Origin: an uncultured Bacteroidales bacterium
GTDB taxonomy: Bacteria; Bacteroidota; Bacteroidia; Bacteroidales; UBA7960
Direction: 5' to 3'
Assembly: GCA_964624065.1 (NCBI GenBank)
Contig: CAZUWF010000001.1
Coordinates: 35,018-99,017 of the forward strand
DNA length: 64,000 bases
Each line of letters begins with the position of its first letter. Within the stretch, counting starts at the first letter, position 1. Below the pieces are notes generated by a model that was not told the origin of the DNA, did not search any database, and was given only the letters and a program-made list of their open reading frames with translations. Below, piece by piece: positions 1-64,000 of this stretch. A program made the position numbers and the translations under genes.

Positions 1-57
1 TTGCAGCGAACTCGGGGCAATTTTCTCAAGGTGCTCGATAATTTCAGATAGTTTCAT
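1..57 (-). CDS. Nif3-like dinuclear metal centre protein, N-terminal 19 codons only (gene runs off the left edge)
   Basis: The reverse complement of 1-57 reads ATG AAA CTA TCT GAA ATT ATC GAG CAC CTT GAG AAA ATT GCC CCG AGT TCG CTG CAA, i.e. MKLSEIIEHLEKIAPSSLQ. This is a typical NIF3/YbgI N-terminus. It is absent from the ORF track because it is truncated. Confidence 0.5.
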   Translation of the reverse strand, partial: MKLSEIIEHLEKIAPSSLQ

Positions 58-298
58 CGATTGTTGTTTAAGGAAACATCAAAAAATTGTTTTCTTCGCC
101 ACCCTTCTTGGCCAAAAAGCACATTTTATAGGGAATTACAACTTCTGACTCAGCGGCAAGCCTACACAAATTTGGTTTATACAAGCCTTTTGGAAAAAGT
201 CACTAATGTTTGATTCTCAAATATTGTTTTGCAACCTGACGATTTTATTCCTTGCTCTCCATCAGCAATGGTATTTGTCAATTGGCCAGCCCCCCAGC

Positions 299-1708
299 CT
301 AAAATTCGGCGTTTTGTGGTGTTCTCGGAAAGGGTATCACGTCGCGAATGTTGCCCATTCCGGTGACGAATAGCATAAGCCGTTCGAAGCCGAGCCCGAA
401 TCCACTATGTGGCGCGGTGCCAAACTTGCGTGTTTCGAGGTACCACCACACATCTTTCTCATGTATGCCCATTTCCCTGACCCTCGACAATAATTTGTCA
501 TAATCTTCCTCTCGTTGGGAGCCCCCAATAATCTCCCCAATTTTTGGAAAAAGGACATCCATTGCCCTTACGGTTTTATCATCACCGTTAAGCTTCATGT
601 AAAAAGCCTTTATTTCCTTCGGGTAGTTCGTAAGGATTACTGGCCTTTTGAAGTGTTTTTCCACGAGGTAGCGCTCATGCTCGGCTTGCAGGTCAACTCC
701 CCACCGTACGGGGAATTCGAAATTTTGACCCGATCCCATCAAAATGTCGATGGCCTCGGTGTAAGTTAGCCTTACAAAGCTATTGCAGGTGACGAAATTT
801 AACCTTTCTACAAGGTCGTTGTCATACATTTTCTGCAAGAATTCAATTTCGTCGGGGCAGTTTTCCAGCACGTATTTGATCACGTATTTCAGAAATTCCT
901 CAGCCAGATCCATATTATCTGCAATGTCGCAAAAAGCCATTTCTGGCTCAATCATCCAAAATTCGGCGAGGTGACGGGCCGTGTTTGAATTTTCGGCCCT
1001 GAAGGTTGGACCAAACGTGTAAATGCTCGAAAGGGCCAGTGCGCCTAGTTCGCCTTCAAGTTGGCCCGAAACGGTGAGGTTTGTTTCTTTTCCGAAGAAA
1101 TCTTGGGTGTAGTCAATTTGACCCTCGCCATTCAGGGGTGGGTTTTTGAGGTCCAAGGTAGTAACCCTGAACATAGCACCCGCACCTTCGGCATCCGAAC
1201 CTGTAATGATGGGGGTATGAAGGTAGTAGAACCCGTGGTCGTTGAAATACTTGTGTATGGCGAAAGCCATAGCGTGCCTGATTCTGAAAATGGCTCCAAA
1301 GGTATTGGTGCGAGGCCTGAGGTGAGCTATCTCTCGCAAAAATTCAAGAGTGTGACCTTTCTTTTGCAAGGGGTATTTTTCGGGATCGGCAGTTCCGTAA
1401 ACCTCTATTTCAGAAACGTTGATTTCCACGGCCTGGCCTTGACCTTTGGACTCAACCAATAACCCGTTGACCGAAATACACGCTCCGGTGGTAACCTGTT
1501 TGAGCAGTTCATCGTTGTTAAACGATTGTACGTCTACCACAGCCTGTATGTTGTGAATTGTGCTCCCATCGTTCAATGCCACGAAAGCCACACTCTTGTT
1601 GCCCCTCTTGGTGCGAACCCATCCCTTAACGTTTATCTCTGCTCCAATTAAATCCTTTGCATCTGCTTTCAAGATGTCTTTTATCCTTTTTCTGTCAATT
1701 AGTTTCAT
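299..1708 (-). CDS. asnS: asparagine--tRNA ligase
   Basis: 469 aa with an ATG start. It aligns end to end by eye with E. coli AsnRS: GWVRTKR..., [37 protein letters not shown]...IPFPRTP.NAEF. Confidence 0.97.
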
Positions 1709-1780
1709 GGCCTACTTTAGGTGTCTGTTACATATTTCAATTCAAGGGCTAATAAAAACCTCATTCTTTTTTTCGAATTG

Positions 1781-1788
1781 CAAAGGTA
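1781..1788 (-). promoter_or_regulatory. Bacteroidota sigma-A -7 box TACCTTTG (TAnnTTTG) for asnS
   Basis: The plus strand reads caaaggta, whose reverse complement is TACCTTTG. It lies 73-80 nt upstream of the asnS ATG. Confidence 0.45.
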
Positions 1789-2063
1789 AAAATATTTGGC
1801 TTACACCCAAATACCTTGATCTTTAACGTGAAGCAACAAGGAAAGGTAATGCTGAAAATTGTTTGCCACCTACGGTTAACGGCTACAAAGTATAAGAAAC
1901 TAGTTTTAAGTAACCATTTATCCGTTAGAGTACGAAATGACTTTCAATAAAGGTGAGGCATAAGGAAGAAATATCGTTACACATTAAGCTAGTTCACGTG
2001 CCCGAAGGCGTCGGCATTTGCTACCGGCTATTAATAATGCCAGGTGAAATGGTCATCATTGGT

Positions 2064-2087
2064 AAAAACAGCTTTGGCAAAAAGCTG
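2064..2087 (-). terminator. rho-independent terminator after the DoxX/MauE gene
   Basis: The minus strand reads cagcttt-ttgcc-aaagctg followed by TTTTT, a 7-bp stem. It sits about 85 nt downstream of the stop at 2171. Confidence 0.55.
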
Positions 2088-2170
2088 ATTGCTGCTAATT
2101 GTTCACTGCTTTCGATTTTCGAAACTCAACTTGAAAGTCCTAATTGAATCCCTTCTCAACCCATCACCAC

Positions 2171-3295
2171 TTACATATACTTCTTCCTGATGGACTCGAA
2201 ATCGGGAATGCTACGATGGGCCCATTTTGCAATCACCACGCCTTCTTTCATCAAAAGAAGTCCCGGATTTGATCGAATTATGGTTTTTAGGTTTCTGTCG
2301 TCGGCCTGGAATATATCAAAGTCCAATCCATATTGGAGCTCTATTTCTTCTACCACGCTCCAGGATGAACTGGTGAGAGCAAAAAACCGTAAACCATTTA
2401 GGCTTGCTTCCTTGGCCACGGGCTTGATCCTTTTTTCCAACGATATAGTATTGGCCTTTTCAAGGTTGTCAGATACCACCACGAAGAAGAAGTCTTCATT
2501 TACAAGCAACTCATCCGTGACATCCTGCGACAATCGGTCGCTTATCATAAAACCTTCGATTAATCCTGGCTTACCCGGTTTTATTACATTGATTTTTTGC
2601 TCCTTGAAAATCCACACCTTTGCCCACTCCTCATCGTCCCAAGGGTAGTCGTTTGCAGGATACTCTGCAAGTTCACCTGTTTGAGAATTTTCGAATACCA
2701 AGTTGTACTCTGCCTCTTCGGGTTCGCCTCGCATAAGTTCTACTACATTGTTGCCCACTTTCCATGGTCTGAAGTCAATGATTGGGATATAAACAAGGCA
2801 ATAAATTCCAAGCAACACACCTGCCAGGCCACCAGCAAGCAAAAGGTACCAGTCTTTTTTTTCCGACCAAAGGGGCTTAACCTTTCTGCGGTTAACAAAA
2901 ATGAAGACGGCCAGTGTCAAAAACAATATATTCTTGTAAAAAGTGCCCCAGTTGCTTATTTTTATGGCATCGCCGAAGCAACCACAATCCGATACCGGGT
3001 TGAAGACAGCAATGTAAAGGGTAAGTGGTGTAAAGACAACCATAAACACCAATCCCCCCCAGGCGCCAACTTTCATTTTAATGCCTAGCAAAATTGAAAT
3101 TCCAACGAGCATTTCTGCATTGTTGACCAAAATTGAGATAGGCAATGAAAGAGGCATCATCCAATCTAGGCCGAATGCCATAAAATAGTCATCGAGCTTG
3201 TAGGCAAAACCAAGGGGGTCAATGGCCTTCACGAAACCGGAGAATATGAAAACCAGGCCAAAAATTATTCTTGCGGCGGGTAGGGCATATTTCAT
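2171..3295 (-). CDS. DoxX/MauE-family membrane protein fused to a C-terminal thioredoxin-fold (TlpA-like) domain lacking CxxC
   Basis: I chose the internal ATG (MKYALPAARIIFGLVF...) because the upstream 21 codons are not membrane-like. The N-terminal half has multiple TM helices and the motif SDCGCFGD. The C-terminal roughly 130 aa look redoxin-like, but FFFVVVSDNLEKA occupies the place of the WCxxC motif. Confidence 0.85.
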   Translation of the reverse strand: MKYALPAARIIFGLVFIFSGFVKAIDPLGFAYKLDDYFMAFGLDWMMPLSLPISILVNNAEMLVGISILLGIKMKVGAWGGLVFMVVFTPLTLYIAVFNPVSDCGCFGDAIKISNWGTFYKNILFLTLAVFIFVNRRKVKPLWSEKKDWYLLLAGGLAGVLLGIYCLVYIPIIDFRPWKVGNNVVELMRGEPEEAEYNLVFENSQTGELAEYPANDYPWDDEEWAKVWIFKEQKINVIKPGKPGLIEGFMISDRLSQDVTDELLVNEDFFFVVVSDNLEKANTISLEKRIKPVAKEASLNGLRFFALTSSSWSVVEEIELQYGLDFDIFQADDRNLKTIIRSNPGLLLMKEGVVIAKWAHRSIPDFESIRKKYM

Positions 3296-3375
3296 TTTGT
3301 GTGTTTGTTGGGTTAAATGCGGCAAAAAAAAAGCCCTTGCGGTCAAACTAGGGCTCATAATTTGTAGGCTGATTG

Positions 3376-3825
3376 CTAATTAGCTCTAGGGGCTTGCCCT
3401 TGTGGGGCCGGTTTGAACTCGGTGGTGCTTTTAGCAACAACCTCACCTTGCATCCGGATTATCTTTGTAGTCTGCGGGTCGTTTGAAATGGCAGTAATAG
3501 TGCGGTTGATTCTGTGAGGGGCGGCCGAAGGTGTGAATTCAGCAACTATAACTCCCTTCTCGCCTGGCCTGATGGGTTCACGAGTCCATGAGGGTATCCT
3601 GGTGCCACAGCATCCCCTTGCTTGAGAAACAATTAGAGGTTGATCTCCCGAGTTAACAAATTCTATGTCGATTTTTAGAGGCTTAATTTCATCTATACTA
3701 ATCGCTCCAAGGTCAATGACTTCCAGAACGTAATCGAACCGAGGTCCCTTGGGATCGGTTGATTGGGCTGCCGCAAGAATGGCAACGAGGGCAATTAAAC
3801 TAAAAACGGTGGCAATCTTTTTCAT
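3376..3825 (-). CDS. DUF1573 domain-containing secreted protein
   Basis: The signal peptide is MKKIATVFSLIALVAILAAAQS. The core FVNSGDQPLIVSQARGCCGT and PGEKGVI are typical of DUF1573. Start set at the internal ATG. Confidence 0.85.
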   Translation of the reverse strand: MKKIATVFSLIALVAILAAAQSTDPKGPRFDYVLEVIDLGAISIDEIKPLKIDIEFVNSGDQPLIVSQARGCCGTRIPSWTREPIRPGEKGVIVAEFTPSAAPHRINRTITAISNDPQTTKIIRMQGEVVAKSTTEFKPAPQGQAPRAN

Positions 3826-3874
3826 AATTCGATTTTTTACGTTAATTCTGTATGGAAAAAATAACTTGTTTGTG

Positions 3875-3882
3875 CAAAGATA
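3875..3882 (-). promoter_or_regulatory. -7 box TATCTTTG for the DUF1573/DoxX pair
   Basis: The plus strand reads caaagata, whose reverse complement is TATCTTTG. It lies 50-57 nt upstream of the ATG at 3825. Confidence 0.4.
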
Positions 3883-3981
3883 GCCTCTACCCGCATAATG
3901 TTTGTTAATGCCATTCAAAACTATGTTAATGAAATGTTAAGTCTGTCCGAAAATTTGGCAAATACCGTCAGTGGCTAATTT

Positions 3982-6900
3982 TTATTTGAATAGCCCCTTG
4001 AATCTATTGTAATGGCTTTCGAAGGCCAGTTCTGATTTTTTGGCAATTTCGGTAAGCTCCAAATCTTTCGAAAACAACATTACCCTGTACAAAATCGATA
4101 ATGCTTCCCTTGCATTAGTTGCAATAAATCCTGATCTCGAGCCCTTTATCTGGGAATAATAATCCAGGGCTTCCGAAAAGAGGTCAACGATCCTGTTAGA
4201 TAGTGCTGTCCCCTTTTGAGTTTCACCGGCTCGGAAATACATTTCGGCTATACCCACGCTCAAGCTATTTAAAGGAGCCTGCGTTTCGGGCATTAGCATC
4301 ATTGCCTTGTCCAGCACTTCTATTGCCTTTTGGTTTTCTCCCTCCATTATATGGGCCTCTGCAAGGCGTGTCATTATGTTTCTGAAGTTCATGGCGAGCC
4401 TTCGGTGGTCCTCGCTAAGGTAAACCCTTGGGTCGTAAATGTTGCCCCAAACGTACTTGTTCATTAAGTTGTTATGAAGTATACGTGTATTTACCCTCCC
4501 AATTTCTTCCTTTTCCTTGCTGGCCTCATTTTTAATGGGAACCAACCTGTAAGCCATACCTTCCAGCTGGAAGTAATCTTCTAGTCCAACGTAAGCTTCC
4601 GAGCCGGTGGTTATGGCAAAGTAAATAGGCCTCTCCCAGTTATTTTGGGCAATGAAATCAAGCAGCATGAGTTCGCTACGGGTTAAACCGTCCTTGTTTA
4701 TTGTCCACTGAAGTTCTGACACTATCAAATGGGCATCTTCGGGGGCCACGGTTCCGTTGGCCAAAACCTTTGCAGTGTCAACAGGCAACTTGAACATATT
4801 TGTGGGAATGAAGTCAACAGGACCCATCCTCGTACGATGCCTGAATTCGTCACTTGCGGCAATGGAAATCATCTGTTTTAGGTCTTGGTATCCTTGAAAA
4901 TTAGGATGTTCCATCAGGTAGACCATATCGCGGGTGCCATCCCTGTATTGCCGTGGCTCCATACTGAATTTAAGAGGCTCACCCTTGTAAGTTTTCCTAC
5001 GCATGAAATTGTCTATGTACCAATCGGCATTGAGCAGGCTCATATTCACAATTTTAACGTCGGTTCGCACACCTTCAACCTCCTGTGCGTACCAAAGAGG
5101 GAATGTGTCGTTGTCGCCAAGGGTAACAATAATTGCATTTGGCGCACAGGTTTCCAGGTAGTTGATGGCCACATCGCGCGCAAGATACCTTCCCGACCTG
5201 TCGTGGTCGTCCCAGTTTTCCTTTGCAAGAATAACTGGAGATGCCAAAAGACCAATTACTATTGAGACAACCACCGCACCCCTTCCCTTAATGATTCGCG
5301 ACAAATAATGACATAGGCCAAGCACTCCCAGCCCAATCCAAATTGAGAAGGCATAAAACGAGCCAATGTAGCTGTAGTCTCGCTCGCGCGGTTGGTAGGG
5401 TGTTTGGTTAAGGTAAATTGTTATTGCCAGCCCGGTCATAAAAAACAACAAACCAACCACGAATGTTTTTTGGGGATCTTTCTTCCAATGGTACAATAGC
5501 CCAATGATGCCCAGTATCAGGGGTAGCATGTAGTATTTGTTGAAACCTTTGTTCGAAGCCAATGATTCCGGTATGTTAAACTGTGAGGCACCCAACCTTG
5601 CTTGGTCTAAAGGCTTAATACCCGATATCCAATTCCCCTCTACAGGGCTGCCGTGGCCTTGAATGTCGTTTTGCCTTCCGGAGAAATTCCACATGAAATA
5701 ACGCCAGTACATGAAACCCATTTGGTAAGAAAAGAAGAACCTTAGGTTCTCGCCAAAAGTTGGTTTCCAAATCACCTCGCTTTTACCGGTTCGGGGGTTT
5801 GTGAATCTCACCGCTCGCCCTTCAACATTACCCCAAGACTCGTAGGCTGCACGGTGGAGGTCGGCACTCCCGGTACGTCCACTATGCATTCTGGGAAAAA
5901 ATGTAACGAACTCAGGTGCGAAAACCGGGTCTACCCCGTGCCTGGGATTAATAACTTCGTACTTGCCCGTTTCGAGGTTCTTTGCATAAACGGGGTTTCC
6001 TTCGGCGAAGTCAACAACCGGGGAATTATAGTACGGACCACTCAGCAAAGGCCAGGAACCGTACTGTTCCCTGCCAAGGTATGCTTTCATTGCAAGGGCA
6101 TCCTTGGGCGCGTTCTCGTTTATGGGCACGTGGGCATTTGATCTGATAACCAGCAAGAAAAACGAGGAATAACCTATTAAGATAAAGGTGAAAGCAAGAA
6201 TTACAGTGTTGAACACTACCCTCTTATGCTTGTGAGTGTGGTATAGTCCATAAGCTATTGAAGCAATCAGCACCACGAAAAAGGCCACGGTGCCACTATG
6301 GAATGGCAGCCCGAGACTATTTACGAAAAATTTCTCAAAACCCCAGTCCAAGTTCAAAACCCCGGGTATGAAAACGTTCATTATGAACACCAAGATAAAC
6401 ACGGAAATTATTCCTGCGAGCAGAATCCCTTTCTTGGTAGTTTCGAATTTCTTGAAATAATAAACGAAAACGATGGCAGGAATTGCCAGGAGGTTTAACA
6501 TATGAACACCAATTGAAAGCCCCACGATGTATGCAATCAAAACCAGCCACTTGTTTGAGTGGGGCTCGTGTGCCACCGCTTCCCACTTGAGGATTGACCA
6601 GAAAGCGAATGAGGTCAAGAACAATGACACCACGTAAACCTCTGCCTCAACTGCAGTGAACCAAAACGAATCGGTGAATGTAAACGTAAGGGCACCAACC
6701 AAGCCGCTCCCAAAAATTGCAATTGCTTGCTCGCGCGAAACTTCGCCAACCCTGGCCACTACCTTGCGGGCCAAAATGGTTATAGACCTGAACAGGAAAC
6801 TAATGGTAAGGGCACCGAAAAATGCTGACATGGCGTTAATCCAAAATGCTACCTTCGAGGTTTCGCCCATTGCAAAAAGCGAGAAAACCCGAGCCATCAT

Positions 6901-7083
6901 CTGGTAAAGGGGAGCCCCGGGCGGATGACCAATTTGGAGCTTTGACGACACGGTTAGGTTCTCGCCGCAATCCCAAAAACTCGAGGTGGGTTCGAGGGTT
7001 AGCATGTAAACTAAACCTGCAAGAGCAAATACAAACCAGGCAAGGTAGTTGTCAATTTTTTTGTAAAGCGATTCGTTAAGCAT
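3982..7083 (-). CDS. DUF2723 domain-containing polytopic membrane protein (GT-C-like, protein O-mannosyltransferase-related) with C-terminal TPR-like region
   Basis: 1033 aa. The N-terminus LTLEPTSSFWDCGENL...GHPPGAPLY is the DUF2723 signature. There are about 12 TM segments followed by a soluble C-terminal half. Confidence 0.9.
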   Translation of the reverse strand: MLNESLYKKIDNYLAWFVFALAGLVYMLTLEPTSSFWDCGENLTVSSKLQIGHPPGAPLYQMMARVFSLFAMGETSKVAFWINAMSAFFGALTISFLFRSITILARKVVARVGEVSREQAIAIFGSGLVGALTFTFTDSFWFTAVEAEVYVVSLFLTSFAFWSILKWEAVAHEPHSNKWLVLIAYIVGLSIGVHMLNLLAIPAIVFVYYFKKFETTKKGILLAGIISVFILVFIMNVFIPGVLNLDWGFEKFFVNSLGLPFHSGTVAFFVVLIASIAYGLYHTHKHKRVVFNTVILAFTFILIGYSSFFLLVIRSNAHVPINENAPKDALAMKAYLGREQYGSWPLLSGPYYNSPVVDFAEGNPVYAKNLETGKYEVINPRHGVDPVFAPEFVTFFPRMHSGRTGSADLHRAAYESWGNVEGRAVRFTNPRTGKSEVIWKPTFGENLRFFFSYQMGFMYWRYFMWNFSGRQNDIQGHGSPVEGNWISGIKPLDQARLGASQFNIPESLASNKGFNKYYMLPLILGIIGLLYHWKKDPQKTFVVGLLFFMTGLAITIYLNQTPYQPRERDYSYIGSFYAFSIWIGLGVLGLCHYLSRIIKGRGAVVVSIVIGLLASPVILAKENWDDHDRSGRYLARDVAINYLETCAPNAIIVTLGDNDTFPLWYAQEVEGVRTDVKIVNMSLLNADWYIDNFMRRKTYKGEPLKFSMEPRQYRDGTRDMVYLMEHPNFQGYQDLKQMISIAASDEFRHRTRMGPVDFIPTNMFKLPVDTAKVLANGTVAPEDAHLIVSELQWTINKDGLTRSELMLLDFIAQNNWERPIYFAITTGSEAYVGLEDYFQLEGMAYRLVPIKNEASKEKEEIGRVNTRILHNNLMNKYVWGNIYDPRVYLSEDHRRLAMNFRNIMTRLAEAHIMEGENQKAIEVLDKAMMLMPETQAPLNSLSVGIAEMYFRAGETQKGTALSNRIVDLFSEALDYYSQIKGSRSGFIATNAREALSILYRVMLFSKDLELTEIAKKSELAFESHYNRFKGLFK

Positions 7084-7313
7084 TGATTTTTAGTTAAAAG
7101 AAAGAGAGACCAAGAATAAAAACAAAACAATTTTCAAGTTGCGAAGGTATGAAAAATTGCAATTAGAACACCCATTTTAACAGCAATTGGCAGGAATAAG
7201 GATCGCACGATTTTATAGCAATCATATTTTTGTTAAAGTTTTTTGTTTTAAAAAAAATATCTTTTAACTTTACACAGATTATTAAACTTTTCGCTAACTA
7301 AATCAAAAAAATT

Positions 7314-8825
7314 ATGAAAAAAGCTTTACTAAGTGTGTTGGCACTATTTCTGACCGTTTCGTTTTTGTTTGCCAATGTTGAAAAAAATGAAAATGGTATT
7401 ACAACTGGCGAAGGCACACCTGGTCCAGTAATTCCTCAAAAGTCAACCGAGATTTTCAAAGAAATCTTTAGCGGGGCTGTTTGGCCTCCTGCCGGATGGA
7501 CGGTTCAAAACACACATCCTACCGTAAACTGGGGCCGTGTAACCACTATTTCTATTTCAGGTACTCCTCCAACAGTGATTAATCCCGTGGAGGGAACCCA
7601 TTTTGCAAGGTGCCATTGGTCTGACCAAGCAGGCACAACACAAGACGAGAAGTTAATTACTCCTTCAATTAATCTTACTAACCTGCAGTCGGCAACCTTG
7701 TCATTCAGTTTCAATGGCAGCTATCACTGGTCGGTTGCGCCAAATAATAATTGCGACTTGTTTGTTAAGGCTTCGGTAGGCGGTGGCCCTTGGGTTCAAT
7801 TGTGGACAGAAACAGACCATCCGCAATACACCAGTACTGCTGTTAATTGGCAGTGGCTTACCACAACTATTAATCTTGCAAGTTTATTGGGTCAAGCCAA
7901 CGTCAGGTTTATGTTCCAGTACGTTGGTTTTGACGGAGCTCATTTTGGGATTGACGTGGTAAGGATCCTAGGTACTGCCACCCCAACCAACCATCAAGTT
8001 ACCTTCAGTGTAGTTGGTGGTAACGGAACGCTAGCAGCCACGGTAGATGCGGCTCCAATAACAAGCCCTGCCACAGTTGCTCAAGGGAAAAATGTTGTGT
8101 TTACAGCCACACCGGCGGCTAATTTCAGAGTTAAAGAATGGAAACTTAATAGTGCCGTGGTAGCTGGCAATACCACCAACACCTTCACTTTGACCAATTT
8201 ACAAGCCGCTGCTACTGTTACGGTAGAATTTGAAGCTATACCGCCCCCACTTCCCAAGGTTACCTTCAACGTAAACATGACTCCTTTGGCCACTTTTAAC
8301 CCTGCAAGCGACAAGGTTTACATATCAGGTAGCTTTCCGGCTCCCAATGGCTGGAACGAACCCGGCTCCAACGCCAACCTCGAGCTAACACGCGTGGGAA
8401 CCACTATGGTATGGACCAAAACACTAGACCTTCCGGCTGGAACTTACGGCTACAAATTTTTCAGGAATGCCGGATGGAATGGTGGAGAATGGACTGGCGA
8501 CCCAAATAGGCCCCTAATAGTGGGTACTACAGACAGGACCATTAACGCCATTTGGGGCGATATTACCAATAGCGTGCCCCTTGTTGACACTCCCGAGTTT
8601 AATGTTTTCCCCAACCCTACCTACGGCGACTTAAAGGTTTCTGGCCAAACCACCATCCAAAGTGTGAGGGTTCTGAATATGATTGGCCAACAAGTTATTG
8701 GTCTTAACAACCTCGATTCAGAGATTGTTATCGTGCCAACCGCCAATCTAAGAGCAGGGTATTATATTGTGAGCGTTACAGATATTAACGGAAATACTGT
8801 TAACAACCGATTCATGAAAAGGTAA
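7314..8825 (+). CDS. T9SS type A sorting domain-containing secreted protein (choice-of-anchor-J-like N-domain, Ig-like repeat, CBM20/48-like module)
   Basis: The signal peptide is MKKALLSVLALFLTVSFLFA. The C-terminal roughly 80 aa (FNVFPNPTYGDLKV...VRVLNMIGQQV...GYYIVSVTDINGNTVNNRFMKR) form the T9SS CTD pattern. Confidence 0.9.
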   Translation: MKKALLSVLALFLTVSFLFANVEKNENGITTGEGTPGPVIPQKSTEIFKEIFSGAVWPPAGWTVQNTHPTVNWGRVTTISISGTPPTVINPVEGTHFARCHWSDQAGTTQDEKLITPSINLTNLQSATLSFSFNGSYHWSVAPNNNCDLFVKASVGGGPWVQLWTETDHPQYTSTAVNWQWLTTTINLASLLGQANVRFMFQYVGFDGAHFGIDVVRILGTATPTNHQVTFSVVGGNGTLAATVDAAPITSPATVAQGKNVVFTATPAANFRVKEWKLNSAVVAGNTTNTFTLTNLQAAATVTVEFEAIPPPLPKVTFNVNMTPLATFNPASDKVYISGSFPAPNGWNEPGSNANLELTRVGTTMVWTKTLDLPAGTYGYKFFRNAGWNGGEWTGDPNRPLIVGTTDRTINAIWGDITNSVPLVDTPEFNVFPNPTYGDLKVSGQTTIQSVRVLNMIGQQVIGLNNLDSEIVIVPTANLRAGYYIVSVTDINGNTVNNRFMKR

Positions 8826-8852
8826 AAGATCCAGAAGGCTTTATTTTACCCT

Positions 8853-8889
8853 AAAAAGGGGCTGTCTCGAAAAGGCAGCCCCTTTTTTT
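8853..8889. terminator. bidirectional rho-independent terminator between convergent genes
   Basis: The sequence aaaaaggggctg-tctcgaaaagg-cagccccttttttt forms a GC-rich stem flanked by an A-run and a T-run. Confidence 0.8.
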
Positions 8890-8898
8890 GCGGTAAAC

Positions 8899-10542
8899 TC
8901 AGGTTTGGACTTGAACTTCCGAAACAACCTTTCCGTTTTCCATCAAAACAATCCTATCGGACATGTATTTCACTACTGCCTTGTCGTGGGAGATGAATAT
9001 GTATGTTAGCCCGAAATCATCCTTCAGGTCGTTGAGAAGGTTTAGCACTTGAGCCTGCACCGATACATCTAAAGCCGACACAGGTTCGTCGCAAATTAAA
9101 AACTCAGGCTCGAGGGCCAAAGCCCTTGCAATGGCAACTCGCTGCCTTTGTCCGCCCGAGAACTCATGAGGGTATCGATTAAAGTGCTTTGCATCCAGGC
9201 CAACTCGCTCGAGCAGGTGTTGAATTTTCTCGGTTCGCTGTCGGTCGTTTCCGAGCAGACCGTGCACCCGCATTGGCTCAAGTATTGCATTGCCAACAGC
9301 CATTCCTGGGGTTAACGATGAGTAGGGGTCTTGAAAAACAATTTGAAGCTTGGACCTGAATTTCCTCAATTCCGCTGGTGTCATGGCCATCAAGTCTGTC
9401 CCCTTGTAAATCATTTTTCCCATTGAAGGCTCCACCAACCTCATAATTGACCTCCCGAGCGTTGTCTTGCCGCAGCCCGATTCACCCACCAATCCCAGTG
9501 TTTCGCCTGGGTAAACCCTAAGCGAAACGCTACGGAGCGCTTCAAAATGTTTCAGTGGGGTTCCGAAAATGCTACGCTTCGTTACAAAGCGTGTCACTAG
9601 GTCTTTTATCTCCAAAATAGGGATTGCGGCTGAATCGTTAAATCCTCTACTTATTGGGTGGGATTTTCTTGGCTCGAAACCAATTTTATTGTTGATGAAA
9701 TCAGCAACGGTGGGAAGTCGGATTGGGCTGTTTTTCTCGGATGGCCTGCAAGCCAGCAGGGCACGGGTGTAGTTATGGGTTGGGTTGTTGAAAATGTTGT
9801 CAACAGCACCCTTCTCCACAATATTTCCTTTTTGCATTACTGCAACATTGGCGGCCACTCTCGAAACCACCTCAAGGTCGTGGGTGATGAAGATTATTGC
9901 CATCCCAAACTTTTTTTGAAGGAACAACAACAGCTCCAATATGCTATCTTGCACCGAGGCATCAAGAGCGGTGGTGGGTTCGTCGGCAATTAGCAGGGTT
10001 GGATTGCAGGCAATGGCAATGGCTATCATTACCCGTTGCCTTTGACCACCCGATAGTTCGTGAGGATAGGCGGTGTAGATCCTTTCGGGGTTTGGTAGCC
10101 TTACTTCTTCAAAAAGGGACAGAACTTTGGGCTTTGCCCCCTTTTTGCCGGACTGTCCGTGCCATATTAAGACCTCTTCTACCTGGGCACCGCAGCGTTG
10201 AACCGGATTAAGCGAAGTCATAGGTTCTTGGAAAATCATAGAGATATGCCTTCCCCTGGTTGACTGCAGCCGTTCCTTGGTCATTGACAAAAGATCAATC
10301 CTTCCAAACTTGGGATGTTCAAACCAGGCCTTGCCACTGGTAACACGGCTGCTGTTCTTGCCAAGCAACCCCATTAAAGCTAGCGCAGTTACAGTCTTAC
10401 CAGAGCCCGACTCCCCAACGATTCCCAAGGTTTCACCATACATAAGGTCGAAGTTCGAAGAGTTTACAGCCCTTACAATACTATTGTCGGTGGTAAATTC
10501 AACCGAAAGGTCCTCAACTGAAAGTAATGGCAACTTGGTCAT
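8899..10542 (-). CDS. ABC transporter ATP-binding protein with duplicated NBD (Dpp/Opp-type fused ATPase)
   Basis: 547 aa with two Walker A motifs (GESGSGKT, GESGCGKT) and two LSGGQRQR signatures. No permease or binding-protein gene is adjacent. Confidence 0.92.
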   Translation of the reverse strand: MTKLPLLSVEDLSVEFTTDNSIVRAVNSSNFDLMYGETLGIVGESGSGKTVTALALMGLLGKNSSRVTSGKAWFEHPKFGRIDLLSMTKERLQSTRGRHISMIFQEPMTSLNPVQRCGAQVEEVLIWHGQSGKKGAKPKVLSLFEEVRLPNPERIYTAYPHELSGGQRQRVMIAIAIACNPTLLIADEPTTALDASVQDSILELLLFLQKKFGMAIIFITHDLEVVSRVAANVAVMQKGNIVEKGAVDNIFNNPTHNYTRALLACRPSEKNSPIRLPTVADFINNKIGFEPRKSHPISRGFNDSAAIPILEIKDLVTRFVTKRSIFGTPLKHFEALRSVSLRVYPGETLGLVGESGCGKTTLGRSIMRLVEPSMGKMIYKGTDLMAMTPAELRKFRSKLQIVFQDPYSSLTPGMAVGNAILEPMRVHGLLGNDRQRTEKIQHLLERVGLDAKHFNRYPHEFSGGQRQRVAIARALALEPEFLICDEPVSALDVSVQAQVLNLLNDLKDDFGLTYIFISHDKAVVKYMSDRIVLMENGKVVSEVQVQT

Positions 10543-10578
10543 ATTCTTGACTTGGAATTTGGGGCAACAAACCTATTG

Positions 10579-10586
10579 CAAAAATA
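10579..10586 (-). promoter_or_regulatory. -7 box TATTTTTG for the ABC ATPase gene
   Basis: The plus strand reads caaaaata, whose reverse complement is TATTTTTG. It lies 37-44 nt upstream of the ATG at 10542. Confidence 0.45.
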
Positions 10587-10675
10587 CCCTTTTTGGGCGA
10601 AAATTGACGCTTTTGTTGATTGATGCGAAAGAAAGTGAAAAGCGAATTAATTGTATGTGATGGTAATGTAACTAA

Positions 10676-10867
10676 TCACCAATTGCTTGATAGTAAGGTA
10701 CAATTGACTTTCGACTTTGGACTTTTTTGTTTACACTTCGGGTCTTTAGTGTTATTTTTCTTACATCTATCATCCATCATTTTCCATTCTTCATCAGTTG
10801 TAGCACTCAGTAATTCACGGGTTACTTTTTGGTATTCTATGGTCAACATCCACTTTTCAGCCTTCAC
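10676..10867 (-). CDS. hypothetical small Lys/Cys-rich protein (57-63 aa), uncertain
   Basis: This is the only ORF in the 418-nt divergent region. It has a GTG at 10867 or an ATG at 10849 (MLTIEYQKVTRELLSATTDEEWKMMDDRCKKNNTKDPKCKQKSPKSKVNC...). I recognise no family and see no clear -7 box. Confidence 0.25.
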   Translation of the reverse strand: MKAEKWMLTIEYQKVTRELLSATTDEEWKMMDDRCKKNNTKDPKCKQKSPKSKVNCTLLSSNW

Positions 10868-10908
10868 CCATTACTCACCACCATATTCAAACCAATTAAA
10901 TAATACCG

Positions 10909-10916
10909 TACCTTTG
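10909..10916 (+). promoter_or_regulatory. -7 box TACCTTTG for prfB
   Basis: An exact TACCTTTG lies 45-52 nt upstream of the prfB ATG at 10961. Confidence 0.5.
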
Positions 10917-10960
10917 CATCCACACTTATTCTCTGAAAACAATTAGCAATTACCAGTATT

Positions 10961-12050
10961 ATGGTTTACACCGACGACATTCAAGATATGGCAAAGAGGC
11001 TTGAGGCCTTGAGGAGGTTTCTTTGACATTGATAACCGTATAGAGCAAATCAAAAAAAAGACCAAAGAAAGCGAGCAGCCCGATTTTTGGAGCGACCCCA
11101 AGGCTGCCGAAGTCAAGCTTCGGGAGGTTAGCGAGCTTAAAAAATGGACTTCATCATATCAAAAGGCTCTCACGGAGCTTGAAGACCTTAGGATTCTCTT
11201 TTCGTTTATGGAGGCTGGTGAGGCCAGTGAAGGGGAGGTTGACCATCAGTTTAAGACCCTACAGAAGAGTATCGAGGGGCTTGAGTTTAAGAAAATGCTC
11301 GGCAAGGAAGAAGACAAACTCGGGGCAATTCTCAACATAAACTCTGGGGCTGGAGGAACCGAAAGCCAAGATTGGGCCGAAATGCTCATGCGAATGTACC
11401 TCCGATGGGGCGAGAAGAACAATTACAAGGTGAGGCTTCTTGACGAACAAGAGGGCGACGGTGCGGGGATAAAAAGCGCGTCGCTCGAACTCGAAGGGGA
11501 TTTTGCCTACGGATACCTCAAGGGCGAAAACGGTGTTCACAGGCTGGTGCGACTGTCGCCATTCGACTCAGCCAACCGTCGCCACACCTCCTTCGCATCG
11601 GTTTATGCCTATCCCGTTATCGATGACAATATTAACATAGAGATCAACCCTGCCGACATCAGTTGGGATACCTTCAGGTCAAGCGGTCCCGGCGGGCAAA
11701 ACGTCAATAAAGTCGAAACTGCTGTAAGGCTACATCACCAGCCAAGCGGTATAGTGGTTGAATGCCAAGAAACCAGGTCGCAGCTCCAAAATCGCGACAA
11801 GGCAATAATGATGCTCAAGTCCCAACTTTATGAAATAGAACTTCGAAAGAAAAGGGAAAAACTTGACGAAATGGAAAGCACCAAGAAAAGAATTGACTTC
11901 GGCTCGCAAATCCGAAATTACGTTTTTCACCCATACAAGCTCGTAAAGGATTTAAGAACGGGCGTAGAAACCTCCAACGTTCAAGGCGTTATGGATGGCG
12001 ATCTCGAAGATTTCATCAAAGCCTTCCTTATTCAATTTGGCGAAAGCTAA
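10961..12050 (+). CDS. prfB: peptide chain release factor 2, made by programmed +1 frameshift (10961-11023 joined to 11025-12050)
   Basis: Frame 0 reads [21 protein letters not shown] then TGA. Skipping T11024 gives [29 protein letters not shown]..., which is in frame with the 280-aa ORF 11208-12050. That ORF carries the SPF and GGQ motifs ([24 protein letters not shown]). Confidence 0.95.
11012..11027 (+). other. RF2 recoding site AGGAGG-ttt-CTT TGA C
   Basis: The SD-like AGGAGG (11012-11017) lies 3 nt before the slippery CTT (11021-11023). The in-frame TGA (11024-11026) is followed by C. This is the same architecture as the E. coli prfB site. Confidence 0.9.
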
Positions 12051-12347
12051 ACAAAAACCTACCCCCTCAGCCCCAAGAAATTGGCAAAGATAAGGCTTGG
12101 TAAAACCCACTAATTCAGCGATATGCGATTTTTACTTCATTTCATTCGCTGCAAAAGACCCTATTTGTTTTGGGTTCAATGGATTGGACAAAAATTGTTA
12201 AAAACTAAGGAATTTTGTTGAAAACATAACATTAAAAAAAAGGGTTTTGTGTTTTAATTTCGCTGCTGGATCGCTCAAGGTAAAAAAACCACTTACTTTT
12301 CCACGGGGCGAATCTATGATAATGCCATAAAACAAAACACTTTTGCG

Positions 12348-15017
12348 ATGGAGAGCCAATCTGCATTAGAGAAAGACAAACTGATGGAAGCAGAAAAGTT
12401 AACTAAGGCCAACTTGTACGGCGGATTGTTTGGAAATGTTGGCCAGGTAAGAGAAGGGCCTGCACAACCCGAAGCAATAAATGAGGCAGTACAGGGAACT
12501 AAGAAATACACCTTTGAAGAAGCTGTAGAGAAAACGGTAAAATATTTTAATGGCGACACTCTTGCCGCCAACGTGTGGGTAAACAAGTACGCGCTCAAGG
12601 ATTCGGAGGGAAACCTTTATGAGGCCACCCCAAATGAAATGCATTGGCGCATTGCACGCGAAATTGCCCGGATAGAAAAACACTACCCTAATCCGCTTGA
12701 CACCGAAACCATTTTCGGGCTGCTTGATCAGTTTAAGTACATAGTTCCGCAAGGAAGCCCCATGGCCGGAATCGGTAATAACTTCCAAATAGGTTCCTTG
12801 TCCAATTGCTTTGTTATTGGCAACAATGGCGAGGCTGACTCTTACGGGGGTATTATGAAGATTGACGAGGAGCAAGTGCAGTTAATGAAGCGCCGGGGAG
12901 GTGTTGGTCACGATCTTTCGCACATTAGGCCCAAGGGCAGTCCTGTTAAGAACAGTGCCCTTACTTCCACAGGATTGGTCCCCTTTATGGAAAGGTACTC
13001 AAACTCAACCCGCGAGGTAGCCCAAGACGGCCGCAGGGGTGCTCTCATGCTTTCGGTTTCTATAAAACATCCCGATGCCGAGGGTTTCATTGATGCAAAG
13101 ATGGAGCAAGGAAGGGTGACCGGCGCCAATGTTTCGGTGAAGATAACCGATGATTTCATGCAAGCGGTTAGAAGCGGCCAAACCTTCCGGCAGCAGTATC
13201 CCATCAATATCCACAACCCTAAATTTGTAAAAGAAACCAGTGCCGGCGATTTGTGGAAAAAGATTGTTCACAACGCTTGGAAATCAGCGGAGCCGGGCAT
13301 TTTGTTTTGGGATACCATTATCAGAGAGTCGGTGCCAGATTGTTATTCTGATTTGGGGTTCCAAACCGTTTCTACCAACCCCTGTGGCGAAATTCCTCTT
13401 TGTCCTTACGACAGTTGCAGATTATTGGCAATCAACCTTTTCGGGTATGTTAAGAGCCCATTTACCGCGAAGGCAAATTTTGACTTTGACCTTTTCGAAC
13501 AACACGTTGGTTATGCCCAGCGCATAATGGATGATATAATAGACCTTGAGTTGGAAAAGATTGATCGCATACTTGAAAAGATAAAGTTAGACCCCGAGGA
13601 TAGCGAAGTCAAGCACGTTGAAATTAACCTTTGGAAAAAGATTAGGGAAAAGTGCTTGGAAGGCCGACGTATTGGAATTGGAATTACAGCCGAGGGCGAT
13701 ATGCTTGCGGCGCTGGGCTACAGGTACGGCACCCCAGAGGCCACCGGCTTTTCGGTAAAAGTGCACAAGACCCTTGCTTTAGCCGCTTATAGGTCGTCTG
13801 TAAAACTGGCATCCGAACGAGGAGCTTTCAAAGTTTATGACAGCATCCGAGAGCAGAGCAACCCTTTCATACAAAGATTAAGAGAGGCCGATCCGCAACT
13901 TTATGATGAAATGCTGAAGCACGGCCGGCGCAATATAGCATTACTAACCATTGCACCCACCGGAAGTGTTTCGATCCTAACCCAAACAACCTCAGGCATT
14001 GAGCCTGTTTTTATGGTGGCCTACAAACGTCGCCGAAAGGTAAACCCCAATGACAAGAGCGTAAGGGTGGATTTTGTCGACGAGGTTGGCGACCACTGGG
14101 AAGAGTACAACGTGTTCCATCATAAATTCGTGGATTGGATGAATGCCAACGGGCACGATTCTGGTACTCTCGAGAGGATGAAGGACCACGAGCTACAAAA
14201 CATCATCAACCAATCTCCGTTTTACAGGGCCACAGCCAATGATATTGACTGGGTTGCAAAGGTAAAGATGCAAGGAGCCGTTCAGAAATGGGTTGACCAT
14301 TCAATTAGTGTTACGGTAAACGTTCCAAATGATGCATCGGAGGAATTGGTTGGGCAGATATACCAAACAGGTTGGGAATGCGGATGCAAGGGCATAACTG
14401 TTTACCGCGATGGGTCTAGGTCGGGTGTTTTGGTCAAAGACGAAAAAAAGGAGGCCGAAGTGTTATTCAAGGAAACCACAGCCCCGCCTCGCCCCAAGGT
14501 GCTGGAATGCGAAGTTGTTCGTTTCAGCAACGACTCAGAAAAATGGATGGCCATAGTTGGGCTGCTCGACAACAGGCCCTACGAGATTTTTACTGGAAAG
14601 GCCGAAGGCTTCTACCTGCCACCGTGGGTAGAAAAGGGCTGGGTAATCAAGAACAAAACAGAAAAAGGCAAAAAAAGGTATGACTTTCAATTCCAGGATT
14701 CCGATGGATATAAAATCACGGTGGAGGGGTTGTCAAGATCCTTCAACAAGGAGTTTTGGAATTACGCAAAGTTAATCTCGGGAATACTACGGCACGGAAT
14801 GCCTCTTCCTTTCGTGGTTGACCTGGTGGAAGACATGCACTTTGCCAACGATAACCTTCACACCTGGAAAAATGGAGTGGTACGGGCACTGAAGAAGTTT
14901 ATTGCCAACGGCACCAAGGCAAAGGGCAAGCTTTGTTCGAATTGCCAATCGGACTCCGTTGTTTTTCAGGAGGGATGCCTAACTTGTACCTCATGCGGTG
15001 AGAGCAAGTGCGGTTAG
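12348..15017 (+). CDS. nrdJ: adenosylcobalamin-dependent (class II) ribonucleoside-diphosphate reductase
   Basis: 889 aa with STNPCGEIPL, the active-site region, and a C-terminal Cys-rich tail (CSNCQSDSVVFQEGCLTCTSCGESKCG). An alternative start at Met13 (12384) is possible. Confidence 0.9.
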   Translation: MESQSALEKDKLMEAEKLTKANLYGGLFGNVGQVREGPAQPEAINEAVQGTKKYTFEEAVEKTVKYFNGDTLAANVWVNKYALKDSEGNLYEATPNEMHWRIAREIARIEKHYPNPLDTETIFGLLDQFKYIVPQGSPMAGIGNNFQIGSLSNCFVIGNNGEADSYGGIMKIDEEQVQLMKRRGGVGHDLSHIRPKGSPVKNSALTSTGLVPFMERYSNSTREVAQDGRRGALMLSVSIKHPDAEGFIDAKMEQGRVTGANVSVKITDDFMQAVRSGQTFRQQYPINIHNPKFVKETSAGDLWKKIVHNAWKSAEPGILFWDTIIRESVPDCYSDLGFQTVSTNPCGEIPLCPYDSCRLLAINLFGYVKSPFTAKANFDFDLFEQHVGYAQRIMDDIIDLELEKIDRILEKIKLDPEDSEVKHVEINLWKKIREKCLEGRRIGIGITAEGDMLAALGYRYGTPEATGFSVKVHKTLALAAYRSSVKLASERGAFKVYDSIREQSNPFIQRLREADPQLYDEMLKHGRRNIALLTIAPTGSVSILTQTTSGIEPVFMVAYKRRRKVNPNDKSVRVDFVDEVGDHWEEYNVFHHKFVDWMNANGHDSGTLERMKDHELQNIINQSPFYRATANDIDWVAKVKMQGAVQKWVDHSISVTVNVPNDASEELVGQIYQTGWECGCKGITVYRDGSRSGVLVKDEKKEAEVLFKETTAPPRPKVLECEVVRFSNDSEKWMAIVGLLDNRPYEIFTGKAEGFYLPPWVEKGWVIKNKTEKGKKRYDFQFQDSDGYKITVEGLSRSFNKEFWNYAKLISGILRHGMPLPFVVDLVEDMHFANDNLHTWKNGVVRALKKFIANGTKAKGKLCSNCQSDSVVFQEGCLTCTSCGESKCG

Positions 15018-15550
15018 GCCAGCATTGGCCCTTCGTTCCATCGGTTGAGATGAACCCTTTCGGGGTTGAAGTTGTGGTTTCGGGGCTTTTCCTCGTCGGG
15101 GTGTCCTATTGAAATCAGGGAAACGGGAATGATTTCCTTGGGAATACCCAGTATGCTTCTTATATCGTCAGTTCTTTCCTTGCGTGGGTGAACCCCAAGC
15201 CAAACAGCACCCAGACCAACGGAATGTGCGGCCAGGAGCAAGTTTTGCGTGGCCGCCGAACAAGCTTGCACCAAGTAACTTTCGATGTCCTCCAGGCTGG
15301 TGTCGCCACATACCAAAACTGCCAACCCTGCTTCCGAGAGCATTTTGCCGTACGGATGTGCCTGTGCCAATTCTTCAAGCAAGCTCTTTCGGGTTATTAC
15401 CAAAAAATGCCATGGCTGCCTGTTTCGTGCAGTTGGTGCGCTCATTGCCGCATCCAAAAGAAAATTAATCGTGGCGAAATCAACCCCGAGACCCGGTTTG
15501 TACTTTCTTATGCTTCTACGTTCGAAAATAATGTCAGATTTGGTTGTCAT
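15014..15550 (-). CDS. nitroreductase family protein
   Basis: 178 aa. RRSIRKY...PTARNRQPWHF is the classic nitroreductase N-terminal motif. Its stop overlaps the nrdJ stop (convergent, TTAG). Confidence 0.9.
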   Translation of the reverse strand: MTTKSDIIFERRSIRKYKPGLGVDFATINFLLDAAMSAPTARNRQPWHFLVITRKSLLEELAQAHPYGKMLSEAGLAVLVCGDTSLEDIESYLVQACSAATQNLLLAAHSVGLGAVWLGVHPRKERTDDIRSILGIPKEIIPVSLISIGHPDEEKPRNHNFNPERVHLNRWNEGPMLA

Positions 15551-15933
15551 GGATAATTAGTAATGAGCATTGGTACAGGATTGGAGAATTTAATTTGAAA
15601 ATCAGAAATAATAAGACAAAAGCCAAAAGTTGAAAGAAGCGATCTGTAATCAGTTAAACCTGTGTTAGGGTAGCCGATTGTGATTCTCGATTATTTATAG
15701 ACTTTGGGGCCGTCTGCTAGAAACAAAAATCCCACCTTGCCATGAAAACACTGATCCACAAAAAGGCACAAAAGCCTGATAACCTGTGGTCGTTTTTTGA
15801 TTAAACCTTGCACTTACATATTTGGGTGGTCGAAAGAGGACTTGCAAGACAGTCCCAAGCACCACTCACATAAACTTTTATCCCTTAATTTTTCTTGTGC
15901 CCGACTATCCAGCCGACAGCCAAAAAGACACTT

Positions 15934-17511
15934 CTATGGCAAATATACCCCTTCTCCCACACCGATTGGCAATTTGAGGCCATACCAAAGCAACATTAAG
16001 GCAATCCAGCCCAATAACAAAAAGAATGCATAAGGTAAAAGCATTGAAATGGTGGTTCCAATACCAACCTTTTTATTGTACTTGTGTATCCATCCTAACA
16101 ATAAGGGGAAGTATACGTATATTGGAGTGCAACAGTTTGTTATGGAGTCACCAATGCGGTATAAAAGCTGTACGAAGGCGGGACTGTAGTTTAGCTGGTA
16201 CAGCATCGGAATGAAAACAGGGGCAAAAATGGCCCACTTTGCCGATCCGCTGGCCATAAAGAGATTGATAAAGGCAACCAAAATAATAAAAAGCACAAAC
16301 AGGACAGGTCCGGTAAGACCGGTGGCCTTAAGCATTTCGGCACCGTTTATGGCAATAATCTTATCAAGGTTTGACCAGATGAAAAGGTTGATAAACTGCG
16401 CAACCACAAGCATCAGGACAATGTAGCCCGAAAGTTCTTTCATACCATGTTCCATTTGTTTCAAAACATCGTTGGGCTTTTTAATTGCTCCTGTTGCCTT
16501 GCCATAAAAAATGCCAGGGATTGCAAACATGAAAAACAACAACGGAACTAGGCCTCGCAGGAACGGTGATGGCACTATTCCTCCTGTTTCTGGGTCGCGG
16601 AGGGGAGCCCCTTCGGGAACAACTAGAAGAGCCACAGTAGCGAGGTACACAAAGAGAGAAATCCCCGCATTACGAAGCCCCCTTCTTTCGGCCTCCGACA
16701 AAACCGGCCTCTCCAAAGCAACTGTGGACTCATCGCCAGTAATTGCAATCTTGTTGCAGCGCGGGATGGTGTACCTCCTTGCAACAAAGCTTCCAACAAT
16801 GGCGATCATCAAGGTTGAGGCAATCATAAAATACCAGTTTGAAGTGGCACTAACCTCAATTGGGGGGGTTAAATTTTCCGTCACCTGAGTGCTTATGCCT
16901 GCAAGCAAGACATCTGTTCCGGCAATGAAAAAATTGGCGGTGAACCCAGCTGTAGCTCCTGCATATCCGGCAATTAACCCGGCTATGGGGTTAAAACCCA
17001 TTTGGGCAAAAATTAAGGCCGCAATAGGAGGAACAACCACCACACCTGCATCGGAGCCTATGTTTCCACAGGCACCTATTATGAAAATTACTGGTAAAAC
17101 CACCGGCTTGGGAACCGCAAAAGCAATATTGCGAAGCACCACGGTAAGCAAACCGCTCCGTTCGGCTATCGAAACACCCATCAACATTACCAAAACCATA
17201 CCGAATGGAGCAAAGGAGGCGAAATTATTCACCATATTTTCAACAAACCTTCTCAAACCATCTCCCGACATAAGGTTTTGGGCTTCAACCAACTTACCAG
17301 AGGCAGGATCGGTGGCACTTACTCCCACAAACGCAGTAATACCACTTACAATCACTATGAAAACGCAAATCCACAAGAACATCCAAAATGGATGTGGCAA
17401 CTTGTTGCCAATTTTCTCTATCCATAAAAGAAATCCCTTCGATTGTCCAACGTTACCATTTTCAGAGTCGTCTTGTGGCTGATCCTTTTCTTTTTGATTT
17501 TGGTTGTCCAT
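15934..17511 (-). CDS. abgT: AbgT family transporter (p-aminobenzoyl-glutamate transporter family)
   Basis: 525 aa, polytopic. The N-terminus ...FLLWIEKIGNKLPHPFWMF is typical of AbgT/MtrF. Confidence 0.9.
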   Translation of the reverse strand: MDNQNQKEKDQPQDDSENGNVGQSKGFLLWIEKIGNKLPHPFWMFLWICVFIVIVSGITAFVGVSATDPASGKLVEAQNLMSGDGLRRFVENMVNNFASFAPFGMVLVMLMGVSIAERSGLLTVVLRNIAFAVPKPVVLPVIFIIGACGNIGSDAGVVVVPPIAALIFAQMGFNPIAGLIAGYAGATAGFTANFFIAGTDVLLAGISTQVTENLTPPIEVSATSNWYFMIASTLMIAIVGSFVARRYTIPRCNKIAITGDESTVALERPVLSEAERRGLRNAGISLFVYLATVALLVVPEGAPLRDPETGGIVPSPFLRGLVPLLFFMFAIPGIFYGKATGAIKKPNDVLKQMEHGMKELSGYIVLMLVVAQFINLFIWSNLDKIIAINGAEMLKATGLTGPVLFVLFIILVAFINLFMASGSAKWAIFAPVFIPMLYQLNYSPAFVQLLYRIGDSITNCCTPIYVYFPLLLGWIHKYNKKVGIGTTISMLLPYAFFLLLGWIALMLLWYGLKLPIGVGEGVYLP

Positions 17512-17540
17512 ATATATTATGTTTAAAAAGTTCTGACCGG

Positions 17541-17548
17541 CAAAAATA
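17541..17548 (-). promoter_or_regulatory. -7 box TATTTTTG for abgT
   Basis: The plus strand reads caaaaata. It lies 30-37 nt upstream of the ATG at 17511. Confidence 0.45.
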
Positions 17549-17628
17549 TGAATTTTGTGAAATTATTCACCGGCTGGTTCAATATAATTTTAAAGCTAAT
17601 TCCATAGTTAGAGCTAGGATATTTTTAC

Positions 17629-17636
17629 TAATTTTG
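17629..17636 (+). promoter_or_regulatory. -7 box TAATTTTG for the carboxyltransferase/BCCP pair
   Basis: An exact TAnnTTTG match lies 29-36 nt upstream of the ATG at 17665. Confidence 0.5.
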
Positions 17637-17664
17637 AAAAATTTCTAACCTTTTCATATTACAA

Positions 17665-19257
17665 ATGCTGGTGCACCAAGATAGAGATTATCCTCAAAAT
17701 ACAGACAATGTGTCGATTAGACAAAAAACACTTGAGTTGAAGGAGCGTATGCAAGGCAAGCTGCAAGGCGGTGGCCAGAAGGCCATTGAGAAACAGGCTG
17801 CCCTAGGCAAACTTACCGCCCGTCAGCGCATTACATCCATTCTTGACCCCAATTCATTTCACGAATACGATCTTTTGGTTGAACACTCGGCAAAAGATTT
17901 CGATATGGACAAGAAAAGTCTTCCGGGCGATGGGGTTATTACGGGTACCGGGACCATTAGCGGGCATCCTGTATGTATTTTTGCGCAGGATTTTACCGTG
18001 GCTGGGGGCTCGCTCGGCCGAATGCACGCCGGCAAAATTACCAAGATAATGGATCACGCTATGAAGTTAAAGATTCCTTTAATAGGGATTAACGACTCCG
18101 GCGGGGCTCGCATTCAGGAGGGGGTAAACTCATTGGCGGGTTATGGAGAAATCTTTTATCGCAACACACAAGCCTCCGGTGTTATACCTCAAATCTCCGT
18201 AATATTAGGCCCTTGCGCCGGTGGTGCAGTTTATTCTCCGGCACTGACCGACTTTGTTTTCGTGGTTGAGAATATTTCCAAGATGTTCATTACCGGACCA
18301 GAGGTTATCAAATCGGTACTAGGCGAGGAAATAAGCATGGAAGACCTAGGTGGGGCAATTACCCACAGTGAAATAACTGGTAACGCACATTTCTATGCCA
18401 AAACCGAGCTGGAGTGCTTCGAGCAGATAAAAAAACTTTGTAGTTTCATACCCTGGAACAACACAAAAAAGGCGGCACCAGCCCCAAGGCAATCGCCCAA
18501 TTCACGCAAGTACAAGATTAGCAACATCATTCCAGCCGACCCTCGCGAGCCTTATGATGTAAGGGATGTGGTTAGGGCGATTGTTGACGACAGCGACTTC
18601 TTCGAAATCCATGAGCTTTTTGCGGCAAACATAGTCATTGGTTTCGGACGCATTAATGGCGAAACAGTTGGGTTTGTGGCAAACCAACCCCTGGTTTTGG
18701 CGGGCGTCCTTGATGTTGATTCTTCTGATAAGGCAGCCCGATTTATTAGGTACTGCAACGCCTTTGGCATTCCATTGGTAACATTGGTCGATTTGCCAGG
18801 GTACTTGCCGGGCATTGATCAGGAGCACGCAGGGGTAATTAGGCACGGCGCTAAGATCCTTTATTCTTACAGTGAGGCAACGGTGCCAAAAATCACCGTT
18901 ATCCTCAGAAAAGCTTATGGCGGTGGATATATCGCCATGTGCTCAAGGCACCTTTTGGCCGATTTCGTTTTTGCATGGCCAATTGCCGAAATTGCAGTTA
19001 TGGGCCCTGAGGGAGCCGCAAATATCATCTTCAGGAGCGAAATAATGAATTCAGAGAATCCCGACGAAACACGGGCTGCCAAGGTGGAGGAATACAAGAA
19101 GAAATTTGCAAACCCTTACATTGCGGCCGCCCATGGTTACGTGGATGCAGTAATCGAACCCGACCAAACAAGAGACTTCGTGGCTCACGCGCTTGAAATT
19201 TCGGTGCTCAAGTCAGAAAAAAATCCCGCAAAGAAACATGGATTGATTCCCTTGTAG
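17665..19257 (+). CDS. acyl-CoA carboxylase carboxyltransferase subunit (propionyl-CoA carboxylase beta / methylmalonyl-CoA decarboxylase alpha type)
   Basis: 530 aa. Motifs: KLTARQRI..LLD..SF.E, FAQDFTV.GGSLG, INDSGGARIQEG, RKAYGGGYIAM. Confidence 0.92.
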   Translation: MLVHQDRDYPQNTDNVSIRQKTLELKERMQGKLQGGGQKAIEKQAALGKLTARQRITSILDPNSFHEYDLLVEHSAKDFDMDKKSLPGDGVITGTGTISGHPVCIFAQDFTVAGGSLGRMHAGKITKIMDHAMKLKIPLIGINDSGGARIQEGVNSLAGYGEIFYRNTQASGVIPQISVILGPCAGGAVYSPALTDFVFVVENISKMFITGPEVIKSVLGEEISMEDLGGAITHSEITGNAHFYAKTELECFEQIKKLCSFIPWNNTKKAAPAPRQSPNSRKYKISNIIPADPREPYDVRDVVRAIVDDSDFFEIHELFAANIVIGFGRINGETVGFVANQPLVLAGVLDVDSSDKAARFIRYCNAFGIPLVTLVDLPGYLPGIDQEHAGVIRHGAKILYSYSEATVPKITVILRKAYGGGYIAMCSRHLLADFVFAWPIAEIAVMGPEGAANIIFRSEIMNSENPDETRAAKVEEYKKKFANPYIAAAHGYVDAVIEPDQTRDFVAHALEISVLKSEKNPAKKHGLIPL

Positions 19258-19292
19258 CGTTTCTTAAGACCAACTAACCCAAAAAAATCTAA

Positions 19293-19640
19293 ATGGAGAA
19301 TACAAACCAAACAATGCCTGATAATGCTGGGGGTTCAGCTCCCGAAGCATTGATGATTAACGGGGTTGTTTACAAGACCACTTTCAACAATAAGTACTCC
19401 AATCGCAAAACATACGAAAAACCAAACCCGAAAAAAATAAGATCTTTCATGCCAGGAACTATAAAGGGAGTATTTTGCGAAGCTGGGCAACATGTGGCAC
19501 CCGAAACCAAGTTGTGCATACTTGAGGCCATGAAAATGAAGAACATCATTTTTCCACCATTCGAGGGCATAGTCAAAGAAGTTTATGTGAAGCCTGGCCA
19601 ATTGGTACCTAAAAACCATGTATTGATAGAGTTAGAATAA
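19293..19640 (+). CDS. biotin/lipoyl attachment domain protein (biotin carboxyl carrier)
   Basis: 115 aa with the biotinylation motif ILEAMKMKN in a C-terminal hammerhead-type domain. Confidence 0.88.
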   Translation: MENTNQTMPDNAGGSAPEALMINGVVYKTTFNNKYSNRKTYEKPNPKKIRSFMPGTIKGVFCEAGQHVAPETKLCILEAMKMKNIIFPPFEGIVKEVYVKPGQLVPKNHVLIELE

Positions 19641-19703
19641 ATTTAATGCAAGACGGATCAAAATTTACTCAAACAATTTGGTTTAACTAAAAAACGTCCA
19701 ATA

Positions 19704-20633
19704 ATGAAGTACAACATTCTTGCGGTTTCTGTTTTGGTTGGCCTAATTGCCGTTGGCTGTGTGTCTGCCAAAAAATACAAAGAGTTGGAATCCAATTTCA
19801 ACACATTAATCAACGAGAACTTCGAGCTTAAGGGCTCACTGCAAAGTGCTGAAACCAACATTCAAGATTTGGGGACAAATGTTGCCAGCCTGAGACAGGA
19901 GGTAGCCCTTTTGAAGGTTGACACTGCTCGAATGGGAAACCAAATAAGATCGCTGACAGCCGAACTGGCAAGTAACAACAAGTTATTGTCGAGCCGTGAT
20001 AGAGAAACCAGGGACATTTTGGCAAGGCTGAAGTCTCGCGAGGAAGAAATAATTGCCAAGGAAGAAAACCTTAGAAGACTGATGCTCGATTTTGAGGACA
20101 AGGAGGCCAGGGTTAGAGAATTGGAGTCAATTTTGGAGCAACAGAAGGATGATGTAAATCAGCTGAGGAATGCTGTTTCAAGTGCCTTGTTTGGTTTCGA
20201 AAACAATGGACTAACCATCGAAATAAGGAATGGAAAGGTTTACGTTTCGCTTGAAGAAAGCTTGTTGTTTGCATCGGGTAGCACTACGGTTGACCGCCGA
20301 GGTCAGACCGCCTTAATCGAACTTGCAAAGGTATTGGAGGTAAATACCGAGATAAACATTATGATAGAAGGCCACACCGACGATGTTCCATTGAGGTCGG
20401 GAGGTGCCATTCGCGACAACTGGGATTTGAGCGTTTTGAGGGCAACAGCCATTGTTAGAATTCTTACTTCCGGTTCAAGGATCGACCCTCAAAGGTTCAT
20501 AGTGGCAGGTAGGGGCGAGTACATGCCTATTGACAATTCCAGAACCCCGGAGGCAAGGCGAAGAAACCGGCGAACCGAGATTATCCTAACCCCAAAACTC
20601 GACGCGTTGCTCCAGATGCTGGATATGAATTAA
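19704..20633 (+). CDS. OmpA family lipoprotein with N-terminal coiled coil
   Basis: The lipobox is LIAVGC. A long heptad-rich region precedes the OmpA/MotB C-terminal domain (EGHTDDVPL...NWDLSVLRA...NRRTEI). Confidence 0.9.
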   Translation: MKYNILAVSVLVGLIAVGCVSAKKYKELESNFNTLINENFELKGSLQSAETNIQDLGTNVASLRQEVALLKVDTARMGNQIRSLTAELASNNKLLSSRDRETRDILARLKSREEEIIAKEENLRRLMLDFEDKEARVRELESILEQQKDDVNQLRNAVSSALFGFENNGLTIEIRNGKVYVSLEESLLFASGSTTVDRRGQTALIELAKVLEVNTEINIMIEGHTDDVPLRSGGAIRDNWDLSVLRATAIVRILTSGSRIDPQRFIVAGRGEYMPIDNSRTPEARRRNRRTEIILTPKLDALLQMLDMN

Positions 20634-20635
20634 AC

Positions 20636-20666
20636 AAAAAACCCCGTGACTTTCACGGGGTTTTTT
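20636..20666. terminator. bidirectional rho-independent terminator
   Basis: The sequence aaaaaaccccgtg-acttt-cacggggtttttt lies between the convergent OmpA and DUF4476 genes. Confidence 0.85.
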
Positions 20667-20686
20667 GTTTGGAGAAATCCCTTTTA

Positions 20687-21415
20687 TCAATTGGTAGATG
20701 CCAGGTACCTGTTTAGCTCCCTGGAGCTTGATCCAAAGTTGAATCCTTCGTGGACCATAAAATAATTCTCCGGATCAGCGGTTGACTTGAAGGCAAACTT
20801 TGCAATTTCGAGTTTGGACGATTCGAACGAGAACACGCTCATAAGGTGCCTTACTTGCATTGAAGTTACCCAGTTCCAAGTTAGGGCCTGTATGGCAATT
20901 TCAAGTTTATTGCTTTCAAAACTCGTGCTTTTTAGTGTGTTGAGCAATCGTGCAAACGATTGTTGAGTCATACCCATATTTTCGTTTGTGCCCCAGTTTC
21001 CGTTGTTCCATTCTCCTCCGCAGTTGTGGCTGTGGCTGACATTGTTCCCAGGGTGGTTGCTCATGGTGTATTCTTCCCTAACCACAAACCTTCCCCTGCG
21101 GTTTATCTCACCAACAATTACCGAGGCCCTTGGTATGGTGATGTAATCTGCAAATAGGACAAGTTGATTGGTTTGCCACCTGCCGCTACGGCCACGAGCC
21201 CTCTCGGTTTTGAATATTTCGACAAAGTGCCTGCCAGGAGCAAGGTTTTTAACCACCTGGAATGTTGATTGGTTGCGAACCATAAGGTCTCCGACTGTAA
21301 TGCTAAAAGCACTCCCATCATAAAGCGATACCCTTAGTTCGGATCGACTCCGATTGTTGGCCAACAAGGTTGCTGCCAAGCTTACCGTCAAAAAAGAAAG
21401 TAGAAGTTTTTTCAT
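20687..21415 (-). CDS. DUF4476 domain-containing secreted protein
   Basis: I chose the internal ATG giving the signal peptide MKKLLLSFLTVSLAATLLA. The C-terminus has a tandem F(E)S.KLEIA...motif (FESNKLEIAIQAL / FESSKLEIAKFAF) typical of DUF4476. Confidence 0.85.
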   Translation of the reverse strand: MKKLLLSFLTVSLAATLLANNRSRSELRVSLYDGSAFSITVGDLMVRNQSTFQVVKNLAPGRHFVEIFKTERARGRSGRWQTNQLVLFADYITIPRASVIVGEINRRGRFVVREEYTMSNHPGNNVSHSHNCGGEWNNGNWGTNENMGMTQQSFARLLNTLKSTSFESNKLEIAIQALTWNWVTSMQVRHLMSVFSFESSKLEIAKFAFKSTADPENYFMVHEGFNFGSSSRELNRYLASTN

Positions 21416-21457
21416 GGCATGATCCTCCATATTTTTGTTAAACACCTCACCCATTCG

Positions 21458-21478
21458 CATTCAATTATTGTGCCAAAG
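21458..21478 (-). promoter_or_regulatory. sigma-54-like -24/-12 element CTTTGGCACAATAATTGAATG upstream of the DUF4476 gene
   Basis: The minus strand reads TGGCAC-N5-TTGA, against the canonical TGGCAC-N5-TTGC. It sits 43 nt upstream of the ATG at 21415. It is near-identical to the element at 24208-24228. Confidence 0.4.
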
Positions 21479-22160
21479 AGTTTTTGTGCAGCTAAATCCT
21501 CCATTAATGCTGGTTTGGGGCTAAAAAACTTCTAAAAGCAAACAATTAATTGCAAATTATCGGGTCGCAAACTCGCATGTAGGTTTTATTTAAAGGTTGA
21601 CAAACAGCGATTGCCTGTGCCTGCGCTAACTTCTTAGTTTAAAACGAAAAAAGGGATAAAATACTGATGAACTTTGCATCTTCTTTAACGGTGCGCAAAA
21701 ATGGGGCACCTCGGTTCTACAGAATTATGGGTCAACCAATTTAATGGAATAAAATTGATGCCCTGATCCTTGAATTGCAGGCAAAATACAATCGGCAATA
21801 TCCCCTCCAACCCAGGTAAACTTGCCTGGCGAACCTACTATGGCGAGTATGGAAAATTTGGTTTGGTACTAACAAGTTACAAGGTTTTGGCCAAGACCCA
21901 CTCCCTCCAAGTTTGTAGAGCAAGAGGCCGCAATCCCAATCGAGAGGCTAGATGCCTTGCAGTTGCCAACTAAAGGTAAATAGGCCTTAAATAGTAGGCA
22001 GAGGGTTGACCCTGATCAAAAAAATCGAAAAAGAAGGAAAAGGAGCAAATGCGAATAGCCAAACCTCCAAATAATTGAAAAAAACCAATGTGAGATAGGC
22101 AGGATGCTTCCTTGCGATGTTCTTTAATTATGAATGATTATTCGACAATTGTATTCAAAC

Positions 22161-22189
22161 AAAAAAGCCGTTTCTGTAAAGAAACGGCT
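22161..22189 (-). terminator. rho-independent terminator of groEL
   Basis: The minus strand reads agccgtttct-ttac-agaaacggct followed by TTTTTT, a 10-bp perfect stem. It starts 24 nt after the groEL stop. Confidence 0.9.
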
Positions 22190-22212
22190 TTCAGGTAATT
22201 TGGGATTGACTT

Positions 22213-23862
<1,650 letters not shown>

Positions 23863-23875
23863 TTAGGGTTCGTGA

Positions 23876-24154
23876 TTAAATGATTGCGAAAATGTCTGAC
23901 TCTCGCATGATTAAGTACTGCGTTCCATCGTACGACAATTCGGTGCCTGCGTATTTTCCGTAAAGAACTTTATCGCCAACCTTTACGGTCATTGGATTGT
24001 CTTTTGTTCCGGAACCTACAGCAACCACGGTTCCTTTTTGTGGTTTTTCCTTAGCGGTATCGGGGATAATTATTCCTCCCGAGGTTTTTTCCTCGGCAGC
24101 TGCCGGCTCAACAAGTACTCGATCTGCCAAAGGTTTGATTTTAACGTCTGCCAT
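23876..24154 (-). CDS. groES: co-chaperonin GroES
   Basis: 92 aa. [12 protein letters not shown]...[22 protein letters not shown]. Confidence 0.98.
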
Positions 24155-24207
24155 CTTTAATAGTTTTTATGTTAAACAAATTTGGATTAAAAAATTTCGA
24201 TAATGAC

Positions 24208-24228
24208 CATTCACAATTCGTGCCAAAG
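24208..24228 (-). promoter_or_regulatory. sigma-54-like -24/-12 element CTTTGGCACGAATTGTGAATG upstream of groES
   Basis: The minus strand reads TGGCACG-N4-GTGA and sits 54 nt upstream of the groES ATG. A sigma-A-like box CAAATTTG (24177-24184) lies between it and the ATG. I found no CIRCE inverted repeat. Confidence 0.4.
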
Positions 24229-24280
24229 TGTTAGTGGCTTAATTTGTACGACAAATATTCAAAAAAATGAGGGTTTGGAG

Positions 24281-24313
24281 AAAAAAAATGCCAGAATGTC
24301 AGGCATTCTGGCA
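24281..24313 (-). terminator. rho-independent terminator of secG, insulating groES/EL
   Basis: tgccagaatg-tcagg-cattctggca is a perfect 10-bp stem. It is flanked by an A8 run (24281-24288, a T-run on the minus strand) and by T9 on the plus strand. Confidence 0.9.
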
Positions 24314-24338
24314 ATGTTTTTTTTTGAGTCTACCCAGC

Positions 24339-24674
24339 TTAATTTTCTTCTGGGGCCTCTGGCTGTTCTTGTGGGGTGGCAATATCGGCCGGCATTTGAT
24401 CGGCCGGAATCAATTCCTTTACTCTAGAAGTATTAACGGTTTCCTGGTCAGGCCGCGGAATAACAAACGTTGCTGCCAAGGTTAGGGCAACCAACGCAAT
24501 GGCCAAGGTCCAAGTGGCCTTTTCGAGGAAATCTGCGGTTTTCTTGACTCCCATCATTTGGTTGCTCGACGAAAAGTTTGAAGCAAGTCCTCCTCCTTTG
24601 GAATTTTGAACCAATACAATTAGTATCAAGAACACGCAAGCAATCACGATCAATATTGAAAACAATAGGTACAT
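24339..24674 (-). CDS. secG: preprotein translocase subunit SecG
   Basis: 111 aa. LILIVLVQNSKGGGL is the SecG signature, and there are two TM helices. Confidence 0.92.
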   Translation of the reverse strand: MYLLFSILIVIACVFLILIVLVQNSKGGGLASNFSSSNQMMGVKKTADFLEKATWTLAIALVALTLAATFVIPRPDQETVNTSRVKELIPADQMPADIATPQEQPEAPEEN

Positions 24675-24684
24675 TTTGGTTTTT

Positions 24685-25338
24685 TTAGGGTTTAAGGTTA
24701 ATTTTCAAGTTTTCGATTATTTTTGCAAAGTAACTGCTTTTTTCTGGATTTTTTGCTGATAATTTTTCAAAAATGTCAATTGCATCTGCCATAAAACCTT
24801 GTTGGACATAAATTTGAGCAAGGGTTTCGGTAACAAGTGCGTTGGTTTGCCCAATGTTTCTTTCGGCCAAATTACCTGATGAAGTTTCCTTTCCGGGTGC
24901 GGAGATCCTCGGCTCATCAGCGATGAATCTTTCTATAAGATGGTGTTGGGTCATCTTTGTTTTTCCCACATCGTGCCCTTGGTTTTGGGGCAAGCTCTCT
25001 TTTGTGGAGGCACGGTCGTTAGCATCCCCGCTACCTTTGGTTTCTACCGGTTTGTCAGGGCAAAGGTTTAGGTTCCACGAAAGTGGTTTTGGCTTTAAAG
25101 GATTTGTCTTTCCTGAAATATATTCGTTGTAAATCCTTCTGTTCAAAGCAATTGCCAATGTACGCCTCGAAGCCCTTTCGAAATCGGGGTGGTTTTGTTC
25201 GAGCAGGTACCTTGTTCGCAGGTAGGCCAATGGCTGGCTGTAGGGATGCTTTTCCCAAAGCATAATGAGATCCTTGATCATCTCGGATTCTAGATTGAAG
25301 GGATTTTCCAATAGGTGTAATAATTTCTTGGGCTCCAT
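24685..25338 (-). CDS. hypothetical protein (conserved LptE-SecG neighbour; C-terminal TPR-like helices)
   Basis: 217 aa, tightly packed with 9-10 nt gaps on both sides. The C-terminus ETLAQIYVQQGFMADAIDIFEKLSAKNPEKSSYFAKIIENL looks like a single TPR-like unit. Confidence 0.65.
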   Translation of the reverse strand: MEPKKLLHLLENPFNLESEMIKDLIMLWEKHPYSQPLAYLRTRYLLEQNHPDFERASRRTLAIALNRRIYNEYISGKTNPLKPKPLSWNLNLCPDKPVETKGSGDANDRASTKESLPQNQGHDVGKTKMTQHHLIERFIADEPRISAPGKETSSGNLAERNIGQTNALVTETLAQIYVQQGFMADAIDIFEKLSAKNPEKSSYFAKIIENLKINLKP

Positions 25339-25347
25339 AGTTGATGT

Positions 25348-25863
25348 TTACCAATTTACAACTGCTTGGTTAAAAATGTCGTCAACTAGGGTGTTTACAA
25401 TGCCTCTAACAAGCTCGTCTTCAACCTCGGTAAGAGTCCTCTGGCTGTCAAAGTCTAAATGCCTCGAAAATGTTCTTTCAAAATTGCCTTCGGGTTGGAG
25501 TTCGTTTTCGAAAATTACCCTCACGGCTATAGTGAGCCTATTGAGAGCTGCCTGATCGTTTCCGGTAATGGCCACGGAGGTTACGGCATAATCTGTAATG
25601 CTTCCCTCAAAATGTAGGTGTCCTTGGCTTGGGACCAACCTTAGGTTGGTTTGCTTCATGAATTTATCCTGCAATGCATCGGTGAAAAACTGGGACAAAA
25701 AAGGGTTAACCAGCGGAGCATTGTTGGGAAAAGTAAGCACCGATATGGTTCTTGCTCCTGGAGGTATGCTGGCACCGGTAAACGAATATATGCCGCACGA
25801 CCCCAAAAGAATGGTCAGCCAAACCAACCCCACCAACTTGGTATTTAATAGCCTTGAAAACAT
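25348..25863 (-). CDS. lptE: LptE family lipoprotein (LPS assembly)
   Basis: 171 aa with the lipobox LLGSC. SFTGASIPPGARTISV..F.N.A is the Bacteroidota LptE pattern. Confidence 0.8.
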   Translation of the reverse strand: MFSRLLNTKLVGLVWLTILLGSCGIYSFTGASIPPGARTISVLTFPNNAPLVNPFLSQFFTDALQDKFMKQTNLRLVPSQGHLHFEGSITDYAVTSVAITGNDQAALNRLTIAVRVIFENELQPEGNFERTFSRHLDFDSQRTLTEVEDELVRGIVNTLVDDIFNQAVVNW

Positions 25864-25882
25864 TTTGAACTTTGAAGAGGCA

Positions 25883-25890
25883 CAAAATTA
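25883..25890 (-). promoter_or_regulatory. -7 box TAATTTTG for the lptE-secG unit
   Basis: The plus strand reads caaaatta. It lies 20-27 nt upstream of the ATG at 25863. Confidence 0.45.
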
Positions 25891-26072
25891 CGAATTTGAA
25901 GCCAGAAAATAGAAGGTTGAATTAAGAAATTAAAAATCAAACCACGAGAGACAAAGGTGGAAGGTTTTGGAAACCATAACAAGCAAATGGCGAAAGTTGT
26001 GTATATAGTTGGCCTGCAAATGTAAAATACGTGTTAAAGGTGGTGAATATGCAATTGTTGTTGTTTGTTTTT

Positions 26073-27326
26073 TTACTCCAAATCGTACTCCTTTATTTTT
26101 CGGTAAAGTGTCCTTTCAGAGATTCCCAATTCTTCGGCGGCTTTTCGGCGGCGACCGCGGTGTTTATTCAGGGCTCTATCTATTAGGTCTTTTTCCCTAT
26201 GGGCCAAGGAAAGGTTTTCGATCACTTCTTCGTGCTGGGCTTCCTCGAAGGCGTCAACTGTTGTTTGGAGTTCGGTGTCCGAAATTTTAATCCCCTCATC
26301 TGGCTGGTATACCCTTGGCAGTTTGGGATTGTCGTATAGGCTGTCAAGAAGGTGAGCGTGCTCCTCTTGCATCGAATCAGAAAGGTGTCCGCCGCTCTTT
26401 ACTATTTGCCCGATTATTTTTTTTAATTCTGCAATGTCTCTCTTCATGTCGAAAAGAACCTTGTAAAGGATTTCCCTTTCGTTGAGGCTGTTGGTATGGG
26501 AGCCCGAAAAACCGGATGCCACAATAGGCAACCTGCTGTCGGTTTCAGGAACCATGTATTTCAGAATGGTATCTACACTAAGCGAACGATTGCTTTCAAT
26601 GACCGAAATTTGTTCGGCCAAATTTTTCAGCTGCCTAATGTTACCCGACCAACGTTGCTTTACCAAAAATTCCTCGGCATCACCGGTAAGTTGCAATGGC
26701 GGCATACGGTATTTCTCGGCAAAGTCGGAAGCAAATTTTCTGAATAACAGCACCACGTCCTCCTTGCGTTGGCGCAGCGGAGGTACGGCAATGGGTACGG
26801 TGCTAAGACGATAGTACAAGTCCTCGCGAAACTTCCCGGCAGCGATTGCCTCGGTAAGGTTTACGTTGGTGGCAGCAACAATTCTTACATCGGTTTTTTG
26901 CACCTTAGACGATCCTACTTTTATAAACTCTCCTGATTCGAGCACCCTCAACAACCTCACTTGCGTGAGAAGGGGCAGCTCGGCAACTTCATCTAGAAAA
27001 ATTGTGCCACCACTTACCACTTCGAAATATCCCTTGCGGGCATCGTGTGCACCGGTAAAAGCCCCTTTTTCATGCCCGAAAAGCTCAGAGTCAATCGTTC
27101 CCTCAGGTATGGCGCCACAATTAACGGCAATGTACGGACCGTGCTTGCGGGCGCTTAGCTGGTGAATTATTTTCGGGAAAACCTCCTTGCCAGTACCACT
27201 TTCGCCCGTGATCAAAACCGAGATATCGGTTGGGGCAACTTGACGCGCCACATCAATGGCCCTGTCAAGCTTCGGCGAAAAGCCTATTATGCCGAAACGC
27301 TGTTTTATAGATTGTAGGTCAACCAT
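26073..27326 (-). CDS. sigma-54-dependent transcriptional activator (bEBP) lacking any N-terminal sensory/receiver domain
   Basis: The track start at 27338 is TTG; the ATG at 27326 gives MVDLQSIKQRFGIIGFSP.... Walker A (GESGTGKE) begins about 40 aa from the start. GAFTGA is present (HEKGAFTGAH). The C-terminus has a Fis-type HTH (AAEELGISERTLYRKIKEY). Confidence 0.93.
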   Translation of the reverse strand: MVDLQSIKQRFGIIGFSPKLDRAIDVARQVAPTDISVLITGESGTGKEVFPKIIHQLSARKHGPYIAVNCGAIPEGTIDSELFGHEKGAFTGAHDARKGYFEVVSGGTIFLDEVAELPLLTQVRLLRVLESGEFIKVGSSKVQKTDVRIVAATNVNLTEAIAAGKFREDLYYRLSTVPIAVPPLRQRKEDVVLLFRKFASDFAEKYRMPPLQLTGDAEEFLVKQRWSGNIRQLKNLAEQISVIESNRSLSVDTILKYMVPETDSRLPIVASGFSGSHTNSLNEREILYKVLFDMKRDIAELKKIIGQIVKSGGHLSDSMQEEHAHLLDSLYDNPKLPRVYQPDEGIKISDTELQTTVDAFEEAQHEEVIENLSLAHREKDLIDRALNKHRGRRRKAAEELGISERTLYRKIKEYDLE

Positions 27327-27353
27327 GATGCGTGACAATTAGTCAGTATTTTG

Positions 27354-27361
27354 CAAAGGTA
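27354..27361 (-). promoter_or_regulatory. -7 box TACCTTTG for the bEBP gene
   Basis: The plus strand reads caaaggta. It lies 28-35 nt upstream of the ATG at 27326. Confidence 0.5.
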
Positions 27362-27381
27362 TAACTTTTAGCATAAATAAT

Positions 27382-27389
27382 TACCTTTG
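27382..27389 (+). promoter_or_regulatory. -7 box TACCTTTG, candidate metG promoter (long leader)
   Basis: An exact TACCTTTG on the plus strand lies 220 nt upstream of the metG ATG. I saw no closer TAnnTTTG. Confidence 0.35.
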
Positions 27390-27608
27390 TACGCCTTTGT
27401 CTGATGGTTGGTCAACGGTCGAAAATTGAAATAGTGAATGAAATTCTGCGATTGTCAACCTTGCGCCCGAAGGTGGATCAATGGTATCAGAACGCCAATT
27501 CATTCGTAAGTATTTATTGGTCTTGGCAATTGACCCTGCATCACTTTAATCTCTCAGCAAATCAACACCTTAACACCTCAACAAATTTACTAAATATACC
27601 TATCTTCG

Positions 27609-29663
27609 ATGTCAGAAAAAAAATTTAAAAGATACACTGTTACTTCGGCCCTCCCTTATGCCAATGGTCCCATCCACATTGGCCACTTGGCGGGGGTATA
27701 CGTTCCGGCAGACATTTATGCAAGGTACCTGCGCTCTCGTGGCCAGGATGTGGTTTTCATTGGTGGTAGCGACGAGCATGGTGTGCCCATTACAATAAAA
27801 GCCCGACAGGAGGGAGTTACCCCTCAGCAAGTTGTTGACAAGTATCACGAAATCATCAAGAAATCGTTCGAAGAGTTTGGAATATCGTTCGATGTTTACA
27901 GCCGTACCTCTTCCCCGGTGCATCATGACACTTCTTCAAAGTTTTTCAAAACAATGTACGAAAAGGGTCTTTTTTTGGAAAAGGAAAGCGAGCAATACTA
28001 CGATGAAGGGAGCAAACAATTTCTTGCCGACAGGTACATAACTGGAACCTGCCCGCACTGCAACTACGAACGCGCCTACGGCGACCAGTGCGAAAACTGC
28101 GGAACCTCACTTAGCCCTACCGATCTAATAAATCCAAAATCGCTTTTGAGCGGCAACAAACCGGTAATGAAGCAAACCCGACATTGGTACCTTCCGCTAA
28201 ACGAATACGAACCATTGCTCCGGGAATGGATACTTGAAGGGCATAAAGGAGATTGGAAAGCCAACGTGTATGGCCAGTGCAAATCATGGATTGAACAAGG
28301 TTTGCAGCCTAGGGCGGTTACTAGGGATCTTGATTGGGGAGTTAAAGTGCCGTTGGAGGGAACCGATGGCAAGGTGCTTTATGTTTGGTTCGATGCACCA
28401 ATAGGCTACATTAGTGCAACCCGCCAGTGGGGCGAAGAAAAAAACATTGACTGGGAAAAGTACTGGAAAAGTTCCGACAGCAAACTAGTTCACTTCATCG
28501 GAAAGGACAATATTGTTTTCCATTGCATAATATTTCCGGTTATGTTGCATGCTGAGGGAAGTTACATTTTGCCCGACAATGTTCCGGCCAACGAATTCCT
28601 TAATCTTGAGGGCGACAAGATTTCCACCTCGCGCAATTGGGCCGTTTGGCTGCACGAGTACTTGATTGATTTTCCGGAGCAGCAGGATGTTTTGAGATAC
28701 GTTTTGACCGCCGCCGCGCCCGAAACCAAGGATAATGACTTTAACTGGAAGGATTTTCAGGCCAGGAACAATAACGAACTCGTTGCAATATTGGGCAACT
28801 TCGTAAACCGAACTTTGGTGCTTACGCACAAATATTTTGAGGGTAAGGTTCCTCCGCGCGGCAAGCTTAAAGATATTGATCTCGAAACCTTGGGCTCCTT
28901 GGCTTCGTTTCCACGCATTATTGCTGCAAGCCTTGAAAGTTACCGCTTCAGGGAAGCACTCGCAGAGCTTATTAATGTCGCCCGCCTCGGAAACAAGTAC
29001 CTAACCGATGCCGAGCCATGGAAGATCTTCAAGGACGATCCCAAGAGAGTTGCAACCACACTAAATGTTTGTCTCCAAATATGCGCCAGCATTTCGGTTT
29101 TGGCCGAACCATTCTTGCCCTTCACCGCCGAAAAGCTAAGGAGAATGCTCACCCTTGATAAGCTTTCGTGGAATCAGGGAGGCAAGGAAAACTTGATGGC
29201 AGAAGGTTCTGAAATAAAGCCTGCAGAGCTCCTATTCGAAAAAATTGAAGACGACAAAATAAACCACCAGGTTCAAAAACTGCTAGAAACCAAGCAGAAC
29301 AACTCCGCCGCAGCCATAGCTCAAAACCCCATGAAGGAGCCGATTTCCTTTGATGAATTTAACAACCTTGACCTTAGAATAGGTAAGATCATTAGTGTAG
29401 AAAAAGTGGCAAAAACCAAAAAGCTTCTCAAGCTTGAGGTTGACACCGGGCTCGACCGAAGAACCATCGTTTCGGGCATTGCCGAGCATTTTACCCCTGA
29501 GGAGCTTCCCGGCAAAAAGGTTGTGGTATTGATGAACCTCCAACCCAGGGAAATCAAGGGGGTAGTTTCACACGGAATGCTTTTGCTTGCCGAAAGGCCC
29601 AACGGGAAACTTGTTTTCATTTCTCCTGAACTTGATGCAGAGGTTGGATGTGGGGTGAATTAA
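27609..29663 (+). CDS. metG: methionine--tRNA ligase with C-terminal tRNA-binding (Trbp111-like) domain
   Basis: 684 aa. Motifs: [16 protein letters not shown] (HIGH), a zinc knuckle ([18 protein letters not shown]), KISTSRN (KMSKS-like), and a C-terminal DLRIGKI...VVSHGML. Confidence 0.97.
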
Positions 29664-29676
29664 AAACGATATAAAA

Positions 29677-31284
29677 GTGTATAGAATTAGCTCACACGTA
29701 AAATCCGAGAGCCCAGAATTCGCAGAAAACTTCCGTCATAATGCAGCAGTTTTGGATGACTACCGCCGCATAATGCGAAGAACAATGCAGGGTGGGCCGG
29801 AGGGTGCAATTGCCAAACACAGGTCGCGCAACAAGTTGCTTGCACGCGAACGCATTGACTTGCTTATAGACCCATGTACACCATTCTTGGAGCTGTCTCC
29901 GTTGGCCGCATACGGACAGTATCATGATAGTTTTCCGTCCGCTGGGATCATTACCGGCATAGGTGTTATCCATGGTCATGAAACGGTGATAGTGGCCAAC
30001 GATGCCACCGTAAAGGGCGGCACTTATGTGAAGGAAACCATCCGAAAGCACGTTAGGGCACAGGAAATAGCCATGCAAAACAAGCTGCCGTGCGTTTATA
30101 TGGTGGACTCTGGTGGTGTTTTCTTGCCAAACCAGGCAGAGGTTTTTCCTGACAAGGAGGATTTTGGACGCATTTTTTTCAACCAAGCCCGCCTTTCGGC
30201 ACTTGGCTGCCCGCAGATATCAATAGTAATGGGTTCGTCAACTGCTGGTGGTGCATACATCCCGGCCATGAGTGACGAATGCATAATTGTAAAAAACCAA
30301 GGCACCATTTTCATTGGTGGACCGCCATTGGTAAAAGCGGCCACGGGCGAAATTGTTACGCCCGAAGAACTTGGTGGTGCCGAGGTGCATACTACAAAAT
30401 CGGGTGTCGCCGACCATTTTGCCGATAACGACCAACATGCCATCAGTTTGTGCAGGAGCATTTTCTCAACGCTGCAGCCCTCCAAGAAACAAAAGCTTGA
30501 AATGTGGGAGCCGGAAGAGCCAATGTACGACCCGGGTGAGCTTTTGGGAATAATTGAATGTAACCCCAAAAGGCAAACCAATCCATACGAATTAATTGCC
30601 CGCATTGTTGATGGCAGCAGCTTTCACGAGTTCAAGGCGAGGTATGCCACAACACTTGTAACAGGATTTGCCCACATTTTGGGTTACCCGGTTGGCATTC
30701 TGGCCAACAATGGGGTCTTGTTTGCCGAATCTTCGCTCAAAGGGGCACATTTCATCCAGCTATGCAACTTTCGTCGTATCCCCATACTTTTCTTGCAGGA
30801 CATTACAGGCTTTATGGTGGGAAAACATTACGAAACTTCAGGTCTTGCCCGGGATGGTTCAAAGCTGGTGCACGCAGTTGCCAATGCTTCGGTACCCAAA
30901 ATAACAGTCATAACAGGTGGCTCTTACGGAGCAGGCAATTATGCAATGGCCGGGCGTGCTTTCGACCCCCACTTCTTGTTTGTGTGGCCGGGGTCGCGCA
31001 TATCGGTTATGGGTGGACAACAAGCCGCAAAAGTGCTCTCGCAAGTAAAAATTGACCAATTGGCTGCACAAGGCAAATCGCCCAATATGGATGAGATTGA
31101 AAATATGAAAGCCGAAATACTTGGCAAATACGAAAGGGAGGGATCGCCTTACTATAGTACCTCGCGTCTGTGGGACGATGGAATTATTGAGCCGACACAA
31201 ACCCGCTTAATGGTTGCGATGGCTATAGCCACAACGCTCAACAACCCTTATGGTGAGCCACGAAGCGGTATTTACCGAATGTAA
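29677..31284 (+). CDS. methylcrotonoyl-CoA carboxylase carboxyltransferase (beta) subunit
   Basis: 535 aa with a GTG start 13 nt after the metG stop. NKLLARERIDLLIDPCTPFLELS resembles the human MCCC2 N-region. Also ANDATVKGGTY, MVDSGG and GGSYGAGNYAM. Confidence 0.88.
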   Translation: MYRISSHVKSESPEFAENFRHNAAVLDDYRRIMRRTMQGGPEGAIAKHRSRNKLLARERIDLLIDPCTPFLELSPLAAYGQYHDSFPSAGIITGIGVIHGHETVIVANDATVKGGTYVKETIRKHVRAQEIAMQNKLPCVYMVDSGGVFLPNQAEVFPDKEDFGRIFFNQARLSALGCPQISIVMGSSTAGGAYIPAMSDECIIVKNQGTIFIGGPPLVKAATGEIVTPEELGGAEVHTTKSGVADHFADNDQHAISLCRSIFSTLQPSKKQKLEMWEPEEPMYDPGELLGIIECNPKRQTNPYELIARIVDGSSFHEFKARYATTLVTGFAHILGYPVGILANNGVLFAESSLKGAHFIQLCNFRRIPILFLQDITGFMVGKHYETSGLARDGSKLVHAVANASVPKITVITGGSYGAGNYAMAGRAFDPHFLFVWPGSRISVMGGQQAAKVLSQVKIDQLAAQGKSPNMDEIENMKAEILGKYEREGSPYYSTSRLWDDGIIEPTQTRLMVAMAIATTLNNPYGEPRSGIYRM

Positions 31285-31294
31285 AGATCCAATC

Positions 31295-32077
31295 ATGAAA
31301 GCATTCCATACCATAAAAATTATCATAAACGACCAAATTGCAACAATCTGGCTATCACGACCTGAGAAGCTCAACGCCATTGATCAGGAAATGGCTGTTG
31401 AACTCCGCGAGGCTTTAAATGCATTGGCGGTGGACGACGATGTAAGCGCGTTGGTATTGCGAGGAGAGGGTAGTGCCTTTTGTGCCGGAGCCGATTTGGG
31501 CTGGATGAACGACACCAATCTCGATCAAGATTGTCGGCCTGGCTCACTACTGCCCCCTTTGTTCAAAACCATTTTTTACTTTCCCAAACCATTGGTGGTA
31601 GTGGTACAGGGTAAGGCTCTGGGAGGTGCATTTGGACTTATGGTTGCAGGCGATTTTGTGCTGGCCTGCAGCGATGCCACCTTTGCATTTGCAGAGGTGA
31701 GGCTTGGGTTGGTTCCTGCCACCATATCGCCATTTGTTGTAAGGAGAATCGGGGAGTTCAAAGCACGCCAGCTAATGCTAAAAGGGGCGAGCTTCGGAGT
31801 CACTGATGCATTGCACGCAGGTCTGATTGACCTGGTAGCGCCATCTTCGGCCATGGAGAGCGAGCTGAAAAACCTTTGCCAGGAACTTCAAAAAAATGGG
31901 CCAGGGGCAATGCGCACCTGCAAGAGAATGTTAATTCACATATCAGAAAACAAGCTTGACAACAACCTGTTTGCTTACACCTCAGAAACGCTTGAAACCA
32001 TAAGGAGTGGAGCAGAAGCTCGCGAAGGAATGAATGCTTTCATTGAAAAGCGTCAAGCGGTATGGAGACAAAAATGA
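31295..32077 (+). CDS. enoyl-CoA hydratase/isomerase family protein, methylglutaconyl-CoA hydratase by context
   Basis: Crotonase fold (LSRPEKLNAI, GEGSAFCAGADL). The internal ATG at 31295 was chosen. The stop overlaps the next start (ATGA at 32074-32077). Confidence 0.85.
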   Translation: MKAFHTIKIIINDQIATIWLSRPEKLNAIDQEMAVELREALNALAVDDDVSALVLRGEGSAFCAGADLGWMNDTNLDQDCRPGSLLPPLFKTIFYFPKPLVVVVQGKALGGAFGLMVAGDFVLACSDATFAFAEVRLGLVPATISPFVVRRIGEFKARQLMLKGASFGVTDALHAGLIDLVAPSSAMESELKNLCQELQKNGPGAMRTCKRMLIHISENKLDNNLFAYTSETLETIRSGAEAREGMNAFIEKRQAVWRQK

Positions 32078-34065
32078 CTGAAGCAAGGAACATAAACAAA
32101 GTTTTGGTAGCCAACCGTGGTGAAATTGCGGTTAGGGTTTTTGACACACTGCACCAATTGGGCATTTGCTCCGTGGCAGTTTGTACAGAGGCCGATGCCG
32201 GAGCTCTTCATTGCCAAATTGCTGCAGAAAGGCACATGCTTAAAGGCAAAACACTTGCAGAAACCTACCTGAATGGCTCTCAATTGATTGACATTGCCAA
32301 AAGGTGCGGTGCCGATGCCATTCACCCCGGCTATGGGTTCTTGTCCGAAAACTCCGATTTTGCGCAATCTGTTGTTGATGCGGGTCTGGTTTTCATTGGT
32401 CCTCCTGCGGAAGCCATCCGCAAAATGGGTAACAAAAAGCAGGCCAGGGCCATTGCCAAAGAATTGGGCATACCTGTGGTAGAAGGAGGGGAAGGGACAA
32501 AAGAAGAACTATTGGAAAAGGCAAGGGGCATTGAATATCCCATAATTATCAAAGCCAACGCCGGGGGTGGGGGTAAGGGAATGCGAATAGTTTTTTCGGA
32601 AGGCCAACTTTATGAGTTTTTGGAAGCAACCCAACGCGAAGCCCAAAATTATTTTGGCAATCCTGAGGTTTACATTGAGAAGTACCTCACAAACCCCAAG
32701 CACATCGAAATTCAGGTTTTGGGCGACAAGCACGGGCAGATTGTAACTTTTTTGGAACGCGAATGTTCGGTTCAAAGACGCCATCAAAAGATAATTGAAG
32801 AATCGCCGGCCCCAAATCTTACCCAATCACTTCGTGACGAACTGCAAAATGCAGCCCGTAGGCTCGCACAACACATACAATACGAAAGTGCTGGTACCGT
32901 TGAATTTCTCGTGCAAGGCGAGAATTTTTATTTTCTGGAAATGAATACCCGAATTCAGGTCGAACACCCGGTTACGGAAATGATTGCCGGAATAGACCTT
33001 GTAAGCGAGCAAATCAAAATTGCATCAGGCAGGCCGCTTGGCTTTTTGCAACAACGCATAAACACAACCGGCCACGCAATTGAAGTGCGGGTCTATGCCG
33101 AAGATCCCGACAATGATTTCACGCCATCGCCAGGCGACATTCTGCTGTACCAAAAACCCGAAGGTAGCGGCCTTAGAATCGACAGCTCCCTCAATGGCCC
33201 GGGTACGGTAAGCAGTTTATACGATCCAATGGTTAGTAAGGTGATTTTTCGCGCCGGCACCAGAGAAACTGCAAGAAAAGAATTAATTCAGCACCTGAAA
33301 AACTACATAATAATAGGAGTTAAAACCAACCTTGCCTATTTGACCGAGCTTTTGTCGTCCAATGCATTCATTGAAGGTGCTTTCCACACCAACCTTATTG
33401 ATGACGCCCCTGAGTTGTTTGGCAAAAAACGCAATAAACCCATTACCGATAAATTGCTTTTGGCAATGGCGTTTACGTTTATTTGTCAATCGGCCAACAA
33501 GAAAGCCAACAATATATGGCAAAGTATTGGCCCTTGGCGATTGATGCCACGGGCTAACCTTCTAATTGACCAAGAAAGGCTTGAACAAGATTACGTCTAT
33601 CACAATCCTCGGGAGATATCAATCCAGAATGGCCTTGGTCAAAAAACATTTAGGCTTTTGGAGCGCACCAACCACTCCTTGATTGTTGAGGTCGGTGGCA
33701 CCAGCCACACAATACATTACTTGGCAACTAACGGCGAGGTAAACTTTCAGTACGAGGCTACTACGGCAAGTGTAAAGCCGCCCAAACATCTGGGTCAGGA
33801 CATTCTCTCCGACATTAACACCAACACTGAAATGGAAGGGGAAATGATAAAACGCGCACCATTGCTCGGGACCGTCGTAAAAGTTTCGGTCAATGAAGGC
33901 GACCTGGTCAACAGGGGAGATGCCTTGGTAATACTTGAATCAATGAAAATGGAAAATATAATCGTTGCAACCGCTAGAGCTTTTGTGAAGAAGATTGAGG
34001 TTAAAGTGGGTGACGTGGTAGCCTATGATAGCCCCTTGGTGCATTTGTCAAAGATCTATGTGTAA
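32074..34065 (+). CDS. biotin carboxylase + BCCP fusion (methylcrotonoyl-CoA carboxylase alpha subunit by context)
   Basis: KVLVANRGEIAVRV, ATP-grasp motifs, EMNTRIQVEHPVTE, and a C-terminal biotinyl domain ILESMKMEN. Confidence 0.9.
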   Translation: MTEARNINKVLVANRGEIAVRVFDTLHQLGICSVAVCTEADAGALHCQIAAERHMLKGKTLAETYLNGSQLIDIAKRCGADAIHPGYGFLSENSDFAQSVVDAGLVFIGPPAEAIRKMGNKKQARAIAKELGIPVVEGGEGTKEELLEKARGIEYPIIIKANAGGGGKGMRIVFSEGQLYEFLEATQREAQNYFGNPEVYIEKYLTNPKHIEIQVLGDKHGQIVTFLERECSVQRRHQKIIEESPAPNLTQSLRDELQNAARRLAQHIQYESAGTVEFLVQGENFYFLEMNTRIQVEHPVTEMIAGIDLVSEQIKIASGRPLGFLQQRINTTGHAIEVRVYAEDPDNDFTPSPGDILLYQKPEGSGLRIDSSLNGPGTVSSLYDPMVSKVIFRAGTRETARKELIQHLKNYIIIGVKTNLAYLTELLSSNAFIEGAFHTNLIDDAPELFGKKRNKPITDKLLLAMAFTFICQSANKKANNIWQSIGPWRLMPRANLLIDQERLEQDYVYHNPREISIQNGLGQKTFRLLERTNHSLIVEVGGTSHTIHYLATNGEVNFQYEATTASVKPPKHLGQDILSDINTNTEMEGEMIKRAPLLGTVVKVSVNEGDLVNRGDALVILESMKMENIIVATARAFVKKIEVKVGDVVAYDSPLVHLSKIYV

Positions 34066-34066
34066 A

Positions 34067-34094
34067 CAAAACCCTCAACAATTAAGGGTTTTTT
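34067..34094 (+). terminator. hairpin plus T-tract after the carboxylase alpha gene (possible attenuating terminator)
   Basis: aaaaccct-caacaatta-agggtttt, then ttgtgttt. This is an 8-bp, A/U-rich stem starting 2 nt after the stop. Confidence 0.45.
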
Positions 34095-34168
34095 GTGTTT
34101 CATCCAATTAAAGAGCCAGTTGTTACAGCAATTTTTTTACTTTTAGCAAGTCATAACATGTTTTATTG

Positions 34169-35320
34169 ATGATTACCAGTCCTTACCTAACCCAATCCCA
34201 CCATGATTTAAGGCAGCGAGTGCGTGAGTTTGCCGAGAGAGAGATAAAGCCCATTGCGGCCGAGCTTGATGAAGGTGAGATTTTTTCGAACGAACTAACT
34301 GCCCGAATGGGCCAAATGGGATTTTTTGGCATCCAGGCACCCAAAGAGCTTGGCGGCCAAGACCTTGATACTTTGTCTTACATTATTATTGTTGAGGAAC
34401 TTGCGCGTGTTGATAGTTCGCAAGCCGCCACGGTTGCAGCCGTCAACTCCTTGGGCATTGCCCCCATATTAAAGTATGGCACCGAGGAGCAAAAGCAACG
34501 ATTCATTCCCAAGCTTTGCACCGGAACGATGATATGGGCCTTTGGGCTCACCGAAGAAAACGCTGGCTCTGATGCCCTGGGTGCAGAAACCACGGCAGAA
34601 TTGGCTGACGGACTTTGGGTTATAAACGGCAGTAAGCGACACATTACCAACTCGGCCGCCGACATTTCGGGGGGTGTAACCTTACTGGCTGTAACGGGCG
34701 AAAATAAAGGCAGGAAGAAGCTGTCAACAATCCTTGTTGAGCGTGGCACACCTGGATACAATGTGGAGCGCATGACAGGCAAAATGATGTGGCGAGCCAG
34801 CGATACTGGCAAATTGTTTTTCAATGATTGCAAGGTGCCCAAAGAGAATCTTCTGGGAGAGGAAGGCCAAGGAGGCCGCATAATGCTAAACACCCTCGAC
34901 TCAGGGCGACTTTCCATTGCAGCCATAGGATTAGGTCTTGCCCGCGGTGCCATGGAGGCATCGGTAGAGTACGCCAAAAGTAGGAGTCAATTCGGAAAAC
35001 CCATTTCAAAGTTTCAAGTTGTTAGCTTCAAACTCGCTGATATGGATATGAAAATAGAATTGGCTAAAAACACACTTTATCATGCATGCTGGTTAAAAGA
35101 CAACAATATTCAGTATGGTCGTGAAGCGGCAATGTCAAAATTGTACGCTTCGGAGATTGCCAGAGAAATTGCCAACGAAGCAGTTCAAATTCACGGTGGC
35201 AACGGCCTGTTCAAACCACACCCGGTTGAAAGGTTTTATCGCGACCAGCGATTGCTGCAAATTGGAGAGGGCACTTCAGAAATATTACGCCTCGTAATAT
35301 CAAGATATTTAGGCTTGTAA
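34169..35320 (+). CDS. acyl-CoA dehydrogenase (SCAD/MCAD-type catalytic Glu); candidate isovaleryl-CoA dehydrogenase by context only
   Basis: 383 aa from the ATG at 34169 (the track start at 34166 is TTG). GLTEENAGSD, and the C-terminal QIGEGTSEILRLVISR. Confidence 0.9.
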   Translation: MITSPYLTQSHHDLRQRVREFAEREIKPIAAELDEGEIFSNELTARMGQMGFFGIQAPKELGGQDLDTLSYIIIVEELARVDSSQAATVAAVNSLGIAPILKYGTEEQKQRFIPKLCTGTMIWAFGLTEENAGSDALGAETTAELADGLWVINGSKRHITNSAADISGGVTLLAVTGENKGRKKLSTILVERGTPGYNVERMTGKMMWRASDTGKLFFNDCKVPKENLLGEEGQGGRIMLNTLDSGRLSIAAIGLGLARGAMEASVEYAKSRSQFGKPISKFQVVSFKLADMDMKIELAKNTLYHACWLKDNNIQYGREAAMSKLYASEIAREIANEAVQIHGGNGLFKPHPVERFYRDQRLLQIGEGTSEILRLVISRYLGL

Positions 35321-35329
35321 AAAGTAGCC

Positions 35330-36331
35330 ATGGAGCAAAGGAAAAAAGAACACATTGAACTTGCATTTGACTCGCAGGTAGCCGCTAAGGACCTTGATGC
35401 CAGGTTTGATTATGAGCCCATGCTCAGTCCCCATCCAAATGGGTCAACCATCCCTACCACTCATTTTTTGGGTAAGGAGCAAAAGCTGCCAATGTGGGTG
35501 TCGTCAATGACTGGAGGCACCGAAATGGCCGGTAAAATAAATCGTAACCTAGCCAAAGCTTGCAGGGAGTTCGGCATTGGAATGGGATTGGGGTCTTGTC
35601 GTAGCATTATTGACGATGATGCCTATTTGGCCGATTTTGATATGAGGGATTTAGTTGGCGATGATCTTCCCTTATATGCAAACCTCGGTATCAACCAGGT
35701 GGAAACACTTTGCCTGAACAAGCAAGTTGACAAAATTACCCGATTGGTGGAAAAGCTCCGCGCCGACGGGCTTTTCATCCACGTAAACCCCTTTCAGGAA
35801 TGGTTTCAGCCCGAAGGTGATAGACTGGTACGACCTCCGATTGAATCGGTGCAAGAACTGCTCGAACTAGTTAACTTTCCAATAATTGTTAAGGAAGTAG
35901 GGCAGGGGATGGGTTTAGAAAGTCTGCGGGCATTGCTTAAATTGCCTGTAGCGGGAGTAGAATTTGGGGCTTTTGGAGGCACCAACTTTGCGAAACTTGA
36001 ATTGATGCGTAACAATGAGAAAACCAAGGAGGTTTTCGAACCACTTTCAAACATAGGGCACGATGCCTATCAAATGGTAGGTATGGTAAATAGTCTGGTG
36101 GCCGAGGAAGGTGACAAAATAAAATGTAATCAGCTTATAATATCAGGAGGAATTAAGTCATACATTGACGGGTATTACCTAATAAATAAATCAAAAATTC
36201 CGGCCATTTACGGACAGGCCTCCACTTTTCTTAAATATGCTATAGAGAATTATGAGCCATTGAGAGAGTACATCTCACATCAAGTGAGCGGGCTTAAAAT
36301 GGCGTATGCCTACTTGCGTGTTCGGGAGTAA
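35330..36331 (+). CDS. fni: type 2 (FMN-dependent) isopentenyl-diphosphate delta-isomerase
   Basis: 333 aa. MEQRKKEHIELA, VSSMTGGT, GVEFGAFGGTNFA and ISGGI are IDI-2 hallmarks. It starts 9 nt after the ACAD stop. Confidence 0.93.
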   Translation: MEQRKKEHIELAFDSQVAAKDLDARFDYEPMLSPHPNGSTIPTTHFLGKEQKLPMWVSSMTGGTEMAGKINRNLAKACREFGIGMGLGSCRSIIDDDAYLADFDMRDLVGDDLPLYANLGINQVETLCLNKQVDKITRLVEKLRADGLFIHVNPFQEWFQPEGDRLVRPPIESVQELLELVNFPIIVKEVGQGMGLESLRALLKLPVAGVEFGAFGGTNFAKLELMRNNEKTKEVFEPLSNIGHDAYQMVGMVNSLVAEEGDKIKCNQLIISGGIKSYIDGYYLINKSKIPAIYGQASTFLKYAIENYEPLREYISHQVSGLKMAYAYLRVRE

Positions 36332-36378
36332 GCAGACAGTTTCTGCTTTTTGGCACCCCAATCTAACCAACCTCCACT

Positions 36379-37698
36379 ATGAAAGTGCCCCAGCAAATAA
36401 TCAAAGGCTTTTCGAAAATTTCAAACTCCGAAAAACTTGATCTGATTTCGAAGTTTTTTGAGGATCCAAAAAACATTAAACTTCAATTCGAATCGTTTCT
36501 TTATCCTGATTCTAAGGTTCAAGATATTCTCTTGCAAATAAGCGAAAACACAATAAGCAACTTCCCGCTTCCTTTCAATGTTGTGCCAAACTTTTTGGTG
36601 AACGACAAAATGTACGTATTACCCATGGTAACGGAAGAAAGTTCGGTTGTTGCGGCAGCTTCGTCAGCTGCCCGGTTTTGGGCCGAAAGGGGTGGTTTCA
36701 GGGCTCGAACAATCAACAACCTAAAGAACGGCCAACTGCATTTTCTCTACGCAGGTGATCCTGAAAAATTAAAGGCGAGTTTCCCTGAATTAAAATCATT
36801 CCTTTTGGATTACGTGAAGCCTGTTACAAAAAATATGGAAGGAAGGGGAGGAGGGGTTGTAAGCCTAGAACTAAAGGACAAGACCACCGACATTCCAAAA
36901 TACTTTCAACTGGATGTGGGATTCAGAACTCAGGACGCCATGGGGGCCAACTTCATCAACACCTGCCTGGAAGAACTTTCGGCGGGTATGTATGGATGGT
37001 TAAGCATTTCGGAGGCTTTCAATTCTGATGATTTTGAGCCGCTTATGGCCATTCTTTCCAATTACAACGATGGGTGCATTGTAAAAGTTTCGGTGTCTTG
37101 CAGCCTTACTGACCTTGAGGCTGCCACCAAAGGTTTTGGTAGAAAGGAGTTTGCCCGTCGCTTTGCACTGGCGGTGCAAATTGCAAACATTGACGTGCGC
37201 AGGGCCACCACGCACAACAAGGGAATAATGAATGGTGTTGATGCTCTGGTTTTGGCCACAGGAAATGATTTTCGTGCAGTGGAAGCCGGTGCCCACGCAT
37301 GGGCCGCACGCTCGGGAACCTATAAGTCGCTTAGTCGAGTCGAAATTGAAAACGACACTTTCAGTTATATTTTGGAAATACCCATTGCCCTCGGCACAAT
37401 TGGTGGGCTTACGGGCATACATCCTCTTGCAAGGCTTTCGTTGGAAATGCTTGGCAACCCGAGCTCAGAGGAGCTAATGATGCTGGCGGCATCCGCGGGG
37501 CTGGCAAACAACTTTGCAGCGGTTAAATCATTAACCACCACCGGTATTCAGGCAGGTCATATGAAAATGCACTTGCCAAATATTTTATTGCAGCTTAAGG
37601 CAACACCAGAAGAATCGGAAAGAGCAAAATCGCATTTCAAAGACAAGAAAGTGTCGCACCAGTCGGTTTCGCGGTATCTTCATGAATTGCGGAATTAA
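36379..37698 (+). CDS. mvaA: hydroxymethylglutaryl-CoA reductase, class II
   Basis: 439 aa. VLPMVTEESSVVAAASSAA, DAMGANFIN, ATHNKGIMNG and GTIGG are class II HMGR motifs. Confidence 0.93.
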   Translation: MKVPQQIIKGFSKISNSEKLDLISKFFEDPKNIKLQFESFLYPDSKVQDILLQISENTISNFPLPFNVVPNFLVNDKMYVLPMVTEESSVVAAASSAARFWAERGGFRARTINNLKNGQLHFLYAGDPEKLKASFPELKSFLLDYVKPVTKNMEGRGGGVVSLELKDKTTDIPKYFQLDVGFRTQDAMGANFINTCLEELSAGMYGWLSISEAFNSDDFEPLMAILSNYNDGCIVKVSVSCSLTDLEAATKGFGRKEFARRFALAVQIANIDVRRATTHNKGIMNGVDALVLATGNDFRAVEAGAHAWAARSGTYKSLSRVEIENDTFSYILEIPIALGTIGGLTGIHPLARLSLEMLGNPSSEELMMLAASAGLANNFAAVKSLTTTGIQAGHMKMHLPNILLQLKATPEESERAKSHFKDKKVSHQSVSRYLHELRN

Positions 37699-37720
37699 TG
37701 GTTAATATTCAATGGTTAAT
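37697..37720 (+). repeat. 10-nt direct repeat AATGGTTAAT x2 with 14-nt period, overlapping the HMGR stop codon
   Basis: AATGGTTAAT occurs at 37697-37706 and again at 37711-37720. It heads a 173-nt gap inside the otherwise tightly packed operon. Confidence 0.6.
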
Positions 37721-37871
37721 TATTTATGAAAACCAAACCTTGTTCTGCGGTGAGAGGTAAGCTTCAAGGGTTAGGCATTAACCTTCTAAAATCAGGGGTG
37801 AGCCGTTTGGTGTGACCGTTCAATCTACTTTGCATTTTTCATTGGATTATTTAAATAAACCAGCCTTTTGC

Positions 37872-38816
37872 ATGACCACGAAATTGCGCTTCGAATCACG
37901 CGGAAAACTGATGATAGCCGGAGAGTACCTGGTTTTGGCAGGGGCAAAAGCTCTTGCCATACCAGTGAGGTTCGGACAATCATTAAGCATAGAGGCCTTC
38001 CGGTACGGGCAACCAACAATTGATTGGGAGACCTACATTAAAGGTAACTTGTGGTTGAAAACAAGGTTTGTTGGAAGCAACCTTGATGCTCATCTGGCCA
38101 AGGAAGAAGACAACAGGCACATATACTGGCTAAGGGAAATTTTGATGGCTGCCCGTAAACTCAATCCTGAATTTCTCAAAAGCAACTTCGGGTGGGGGGT
38201 AAAAGCCGAAATAGATTTTGACATCAATTGGGGGTTGGGCAGCAGTTCCACTTTGATATCAAACATAGCCCTTTGGGCAAATGTTGATCAATTTAAATTA
38301 CATTTTATGGTGTCGGAAGGATCTGCCTACGATATTGCATGCGCCAGAAGCACCAAACCTATACTTTACACCTACATGGGAAGTGGTGCCAACCCTGAAG
38401 TTGAGCCAATTTCATTTAACCCTATTTTTTCGTCGCGGCTATTTTTCGTGTATAGTGGCAACAAGCAAAGCTCCGAAGTCAGCATTAGAACCTTCGATGC
38501 CAAACTTGTAAGCCCCGCCGATGTGCTATCCATTACCAAGATTTCTGAAGGAATGGCCAGAACTGACAGCTTGCCGGATTTTATGAAAATGATGGTACAA
38601 CACGAGTCGATAATTTCAAAATACACAGGGCTCCCTCCCATCAAACAGTATCTTTTCGATGACTTTCAGGGAGAAGTTAAGTCTCTTGGTGCCTGGGGTG
38701 GCGATTTTTTTCTTGCAGCCTCACAAGCCTCCCCCGAAAATATTGTTTCTTTCTTTAATAGAAAAGGATTTGATACAATTTTCTCCTTTGAGGAGATGGT
38801 TGCAAAAAATCCTTAA
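37872..38816 (+). CDS. GYDIA-family GHMP kinase (occupies the phosphomevalonate kinase slot)
   Basis: The ATG at 37872 gives MTTKLRFESRGKLMIAGEYLVLAGAKAL. GHMP motif II is NWGLGSSSTL. GSAYDIACA is the motif the family is named for. The track start at 37812 is GTG. Confidence 0.85.
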   Translation: MTTKLRFESRGKLMIAGEYLVLAGAKALAIPVRFGQSLSIEAFRYGQPTIDWETYIKGNLWLKTRFVGSNLDAHLAKEEDNRHIYWLREILMAARKLNPEFLKSNFGWGVKAEIDFDINWGLGSSSTLISNIALWANVDQFKLHFMVSEGSAYDIACARSTKPILYTYMGSGANPEVEPISFNPIFSSRLFFVYSGNKQSSEVSIRTFDAKLVSPADVLSITKISEGMARTDSLPDFMKMMVQHESIISKYTGLPPIKQYLFDDFQGEVKSLGAWGGDFFLAASQASPENIVSFFNRKGFDTIFSFEEMVAKNP

Positions 38817-38827
38817 ATAAGCATTTT

Positions 38828-39916
38828 ATGTACAGCACACCCTCCGTATCAAAAGAAACACCATCCAAGGCATCGGGTAATGTTTGCTGGGTAAGTCCCT
38901 CCAACATTGCCTTGATTAAATACTGGGGAAAAAGCACCGGACAAATTCCGTTGAATCCTTCAATTAGCTTCGTTTTGAGAGATAGCGTGGTTTCAATAAC
39001 GATTTCTTACGTTTTCGATCCTCAAAAAAGCTTTTGCCTCGAGTTATTCGAGCTTAACGGTAGTCCTAATGCAGAATTTTCTGGTCGCATCGAAAAACAC
39101 CTTGAAAGCCTGAAAAACCTTTTACCTTTTTTGAATCACCTGCAATTGAGGGTTAAAAGCAAAAGCACCTTTCCCCATTCTGCCGGGATTGCTTCCTCGG
39201 CTGCCGCATTCAGCGCCTTAGCTTTGTGTCTTTGCACCATTGAGGCAGAATTGCTTGGAACCGATCGAGATGGAGATGTGTTTTACCAGCGAGCCTCATT
39301 CTTTGCCAGACTTGGCAGTGGAAGTGCATGCCGCTCGCTGTACGATGGAATGGTTTTGTGGGGAATGACAAACCTGTTTCCAAATTCGTCAGATATAAAG
39401 GCAATAAGGCTAGATGATTCGCAGGTTGACCCAATTTTTTTGACTTTGAGGGATGCGGTGCTTATTGTTGACGATTCGAAAAAAGAGATTGGCAGTTCGC
39501 AAGGCCACGAGCTTATGAACAATCACCCTTACCGTGAGCAGCGAGTTGCCCAGGCTAATGAAAACCTATCAAAACTCGTAGCGGCTCTAGCAAGCGGAAA
39601 CACTAATTTGTTTGCCGATGTGGTTGAGAACGAAGCACTGAGCCTGCATAGTCTTATGATGTCTTCAAATCCGGGCTACATTTTGATGAAACAAAACACA
39701 TTACTGATGATCGAAAAAATTCGCAAATTCAGGAAGAGTCAAAACGTTGATGTTTGTTTTTCACTTGATGCCGGTCCAAACATCCACCTGCTGTATTTTG
39801 AGAGGGACAAGGAGGCCGTCAAATCATTTATAACCAACGATCTTGCACATCTATGCATTAATGGTCGTTGGATTGATGACGCCATAGGCGTCGGGCCCAA
39901 ACGATGCAGCCCCTGA
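38828..39916 (+). CDS. mvaD: diphosphomevalonate decarboxylase
   Basis: 362 aa. SPSNIALIKYWGK, FPHSAGIASSAAAFSALA, GSGSACRS and FSLDAGPN are MDD hallmarks. Confidence 0.9.
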   Translation: MYSTPSVSKETPSKASGNVCWVSPSNIALIKYWGKSTGQIPLNPSISFVLRDSVVSITISYVFDPQKSFCLELFELNGSPNAEFSGRIEKHLESLKNLLPFLNHLQLRVKSKSTFPHSAGIASSAAAFSALALCLCTIEAELLGTDRDGDVFYQRASFFARLGSGSACRSLYDGMVLWGMTNLFPNSSDIKAIRLDDSQVDPIFLTLRDAVLIVDDSKKEIGSSQGHELMNNHPYREQRVAQANENLSKLVAALASGNTNLFADVVENEALSLHSLMMSSNPGYILMKQNTLLMIEKIRKFRKSQNVDVCFSLDAGPNIHLLYFERDKEAVKSFITNDLAHLCINGRWIDDAIGVGPKRCSP

Positions 39917-39919
39917 AAA

Positions 39920-40897
39920 ATGAGAGCCAACGGAGATAAGTTTTTTGGCAAGGTAATGCTTTTTGGAGAGTACAGCCTTTTGTGCGGGTCGGCAGCACTA
40001 ACAGTGCCAATAACGAATTATTTTGCCAGGCTTAAGTTTCCAAGCTGTTCAATGTCTGTGTCAGAGTTTGATGCCGCACGAAAGTTCAACAACCAACTTC
40101 AACTATTCTTAGAATACTTGCAGGGTTTGCAGGCATTGAAAAATGTTGATTTTAATTTTGACCGGATGAAAGATGACCTGTCGGCTGGTTTGTACCTATG
40201 GTCAAGCATTCCAATTGGGTACGGACTGGGCAGCTCCGGCGCGCTTGTGGCAGCCATTTATCATCGTTATGCCTGTAGTCACTGGATTGAACCATCGAAA
40301 AATGAACATCTTTTGGCACTAAAAAGCATTTTTTCCAATATGGAGGCCTTTTTCCATGGTTCAAGCTCGGGCCTTGACCCGTTGACCAGTTACCTGAACA
40401 AGCCGCTTATGATAAAAGGTGATAAAAGCATTGGTGTAGTGACACATAAACTGAAGCCCTTTAGCAAAATTGGGGGATTCTTTTTGGTTGACACGGGTAA
40501 AATAAGAAACACCAAGTTCCTGGTTAATGCTTTTCACCGTAAATGTCAAAAATCTGGCTTTTTGGGAAAGCTCAAATACGAGTACATTCCTTCTAACAAT
40601 GCCTGCATCAATTCTATTATTGAAAATGAAGGAGCCATATCCGAGCTCATGAAACAATTGTCGAGCCTTCAGCTGGAGCTTTTCAGCGAAATGATACCGC
40701 CAGAGTTCCTGCAGGCTTGGACTAACGGCCTTGCATATGGTAAATTTTCCCTAAAGCTTTGCGGAGCAGGCGGTGGAGGCTACATTCTGGGCTATACAGA
40801 TGATTATGGTAGTTTATCTGAACAATTACCCATCCAAGACCTCGTTTTGCTCAACGAATTATTTGATTCCAACCTCACCACAGACCAGGACCCTTGA
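39920..40897 (+). CDS. mvk: mevalonate kinase (GHMP kinase)
   Basis: 325 aa. GKVMLFGEYSLL, the GHMP motif IPIGYGLGSSGALVAA, and C-terminal KLCGAGGGGY. It starts 3 nt after the mvaD stop. Confidence 0.8.
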   Translation: MRANGDKFFGKVMLFGEYSLLCGSAALTVPITNYFARLKFPSCSMSVSEFDAARKFNNQLQLFLEYLQGLQALKNVDFNFDRMKDDLSAGLYLWSSIPIGYGLGSSGALVAAIYHRYACSHWIEPSKNEHLLALKSIFSNMEAFFHGSSSGLDPLTSYLNKPLMIKGDKSIGVVTHKLKPFSKIGGFFLVDTGKIRNTKFLVNAFHRKCQKSGFLGKLKYEYIPSNNACINSIIENEGAISELMKQLSSLQLELFSEMIPPEFLQAWTNGLAYGKFSLKLCGAGGGGYILGYTDDYGSLSEQLPIQDLVLLNELFDSNLTTDQDP

Positions 40898-40903
40898 TCT
40901 TTA

Positions 40904-41698
40904 TCATTGCCAAAACACCTCGTAGGCGTATCGGGCTATCATTAGGGCAACCACAACGAGGAAAATAACCCTTACGAAACCATTGCCTCGACTCAATGCC
41001 ATTCGGCTCCCGATAATGCTGCCCGTGGCATTGCAAAATGCCATTGGTATCGCAATTTCTAGCAGGAAGTTCCCCTTGCTTGCAAAAACGATTATTGCCG
41101 AAATGTTGGTTACTCCATTGATTACCTTAGAGTACGCTGATGCAGCCACAAACTCGAATCCGAGCACCAAAACGAACCCAAGGACCAAAAAGCTACCTGT
41201 TCCAGGCCCAAAGAATCCATCGTAAAAACCCACTGCAAAGCCTATCAAAGACCCAAGAATCATTTGTTTTACCAATGGCACTTCCTTGCCCTTTATTTTT
41301 CCCAGGTTTTTTTTGAGGTAAACATACGCAGCAACCACAATTAACAACACCAAAACAATCGGCTTGAGCTTTTCAACATCAATCATACTCACCGATTGGG
41401 CACCGAGCCTTGAAGCGACAAAGGCAAACAAAGCTACAACGCCCAAGAGTTTAAAGTTGTATGAAATCTTTTTGGAATATTGGTGTATTGCCACACTGGT
41501 TCCTGCGAAGGAAGCCATTTTGTTGGTGCCAAAAATTGTAGGTATTGAATGACCTGGTAGGTTTATGAGCAATGCCGGCAGCTGGATAAGCCCGCCTCCC
41601 CCTGCCGCAGCATCAATGAAACCTGCCACGAATGCAAAGGCTGCAAGAGCAACTATGGTTAATGCAGGGTAATCGTAATATGCAGCAAGTAGCTCCAA
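40904..41698 (-). CDS. sulfite exporter TauE/SafE family membrane protein
   Basis: 264 aa with GFIDAAAGGGGLIQLPAL near the N-terminus. The only available start is TTG at 41698. It is convergent with mvk with a 6-nt gap. Confidence 0.88.
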   Translation of the reverse strand: MELLAAYYDYPALTIVALAAFAFVAGFIDAAAGGGGLIQLPALLINLPGHSIPTIFGTNKMASFAGTSVAIHQYSKKISYNFKLLGVVALFAFVASRLGAQSVSMIDVEKLKPIVLVLLIVVAAYVYLKKNLGKIKGKEVPLVKQMILGSLIGFAVGFYDGFFGPGTGSFLVLGFVLVLGFEFVAASAYSKVINGVTNISAIIVFASKGNFLLEIAIPMAFCNATGSIIGSRMALSRGNGFVRVIFLVVVALMIARYAYEVFWQ

Positions 41699-42054
41699 AA
41701 ATAATTGAGAATTACGAATTAAAAAGTACTAGTAGCCGGTAGGCAGAAAGTCCAAAACAGCGAATGGTGCACGGCGAACTTTACGGAAACACAGCGTCTT
41801 GGTCTTAATTTACAAAAACAATCATTATTTAAAAATAAAAAGTCAGAAGCCGAATTCAATCTGCGAAAATCCTTAAGTTCATCTGTGTTCATCAAATGGA
41901 GCGAGTGCAATTTATTTCTGCAATGCCTCACACGTTCACGATGAATCTCGGTTAAAACAACAACCAATAACAAACCATTGGTTGAATACCCCGGTTCACC
42001 TCCCCATATCCTTATGGTTCATTAATAATATTATTAGCTCCAGGACCCAACCTC

Positions 42055-43086
42055 TTAACTCTGAGCACCTGTAAACTGCCTCAAGAACCTAACATCATTT
42101 TCGAAGAACATACGGAGGTCTTTTATCCTGTAAAGGATCATTGCAATCCTTTCAATTCCCATCCCGAATGCGTAACCAGAAAAAGTCTTACTGTCGATGC
42201 CGCAGTTTTCGAGTACTTGAGGGTCAACCATTCCACAGCCCATAATTTCAATCCATCCTGAGTGCTTGCATACCTGACAACCACCGCCACCGCAAATTGA
42301 GCAAGAAACATCCATTTCGGCCGATGGCTCCGTAAATGGGAAAAAGGATGGTCTAAGACGAATTTGAGTCCCTTCGCCAAACATTTCACGTGCAAAGTGC
42401 AGTAGGGTCTGGCGCATATCGGCAAAAGAAACGTCCTTGTCAATATACAATCCTTCTACTTGGTGGAAGATGCAATGCGCCCTTGCCGAGATGGCTTCGT
42501 TTCTGAAAACCCTTCCGGGACTAATGGTTCTTATTGGTGGCCTTTGGTTTTCCATAACCCGCACCTGTACCGAGCTTGTATGTGTTCGCAAGGTTAGGTC
42601 GGGATTCTTTCCCAAGAAAAATGTGTCCTGCATATCGCGAGCAGGGTGATCTTGCGGAAAGTTAAGTGCACTAAAGTTATGCCAATCGTCTTCAATTTCT
42701 GGGCCTTCGGAAATTACGAAACCAATTTTTTCGAAAATGCCGTTAATTTTGTTTCGTGTAATAGACAGCGGGTGGCGTGACCCCACCGGCGCAAAATCGG
42801 CAGGCATAGACAAATCAGGCAGGTCGGCCGAGGCAACTGCGCCATATAGTTGTTCGAGGTCTTCTTTAAGTACCCTAATTTTCTCTGAAGCAAAGTCTTT
42901 GAGTTTGTTCAGTTCTTGTCCAATTTCCTTTCTGAGCGATGGGTCAACGCTTTTGAAATCTTGAAAAAGCTCCGAAATGAGCCCTTTTTTCGATAACATT
43001 TTTGTTCTGAAACTCTCCAGCTCCTCTGCCGACCTTGCGGAAAAGGTTTCGACTTCGACTAAAAGGGCGCTAATTTTTTCCTTCAT
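42055..43086 (-). CDS. pheS: phenylalanine--tRNA ligase alpha subunit
   Basis: 343 aa. HPL..., FRNEAISARAH.FHQVEG and AFGMGIERIAM are class IIc motifs. Confidence 0.97.
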   Translation of the reverse strand: MKEKISALLVEVETFSARSAEELESFRTKMLSKKGLISELFQDFKSVDPSLRKEIGQELNKLKDFASEKIRVLKEDLEQLYGAVASADLPDLSMPADFAPVGSRHPLSITRNKINGIFEKIGFVISEGPEIEDDWHNFSALNFPQDHPARDMQDTFFLGKNPDLTLRTHTSSVQVRVMENQRPPIRTISPGRVFRNEAISARAHCIFHQVEGLYIDKDVSFADMRQTLLHFAREMFGEGTQIRLRPSFFPFTEPSAEMDVSCSICGGGGCQVCKHSGWIEIMGCGMVDPQVLENCGIDSKTFSGYAFGMGIERIAMILYRIKDLRMFFENDVRFLRQFTGAQS

Positions 43087-43101
43087 GTGGCTTTCAAAAT
43101 T

Positions 43102-43818
43102 CTATTTAATCACTTCAACCCTCATCACCACGTCCTCCGTGGGCCTGTCTCCGGGCGCAGTGGCCATTAGGGATATTTTCTCAACCACGTCTAGTCCTTC
43201 AATGACTTCTCCGAAAACTGTATATGCGCTGTCGAGGTGGGGCGTACCGCCAATGGTCGTGTATGCAATTTTTTGTTCGGGGGTGAATGCCCTGCGGGTC
43301 TGTTTTTCCATCATTTCAAGTTCTTGAGGGGTGAAAACCTTTCCTTGGACAATGTAAAATTGCGAACCCGAGGAGCGACGCTCAGGGTTTACTTGGTCTC
43401 CCATACGGGCAGCAGCCAGGGCTCCCCTTTTATGAAATAGGGATGGTGCAATTTCTGCCTCGATGGTGTATCCAGGACCACCGCCGCCCAATGGTTGACC
43501 AGCCGGAGCATTTTTTGAATTTGGGTCTCCCCCTTGAATCATAAACTGCCTAATTACCCTGTGAAACAGGGTGCCATCGTAATAACCCTGCCGGGCCAAC
43601 TCGATAAAATTGTCGCGATGAAGGGGAGTTTCATTGTATAGTTTCAAAACAATTACCCCAAGCTGGGTAGTTATCCTTACCTTGTAATTGTCATAACTTC
43701 TTGCCTTTGAAGCAGCTTTATTATCAACAATAGGGCCGTTTCCTTGATTGGGGGTGGTTCCGCAGGCAATTATGGTAAAGGCCAATAAAAAGGATAGGAT
43801 TGAAATTGATTTTTTCAT
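43102..43818 (-). CDS. cyclophilin-type peptidyl-prolyl cis-trans isomerase lipoprotein
   Basis: The lipobox is FTIIAC. FHRVIRQFMIQGGDP and SGSQFYIV are present. Confidence 0.93.
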   Translation of the reverse strand: MKKSISILSFLLAFTIIACGTTPNQGNGPIVDNKAASKARSYDNYKVRITTQLGVIVLKLYNETPLHRDNFIELARQGYYDGTLFHRVIRQFMIQGGDPNSKNAPAGQPLGGGGPGYTIEAEIAPSLFHKRGALAAARMGDQVNPERRSSGSQFYIVQGKVFTPQELEMMEKQTRRAFTPEQKIAYTTIGGTPHLDSAYTVFGEVIEGLDVVEKISLMATAPGDRPTEDVVMRVEVIK

Positions 43819-44110
43819 CTTTGAAGTATTTATTATTTAGACAAGGAACCAATTGCGATCTCGTAAAAATTTACGAACGCCAAATTTACAAAAAATATGA
43901 AAAGTTGAATTTGGAAAATGTTTGGTTGTTTCACATTGAAGTAATTTTTTATAAATTTGCACTAAAAACTGATTTTTGAAGTTTAATTTTTGGCAAAAAG
44001 AAGTGACGTGAAAGTTGCCTTTTTAGTGTGGCAAGCGCCTGGTTCTTTCATCAGTAAATTGAATTGCCTAGCTAAAGATTTTTTATGTTTAATCAATTAC
44101 CATTTTCCAT

Positions 44111-44293
44111 ATGATGTCTTTTTTCGTACTCGGGATGCTTGGCACAACCGAAATTATAGTAATTGTGTTTCTTGCAATAGTGCTGCTATTTGGCGGCCGT
44201 AAAATTCCCGAGCTTATGCGTGGTTTGGGCCGAGGAGTGAAGGAATTCAAGGATGCCCAAAAAAATGACAGCGCCGAGAAGGAAGAAAAGTAA
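44111..44293 (+). CDS. tatA: twin-arginine translocase TatA/TatE family subunit
   Basis: 60 aa. [40 protein letters not shown]. Confidence 0.93.
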
Positions 44294-44404
44294 AATTTCT
44301 TCCTTACCCCAAGGCAAATAAATCTCTTTAATTCAAGGGGATAGGTTGGTTTTATGTTTTTTGAAACCTGCCTTTTTTCAATTTCCAAACAACTAGCTTT
44401 TAAT

Positions 44405-45850
44405 ATGGCAATCAAGTTTTGTTTTCCAATTTTTATTCTGATGATTTTTTCGGCCGTCGCCATGTATGGCCAGCAGCCTCAAGCCAACCCCGTTCAAGAA
44501 AGGGTTCTGGTTTTGGTTGAACCCGAGGACAAGGTCTCAGCAATGCTTGACAGTTTGTTTGCCCTAAAGATTTTCAATGCAAAACATTTGATCCCCGAAA
44601 CATCAAGGCAAAACATCAACATGCCTTTCGGTCAGGTTCCAGTATTTCCAGAGAGCGTTTACCGCGAAAGGCTGATGAAAATGGACGACCTTTCGCCAAT
44701 CGAGTTTGTATATAATCAGCAGGTGCGTTCATTCATTGCCTTTTATGCCGAGCGGCGCAGAGGCCACACCGAAAGGATGCTTGGCCTTTCGCGGCTTTAC
44801 TTCCCGTTCTTCGAGGAGCAGCTTGACAAGTACGGCCTCCCTTTGGAGCTAAAATATCTTGCCGTGGTTGAATCGGCATTGAATCCTACGGCGCGTAGCC
44901 GTGCCGGGGCAACGGGTATATGGCAGTTTATGTACAACACCGGCAAGGCCTACGGTCTTGAGGTAGGTAATTATGTTGATTACAGGCGCGATGTAATAAA
45001 GGCCACAGATGCAGCGTGTCGGCATCTACTGGATCTACACAGTATGTACGGAGATTGGTGGTTGGTTTTGGCCGCCTACAATGCGGGTGCAGGAAACGTA
45101 AACAGGGCAATAAGGAGATCTGGAGGAAAAAAGAGCTTCTGGGAAATTAACAGGTTCCTTCCGCGCGAAACCCAGAACTACATTCCTACATTCATAGCAG
45201 TGGCATACGTTATGAAACATGCCGGGGAGCACAACCTGTTTCCGATTCAACCAGTTTTTTCACATGCATCCGTTGATACCTTGCACGTGAAGGGGCAGCT
45301 AAGCTTGAGTTTTTTAAGCGAGCATTTGCAGGTTTCTATAGACCATTTAAGGTTTCTCAACCCAATCTACAGCAAGAACATCATTCCGCATAACCCCGAG
45401 AGCCCATACGTGTTAAACCTCCCGGTCGAGTTTGTTCCCAAGTTCATTGCAAACGAGGACACCTTCTACTCGTTTTCGTCAGTGGCCCAAGAAGCCATTC
45501 AGGAATCACTCGATTTCCAGGCTACCACCATTACACACGTTGTTAAAAGGGGCGAGACCCTTGGGGTAATTGCAAAGAGGTATGGAACCACGGTTAGGGA
45601 AATCCAAAGTCTCAGCAACATCAGATCAACTAAATTGAGGGTTGGTCAGCGATTAACCGTTAGTGGGCAAGCTCCGCCCGAAGGTTCTCGGGCTCAGGCC
45701 GCCGTTGCCGAAACCCACGTTGTTAGGAGGGGAGAAAACCTAGGCAGCATAGCAAGAAGGTATAGGGTTACTGTTGCGAAACTTAAAACGTGGAACAATT
45801 TGACGAGTGATAAAATAACTACTGGCCAGAGACTTAAAGTAAAACCGTAA
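44405..45850 (+). CDS. lytic transglycosylase (SLT domain) with two C-terminal LysM domains (MltD-like)
   Basis: The signal peptide starts at the ATG at 44405. ESALNP.A.S.AGA.G.WQFM is the SLT catalytic motif. There are two LysM units (HVVKRGETLGVIAKRYG..., HVVRRGENLGSIARRYR...). Confidence 0.9.
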   Translation: MAIKFCFPIFILMIFSAVAMYGQQPQANPVQERVLVLVEPEDKVSAMLDSLFALKIFNAKHLIPETSRQNINMPFGQVPVFPESVYRERLMKMDDLSPIEFVYNQQVRSFIAFYAERRRGHTERMLGLSRLYFPFFEEQLDKYGLPLELKYLAVVESALNPTARSRAGATGIWQFMYNTGKAYGLEVGNYVDYRRDVIKATDAACRHLLDLHSMYGDWWLVLAAYNAGAGNVNRAIRRSGGKKSFWEINRFLPRETQNYIPTFIAVAYVMKHAGEHNLFPIQPVFSHASVDTLHVKGQLSLSFLSEHLQVSIDHLRFLNPIYSKNIIPHNPESPYVLNLPVEFVPKFIANEDTFYSFSSVAQEAIQESLDFQATTITHVVKRGETLGVIAKRYGTTVREIQSLSNIRSTKLRVGQRLTVSGQAPPEGSRAQAAVAETHVVRRGENLGSIARRYRVTVAKLKTWNNLTSDKITTGQRLKVKP

Positions 45851-45910
45851 AATCTCAGCTTACCGCTCCATTCATATTCTTGCGCGCACCAAACTTTTGG
45901 GCTAATCTTG

Positions 45911-45953
45911 CTGCCACATAAAATACTCCAGGCTTCTATTGTGGCAGGTTTTT
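45911..45953 (+). terminator. rho-independent terminator after the MltD-like gene
   Basis: ctgccaca-(21-nt loop)-tgtggcag followed by gttttt. Confidence 0.6.
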
Positions 45954-45997
45954 CTCGTAGGGTTACACCTTGCCTTACCTATATAACTTAAATTCGG

Positions 45998-46768
45998 TTA
46001 CTCCATCCTTTTGGCCTCATTCCAAAAGCAGTCCATTTCTTCGAGGTTCATTTTTTTTAGCTCCTTCCCTGAGTTGGCTGCTTGGTCTTCGAGGTAAGAG
46101 AACCGCCGGATGAATTTTTTGTTGGTCCTTTCGAGGGCTATTTCCGGATTTACGTTGATGAATCTTGAGTAATTCACGAGCGCGAAAAGCAGGTCGCCAA
46201 ATTCTTCTTCAATTTTTTTATGGCAGTCATTTTTTTGCACCTCGTGCTGAAGCTCTCCCATCTCTTCCAAAACCTTGCTCCAAACCTGACCCGTGTTTTC
46301 CCAATCAAAACCCACACCACGCGCCTTGTCTTGGATGCGGTAGGCCTTAATCACTGCTGGCAACGACTTAGGCACCCCTTCAAGAACCTTTTTGCGTCCT
46401 TCTTTAAGTTTTATCCTTTCCCAGTTTTCCTTTACCTGCTCATCATTTTCAACTTTTACGTCTGAATAAATGTGAGGGTGCCTATTTACGAGCTTACTGT
46501 TAATGCCGTTTATAACATCGGTAATGTCAAAACTATTTTCCTCACTGCCTATCTTGGAGTAAAAAACAATGTGAAGAAGCAGGTCGCCAAGTTCCTTCTT
46601 TATCTCCTCGGGATTTTCGGCAATAATGGCATCGGCAAGTTCGAATGTTTCTTCTATTGTAAGGTGCCTGAGGCTTTCAAAGGTTTGTTTTTTATCCCAC
46701 GGACATTTGGTACGCAGGTCGTCCATTATGGCCAGCAACTTTCCAAATGCTTCCAATCTCTTGTCCAT
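45998..46768 (-). CDS. mazG: nucleoside triphosphate pyrophosphohydrolase MazG
   Basis: 256 aa. CPWDKKQTFESLRHLTIEETFELADAI and a tandem MazG-domain EEFGDLLF are present. Confidence 0.93.
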   Translation of the reverse strand: MDKRLEAFGKLLAIMDDLRTKCPWDKKQTFESLRHLTIEETFELADAIIAENPEEIKKELGDLLLHIVFYSKIGSEENSFDITDVINGINSKLVNRHPHIYSDVKVENDEQVKENWERIKLKEGRKKVLEGVPKSLPAVIKAYRIQDKARGVGFDWENTGQVWSKVLEEMGELQHEVQKNDCHKKIEEEFGDLLFALVNYSRFINVNPEIALERTNKKFIRRFSYLEDQAANSGKELKKMNLEEMDCFWNEAKRME

Positions 46769-46775
46769 CGTCTCC

Positions 46776-46783
46776 TAATTTTG
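46776..46783 (+). promoter_or_regulatory. -7 box TAATTTTG, candidate promoter of the glycan locus
   Basis: An exact TAnnTTTG on the plus strand lies 151 nt upstream of the ATG at 46934. Confidence 0.35.
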
Positions 46784-46788
46784 TAGGG

Positions 46789-46796
46789 CAAAGGTA
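46789..46796 (-). promoter_or_regulatory. -7 box TACCTTTG for mazG
   Basis: The plus strand reads caaaggta. It lies 21-28 nt upstream of the ATG at 46768. Confidence 0.5.
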
Positions 46797-46933
46797 ACAA
46801 CTATTGTTTTTTAACCATCCAAAAACATTGATTGCAATTGATTTATTTGACCTTGGGAATTTTTTCGGACTACCCATTTTTTGCCACTAATCTGAATTTT
46901 TTTTTCCATCTTTGTAAAAAATACAACACCTTC

Positions 46934-47788
46934 ATGGCTTGTGTAAGAGGAAATAGGATTGCCGCGATTTCAATGGTTCGCAACGGGGGGTTCTTCGTAG
47001 CCAAGTGGGTTGATTATTACGGAAGGTTGTTCGGCAAGCAAAACCTCTTTTTGATCATTGACGGTTTAGACCAACCGCTACCTGATGAACATACAGAAAT
47101 AACCGTAACGCAGGTTCCGCACATAAAACAAGGGAAGGCTGCTGGCGACCGATATAGGGCAAAACTCGTTTCGGGTTATGCCAAAAGCCTTTTGAGCGAC
47201 AAGGGATACAAGGTGGTTGTGGCTCACGATATTGATGAATACCTGGTGCTGGATCCCTCCTTGAGCGGAACTCTGGCGGATTACCTTTTGGGGCTGGGTT
47301 CTAAACCGTCAATTTCGGCACTTGGAGTAGATGTGGTCCATCATCCACTTAAGGAGCAAGCCATAGATACCAAACTTCCGTTTTTGAGCCAGCGCAATTA
47401 TGCTGTTATTTCGGCACGCCACACCAAGGCGGTTGTAGCCACCGAACCTGTGGTATGGGGGGCAGGTTTTCACAGAGTTAAAGGATACGGCTCCAACATT
47501 GATCCAAATCTTTTCCTGTTTCATTGCGGTATGATAGACATTGATACCGCATATAACAAGATAAAAGAAAGGGATCGTAACCGATGGGGCTGGCGAGGCC
47601 ACTTCAGGAACCGAAAAATGGTTTTCGAATTGGTTTCTAACCGGCAACCTTACGATGCCGACATAGTTTTTTCGAGGGCCAGGATAAGCCAAACCATTTT
47701 CAGACCTTTCTTCATTTGGAGCAAGAAAGCCTTGATTTTCAAGAAGACTGTAATCAGGGTTCCAGAAAGATTCAAGAAGGCCATATAG
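46934..47788 (+). CDS. GT-A-fold glycosyltransferase-like protein (family 2-like), paralog A
   Basis: The internal ATG gives MACVRGNRIAAISMVRNGGFF..KWVDYYG. The DxD-like motif is HDIDEYL. It aligns along its whole length with the 51820-52659 product, including the C-terminus ...IFRPF....VIRVPERFKKAI. Confidence 0.75.
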   Translation: MACVRGNRIAAISMVRNGGFFVAKWVDYYGRLFGKQNLFLIIDGLDQPLPDEHTEITVTQVPHIKQGKAAGDRYRAKLVSGYAKSLLSDKGYKVVVAHDIDEYLVLDPSLSGTLADYLLGLGSKPSISALGVDVVHHPLKEQAIDTKLPFLSQRNYAVISARHTKAVVATEPVVWGAGFHRVKGYGSNIDPNLFLFHCGMIDIDTAYNKIKERDRNRWGWRGHFRNRKMVFELVSNRQPYDADIVFSRARISQTIFRPFFIWSKKALIFKKTVIRVPERFKKAI

Positions 47789-47865
47789 GCAATGGTTCGC
47801 CACAAAAATACGGGTAAGGCGTTGTTAAAGAATTAACTTTAAAGAGATTAACCTCTAATAGCTAG

Positions 47866-48996
47866 ATGAAAAAATTACAAATGGTTGACCTGGCAGGTCA
47901 GTATGCCAAGATTCAATCCGAAATTGATGTTGCGATACTCGAAGTTGTTAGGTCCACCAAGTACATTAACGGCCCCGATGTGTATGGGTTTGCACAGGAA
48001 TTGCAAGAATACCTCGGCGTAAAGCACGTAATACCTTGCGCCAACGGAACCGACGCACTACAGGTTGCAATGATGGCACTGAACCTTAAACCAGGCGACG
48101 AGATAATTACCAGTGCCTTTACCTTTGTTGCTACCGTTGAAGTTATTGCCCTCCTTGGGCTCAAACCTGTTTTTGTTGATGTAAACCCAGGCACATTTAA
48201 CATTGACCCAGAGTGCATTAGAAAAGCAATTACATCAAAAACCCGCGCAATTGTCCCGGTTCACCTTTTCGGCCAATGTGCCAATATGGAAGAAGTTTCT
48301 GACATTGCCAATCAAAACAACCTATTTGTTATAGAGGACAATGCCCAGGCCATCGGGGCCGATTTCATCTACTCCGACGGAACCAAGAAAAAGGCAGGAA
48401 CCATCGGTCATTTTGGCTGCACCTCCTTTTTCCCTTCAAAGAATCTTGGCTGTTATGGCGATGGCGGTGCTCTCTTTACAAATGATGATGCCTTGGCTGA
48501 AAAGGCCCGCTCGGTGGTTAACCATGGAATGACCAAAAGATACCACCACGATTACGTGGGTGTCAACTCACGCCTGGATAGTATTCAGGCGGCTATCTTG
48601 AGGATTAAGTTGAGGCAACTGGACAACTATGTAAGGGCAAGACAAGAGGCAGCAGCTTATTACGACAAGGTGTTGGCCCCAAGCCCCACCATAACCATCC
48701 CCGAAAGGGCCGGTTTCTCAACCCACGTATTTCATCAATACACCTTGGTTACAAACAATATTGACAGGAATAGACTTCAAGAACACCTTTCTTCCAAAGA
48801 CATCCCGGCAATGATTTATTACCCCGTACCCTTGCACTTGCAAAAACCATATTTGGAATACGGAACTAACAATGGTACCCTGCCGGTAACCGAAGATTTG
48901 TGCACTAGGGTAATTTCGTTGCCAATGCACACCGAGCTTAATCAAGAACAACTCGAATACATTACAACCGAGGTTCTTGAGTTTATCAACAAATAG
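47866..48996 (+). CDS. DegT/DnrJ/EryC1/StrS family sugar aminotransferase (WbpE-like)
   Basis: 376 aa. GPDV..F..E...YLGVKH.IPCANGTDAL and the PLP-lysine region SFFPSKNLG are present. Confidence 0.92.
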   Translation: MKKLQMVDLAGQYAKIQSEIDVAILEVVRSTKYINGPDVYGFAQELQEYLGVKHVIPCANGTDALQVAMMALNLKPGDEIITSAFTFVATVEVIALLGLKPVFVDVNPGTFNIDPECIRKAITSKTRAIVPVHLFGQCANMEEVSDIANQNNLFVIEDNAQAIGADFIYSDGTKKKAGTIGHFGCTSFFPSKNLGCYGDGGALFTNDDALAEKARSVVNHGMTKRYHHDYVGVNSRLDSIQAAILRIKLRQLDNYVRARQEAAAYYDKVLAPSPTITIPERAGFSTHVFHQYTLVTNNIDRNRLQEHLSSKDIPAMIYYPVPLHLQKPYLEYGTNNGTLPVTEDLCTRVISLPMHTELNQEQLEYITTEVLEFINK

Positions 48997-49026
48997 CAGA
49001 TTTTGGCCATTACAAACCCTAACAAT

Positions 49027-49608
49027 ATGGAAAAAAAGGATTACTTTGCGCACGAAACTGCTGTTGTTGATCCCGGTTGTCATATCGGTGAAGGCACCAA
49101 GATATGGCATTTTTGCCATATTATGCACGGAAGCATAATTGGTAGTGGGTGCAGTTTGGGGCAAAATGTGATGGTTGCGGCCAATGTTGTATTGGGGAAT
49201 AACGTTAAGGTTCAGAACAACGTATCAATTTATACCGGTGTGACTTGCGAGGATGATGTTTTTCTGGGACCATCAATGGTTTTTACAAACATCTTGAACC
49301 CCAGGAGCGAGGTTTCTCGCAAGGGTCAATATTTGAAAACCAATGTTAGGTGCGGAGCCACAATTGGAGCTAACGCCACCATCCTTTGTGGCGTTGAGAT
49401 AGGCCAGTATGCCTTCGTTGGAGCAGGAACCGTTGTTTTGCAGGATGTTCCGGCTTTCGGTTTGGTGGTTGGAAACCCAGCCCGACAAATAGGATGGATG
49501 AGCAAATACGGTCATCGATTGTATTTCGACCAGGATAATAGGGCCAAATGCCCCGAAAGTGGGGAGGAATATCTTATTGAAAGTGGCGCTGTAAGGGTGA
49601 AGAAGTGA
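49027..49608 (+). CDS. hexapeptide-repeat sugar N-acetyltransferase (WbpD-like)
   Basis: The ATG at 49027 gives [33 protein letters not shown]. Left-handed beta-helix repeats run throughout. The track start at 49003 is TTG. Confidence 0.88.
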
Positions 49609-49990
49609 AGAAATAACAGCGCACTGATAAAATTTGATGAAGGAGTATGGGGTTGTGGACTCAAAGGTTTACAAGTATAGGGATTGAGGTTTATGTTGAG
49701 AAATTGGTGAATGGTAGAGGTGCTATTAGTGCGCAATGGTTGAAGCGAGTGACGACCTTGGTTTTGGTCCCTAATGGGGGAGATTGAGGGCTAAGTCGGT
49801 ACCTACGGAAGCGGTTTCAAACACAGGAGGGTCGGACAGTTGATAGCTGCGGCTTGTATGGGCGCAATGATTTGCACCTAAAGGGTCTCGTAATTGAGGG
49901 TATCAACATCACCCGAAATCCATTATTTGACTTAGAATAAAAAAAACTTTGTGGTTATAAAAAAAAGAATTATCCTGCGGGAGGAGACAA
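49609..49990 (+). other. C-depleted, stop-rich non-coding spacer inside the glycan operon with 3 x ATTGAGG
   Basis: I count 8 C against 40 G in 49621-49740. ATTGAGG occurs at 49683, 49783 and 49893, giving spacings of 100 and 110 nt. GCGCAATG occurs at 49731 and 49862. The spacer ends with GGGAGGAG 5 nt before the ATG at 49991. Confidence 0.6.
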
Positions 49991-51046
49991 ATGACAGATG
50001 GGAACAATCGGATAGGTGAGCTTGAGAAGGTACGGTTTGCGATTTTAGGTTGCGGACACATTGGCAAGCGGCACGCAGAAGTGATCTTAAACAATTCCGA
50101 GGCACGTTTGGTTGGGCTGTGCGACATTAAGCCTGTCCATACATTGGGCGTGCAAGATTTGGGCTTGCCATTTTTCGATGATATTGACAAAATGCTCGAC
50201 AGCAACATAGAAATTGACGCTGTTTGTGTTTGCACGCCAAACGGGCTACATGCGGAGCATACCATAAAGGCTTTGAGACATGGAATAAATGTTGTTTGCG
50301 AAAAGCCAATGGCCTTGACTCAAGCAAGCTGCCGGCAAATGATTGAAACCTCTCGAAAATCCAGCAAGCAAATTTTCGTGGTGATGCAAAACCGGTATTC
50401 CCCTCCTGCCTTGTGGCTAAAACAGATGATGGACGAAAAAAGGTTGGGCGAAATTTTTATGGTGCAGGTGAACTGCTTTTGGAACCGCGACCACAGATAT
50501 TACGGCGATGCTGACTGGAGGGGAACCTTGAGTTTTGATGGAGGAACGCTCTTCACCCAATTCGCGCACTTTGTGGATATGATCTATTGGATTTTTGGCA
50601 AAATAAAAATCAGAACTGTTTCCCTGGCCGATTTTTCGCATTCTGAATTAACCCAGTTCGAAGATTCTGGAATTGTAACTTTCTCTCTTGAAAATGGCGG
50701 GCAGGGATGCCTCAACTTCTCAACGGCAATTTGGGATAAAAATATGGAGAGCAGCATTACGGTAATTGGGAGTAGGGGAAGCGTTAAAATTGGCGGGCAG
50801 TATATGAACCAAATTGAATACTGCCACGCAAAGGATTTCTTGCAACCAGAACTGCCACCCTCAAACCCTCCAAACAGCTACGGCGCTTACAAGGGAAGTG
50901 CCGCAAACCATCATTTCGTAATTCAAAACGTTATTGATGTCCTCAAGGGCAAGGCAGTACCCACAACATCTGAACGGGACGGGATGGCGGTCATTGACAT
51001 TATCGAGCGTGTTTACAAAATGGGCAAAAAGAATTTCGCCAAATGA
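49991..51046 (+). CDS. Gfo/Idh/MocA family oxidoreductase (WbpB-like UDP-sugar 3-dehydrogenase)
   Basis: 351 aa with the Rossmann motif FAILGCGHIGKRHA and the family-typical EKP in VVCEKPMALT. Confidence 0.88.
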   Translation: MTDGNNRIGELEKVRFAILGCGHIGKRHAEVILNNSEARLVGLCDIKPVHTLGVQDLGLPFFDDIDKMLDSNIEIDAVCVCTPNGLHAEHTIKALRHGINVVCEKPMALTQASCRQMIETSRKSSKQIFVVMQNRYSPPALWLKQMMDEKRLGEIFMVQVNCFWNRDHRYYGDADWRGTLSFDGGTLFTQFAHFVDMIYWIFGKIKIRTVSLADFSHSELTQFEDSGIVTFSLENGGQGCLNFSTAIWDKNMESSITVIGSRGSVKIGGQYMNQIEYCHAKDFLQPELPPSNPPNSYGAYKGSAANHHFVIQNVIDVLKGKAVPTTSERDGMAVIDIIERVYKMGKKNFAK

Positions 51047-51813
51047 ATTTTCTGATAAAATTATTTCAAGGAAATTTAAACCCCATCGCGGCTGACCTTT
51101 CTCGGGTAGGCGTAGATATGCACTCACACCTGCTTCCGGGTTTGGACGACGGTTCTCCTAATATGGAAACCACCCTCTTCTTGCTCCAAAGGTTGGTTGA
51201 GCTCGGTTACAAAAAGGCAATTACCACGCCGCACGTTATGTTCGACCTTTATCGAAACACCCCTGAATTAATCAAGGAAGCCGAAAAAAATGTTAGGGAC
51301 GAAATTGCTAAAAATCAAATTAACATTGAGTTTGAAGCCGCAGCCGAATACTTGATTGACGAGGGATTTGAAGGCATTTTGGCAAAAAGGAAATTACTAA
51401 CCTTTGGCAACAATTTTTTGTTGGTTGAACTGCCGTACTCTGCCGAACCACCCAATTTGGGCAACATTTTGTTCGATTTAAAAATAAAAGGCTACAATGT
51501 TGTTCTGGCACACCCCGAACGTTATTCATACTGGCACCAAAACTACGACAAGTACGAAAACTTGAAGGATGCAGGTATTCTTTTTCAGCTTAACGCCCAT
51601 TCAGTAACTAATTTTCATTCGAAAGATATCCACAAAATTGCCTCTTGGCTCGTGAAGAAGCAAATGATTGATTTTTTAGGAACCGACCTTCACGGCAAAC
51701 GGTATTTGTCTTTGCTGGAAAAAGCAGCCAGGAATCCATTGTTGAGAGATTTACTGAATTCGGGAAAGCTTAAAAACCACGAACTCCTAATACCTAGAGC
51801 CAACAGCCAGTAG
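51043..51813 (+). CDS. CpsB/CapC-type PHP-domain protein-tyrosine phosphatase
   Basis: 256 aa. VDMHSHLLPGLDDGS, TPHV and AHPERY are metal-binding motifs. The start overlaps the upstream stop (ATGA at 51043-51046). Confidence 0.88.
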   Translation: MNFLIKLFQGNLNPIAADLSRVGVDMHSHLLPGLDDGSPNMETTLFLLQRLVELGYKKAITTPHVMFDLYRNTPELIKEAEKNVRDEIAKNQINIEFEAAAEYLIDEGFEGILAKRKLLTFGNNFLLVELPYSAEPPNLGNILFDLKIKGYNVVLAHPERYSYWHQNYDKYENLKDAGILFQLNAHSVTNFHSKDIHKIASWLVKKQMIDFLGTDLHGKRYLSLLEKAARNPLLRDLLNSGKLKNHELLIPRANSQ

Positions 51814-51819
51814 CACAAA

Positions 51820-52659
51820 ATGACCCTCAAAAAAATATGTGCCATTACCATGGCTCGAAACGACCAGTTCTTTCTTAACCGCTGGATAGAATACTACGGC
51901 AGGGAACTAGGCGAGGGGAACTTGTATGTTTACCTTGATGGTGTTGATCAGCCCATACCTGCCAACCCTGGCAAGGCACACATAATACATAAAGAAAGGG
52001 TTGTTGAGCACGTGGTCGCAGCCGAAAAACGACGCTTGGGATTCCTGTCTGATGTTGCTGCAAAGCTGTTGCAGGCTTACGACATAGTTATTGGAGTGGA
52101 TGCCGACGAATTTTTGGTGGTTGACCCCAAGTGTGGTATGACATTGGCCCAATACCTTAGCTCGATAAACATCAACCCCTGTGTTTCGGGGCTCGGCATG
52201 GATATTGGCCAGCACCTTTGCAAGGAACCATCACTTAACCACCACCTGCCCTTCCTGGCCCAGCGCAAATACGCCTACTTGTCATCGCGCTATACCAAAC
52301 CATCCGTAATATCCAAACCCGTTAAGTGGGGCTCTGGGTTTCACAGGGTAAAGGGACGCAACTTTAAGATTGACCCAAACTTGTACCTGTTTCATTTTGG
52401 TTCGGTTGATATGCAAATGATAAATATGCGGTTTCAGGACAAGGACAGGATGGCAACCGGACGAGAAAGCCACATACGCAAAAGGGCAAGGACAATTCAC
52501 TTGGTCACCCAAAGGCAGGCTTTAAAAAATGAACTATGGTTAAAGCTTGCACGGGTGGTTCAAACTATTTTTCGTCCGGTTTACGCCATCAACAAGCCCT
52601 CTATGGCTGGTTTAAAAGTGATTGTAAAAGTTCCCGAAAGGTTTAAAAACGTGGTTTAA
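51820..52659 (+). CDS. GT-A-fold glycosyltransferase-like protein, paralog B
   Basis: 279 aa. ICAITMARNDQFFLNRWIEYYG, VDADEFL and C-terminal IFRPV...VIVKVPERFKNVV. It is colinear with paralog A. Confidence 0.8.
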   Translation: MTLKKICAITMARNDQFFLNRWIEYYGRELGEGNLYVYLDGVDQPIPANPGKAHIIHKERVVEHVVAAEKRRLGFLSDVAAKLLQAYDIVIGVDADEFLVVDPKCGMTLAQYLSSININPCVSGLGMDIGQHLCKEPSLNHHLPFLAQRKYAYLSSRYTKPSVISKPVKWGSGFHRVKGRNFKIDPNLYLFHFGSVDMQMINMRFQDKDRMATGRESHIRKRARTIHLVTQRQALKNELWLKLARVVQTIFRPVYAINKPSMAGLKVIVKVPERFKNVV

Positions 52660-52668
52660 CCGCACGGC

Positions 52669-53664
52669 TCAGAAACCAAAGGAAATAACCTTTGTTTCGG
52701 TAAGTGTCAACACTGAAACATACCCGAGGTAGAGTATGAACAACAACCACCCCTGCCACCTATTCAAAACATTCTTTTGGGGAATTAACAAGAAAACAAA
52801 AAGAATTAGAGTTGAGAAAACCCCAACTAGAATATCGAAATTCAAGGCAGTGTTGAAATCAATGGGTTGAATGGTTGTACTTATTCCAATTACAAAAAAC
52901 ACGTTGAAAATATTTGAGCCAACGATGTTGCCTATTATCAAACCCGCATTTTTTTTATGGGCCGCTACCACGCAGGTTGCAAGTTCGGGTAAGGATGTTC
53001 CAAGCGCAACAATTGTCAAGCTTATTATGGCCTCTCCCATACCAAGCATCGAAGCAAGCTGTGTTGCACCGTCAACGATCCACTTGCCGCCAAGCACCAA
53101 GCCTCCAATTCCAGCAAAAATCATTACAATTGACTTTTTCATGGAATAGCTTTTAACCTCAACCTCATCGTCGGTGCCGGTATTTCCATACTTGAAGGTG
53201 TAATACATGAAGCCGAGAAAAATAATCATCAAGATTATTCCATTAGTTCGTCCAATAACTGGTTCGGTGGCGTTAGTAAACAGGTAATCGTTTGCAAGCA
53301 AGCCGATAAGAATTGCCCCGAAAAGTGCAAAGGGGATTTCCAAGGCAAAAGGGATCTTTTTGAAAGGATGGTTTATGCTCACCGACAAAGGGTAAATGAT
53401 AGCCGAAACCCCAAGTATCAAAAAGATGTTAGTGATGTTGCTCCCTAGAATATTGCCCATAGCAACATCGGCCGCACCCTGGAAACTTGCAAAAAGGTTA
53501 ACTACCAGTTCGGGCGTCGAAGTGCCGAGGGCAACTATGGTAAGGCCAATTACCAGGTTAGAAACACCATATTTCTTGGCTATTGATGCCGAAGCGTCAA
53601 CCAAGAAGTTTGCCCCGTAAACCAATACCACGAAGCCGAGTACGAAGAGAATTACAGTAATCAA
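52669..53664 (-). CDS. calcium/sodium antiporter (CaCA/YrbG family)
   Basis: 331 aa with two alpha-repeats, GNILGSNITNIFLILG and GNIVGSNIFNVFFVIG. The start is TTG; an in-frame TGA lies 15 nt upstream. Confidence 0.92.
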   Translation of the reverse strand: MITVILFVLGFVVLVYGANFLVDASASIAKKYGVSNLVIGLTIVALGTSTPELVVNLFASFQGAADVAMGNILGSNITNIFLILGVSAIIYPLSVSINHPFKKIPFALEIPFALFGAILIGLLANDYLFTNATEPVIGRTNGIILMIIFLGFMYYTFKYGNTGTDDEVEVKSYSMKKSIVMIFAGIGGLVLGGKWIVDGATQLASMLGMGEAIISLTIVALGTSLPELATCVVAAHKKNAGLIIGNIVGSNIFNVFFVIGISTTIQPIDFNTALNFDILVGVFSTLILFVFLLIPQKNVLNRWQGWLLFILYLGYVSVLTLTETKVISFGF

Positions 53665-53880
53665 GGTAGTGAGTTTTTGTCAATTAAAGATTTTAGTCTT
53701 AAAAGACCTCTGATTTTTTTGTTTTATTTAGCGGGCGGCACTTCTCCACCGATTTTTTTTCAACTTTATGGTATTAAGCGCCTTAAGGATTTTTTTTGCC
53801 TGCCATAATTTCTTGCTCTTAAAAGTTTCCATTTATTCCACGAGCCGGCATTCAGAAAGGGTTAGGGGGCGATTGTCCTG

Positions 53881-54765
53881 TCAGGTTAGAGCACTATAAG
53901 CTTCAACATCTGGTTTAACCTTTTTCACCAAACCCTGCAAAACCGTACCGGGGCCAACTTCCACGAAGGTGGAGGCCCCATCGGCTATCATATTTTGCAT
54001 TATGTAAGTCCACTTGACCGGACTGGTAAGCTGTGCAATTAGGTTTTCCTTGATTTGCTCGGGATTGGTGTAGGGCTTGGCGTCAACATTTTGGTAAACC
54101 GGGCAAATTGGTGAATAGATTACTGTCTCATTAATGGCTTGGGCCAATTTCATACGTGCAGGTTCCATGAGCGGCGAGTGGAATGCTCCTCCAACTTTCA
54201 AAGGCAAAGCCCTCTTTGCCCCGGCCTCCTTGAGTTTTTCGCAGGCAATTTCAACGCCCTTTAGGCTGCCAGAAATCACCAATTGACCCGGGCAATTGTA
54301 GTTGGCCGCCACAACCACCTGGTCTATTGCCGCGCAAATTTCTTCCACCTTTTGGTCATCCAAGCCAATTATGGCCGCCATGGTCGAAGGTTCTGCCTCG
54401 CAGGCTTCCTGCATTGCCATAGCCCGCTTGGTAACCAGTTTAAGTCCATCCTCGAATGAAAGTGCGCCGGCTGCCACCAAAGCCGAAAACTCGCCAAGGG
54501 AGTGGCCTGCAACCATATCGGGCCTGAAATCTTTGCCCAAGAACTTGGCCAAAATTACCGAATGGAGGAAGATTGCCGGCTGTGTAACCTTGGTTTGTCG
54601 CAAGTCCTCGTCAGTACCCTCAAACATTAGATCGGTTATGCGAAAACCCAATATTTCGTTTGCCGTTTCAAACATAGCAGCGGCATCGCCCCACTTTTCG
54701 TAGAGATCCTTACCCATTCCAACGAACTGAGCCCCCTGTCCGGGAAAAACATACGCTTTCTTCAT
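53881..54765 (-). CDS. fabD: ACP S-malonyltransferase
   Basis: 294 aa. FPGQGAQ..GMG, GHSLGEFSAL and GAFHSPLM are present. Confidence 0.97.
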   Translation of the reverse strand: MKKAYVFPGQGAQFVGMGKDLYEKWGDAAAMFETANEILGFRITDLMFEGTDEDLRQTKVTQPAIFLHSVILAKFLGKDFRPDMVAGHSLGEFSALVAAGALSFEDGLKLVTKRAMAMQEACEAEPSTMAAIIGLDDQKVEEICAAIDQVVVAANYNCPGQLVISGSLKGVEIACEKLKEAGAKRALPLKVGGAFHSPLMEPARMKLAQAINETVIYSPICPVYQNVDAKPYTNPEQIKENLIAQLTSPVKWTYIMQNMIADGASTFVEVGPGTVLQGLVKKVKPDVEAYSALT

Positions 54766-54797
54766 ATTTGGTAATTTTTTGCTAGGAAAAAAGTGGG

Positions 54798-54805
54798 CAA
54801 AGGTA
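54798..54805 (-). promoter_or_regulatory. -7 box TACCTTTG for fabD
   Basis: The plus strand reads caaaggta. It lies 33-40 nt upstream of the ATG at 54765. Confidence 0.5.
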
Positions 54806-54900
54806 CTTTTTTTTTTGAGATTAACAGTGGTTTTTACTTAAGCCGGAATTCAATCCCATCGGTAACTCAGGCTTTTTCATTGTCAGAAAGGTCAAAAATG

Positions 54901-55614
54901 TCAAATTAGCGCCCTCCAAACCGAATCGTTTGGCACAGGTGCGGTAAAGCTCAAGGGTAATTTCAGAACCGGATGCTCCAATTCTACCGAGCGTGCGTGC
55001 AGGTGTATGCTGCCGTCGGGGTTGCTGCGGTCGAAGCCATACTTTAGGTCGCCTTTAATGGGGCTGCCAATGGCTGACAGTTGTGCTCTAATCTGATGGT
55101 GCCTGCCAGTTAGCAATTCCACTTCCACCAAGTAATAATTATCGGATCGGCCCACGGTTCTGTAAATTAAGTCTGCCTTTTTGGCTCCAGGCTTGTTAGG
55201 ATCTACAACGTAAGACCTGTTTTGCTTCTCGTTTTTTAGCAGGTGGTGAATTAACTTGCCTTCGGAGGGGTTTGGGGGATTTTTTACTACGGCCAGGTAA
55301 TTCTTTTTCAATTTTCGGTCTTTTAACATCTGGTTCATACGAGCCAGGGCTTTTGAAGTGCGGGCAAAAATCACCACACCGCTCGTGGGCCGGTCAATGC
55401 GGTGAACCACCCCCAAGAAAACCTTTCCGGGTTTTTGATATTTTTCGCCAAGGTATTGCTTCACCAATTCTACAAGCGGAACATCGCCTGTTTTGTCGCC
55501 TTGCACTATCTCCGAGGGCTTCTTGTTTACAACTATCAGGTGGTTGTCTTCATATAATACACGGCAGGATAGATCCTTAAGGTGGGGTGATAAATTTTTG
55601 GGTTCGCTGGCCAT
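54901..55614 (-). CDS. RluA family pseudouridine synthase
   Basis: 237 aa. VHRIDRPTSGVVIFARTSKA contains the catalytic Asp motif, and HQIRAQL is present. Confidence 0.92.
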   Translation of the reverse strand: MASEPKNLSPHLKDLSCRVLYEDNHLIVVNKKPSEIVQGDKTGDVPLVELVKQYLGEKYQKPGKVFLGVVHRIDRPTSGVVIFARTSKALARMNQMLKDRKLKKNYLAVVKNPPNPSEGKLIHHLLKNEKQNRSYVVDPNKPGAKKADLIYRTVGRSDNYYLVEVELLTGRHHQIRAQLSAIGSPIKGDLKYGFDRSNPDGSIHLHARSVELEHPVLKLPLSFTAPVPNDSVWRALI

Positions 55615-55639
55615 TTATTGAATTTTGTATTGTTGGCTG

Positions 55640-55647
55640 CAAAGTTA
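55640..55647 (-). promoter_or_regulatory. -7 box TAACTTTG for the RluA-family gene
   Basis: The plus strand reads caaagtta. It lies 26-33 nt upstream of the ATG at 55614. Confidence 0.45.
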
Positions 55648-55762
55648 ACGCCATAATGGGTTGATTTGCTGATGTAATAATTACTAGATTATGGTTGATT
55701 AAAACGCCATAACCTGCCAACCTCCCAACAGATCAACCATCCAATCCCACAAATCCGCCTTC

Positions 55763-58360
55763 TTAAAAGTTCTTCTTTGGGTAAAGCTCATCCCACCATT
55801 GGGGCTGACTCTTCAGGTGCTTTTCCCACCAGGCCATAATTGTATTGTGCCATTCTATTCTTCGATTGTAATTGGTTATTGTATGGTCTTCGCCCTTGAC
55901 CAAAACTAATTCAACCGGTCGGTTTAAAATTTTCAGGGCAGTGTACATTTGAATGCTTTCGCCCGGGGGCACGTTTGTGTCGCTGTCGCCGGTAAGGAGT
56001 AGCAGGGGAGTTTTGACCTTGTCGGCATGAAACAAAGGACTTTGCCCAACGTATATTTCGGGATTGTTCCAGGGGAAACTTTCGGCCGTGGCTTCTGCAG
56101 AATAGGCATAACCCCAAAAACCTTCGCCCCAGTAGCTCGAAATTGAACTTATGCCCGCATGCGAAATCGCGGCTGCAAACAAATCGGTGCGGGTCATCAA
56201 GAGCATTGTCATAAATCCCCCGTATGAAGCGCCCGCGCAGCCAACCCTGGCGGGGTCGGTAAAATGATGGGCTTCCAAGAAAGCCTTGGTGCATTCAATG
56301 ATTTCATCGGCAACGGTTGTTCCCCAATTGTTTACGTGGGCTGCCGAAAACTCTTGCCCGAAACCAATGGCCCCACTTGGTTGCAAAACATATACAACGT
56401 ATCCGTTGCCCGCCCAAAGATTAAAGGGATACCGCCCTCCAAAAGTCCTGCCAACAGGCGTTGTACCGGCATAGTAATAAACTATAACCGGATATTTCTC
56501 CGCAGGGTCGAAGTTGGGCGGCAGGTAATACCGTCCGGTTACATTCACGTTTGTGCTCGTTTTGAAATCCCAATTTTGGATAGCCCCAAACTCTACGTGT
56601 TGGTAATTGAATGATTCGGTATCAGCCAAAAGTTCAACCTTGTTGTTTTTCAGGTTGAAAGAAAAAGATTTTGCCGGAGAGTTTGTGTTAGACCCCATAA
56701 ATGTTGCCATAGGGCTTTTGATGGAAAAATCAACGGCGGTAATCATATCCACGCCGGTTTCAAGTAACCTGAAGGTGCCCTTTTCTGGATCGTAACTATA
56801 AAGGCGTTGAAAGTCTGCTTCAACTACGTGTAGGTATATTGTATTGTTGGTTGGATGCCAATAAGCCGACAAAACCGAAGGGTCAAAATTCTTGGTAAAT
56901 GCCTTGACATCTTTTGTGGTCAAATCATAAATGTATGCTTGCCTATCGTAATTGTTTGGAGTTGTTCCCTCCGGAACGTTTACTCCCGAGCCGTTGAATG
57001 CATTTGGACCTCCTGTTGCAAGGAGCTTCTTGCCATCGGGGGAGAATGAAGCGGAAACAGCCCACCTCTGGTCATTAAGAATGGTGTCGGCGTTTAGATT
57101 TTCAAGATTTAGGAGCATCAGGGTTGTCTTGGAATAAGGTCGTTCGGAGTAGTCGGGTCTCGATGTGCTGATAAGCAAGTACTTGCTGTCCGGGCTAATG
57201 TCTTGGAGGCTCGTGGTGAGATTTCCGTAGGTCAATCTATCTGACAAGCCTGTTTCCAGATGGAACCTATAAAGGAATGTCCGGTTTCTCCAGCCGGTTT
57301 GGCGATCCTGCATTCCCAAAACCTGTCGAATGTTTGCATCGGTTCCCTTCCCTTCTTCACGTATGCCGTAAATTACAAACTTGCCACAAGGCGCCCAGCT
57401 TACTGAGGCAAGTCTCTCAATGTCCTTGATCAAGGGTTGTATTTCGCCTGTTTCAAAATCATGAAGGAACAGCGTGGCTTTATTGTCATTGGTGGAGGTG
57501 TAGCTAAGCTTGTTGGTTTTCGGATGCCAGGCAAATCTCGATACCCGTGAATGTCTGAAAGAGTGAACAAGTGCTTTGTCAGAAAATCGTCTTACCTCTG
57601 TCCAAGTTTCGGAATTGTTTGTGGGAGGAAGAGACTCCCTGTATGAAATTGTGTATAACTTCCCGTCGGGGCTGATTTGAGTTCCTGATATCTTAACCCC
57701 ATCCAGGATATGGTTTATGTTTTTGATGTTGGCAGGCAACAATGATGGTGCAATGTCGTTGGTTGCAAAACCATCATTCAAATCAATGGTTGCCGATACC
57801 TTGCAGTCAAGAGATAGATTGCCCGGATTAAGCACCTTTATTACAACCAGGTGGGTTCCTTTGGTCAGGGTAATTTCATGCGAGAACCGTCCGATTTTGT
57901 CTTCTTCCTCCTCCATCGTGGTTTTCTTCCCAAGGGACTTCCCGTTAAGGTACACTTCTAGCATTGCGGGACTCTTAACTTCGAGTTTGCCTTTTACCCA
58001 CCTTTTGGCCTTAACGTAAGAAGCAATGTAAGCAATCTCCGCCTGACCTTGCGGTGTTTTTTCAATTACAAAAAAGCCGCTATCATCTGTCAATACTTTT
58101 TTCCATCGGGTTGATTTTGTCCCCGTCCATTTTAAAGGCTTACCCTCCGTGGGAAAAAATCCTGAAATGTCAAAAGGCTGGATAGCCAAAAAATCGGCGT
58201 TTGAAAACACTTTGCCATCAACATTTTCTACGTTATGAAATGCTGGTTTTGAAACGGGTAATGGCATTGTTGCCAAGGCTGTGGATATTGCAATTTTTTC
58301 GGCAAGTGCCGTAAGTGAAATCAACAATATGGCGATGAATGATGGGAGTGAATGACTCAT
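55763..58360 (-). CDS. S9 family serine peptidase (beta-propeller + alpha/beta hydrolase) with extra N-terminal domain
   Basis: I chose the internal ATG at 58360 (signal peptide MSHSLPSFIAILLISLTALA). The 951-aa track ORF would overlap glyA and its promoter. The catalytic motif is GASYGGFMT, and the C-terminus has GDSDTNVP...EDH. Confidence 0.9.
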   Translation of the reverse strand: MSHSLPSFIAILLISLTALAEKIAISTALATMPLPVSKPAFHNVENVDGKVFSNADFLAIQPFDISGFFPTEGKPLKWTGTKSTRWKKVLTDDSGFFVIEKTPQGQAEIAYIASYVKAKRWVKGKLEVKSPAMLEVYLNGKSLGKKTTMEEEEDKIGRFSHEITLTKGTHLVVIKVLNPGNLSLDCKVSATIDLNDGFATNDIAPSLLPANIKNINHILDGVKISGTQISPDGKLYTISYRESLPPTNNSETWTEVRRFSDKALVHSFRHSRVSRFAWHPKTNKLSYTSTNDNKATLFLHDFETGEIQPLIKDIERLASVSWAPCGKFVIYGIREEGKGTDANIRQVLGMQDRQTGWRNRTFLYRFHLETGLSDRLTYGNLTTSLQDISPDSKYLLISTSRPDYSERPYSKTTLMLLNLENLNADTILNDQRWAVSASFSPDGKKLLATGGPNAFNGSGVNVPEGTTPNNYDRQAYIYDLTTKDVKAFTKNFDPSVLSAYWHPTNNTIYLHVVEADFQRLYSYDPEKGTFRLLETGVDMITAVDFSIKSPMATFMGSNTNSPAKSFSFNLKNNKVELLADTESFNYQHVEFGAIQNWDFKTSTNVNVTGRYYLPPNFDPAEKYPVIVYYYAGTTPVGRTFGGRYPFNLWAGNGYVVYVLQPSGAIGFGQEFSAAHVNNWGTTVADEIIECTKAFLEAHHFTDPARVGCAGASYGGFMTMLLMTRTDLFAAAISHAGISSISSYWGEGFWGYAYSAEATAESFPWNNPEIYVGQSPLFHADKVKTPLLLLTGDSDTNVPPGESIQMYTALKILNRPVELVLVKGEDHTITNYNRRIEWHNTIMAWWEKHLKSQPQWWDELYPKKNF

Positions 58361-58437
58361 ATTTTCGTGGTTTTGTAAGTAAAACGATGTGGCGAAAATA
58401 CGAAAAATGCTTGTTCCTTTGGTATGAAAATTAGAAG

Positions 58438-58445
58438 TATATTTG
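58438..58445 (+). promoter_or_regulatory. -7 box TATATTTG for glyA
   Basis: An exact TAnnTTTG lies 37-44 nt upstream of the ATG at 58482. Confidence 0.5.
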
Positions 58446-58481
58446 CGGCAATTATCAAAAACAATAAAATTTAATATTAGC

Positions 58482-59762
58482 ATGAAAAGAGACGAGAGAA
58501 TATTTGACTTAATTGAGCAGGAGCACCGGCGCCAATTGCACGGGGTGGAGTTGATCGCATCCGAAAACTTTGTCAGCGAGCAAGTTATGCAGGCCATGGG
58601 AAGCGTACTGACCAACAAATATGCAGAGGGCTATCCCGGAAGGAGGTATTATGGAGGTTGTCAGATTGTTGACCAAACCGAGCAAATTGCAATTGACCGA
58701 CTAAAAGAACTTTTTGGAGCCGATTACGCAAATGTTCAGCCACATAGCGGTGCACAGGCCAACGCTGCGGTTTTCTTGGCGTGCCTTAAGCCAGGCGACA
58801 CTTTTATGGGTCTTGACCTAAGTCACGGCGGGCACCTCTCACACGGAGCCCCGGTAAACTTGTCGGGCATACTATATCGTCCAGTTGCATACGAGGTTAG
58901 CAAGGAAACAGGTCAAATTGATTACGATCAGATGGAAAAGGTGGCCTTGGCCGAAACCCCCAAACTAATCATCGCCGGCGCAAGTGCCTACCCACGCGAT
59001 TGGGACTACAAACGAATGCGCCAAATTGCTGACCAAGTGGGAGCCGTTTTGATGGCCGACATTGCCCACCCTGCAGGGCTAATTGCAACCAAGCTGCTAA
59101 ATGACCCCGTTCCGCATTGCCACGTTATTACCTCCACCACACACAAGACCCTAAGGGGCCCTCGTGGAGGTATAATCATAATTGGCAAGGACTTTGAAAA
59201 TCCTTGGGGTCAGAAAACTCCCAAGGGAGAAATCAAGATGATGTCTGCGGTGATTGACAGCGCGGTATTTCCAGGCACCCAAGGGGGGCCGCTGGAGCAC
59301 GTTATCGCTGCAAAGGCAGTTGCATTTGGCGAAGCCCTTACCCCAGCTTACAAGGAATATTGCTTGCAGGTTATGAAAAACGCCCAAGCAATGGCCAAAG
59401 CGTTCGTTGACAAAGGTTACCACGTAACTTCAGGAGGTACTGACAACCATCTCATGCTCATTGACCTTAGGTCAAAGTTTCCCGAGCTAACAGGTAAAAA
59501 GGCTGAAAACACCCTTGTGATGGCCGACATTACCATTAACAAGAACATGGTTCCGTTCGATAGCCGATCACCATTCCAAACCTCAGGTATTAGAATAGGC
59601 AGCGCGGCAATTACAACCCGCGGACTCAAAGAACAACAAGCAATTCAGATAGTTGGATTTATTGATGAGGTACTTTCCGACATTGACAATCCTGCCGTGA
59701 TTGATGCCGTGCGGGATAAAGTAAATGCCTTGATGGCCCAATACCCGCTTTTTGCCTGCTAA
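58482..59762 (+). CDS. glyA: serine hydroxymethyltransferase
   Basis: The ATG at 58482 gives [28 protein letters not shown]. The PLP site is [14 protein letters not shown]. Confidence 0.97.
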
Positions 59763-59785
59763 GCCCATACCGAACCTTTACTAAA

Positions 59786-59822
59786 GACCTGCCAGATTTT
59801 GAAAAGGTGGGTCTTTTTTTTT
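59786..59822 (+). terminator. rho-independent terminator of glyA
   Basis: agacctgcc-(12-nt loop)-ggtgggtct includes two G.U pairs and is followed by T9. Confidence 0.7.
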
Positions 59823-60201
59823 ATTGAAAATTCAGAGGATAGTTTCGGCAATGCTGCATCAAAGGACCAGTTTTTCGAAAAAGAGGACACGAAGAGAAAT
59901 ATTGCCCTTGCCAAGCATCCACCGTGTTGTCAAGAATCGAAGCACATCCTCCATCGTGTAATCTTCGCTTTAGGAGGTTTGAATCTTCTGGGTGCCGCGC
60001 ACAAGGTTATACATTTCAGATGGGTTGCGACCCATTAAATTGCAGCAAATCAGAATGGACCTACTGCAATTTTGCCACCAACGCAAAAATACAAAGGTGG
60101 CAAGCCCAGCTTTAAAAGGGTTTTGGTAAATCGTCAGCCGTTGTACCTAAGAGGGTTGGGGGTTTTATTTTAACGGTATTAAATCCAGAGGCAAGTATAA
60201 A

Positions 60202-61554
60202 CTAGAATATCCCATACATCACTTTTCCTATCATGAAGTATATAAACAAACCGATGATGTCGTTTGAGGTTGTAATGAATGGGCCCGTAGCAAGTGCAGG
60301 ATCAATCTTCACCCTGTTTAGCACCAAGGGAATTAGTGAGCCAAACACCGAGGCAAAAATTATCACCGTGAGTAGTGAAACGCTAACGGTTAATGCCAAA
60401 GATAATTTGGGCAGGAACAGAACGCTATAAGTCAATAGTATGGCAGAGCAAACCAGCCCGTTAATCAGGCCTACTGATAATTCTTTCATCAGCTTAGGCA
60501 AGATTCCGCCAGTTATGGAATGATTGGCCAGCCCTTGAACAACGAGTGCCGACGACTGCACTCCCACGTTTCCGGCCATTGCAAGAATAAGTGGCATAAA
60601 AAAAGCCAACTCGGGGTTAATGCTTATTTGACCCTCGTAATTTTCGACAACCGATGCGGCAAAAATACCTCCGAACAAAGCCACAACCAACCAAAATAAT
60701 CGACCTCGAGTTATCTGCCAAATCCTATCGGTATGCTCAAGATCCTCGGTAACACCCGAAAGCAACTGGTAATCTCTATCGGCCTCTTCCTTGATGAAGT
60801 CCACCACGTCATCGATTGTAATTCGACCAACCAACCGGCCAATTTCGTCAACCACCGGAAGTGCGATTAAGTCGTACTTGTTCATCACCCTTGCCACGTC
60901 CTCTCCCTTCTGGCTTGCCTTAACCGAGATAACATCAGAAATGTACCATTTCTCAATCAAGTCGCGAGGAGAGGCAAACAGGAGTTTTTCGAGTGGTAGC
61001 AATCCCACCAATATCCCCAAGTCGTTGACCACGTAAACGGCGTAAACATTATCAAGGTCCTCGGCTTGTTTGCGCATTTCTCTAATGCAGGTAATCACGT
61101 GCCAGTTAGAGTTGACCTTCACGAGTTCCTTGGCCATTAACCCCCCCGCACTTGTTGGGTGGTAAATCAAAAGATCGGCAATATCTTGTGCCTGTTGGCG
61201 GTCTTCGATTTGGGCCATTACCTCCTCACGGCGGGTATCGGGCAGCTCCGCTATTAGGTCGGCGGCATCGTCAGAGTCAAGATTGTCAATAAACTCTTGG
61301 GCAATTTCCTGGGTGGAGAAGGAGGCAAGCAATCTCTCCCTAACATCCTCCTCCAGCTCCATAAGCACCTCGGCCGCCTCCTGCCTGTCGAGCAGCTTGT
61401 AAAAATACTTGGCTTCCTCGTGGTTAAGGTCGTCAATAACCTCCGCAAGGTCTGCGGCGTAAAGTTCATTTATAACCTGGTACAGGTAATCTTTCTCTTC
61501 TGCCAATATGGCATCCCTTATCCTTTCGATATCGATTTTGAACGCGTTGCTCAT
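60202..61554 (-). CDS. mgtE: magnesium transporter MgtE
   Basis: 450 aa with the N-domain, tandem CBS region and C-terminal TM domain carrying GNVGVQSSALVV and PFITTSNDIIGL. Confidence 0.96.
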   Translation of the reverse strand: MSNAFKIDIERIRDAILAEEKDYLYQVINELYAADLAEVIDDLNHEEAKYFYKLLDRQEAAEVLMELEEDVRERLLASFSTQEIAQEFIDNLDSDDAADLIAELPDTRREEVMAQIEDRQQAQDIADLLIYHPTSAGGLMAKELVKVNSNWHVITCIREMRKQAEDLDNVYAVYVVNDLGILVGLLPLEKLLFASPRDLIEKWYISDVISVKASQKGEDVARVMNKYDLIALPVVDEIGRLVGRITIDDVVDFIKEEADRDYQLLSGVTEDLEHTDRIWQITRGRLFWLVVALFGGIFAASVVENYEGQISINPELAFFMPLILAMAGNVGVQSSALVVQGLANHSITGGILPKLMKELSVGLINGLVCSAILLTYSVLFLPKLSLALTVSVSLLTVIIFASVFGSLIPLVLNRVKIDPALATGPFITTSNDIIGLFIYFMIGKVMYGIF

Positions 61555-61607
61555 TTTTTAGTCTATTTATTAATTGTCCAAAGCTTATAGGGCAGCCAGA
61601 TCCCCAG

Positions 61608-63029
61608 TTAGCGTGTTCTTGGCGAAAGCAAGTTTTTAACGGTACTAATTTCCAGGTAACTTGGCCCGATTTTCTTCCCGAAGTTTCCTGCAACAATAGC
61701 CACCAAGTCATCATGATTAAGCTCTCCCTTGTCTACAAGCCTGGTTAGGGATATATGGGTAAAACCCTTAATAGACAACTCTTTATCAAAGAAATCTGGA
61801 TGCACGCCGTACCTGAGGTTAAGCCTTCTGGCAACCCTTTTCTGGTAGCACTGAGCGTAAATTGGCACCTTACCCCTGAAGGCGGCTATGAACCTAACGG
61901 TCTTTCCAGTGTCGGTATCGGTGATAATGGCCTTTACACCAAGGTTTTCGATTGATCTTACAGCAACCTTGGAAAGGAAGACTGAAATCTGGTTGTCGAT
62001 GGGAATAATTTCGCTCTGCAAGTCGAACGGCCTGTTTTTTTCGGTTTCGGCGGCAATCCTTGTCATGGTTTCCACGGCCTCGGCGGGGTACTTGCCGAAA
62101 GCTGTTTCACCGCTGAGCATAATCGCATCCGTTCCGGAAAAAATTGCCGTGGCCACATCAGTAACCTCTGCCCGTGTGGGTCTTGGGTTGGTAATCATGG
62201 TGTGTAGCATCTGGGTGGCAACGATTACCACCTTTTGGTGCGACAGGCATTTCTTGATGATCTCGGCCTGAATGCTTGGAATGCGCTCGGCTGGAATTTC
62301 TATGGCAAGGTCGCCACGGGCAATCATTATACCGAACACGTGAGGCAAGATCTCTTCAATATTGTCAACCCCTTCTTGATTTTCAATTTTAGCAATGATT
62401 TTAATGTTGCTCTGGTGAAGGTCCAGGATATTTTGTATTTCAACAACATCCTTCTTGTTTCTAACAAACGAGTGGGCTATGAAATCAAGATCGTTGGCAA
62501 TGCTAAACTCAATGTACTCCCTGTCTCTTTGGGTAAGGGAAGGAAGACCTGTTGACACTCCCGGAAAGTTAACACTCTTCCGGCCCTTTATGGTGCCCTC
62601 GTTGTCAACCTTGCAAATAAGATGGTCTTCGTGCTTTTGGGTTACGGTTAGCGAAATCTCTCCATCGTCAATCATAATTTTGTTGTCCACCTCAAGTTTG
62701 ACAGCGATATCTTCGTAGTCAACATAAAGACAGTCTTTGTTGGTGGCAAAACCTTTTTTCCCCCTCACCATTATTTCCTGACCATACTTCACTTCAAGTT
62801 TATATTCCGAGGCATTGGTGCGTACCTCCGGACCCTTGGTGTCAACCATTATAGGAATCATTTCGGATATCTTCCTTACATTTTCAATTACGCGAAGGGT
62901 TTGTTCGGGTGTTTGGTGGGCTGTGTTTACCCTTACAACGTCCATTCCGGCATCGTATAGTCTTGATATAAATCCGGGTTCACATCTTACGTCGGATATC
63001 GTGGCAATTATTTTGGTTAATTTCTTCAT
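61608..63029 (-). CDS. pyk: pyruvate kinase
   Basis: The ATG at 63029 gives MKKLTKIIATISD (the track start at 63053 is TTG). VDTKGPEVRT, MIARGDLAIEIP and MLSGETA are present. Confidence 0.96.
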   Translation of the reverse strand: MKKLTKIIATISDVRCEPGFISRLYDAGMDVVRVNTAHQTPEQTLRVIENVRKISEMIPIMVDTKGPEVRTNASEYKLEVKYGQEIMVRGKKGFATNKDCLYVDYEDIAVKLEVDNKIMIDDGEISLTVTQKHEDHLICKVDNEGTIKGRKSVNFPGVSTGLPSLTQRDREYIEFSIANDLDFIAHSFVRNKKDVVEIQNILDLHQSNIKIIAKIENQEGVDNIEEILPHVFGIMIARGDLAIEIPAERIPSIQAEIIKKCLSHQKVVIVATQMLHTMITNPRPTRAEVTDVATAIFSGTDAIMLSGETAFGKYPAEAVETMTRIAAETEKNRPFDLQSEIIPIDNQISVFLSKVAVRSIENLGVKAIITDTDTGKTVRFIAAFRGKVPIYAQCYQKRVARRLNLRYGVHPDFFDKELSIKGFTHISLTRLVDKGELNHDDLVAIVAGNFGKKIGPSYLEISTVKNLLSPRTR

Positions 63030-63050
63030 TTTTGGCTGATTAATGGTTTG

Positions 63051-63058
63051 CAAAATTA
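63051..63058 (-). promoter_or_regulatory. -7 box TAATTTTG for pyk
   Basis: The plus strand reads caaaatta. It lies 22-29 nt upstream of the ATG at 63029. Confidence 0.5.
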
Positions 63059-63243
63059 ATCCTTTTTTTCAAAAACCTTTGCCCTACAACCCCATACGGT
63101 AATTCCAAACAACAACTAATAAATTTTGAAACTTATTTGTTGTAAAATATTGCGACCTTTGCGTGTCCCTGCTTAAAAAAGCAATTTACACCAAAAAGTT
63201 TTATTTGGCATTTGGCAAACCCATCAAATCAAATCGCAACAAA

Positions 63244-64000
63244 ATGATACTTGTAACCGGCGGTAGCGGTCTGGTTGGCTCTCACCTGTTATTCGAGCTT
63301 GCCAGGCGAGGCAATAAAATAAGGGCGCTAAAAAGAGAAAGCACAAACCTTTTCTGGGTTAGAGAGATATTTTCGTTTTACGATCCCATTAATAGCGTGA
63401 AATTTTTCGATATGATCGAATGGGTTGACGGCGGTCTTGACGATTTTGATTTGTTGATGAAATATTTGGATCGGGTAGACTCAGTTTACCATTGTGCTGC
63501 TATGGTTTCTTTCGACCCTTCCCACAAGGAAAAAATGCTTTCTGTAAATATTGACGGTACGGCCAACCTCGTAAATGCCTGCCTGGAAACAGGTGTAAGG
63601 CGATTTTGCCATTGCAGCAGCGTTGCGGCACTCGGCAAGGTTACTGACGACAAGGTTATTGACGAGAAAATGGTGTGGCAAACTTCGAAAAGTAATTCTA
63701 ATTACGCCATTAGCAAGTTCGGTGCCGAAAGGGAGGTTTGGCGGGGTGCCGAAGAAGGACTTGATGTGGTGATTGTCAATCCAACCATTATCCTTGGTCC
63801 CGGCGACACCTCCCGCTCCAGCAGTAAAATTTTCGATACCATAGCGAGGGGGCTTAAGTTTTACACTATGGGCAAAACAGGGTTTGTTGACGTTAGGGAT
63901 GTGGCAAGGGCAATGGTACAATTGGCCGAAAGTGATATTAAGGGACTGCGGTTCGTGCTTAACAGCCAAAATCTAACCTACAAGGATTTTTTCGAAGTGC
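63244..64000 (+). CDS. NAD-dependent epimerase/dehydratase family (extended SDR) protein, 5' part (runs off the right edge)
   Basis: Hand translation from the ATG at 63244 gives MILVTGGSGLVGSHLLFELARRGNKIRALKRE...VYHCAAMVSFDP...YAISKFGAEREVW..., open to the window end. It is absent from the ORF track because it has no stop. The 162-aa minus-strand ORF 63481-63969 is its shadow. Confidence 0.88.
   Translation, partial: MILVTGGSGLVGSHLLFELARRGNKIRALKRESTNLFWVREIFSFYDPINSVKFFDMIEWVDGGLDDFDLLMKYLDRVDSVYHCAAMVSFDPSHKEKMLSVNIDGTANLVNACLETGVRRFCHCSSVAALGKVTDDKVIDEKMVWQTSKSNSNYAISKFGAEREVWRGAEEGLDVVIVNPTIILGPGDTSRSSSKIFDTIARGLKFYTMGKTGFVDVRDVARAMVQLAESDIKGLRFVLNSQNLTYKDFFEV

Follow-up and report, generated by a model that had tools for sequence, protein, structure and literature searches.

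A conserved nine-gene block in a Bacteroidales clade probably links leucine catabolism to the mevalonate pathway

Nine adjacent genes at positions 29677–40897 of the window (the whole 64-kb stretch of DNA analyzed here, from an uncultured Bacteroidales bacterium) cover eight consecutive reactions, with no step missing. The encoded route runs from isovaleryl-CoA through 3-methylcrotonyl-CoA, 3-methylglutaconyl-CoA, HMG-CoA, and mevalonate to IPP/DMAPP. At a rough probability of two in three, the block is a self-contained leucine-to-isoprenoid route in which mevalonate genes take the position of the lyase, and the bacteria of this clade would probably make isoprenoids directly from leucine or isovalerate. 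All nine ORFs were on the + strand. The earlier note described nine co-directional genes here, and ORF analysis with profile and PDB matches confirmed the coordinates and the family of each. All sequences compared were MAGs or metagenomes. The identical nine-gene order recurred in at least six independent lineages, which makes a chance arrangement unlikely.

The first gene (29677–31284) encodes the beta (carboxyltransferase) subunit of 3-methylcrotonyl-CoA carboxylase (MCC), with a Pfam Carboxyl_trans match of 485 bits. In the PDB, it matched the MCC beta chains of P. aeruginosa (3u9r, 661 bits) and human (8j4z, 655 bits); M. tuberculosis AccD1 (4q0g, 673 bits); geranyl-CoA carboxylase (GCC) beta (5ikl, 444 bits); and true PCC beta (at most 277 bits). 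The third gene (32062–34065) was assigned by Pfam and PDB matches to the MCC alpha subunit (biotin carboxylase and BCCP). The Biotin_carb_N, CPSase_L_D2, Biotin_carb_C, and Biotin_lipoyl domains were each near full length, and the best PDB match was MCC alpha 3u9s (459 bits). Since the biotin carboxylase domains are complete and a biotinyl-lysine motif, ESMKME (SMKM biotinylation motif), is present, MCC-alpha is predicted to be an ATP-driven carboxylase. Between the two subunits lies a crotonase-family hydratase (31295–32077; Pfam ECH_1, 177 bits). Its ORF opens at 31250, and its likely start is ATG 31295, 10 nt past the MCC-beta stop. The best NCBIfam models were the LiuC/AtuE-type PRK05674 (210 bits, short of the cut-off of 426) and PRK07468; the top PDB matches were uncharacterized crotonases and AtuE (4zu2). 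By these matches, sequence alone does not separate the enzyme from other crotonases. Its substrate is probably 3-methylglutaconyl-CoA, because in all clade and sister loci its gene stands between those of the two MCC subunits. The ATGA overlap between the hydratase and MCC-alpha, claimed earlier, exists if MCC-alpha starts at the alternative ATG 32074.

The fourth gene (34166–35320; likely start ATG 34169) encodes an acyl-CoA dehydrogenase (ACAD) with four ACAD Pfam domains, a putative isovaleryl-CoA dehydrogenase (IVD) of a non-canonical, Bcd/SCAD-like type. The top PDB match was Bcd (5ol2_C, 367 bits), and IVD entries scored 228–236 bits. Assignment as a canonical IVD was rejected since the Bcd/SCAD type is closer (367 vs. 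about 230 bits); the family first called was right, and the closest type was corrected to Bcd/SCAD from the PDB bits. Bcd/SCAD enzymes, the closest kin of the ACAD, are often enoyl-CoA reductases in anaerobes, which counts against an isovaleryl-CoA dehydrogenase role. The motif QIGEGT was invariant in the clade ACADs, whereas ordinary Bcd-like paralogues have QIYEGT. By PDB alignment offsets, the Gly of this motif aligns with IVD residue 374; next to the catalytic Glu, the ACAD has Gly like IVD, and other ACADs have Tyr. The significance given to a Gly beside the ACAD/IVD catalytic Glu reportedly goes back to Tiffany et al. in 1997. IGEGT is common across a wide ACAD subfamily, and most members are not beside MCC.

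The type 2 isopentenyl-diphosphate isomerase gene (IDI-2, 35330–36331) starts 9 nt past the ACAD stop; this gap is 4–63 nt in the gene-called clade loci. IDI-2 structures (1vcf, 2zru, and 1p0k) were its sole PDB matches. Class II HMG-CoA reductase (HMGR, 36379–37698) scored 272 bits with Pfam HMG-CoA_red and 268 bits with TIGR00532, over the cut-off of 260, and was 100% identical to P0001 of the protein collection. The following GYDIA-family GHMP kinase (37872–38816) scored 313 bits with NF040656 (GHMP_GYDIA; cut-off 225). Its ORF extends back to GTG 37812; ATG 37872 is the likely start codon, and the NF040656 match begins at ORF residue 27. This kinase, which had no sequence relative in the PDB, stands directly behind HMGR in about 70 of 80 Bacteroidota loci. 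It is a probable phosphomevalonate kinase (PMK), by elimination and because of Hayakawa et al. 2017, to the extent that work is cited in PMC6107057. Diphosphomevalonate decarboxylase (MVD, 38828–39916; Pfam MVD-like_N and MDD_C) scored 161 bits with TIGR01240 (cut-off 171) and 78 bits with phosphomevalonate decarboxylase. A divergent mevalonate kinase (MK, 39920–40897; Pfam GHMP_kinases_N) closes the conserved HMGR-GYDIA-MVD-MK unit, 3 nt after MVD; this gap and that between ACAD and IDI-2 were as first described. The NCBIfam matches of IDI-2 (TIGR02151, 207 bits; cut-off 281), MK (TIGR00549, 87 bits; cut-off 163), and MVD were all under the curated cut-offs.

The same nine-gene order and strand were found in every tested relative with HMGR 57–81% identical to that of the window (six lineages): L001 (81%), L082 (73%), L081 and L086 (63% each), L088 (60%), and L090 (57%). 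Partial copies were present in L092 and L093. The adjacency of MCC, ACAD, and mevalonate genes, suggested earlier as a check, was thus kept in all these relatives while the flanks differed. MetRS lies upstream in the window and a crtI-family gene in L001; other clade loci are flanked by an SsnA-like amidohydrolase and an XDH-like gene, and in L086 and L088 Rnf genes lie nearby. Among the proteins of the block, conservation within the clade was highest for MCC-beta (76–89% identity) and ACAD (77–88%) and exceeded that of HMGR (57–81%), which points to purifying selection. None of the 81 more distant Bacteroidota HMGR loci (HMGR at most 55%) had the leucine block. These loci, 79 other genome loci (at most 53%) and L172/L173 (54–55%), had HMGR-GYDIA(-MVD-MK) without MCC or ACAD. 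L172 and L173 share the sigma-54 activator (62%), LptE, and GroEL (78%) with the window, and L172 also RNR (69%); despite this window-like neighborhood, they carry only HMGR-GYDIA-MVD-MK. Judged from these sequence comparisons, the nine-gene block is the derived state relative to the HMGR-GYDIA(-MVD-MK) loci.

The closest ACAD orthologues outside the clade were 60–67% identical and had the same QIGEGT motif. They sit in MCCb-hydratase-MCCa clusters of the ordinary leucine-catabolic type. These sister clusters hold HMGL-like genes, which score 116 and 51 bits with the Pfam family of that name and have HMG-CoA lyase as their best NCBIfam model (137–199 bits); they also hold acetoacetate-CoA ligase (941 bits) or 3-oxoacid CoA-transferase A/B. 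In the clade, IDI-2/HMGR follow ACAD within 4–63 nt, without lyase or acetoacetate exit genes. The block resembles a liu cluster in which the mevalonate pathway has replaced the lyase exit, and this comparison is stronger evidence for linkage than adjacency alone.

HMG-CoA synthase (HMGS), thiolase, and HMGL-like proteins were searched for in the 64 kb with Pfam (ORFs of 150 aa or longer, excluding those inside larger genes) and by six-frame tblastn with three probes (E ≤ 1). Neither search found any of them, as the earlier note had claimed. The HMGS probe was validated by Pfam, and the matches of the lyase probe were confirmed as HMGL-like. No lyase-like gene was found in the clade blocks or up to 10 kb on either side. 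The missing HMGS had been read as meaningful, but HMGS was within 10 kb of HMGR in 0 of 93 Bacteroidota HMGR loci, so its absence from 64 kb is expected and carries no information on the rest of the genome. If the genome encodes an HMG-CoA lyase elsewhere, ordinary leucine catabolism could be the role of the MCC module.

The MCC-alpha/ACAD spacer was 100–136 nt in all clade loci. In the window, a terminator-like hairpin with a T run was read from the sequence at 34068–34100 (+ strand), 3 nt past the MCC-alpha stop and about 70 nt before the ACAD start. It has an 8-bp stem (AAAACCCT / AGGGTTTT, 34068–34075/34085–34092) and a 9-nt loop; the hairpin reported earlier, with about 100 nt before ACAD, is real in the sequence. 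It appeared in the MFE fold, in a region not unusually stable overall (z = −0.6). A terminator consensus scanner gave no call on it, the loop being one base over the limit and only 3 stem pairs being G-C. A motif match also gave a candidate Bacteroidetes-type −7 promoter box (TAnnTTTG-like), TTTACTTTTA, at 34136–34145 (+ strand). The motif occurs once in the window, which alone is not significant (at least one occurrence in 35 of 100 shuffles). The spacers of L001, L082, L081, L086, and L088 contain this motif or a close variant of it, (T/A)TACTTTTA(C/G/T). Because of the hairpin and the promoter-like motif, the halves need not be co-transcribed, and MCCb-hydratase-MCCa and ACAD-IDI2-HMGR-GYDIA-MVD-MK are probably two transcription units. 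Of the "hard-wiring" first proposed, the linkage of the modules in relatives stood, but a single operon is uncertain.

The hairpin and promoter-like motif would suit two independent neighbors, leucine catabolism with a distant lyase and a mevalonate operon fed by distant thiolase and HMGS. The 0 of 93 count also agrees with this reading, as does the report that Flavobacteriaceae generally have every MVA enzyme except PMK (PMC4026382). It is nevertheless rather unlikely: order and adjacency are kept over HMGR identities of 57–81% while the flanks reshuffle, the spacer leaves ACAD, a leucine-module gene, with the mevalonate genes, and the lyase-like genes inside the sister clusters are absent from the clade block and its surroundings. 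The first module might also not be leucine-specific, but an Atu-like set of geranyl-CoA carboxylase, isohexenylglutaconyl-CoA hydratase, and citronellyl-CoA dehydrogenase, or act on another branched or terpenoid acyl-CoA; isoprenoid breakdown or recycling would then be joined to synthesis. In line with this, gamma-carboxygeranoyl-CoA hydratase is the top NCBIfam model for the hydratase (210 bits, under the cut-off), AtuE is among its top PDB matches, and the ACAD is not a canonical IVD. The beta subunit, which sets substrate choice, scored 661 bits with MCC beta against 444 with GCC beta, and the acetoacetate-CoA ligase or 3-oxoacid CoA-transferase of the sister clusters fits leucine catabolism (HMG-CoA to acetoacetate), making this reading highly improbable.

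Iso-fatty acids are the dominant type in Bacteroidota lipids, and in vitro the reactions of biotin carboxylases can also run backwards. Both would suit a reverse route, in which HMG-CoA from a distant HMGS is dehydrated, decarboxylated, and reduced to isovaleryl-CoA as an iso-fatty-acid primer, similar to the myxobacterial Aib pathway. The ACAD is nearest to Bcd-type enzymes, which act with Etf as enoyl-CoA reductases in anaerobes, and the Rnf genes close to the block in two loci (L086 and L088) suggest an anaerobic lifestyle. However, a decarboxylase would not need the complete ATP-grasp biotin carboxylase of the alpha subunit, and AibA/AibB-type (glutaconate CoA-transferase-like) genes, AibC-type genes, and mvaS were absent from the window. 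The orthologous sister modules, joined to lyase and acetoacetate activation, indicate catabolic working, and the clustering with MK, PMK, MVD, and IDI-2 would be left without reason. The reverse route is thus hardly credible. Of the two directions considered in the earlier note, forward flux of leucine carbon into isoprenoids is favored, because of the full ATP-grasp biotin carboxylase with BCCP and the catabolic ancestry.

In the favored leucine-to-isoprenoid route, isovaleryl-CoA from leucine or imported isovalerate would be oxidized by ACAD to 3-methylcrotonyl-CoA, which MCC (alpha and beta) would carboxylate to 3-methylglutaconyl-CoA at the cost of one ATP. The crotonase would hydrate this to HMG-CoA, which would escape lyase cleavage and be reduced by class II HMGR to mevalonate. 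MK, the GYDIA kinase (as PMK), MVD, and IDI-2 would then yield IPP and DMAPP. As to origin, liu-type genes may have been set before a pre-existing HMGR-GYDIA-MVD-MK cluster in the ancestor of one Bacteroidales clade; IDI-2 may have come with them or already been present beside the insertion. The mevalonate genes would now fill the place held by HMG-CoA lyase and acetoacetate activation in the sister clusters.

MCC beta and alpha, a crotonase-type hydratase, and an ACAD are common to the block and liu clusters (Pseudomonas aeruginosa liuRABCDE; FCB-type L094–L108), and sister loci L098, L102, L104, and L108 share this liu gene content. Unlike liu clusters, the block has no HMG-CoA lyase (LiuE) or acetoacetate-activating enzyme, but IDI-2, HMGR, and the lower mevalonate pathway instead. 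Its dehydrogenase is not a LiuA/IVD orthologue but of the Bcd/SCAD-like type, and its catalytic Glu occupies the MCAD position. The Flavobacterium johnsoniae mevalonate cluster has the same HMGR-GYDIA(-MVD-MK) order, as far as Hayakawa et al. 2017 is cited in PMC6107057. IDI-2 is upstream of HMGR in some Bacteroidota lineages, as in the block, whereas upstream MCC, hydratase, and ACAD are confined to the clade whose HMGR shares 57% identity or more with that of the window.

A leucine–isoprenoid link, which the earlier note ascribed to myxobacteria, is known more widely. Labelling work on other organisms has demonstrated a shunt from leucine through HMG-CoA to mevalonate (PMC8791446, section 3.1.2; PMC5993337). 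The link is known in Halobacterium salinarum, Leishmania mexicana, and Trypanosoma brucei (PMC8791446, PMC5993337), and it has been put forward for Calditenuis on genomic grounds (PMC12979851). Chemically, the shunt matches the route proposed here, from leucine through isovaleryl-CoA, methylcrotonyl-CoA, methylglutaconyl-CoA, and HMG-CoA to mevalonate. In those organisms it was established by labelling or metabolic reconstruction, whereas here a conserved colinear bacterial locus is the evidence. No report of a single-locus arrangement of the shunt genes was found for Halobacterium, Leishmania, Trypanosoma, or Calditenuis. The shunt itself has physiological precedent; its conserved fusion into one locus appears new to description, as was first thought. 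The aib-mvaS cluster of Myxococcus xanthus is said, from work of the Bode laboratory, to couple HMG-CoA metabolism to isovaleryl-CoA, reportedly through HMGS, LiuC, the AibA/B decarboxylase, and the AibC reductase. That route runs in the opposite direction with different enzymes, and the window shares only a crotonase family with it.

Nine co-directional ORFs lie on the + strand of the window at 29677–40897. Family searches assigned them to 3-methylcrotonyl-CoA carboxylase (MCC) beta, a hydratase, MCC alpha, an acyl-CoA dehydrogenase (ACAD), IDI-2, HMG-CoA reductase (HMGR), a GYDIA-family GHMP kinase, MVD, and mevalonate kinase (MK), the same nine families that the earlier note had named. The block is best read as a leucine/isovalerate catabolic (liu) cluster in which the mevalonate pathway has replaced the lyase as the exit; carbon from leucine or isovalerate would thereby be carried to IPP/DMAPP. 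Judged from sequence comparison, the probability of this reading is about two in three.

MCC beta, the carboxyltransferase (29677–31284, +), scored 655–673 bits against MCC-type beta subunits in the PDB, including P. aeruginosa 3u9r (661 bits), human 8j4z (655 bits), and M. tuberculosis AccD1, against 444 bits for geranyl-CoA carboxylase beta 5ikl and at most 277 bits for true PCC beta. The top PDB match was 9tps (690 bits), named 'propionyl-CoA carboxylase' by its depositors. The next ORF (+) opens at 31250, with the likely start at ATG 31295, 10 nt past the MCC-beta stop, and has the crotonase fold. Its best family match was of LiuC/AtuE type (210 bits, under the 426 cut-off), and its conserved position between the MCC subunits makes it a putative 3-methylglutaconyl-CoA hydratase. 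MCC alpha (32062–34065, +; 667 aa) combines a full set of biotin carboxylase domains with a BCCP domain; all four Pfam domains were found, the BCCP carries the SMKM biotinylation motif, and the best PDB match was MCC alpha 3u9s (459 bits). A second acyl-CoA carboxyltransferase, about 32% identical to the block's MCC beta, is encoded at 17665–19257 (+). Its product is MmdA-like (methylmalonyl-CoA decarboxylase alpha/PCC-beta type; 782 bits, under the 999 cut-off), and it presumably serves propionate metabolism, unlinked to the block.

On the mevalonate side, IDI-2 (35330–36331, +) begins 9 nt after the ACAD. Its sole NCBIfam match was TIGR02151 (207 bits, under the 281 cut-off), and its PDB matches were IDI-2 structures only. 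The class II HMGR (36379–37698, +) matched TIGR00532 at 268 bits, over the 259.95 cut-off. The GYDIA-family kinase (+), with a likely start at ATG 37872, scored above the cut-off of its own family, which is graded 'hypothetical equivalog' and has no sequence relative in the PDB; it is the putative PMK. MVD follows 3' on the + strand (161 bits, cut-off 171), and a divergent MK (+; 87 bits, cut-off 163) is the last gene, 3 nt after MVD.

The conservation of the block was investigated by an HMGR-anchored scan with one genome per species, which gave 80 loci. The whole block was present in one of them, L001, an uncultured Bacteroidales MAG with an 81% identical HMGR. In the other 79, from Flavobacteriia, Saprospiraceae, Chitinophagales, and other Bacteroidales, HMGR was at most 53% identical and lay in HMGR-GYDIA(-MVD-MK), sometimes with IDI-2 before it. 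None of the 79 had the upstream MCC-ACAD fusion, and three had isolated carboxyltransferase-, ACAD- or crotonase-like genes nearby. Intermediate relatives were not among the 80 loci, so they were looked up individually. Every HMGR homologue of 57–73% identity lay in the nine-gene block with the same order and strand: L082 (73%), L081 (GCA_041686485.1, 63%), L086/L087 (GCA_007134045.1, 63%), L088/L089 (60%; L089 from soda-lake sediment), and L090/L091 (57%). L092 and L093 hold partial copies. The earlier note had left the linkage of the two modules in relatives to be checked, and it was kept in every HMGR relative of 57–81% identity examined. The protein collection contained about 70–80 HMGR clusters (90% identity) at 57% identity or more. 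Within this clade, MCC beta (76–89%) and the ACAD (77–88%) were the most conserved proteins of the block.

Two more distant loci, L172 (HMGR 55%) and L173 (54%), carry HMGR-GYDIA-MVD-MK only. They share neighbours with the window: a sigma-54 activator (62%), LptE, GroEL (78%), and, in L172, ribonucleotide reductase (69%). Because these loci have the mevalonate genes alone in the window's own neighbourhood, the fused state is taken to be derived. The fused block would have arisen in a single clade's ancestor, when genes were added before an existing mevalonate cluster, and would have been kept since.

The flanks of the block vary between clade loci. Upstream lie MetRS in the window, a crtI-family desaturase in L001, and an XDH-like gene and an SsnA-like amidohydrolase gene in the others. 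The L001 gene (L001:10–1482, +) belongs to the phytoene desaturase family (TIGR02734, 322 bits, above cut-off) and is co-directional, about 120 nt before the block; no homologue was found in the window or the other fetched loci. Its presence hints at carotenoids among the products of the route in L001. The downstream flank in these other loci holds a protein of about 208 aa that matches no family, joined by Rnf genes in L086 and L088. This conserved protein (207–214 aa) is encoded co-directionally 3' of MK at L086:14371–14997, L088:14894–15517, L090:14526–15164, and L091:11981–12625; the L086 copy had no Pfam or NCBIfam match, and precomputed calls give the others no Pfam family. The window lacks it at this place and has an opposite-strand TauE there. 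In L081, L086, L088, and L090 the block is set between upstream (1–3300) and downstream (14000–21300) gene sets, with an XDH-like molybdenum hydroxylase and the SsnA-like amidohydrolase upstream and a second amidohydrolase downstream. Together with Rnf in L086 and L088, these flanks suggest an anaerobic lifestyle degrading purines or amino acids. The HMGR/GYDIA spacer is about 140–170 nt in the window (37699–37871) and L001 (about 9641–9784), 5–9 nt in L082, L086, and L090, and 79–157 nt in L081 and L088.

The ACAD (34166–35320, +), identified by family search, was nearest to Bcd/SCAD-type enzymes in the PDB (5ol2_C, 367 bits), and human and bacterial isovaleryl-CoA dehydrogenase (IVD) scored 228–236 bits. 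By these scores (about 230 bits vs 367 for Bcd) it is not an IVD orthologue. The catalytic Glu stays at the MCAD-type position; IVD has a different catalytic base (PMC10925408). All clade ACADs have Gly directly before the catalytic Glu (QIGEGT), and Bcd-like paralogues have Tyr (QIYEGT). By alignment offsets, this Gly aligns with residue 374 of human IVD. In 1997, Tiffany et al. reportedly linked the glycine at IVD 374, where other ACADs have tyrosine, to the preference for branched-chain substrates. A large ACAD subfamily, 45–88% identical to the window's enzyme (homologues in L092–L171), has IGEGT instead of the canonical IYEGT beside the catalytic Glu. Only the closest members (L093–L108, 60–81%) and some of the distant ones (L138, L142, L147, L162) are near MCC-like genes; the majority are not beside MCC. 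Because the motif is widespread, mostly in ACADs away from MCC, it is supportive, not diagnostic.

The closest non-clade ACAD orthologues were located by an ACAD-anchored metagenome scan. In these sister loci (L094–L108) the ACAD is 60–67% identical, carries QIGEGT, and adjoins MCC beta, the hydratase, and MCC alpha. After the ACAD, L102 has two HMG-CoA lyase (HMGL)-like genes with one for acetoacetate-CoA ligase (941 bits) between them. The L108 cluster contains 3-oxoacid CoA-transferase A/B and two HMGL-like genes, and L104 has two HMGL-like genes between MCC alpha and the ACAD, with Pfam scores of 116 and 51 bits against a gathering score of 29. For the four lyase-like proteins scanned from L102 and L108, the best NCBIfam match was HMG-CoA lyase at 137–199 bits (cut-off 246). 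By predicted gene content, the sister loci are complete leucine-catabolic clusters ending in acetoacetate and acetyl-CoA. The clade of the window has the same first four genes without lyase or acetoacetate activation, and IDI-2/HMGR follows 4–63 nt after the ACAD. This pattern supports the ACAD as the module's putative isovaleryl-CoA dehydrogenase, a predicted flow towards HMG-CoA, and the passing of HMG-CoA to HMGR. The two HMGL-like paralogues of each sister cluster measure about 281–287 aa and about 334–336 aa (L102:11143–11997 and 14026–15030; L108:7096–8106 and 8103–8966; L104:8015–9025 and 9116–9961). A T9SS sorting domain in a neighbouring L104 protein suggests that L104 comes from Bacteroidota or another FCB lineage.

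The earlier note had also stated that HMG-CoA synthase (HMGS), thiolase, and lyase are absent from the 64 kb, and this was confirmed. Neither Pfam, run on the remaining ORFs of 150 aa or more that lie outside larger genes, nor six-frame tblastn with three probes at E ≤ 1 detected any of the three in the window. The HMGS probe was verified as HMG_CoA_synt_N/C by Pfam, and the sequences matched by the lyase probe proved to be HMGL-like. In the clade loci, no HMGL-like gene was found at distances of up to 10 kb from the block. HMGS was found within 10 kb of HMGR in none of 93 Bacteroidota HMGR loci, and in none of the 173 fetched loci (tblastn for 171 of them, 2.54 Mb; Pfam gene calls for L172 and L173). 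Because HMGS is never near HMGR in the 93 loci, its absence from the 64 kb says nothing on its own. In Flavobacteriaceae, every MVA enzyme except PMK has been reported (PMC4026382), and some Flavobacterium species have a working MVA pathway and no HMGCS (PMC12016392).

A stronger form of the preferred reading holds that the clade has no HMGS at all and obligatorily makes all isoprenoids (undecaprenol and menaquinone, plus carotenoids in members like L001) from leucine or isovalerate via the operon; this can be put forward only tentatively. The modules may instead be two independent neighbouring units, with lyase and HMGS encoded elsewhere. The lack of HMGS beside HMGR in all 93 loci leaves room for such an arrangement, but the linkage kept throughout the clade speaks against it; we regard it as unlikely. 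A route in reverse, from HMG-CoA to isovaleryl-CoA as in the myxobacterial Aib pathway, is very improbable, since the CoA-transferase, MDR-reductase, and HMGS families (AibA/AibB, AibC, mvaS) were not detected among the window ORFs scanned. The myxobacterial aib-mvaS system links the same two metabolites as the block, but in the opposite direction and by other enzymes, none of which is in the window. An Atu-like reading of the first module (acyclic terpene utilisation) is hardly credible either, given the much lower score of the beta subunit against 5ikl than against MCC-type beta subunits.

The preferred reading, a liu cluster opening into the mevalonate pathway, has the same chemistry as the leucine shunt, which labelling studies demonstrated in Halobacterium, Leishmania, and Trypanosoma and which has been suggested on genomic grounds for Calditenuis (PMC8791446, PMC5993337, PMC12979851). 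The block shares MCC beta and alpha with liu clusters, but their lyase exit enzyme was not found in the window; it shares class II HMGR and IDI-2 with classical mevalonate clusters, but their thiolase and HMGS source was not found there. Searches of the open-access literature gave no account of a fused liu-mevalonate locus, in line with the earlier note, which knew of none; the physiological link, for which the note named myxobacteria, is known beyond them as well.

If the preferred reading is true, a whole uncultured Bacteroidales lineage, with soda-lake sediments among its habitats, depends for its essential isoprenoids on leucine or isovalerate and not on acetyl-CoA. A nutritional dependency would be predicted, which could guide cultivation. 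The block would also provide a genetic handle on the leucine shunt, known so far mainly from labelling studies, and the nine-gene cassette would be a ready-made design for terpenoid production from branched-chain carbon, a feed that has not been built this way in E. coli (PMC8791446). The route may also cost a fermenter less, at one ATP for MCC, than the standard route with its three acetyl-CoA, each able to yield ATP. If the clade lacks HMGS, the block would open the bacterial mevalonate pathway to HMG-CoA made without HMGS and would answer the puzzle of HMGCS-less Flavobacterium (PMC12016392); it is a concrete candidate for such an entry route.

The hairpin claimed after MCC alpha was present 3 nt past the stop codon; its stem is 8 bp long, and a T run follows. 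Consensus terminator-like sites in the window were at background (21 vs 19). The MCC-alpha/ACAD spacer is the only consistently long one, at 100–136 nt in all clade loci, and its alignment across the clade is poor except for one short motif. In the window, TTTACTTTTA occurs at 34136–34145, after the hairpin and T run, and the same or a near-identical motif occurs in this spacer of L001, L082, L081, L086, and L088. It resembles the Bacteroidetes −7 box, TAnnTTTG; the promoter scan used the sigma-70 consensus, which is not the Bacteroidetes promoter type. We infer two adjacent transcription units, with the leucine-side ACAD falling in the mevalonate unit. The spacer folds no better than shuffled sequence (z = −0.6), and Rfam gave no family, and no known riboswitch or leader, anywhere in the window at gathering thresholds. 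Elsewhere in the window, the release factor 2 gene (10962–12050, +) has a classic programmed +1 frameshift. A short ORF runs from ATG 10962 to CTT TGA C (about 11021–11027), preceded by AGGAGG, and the PCRF/RF-1 domains lie in the +1 frame (ORF 11208–12050, Pfam match from profile position 70).
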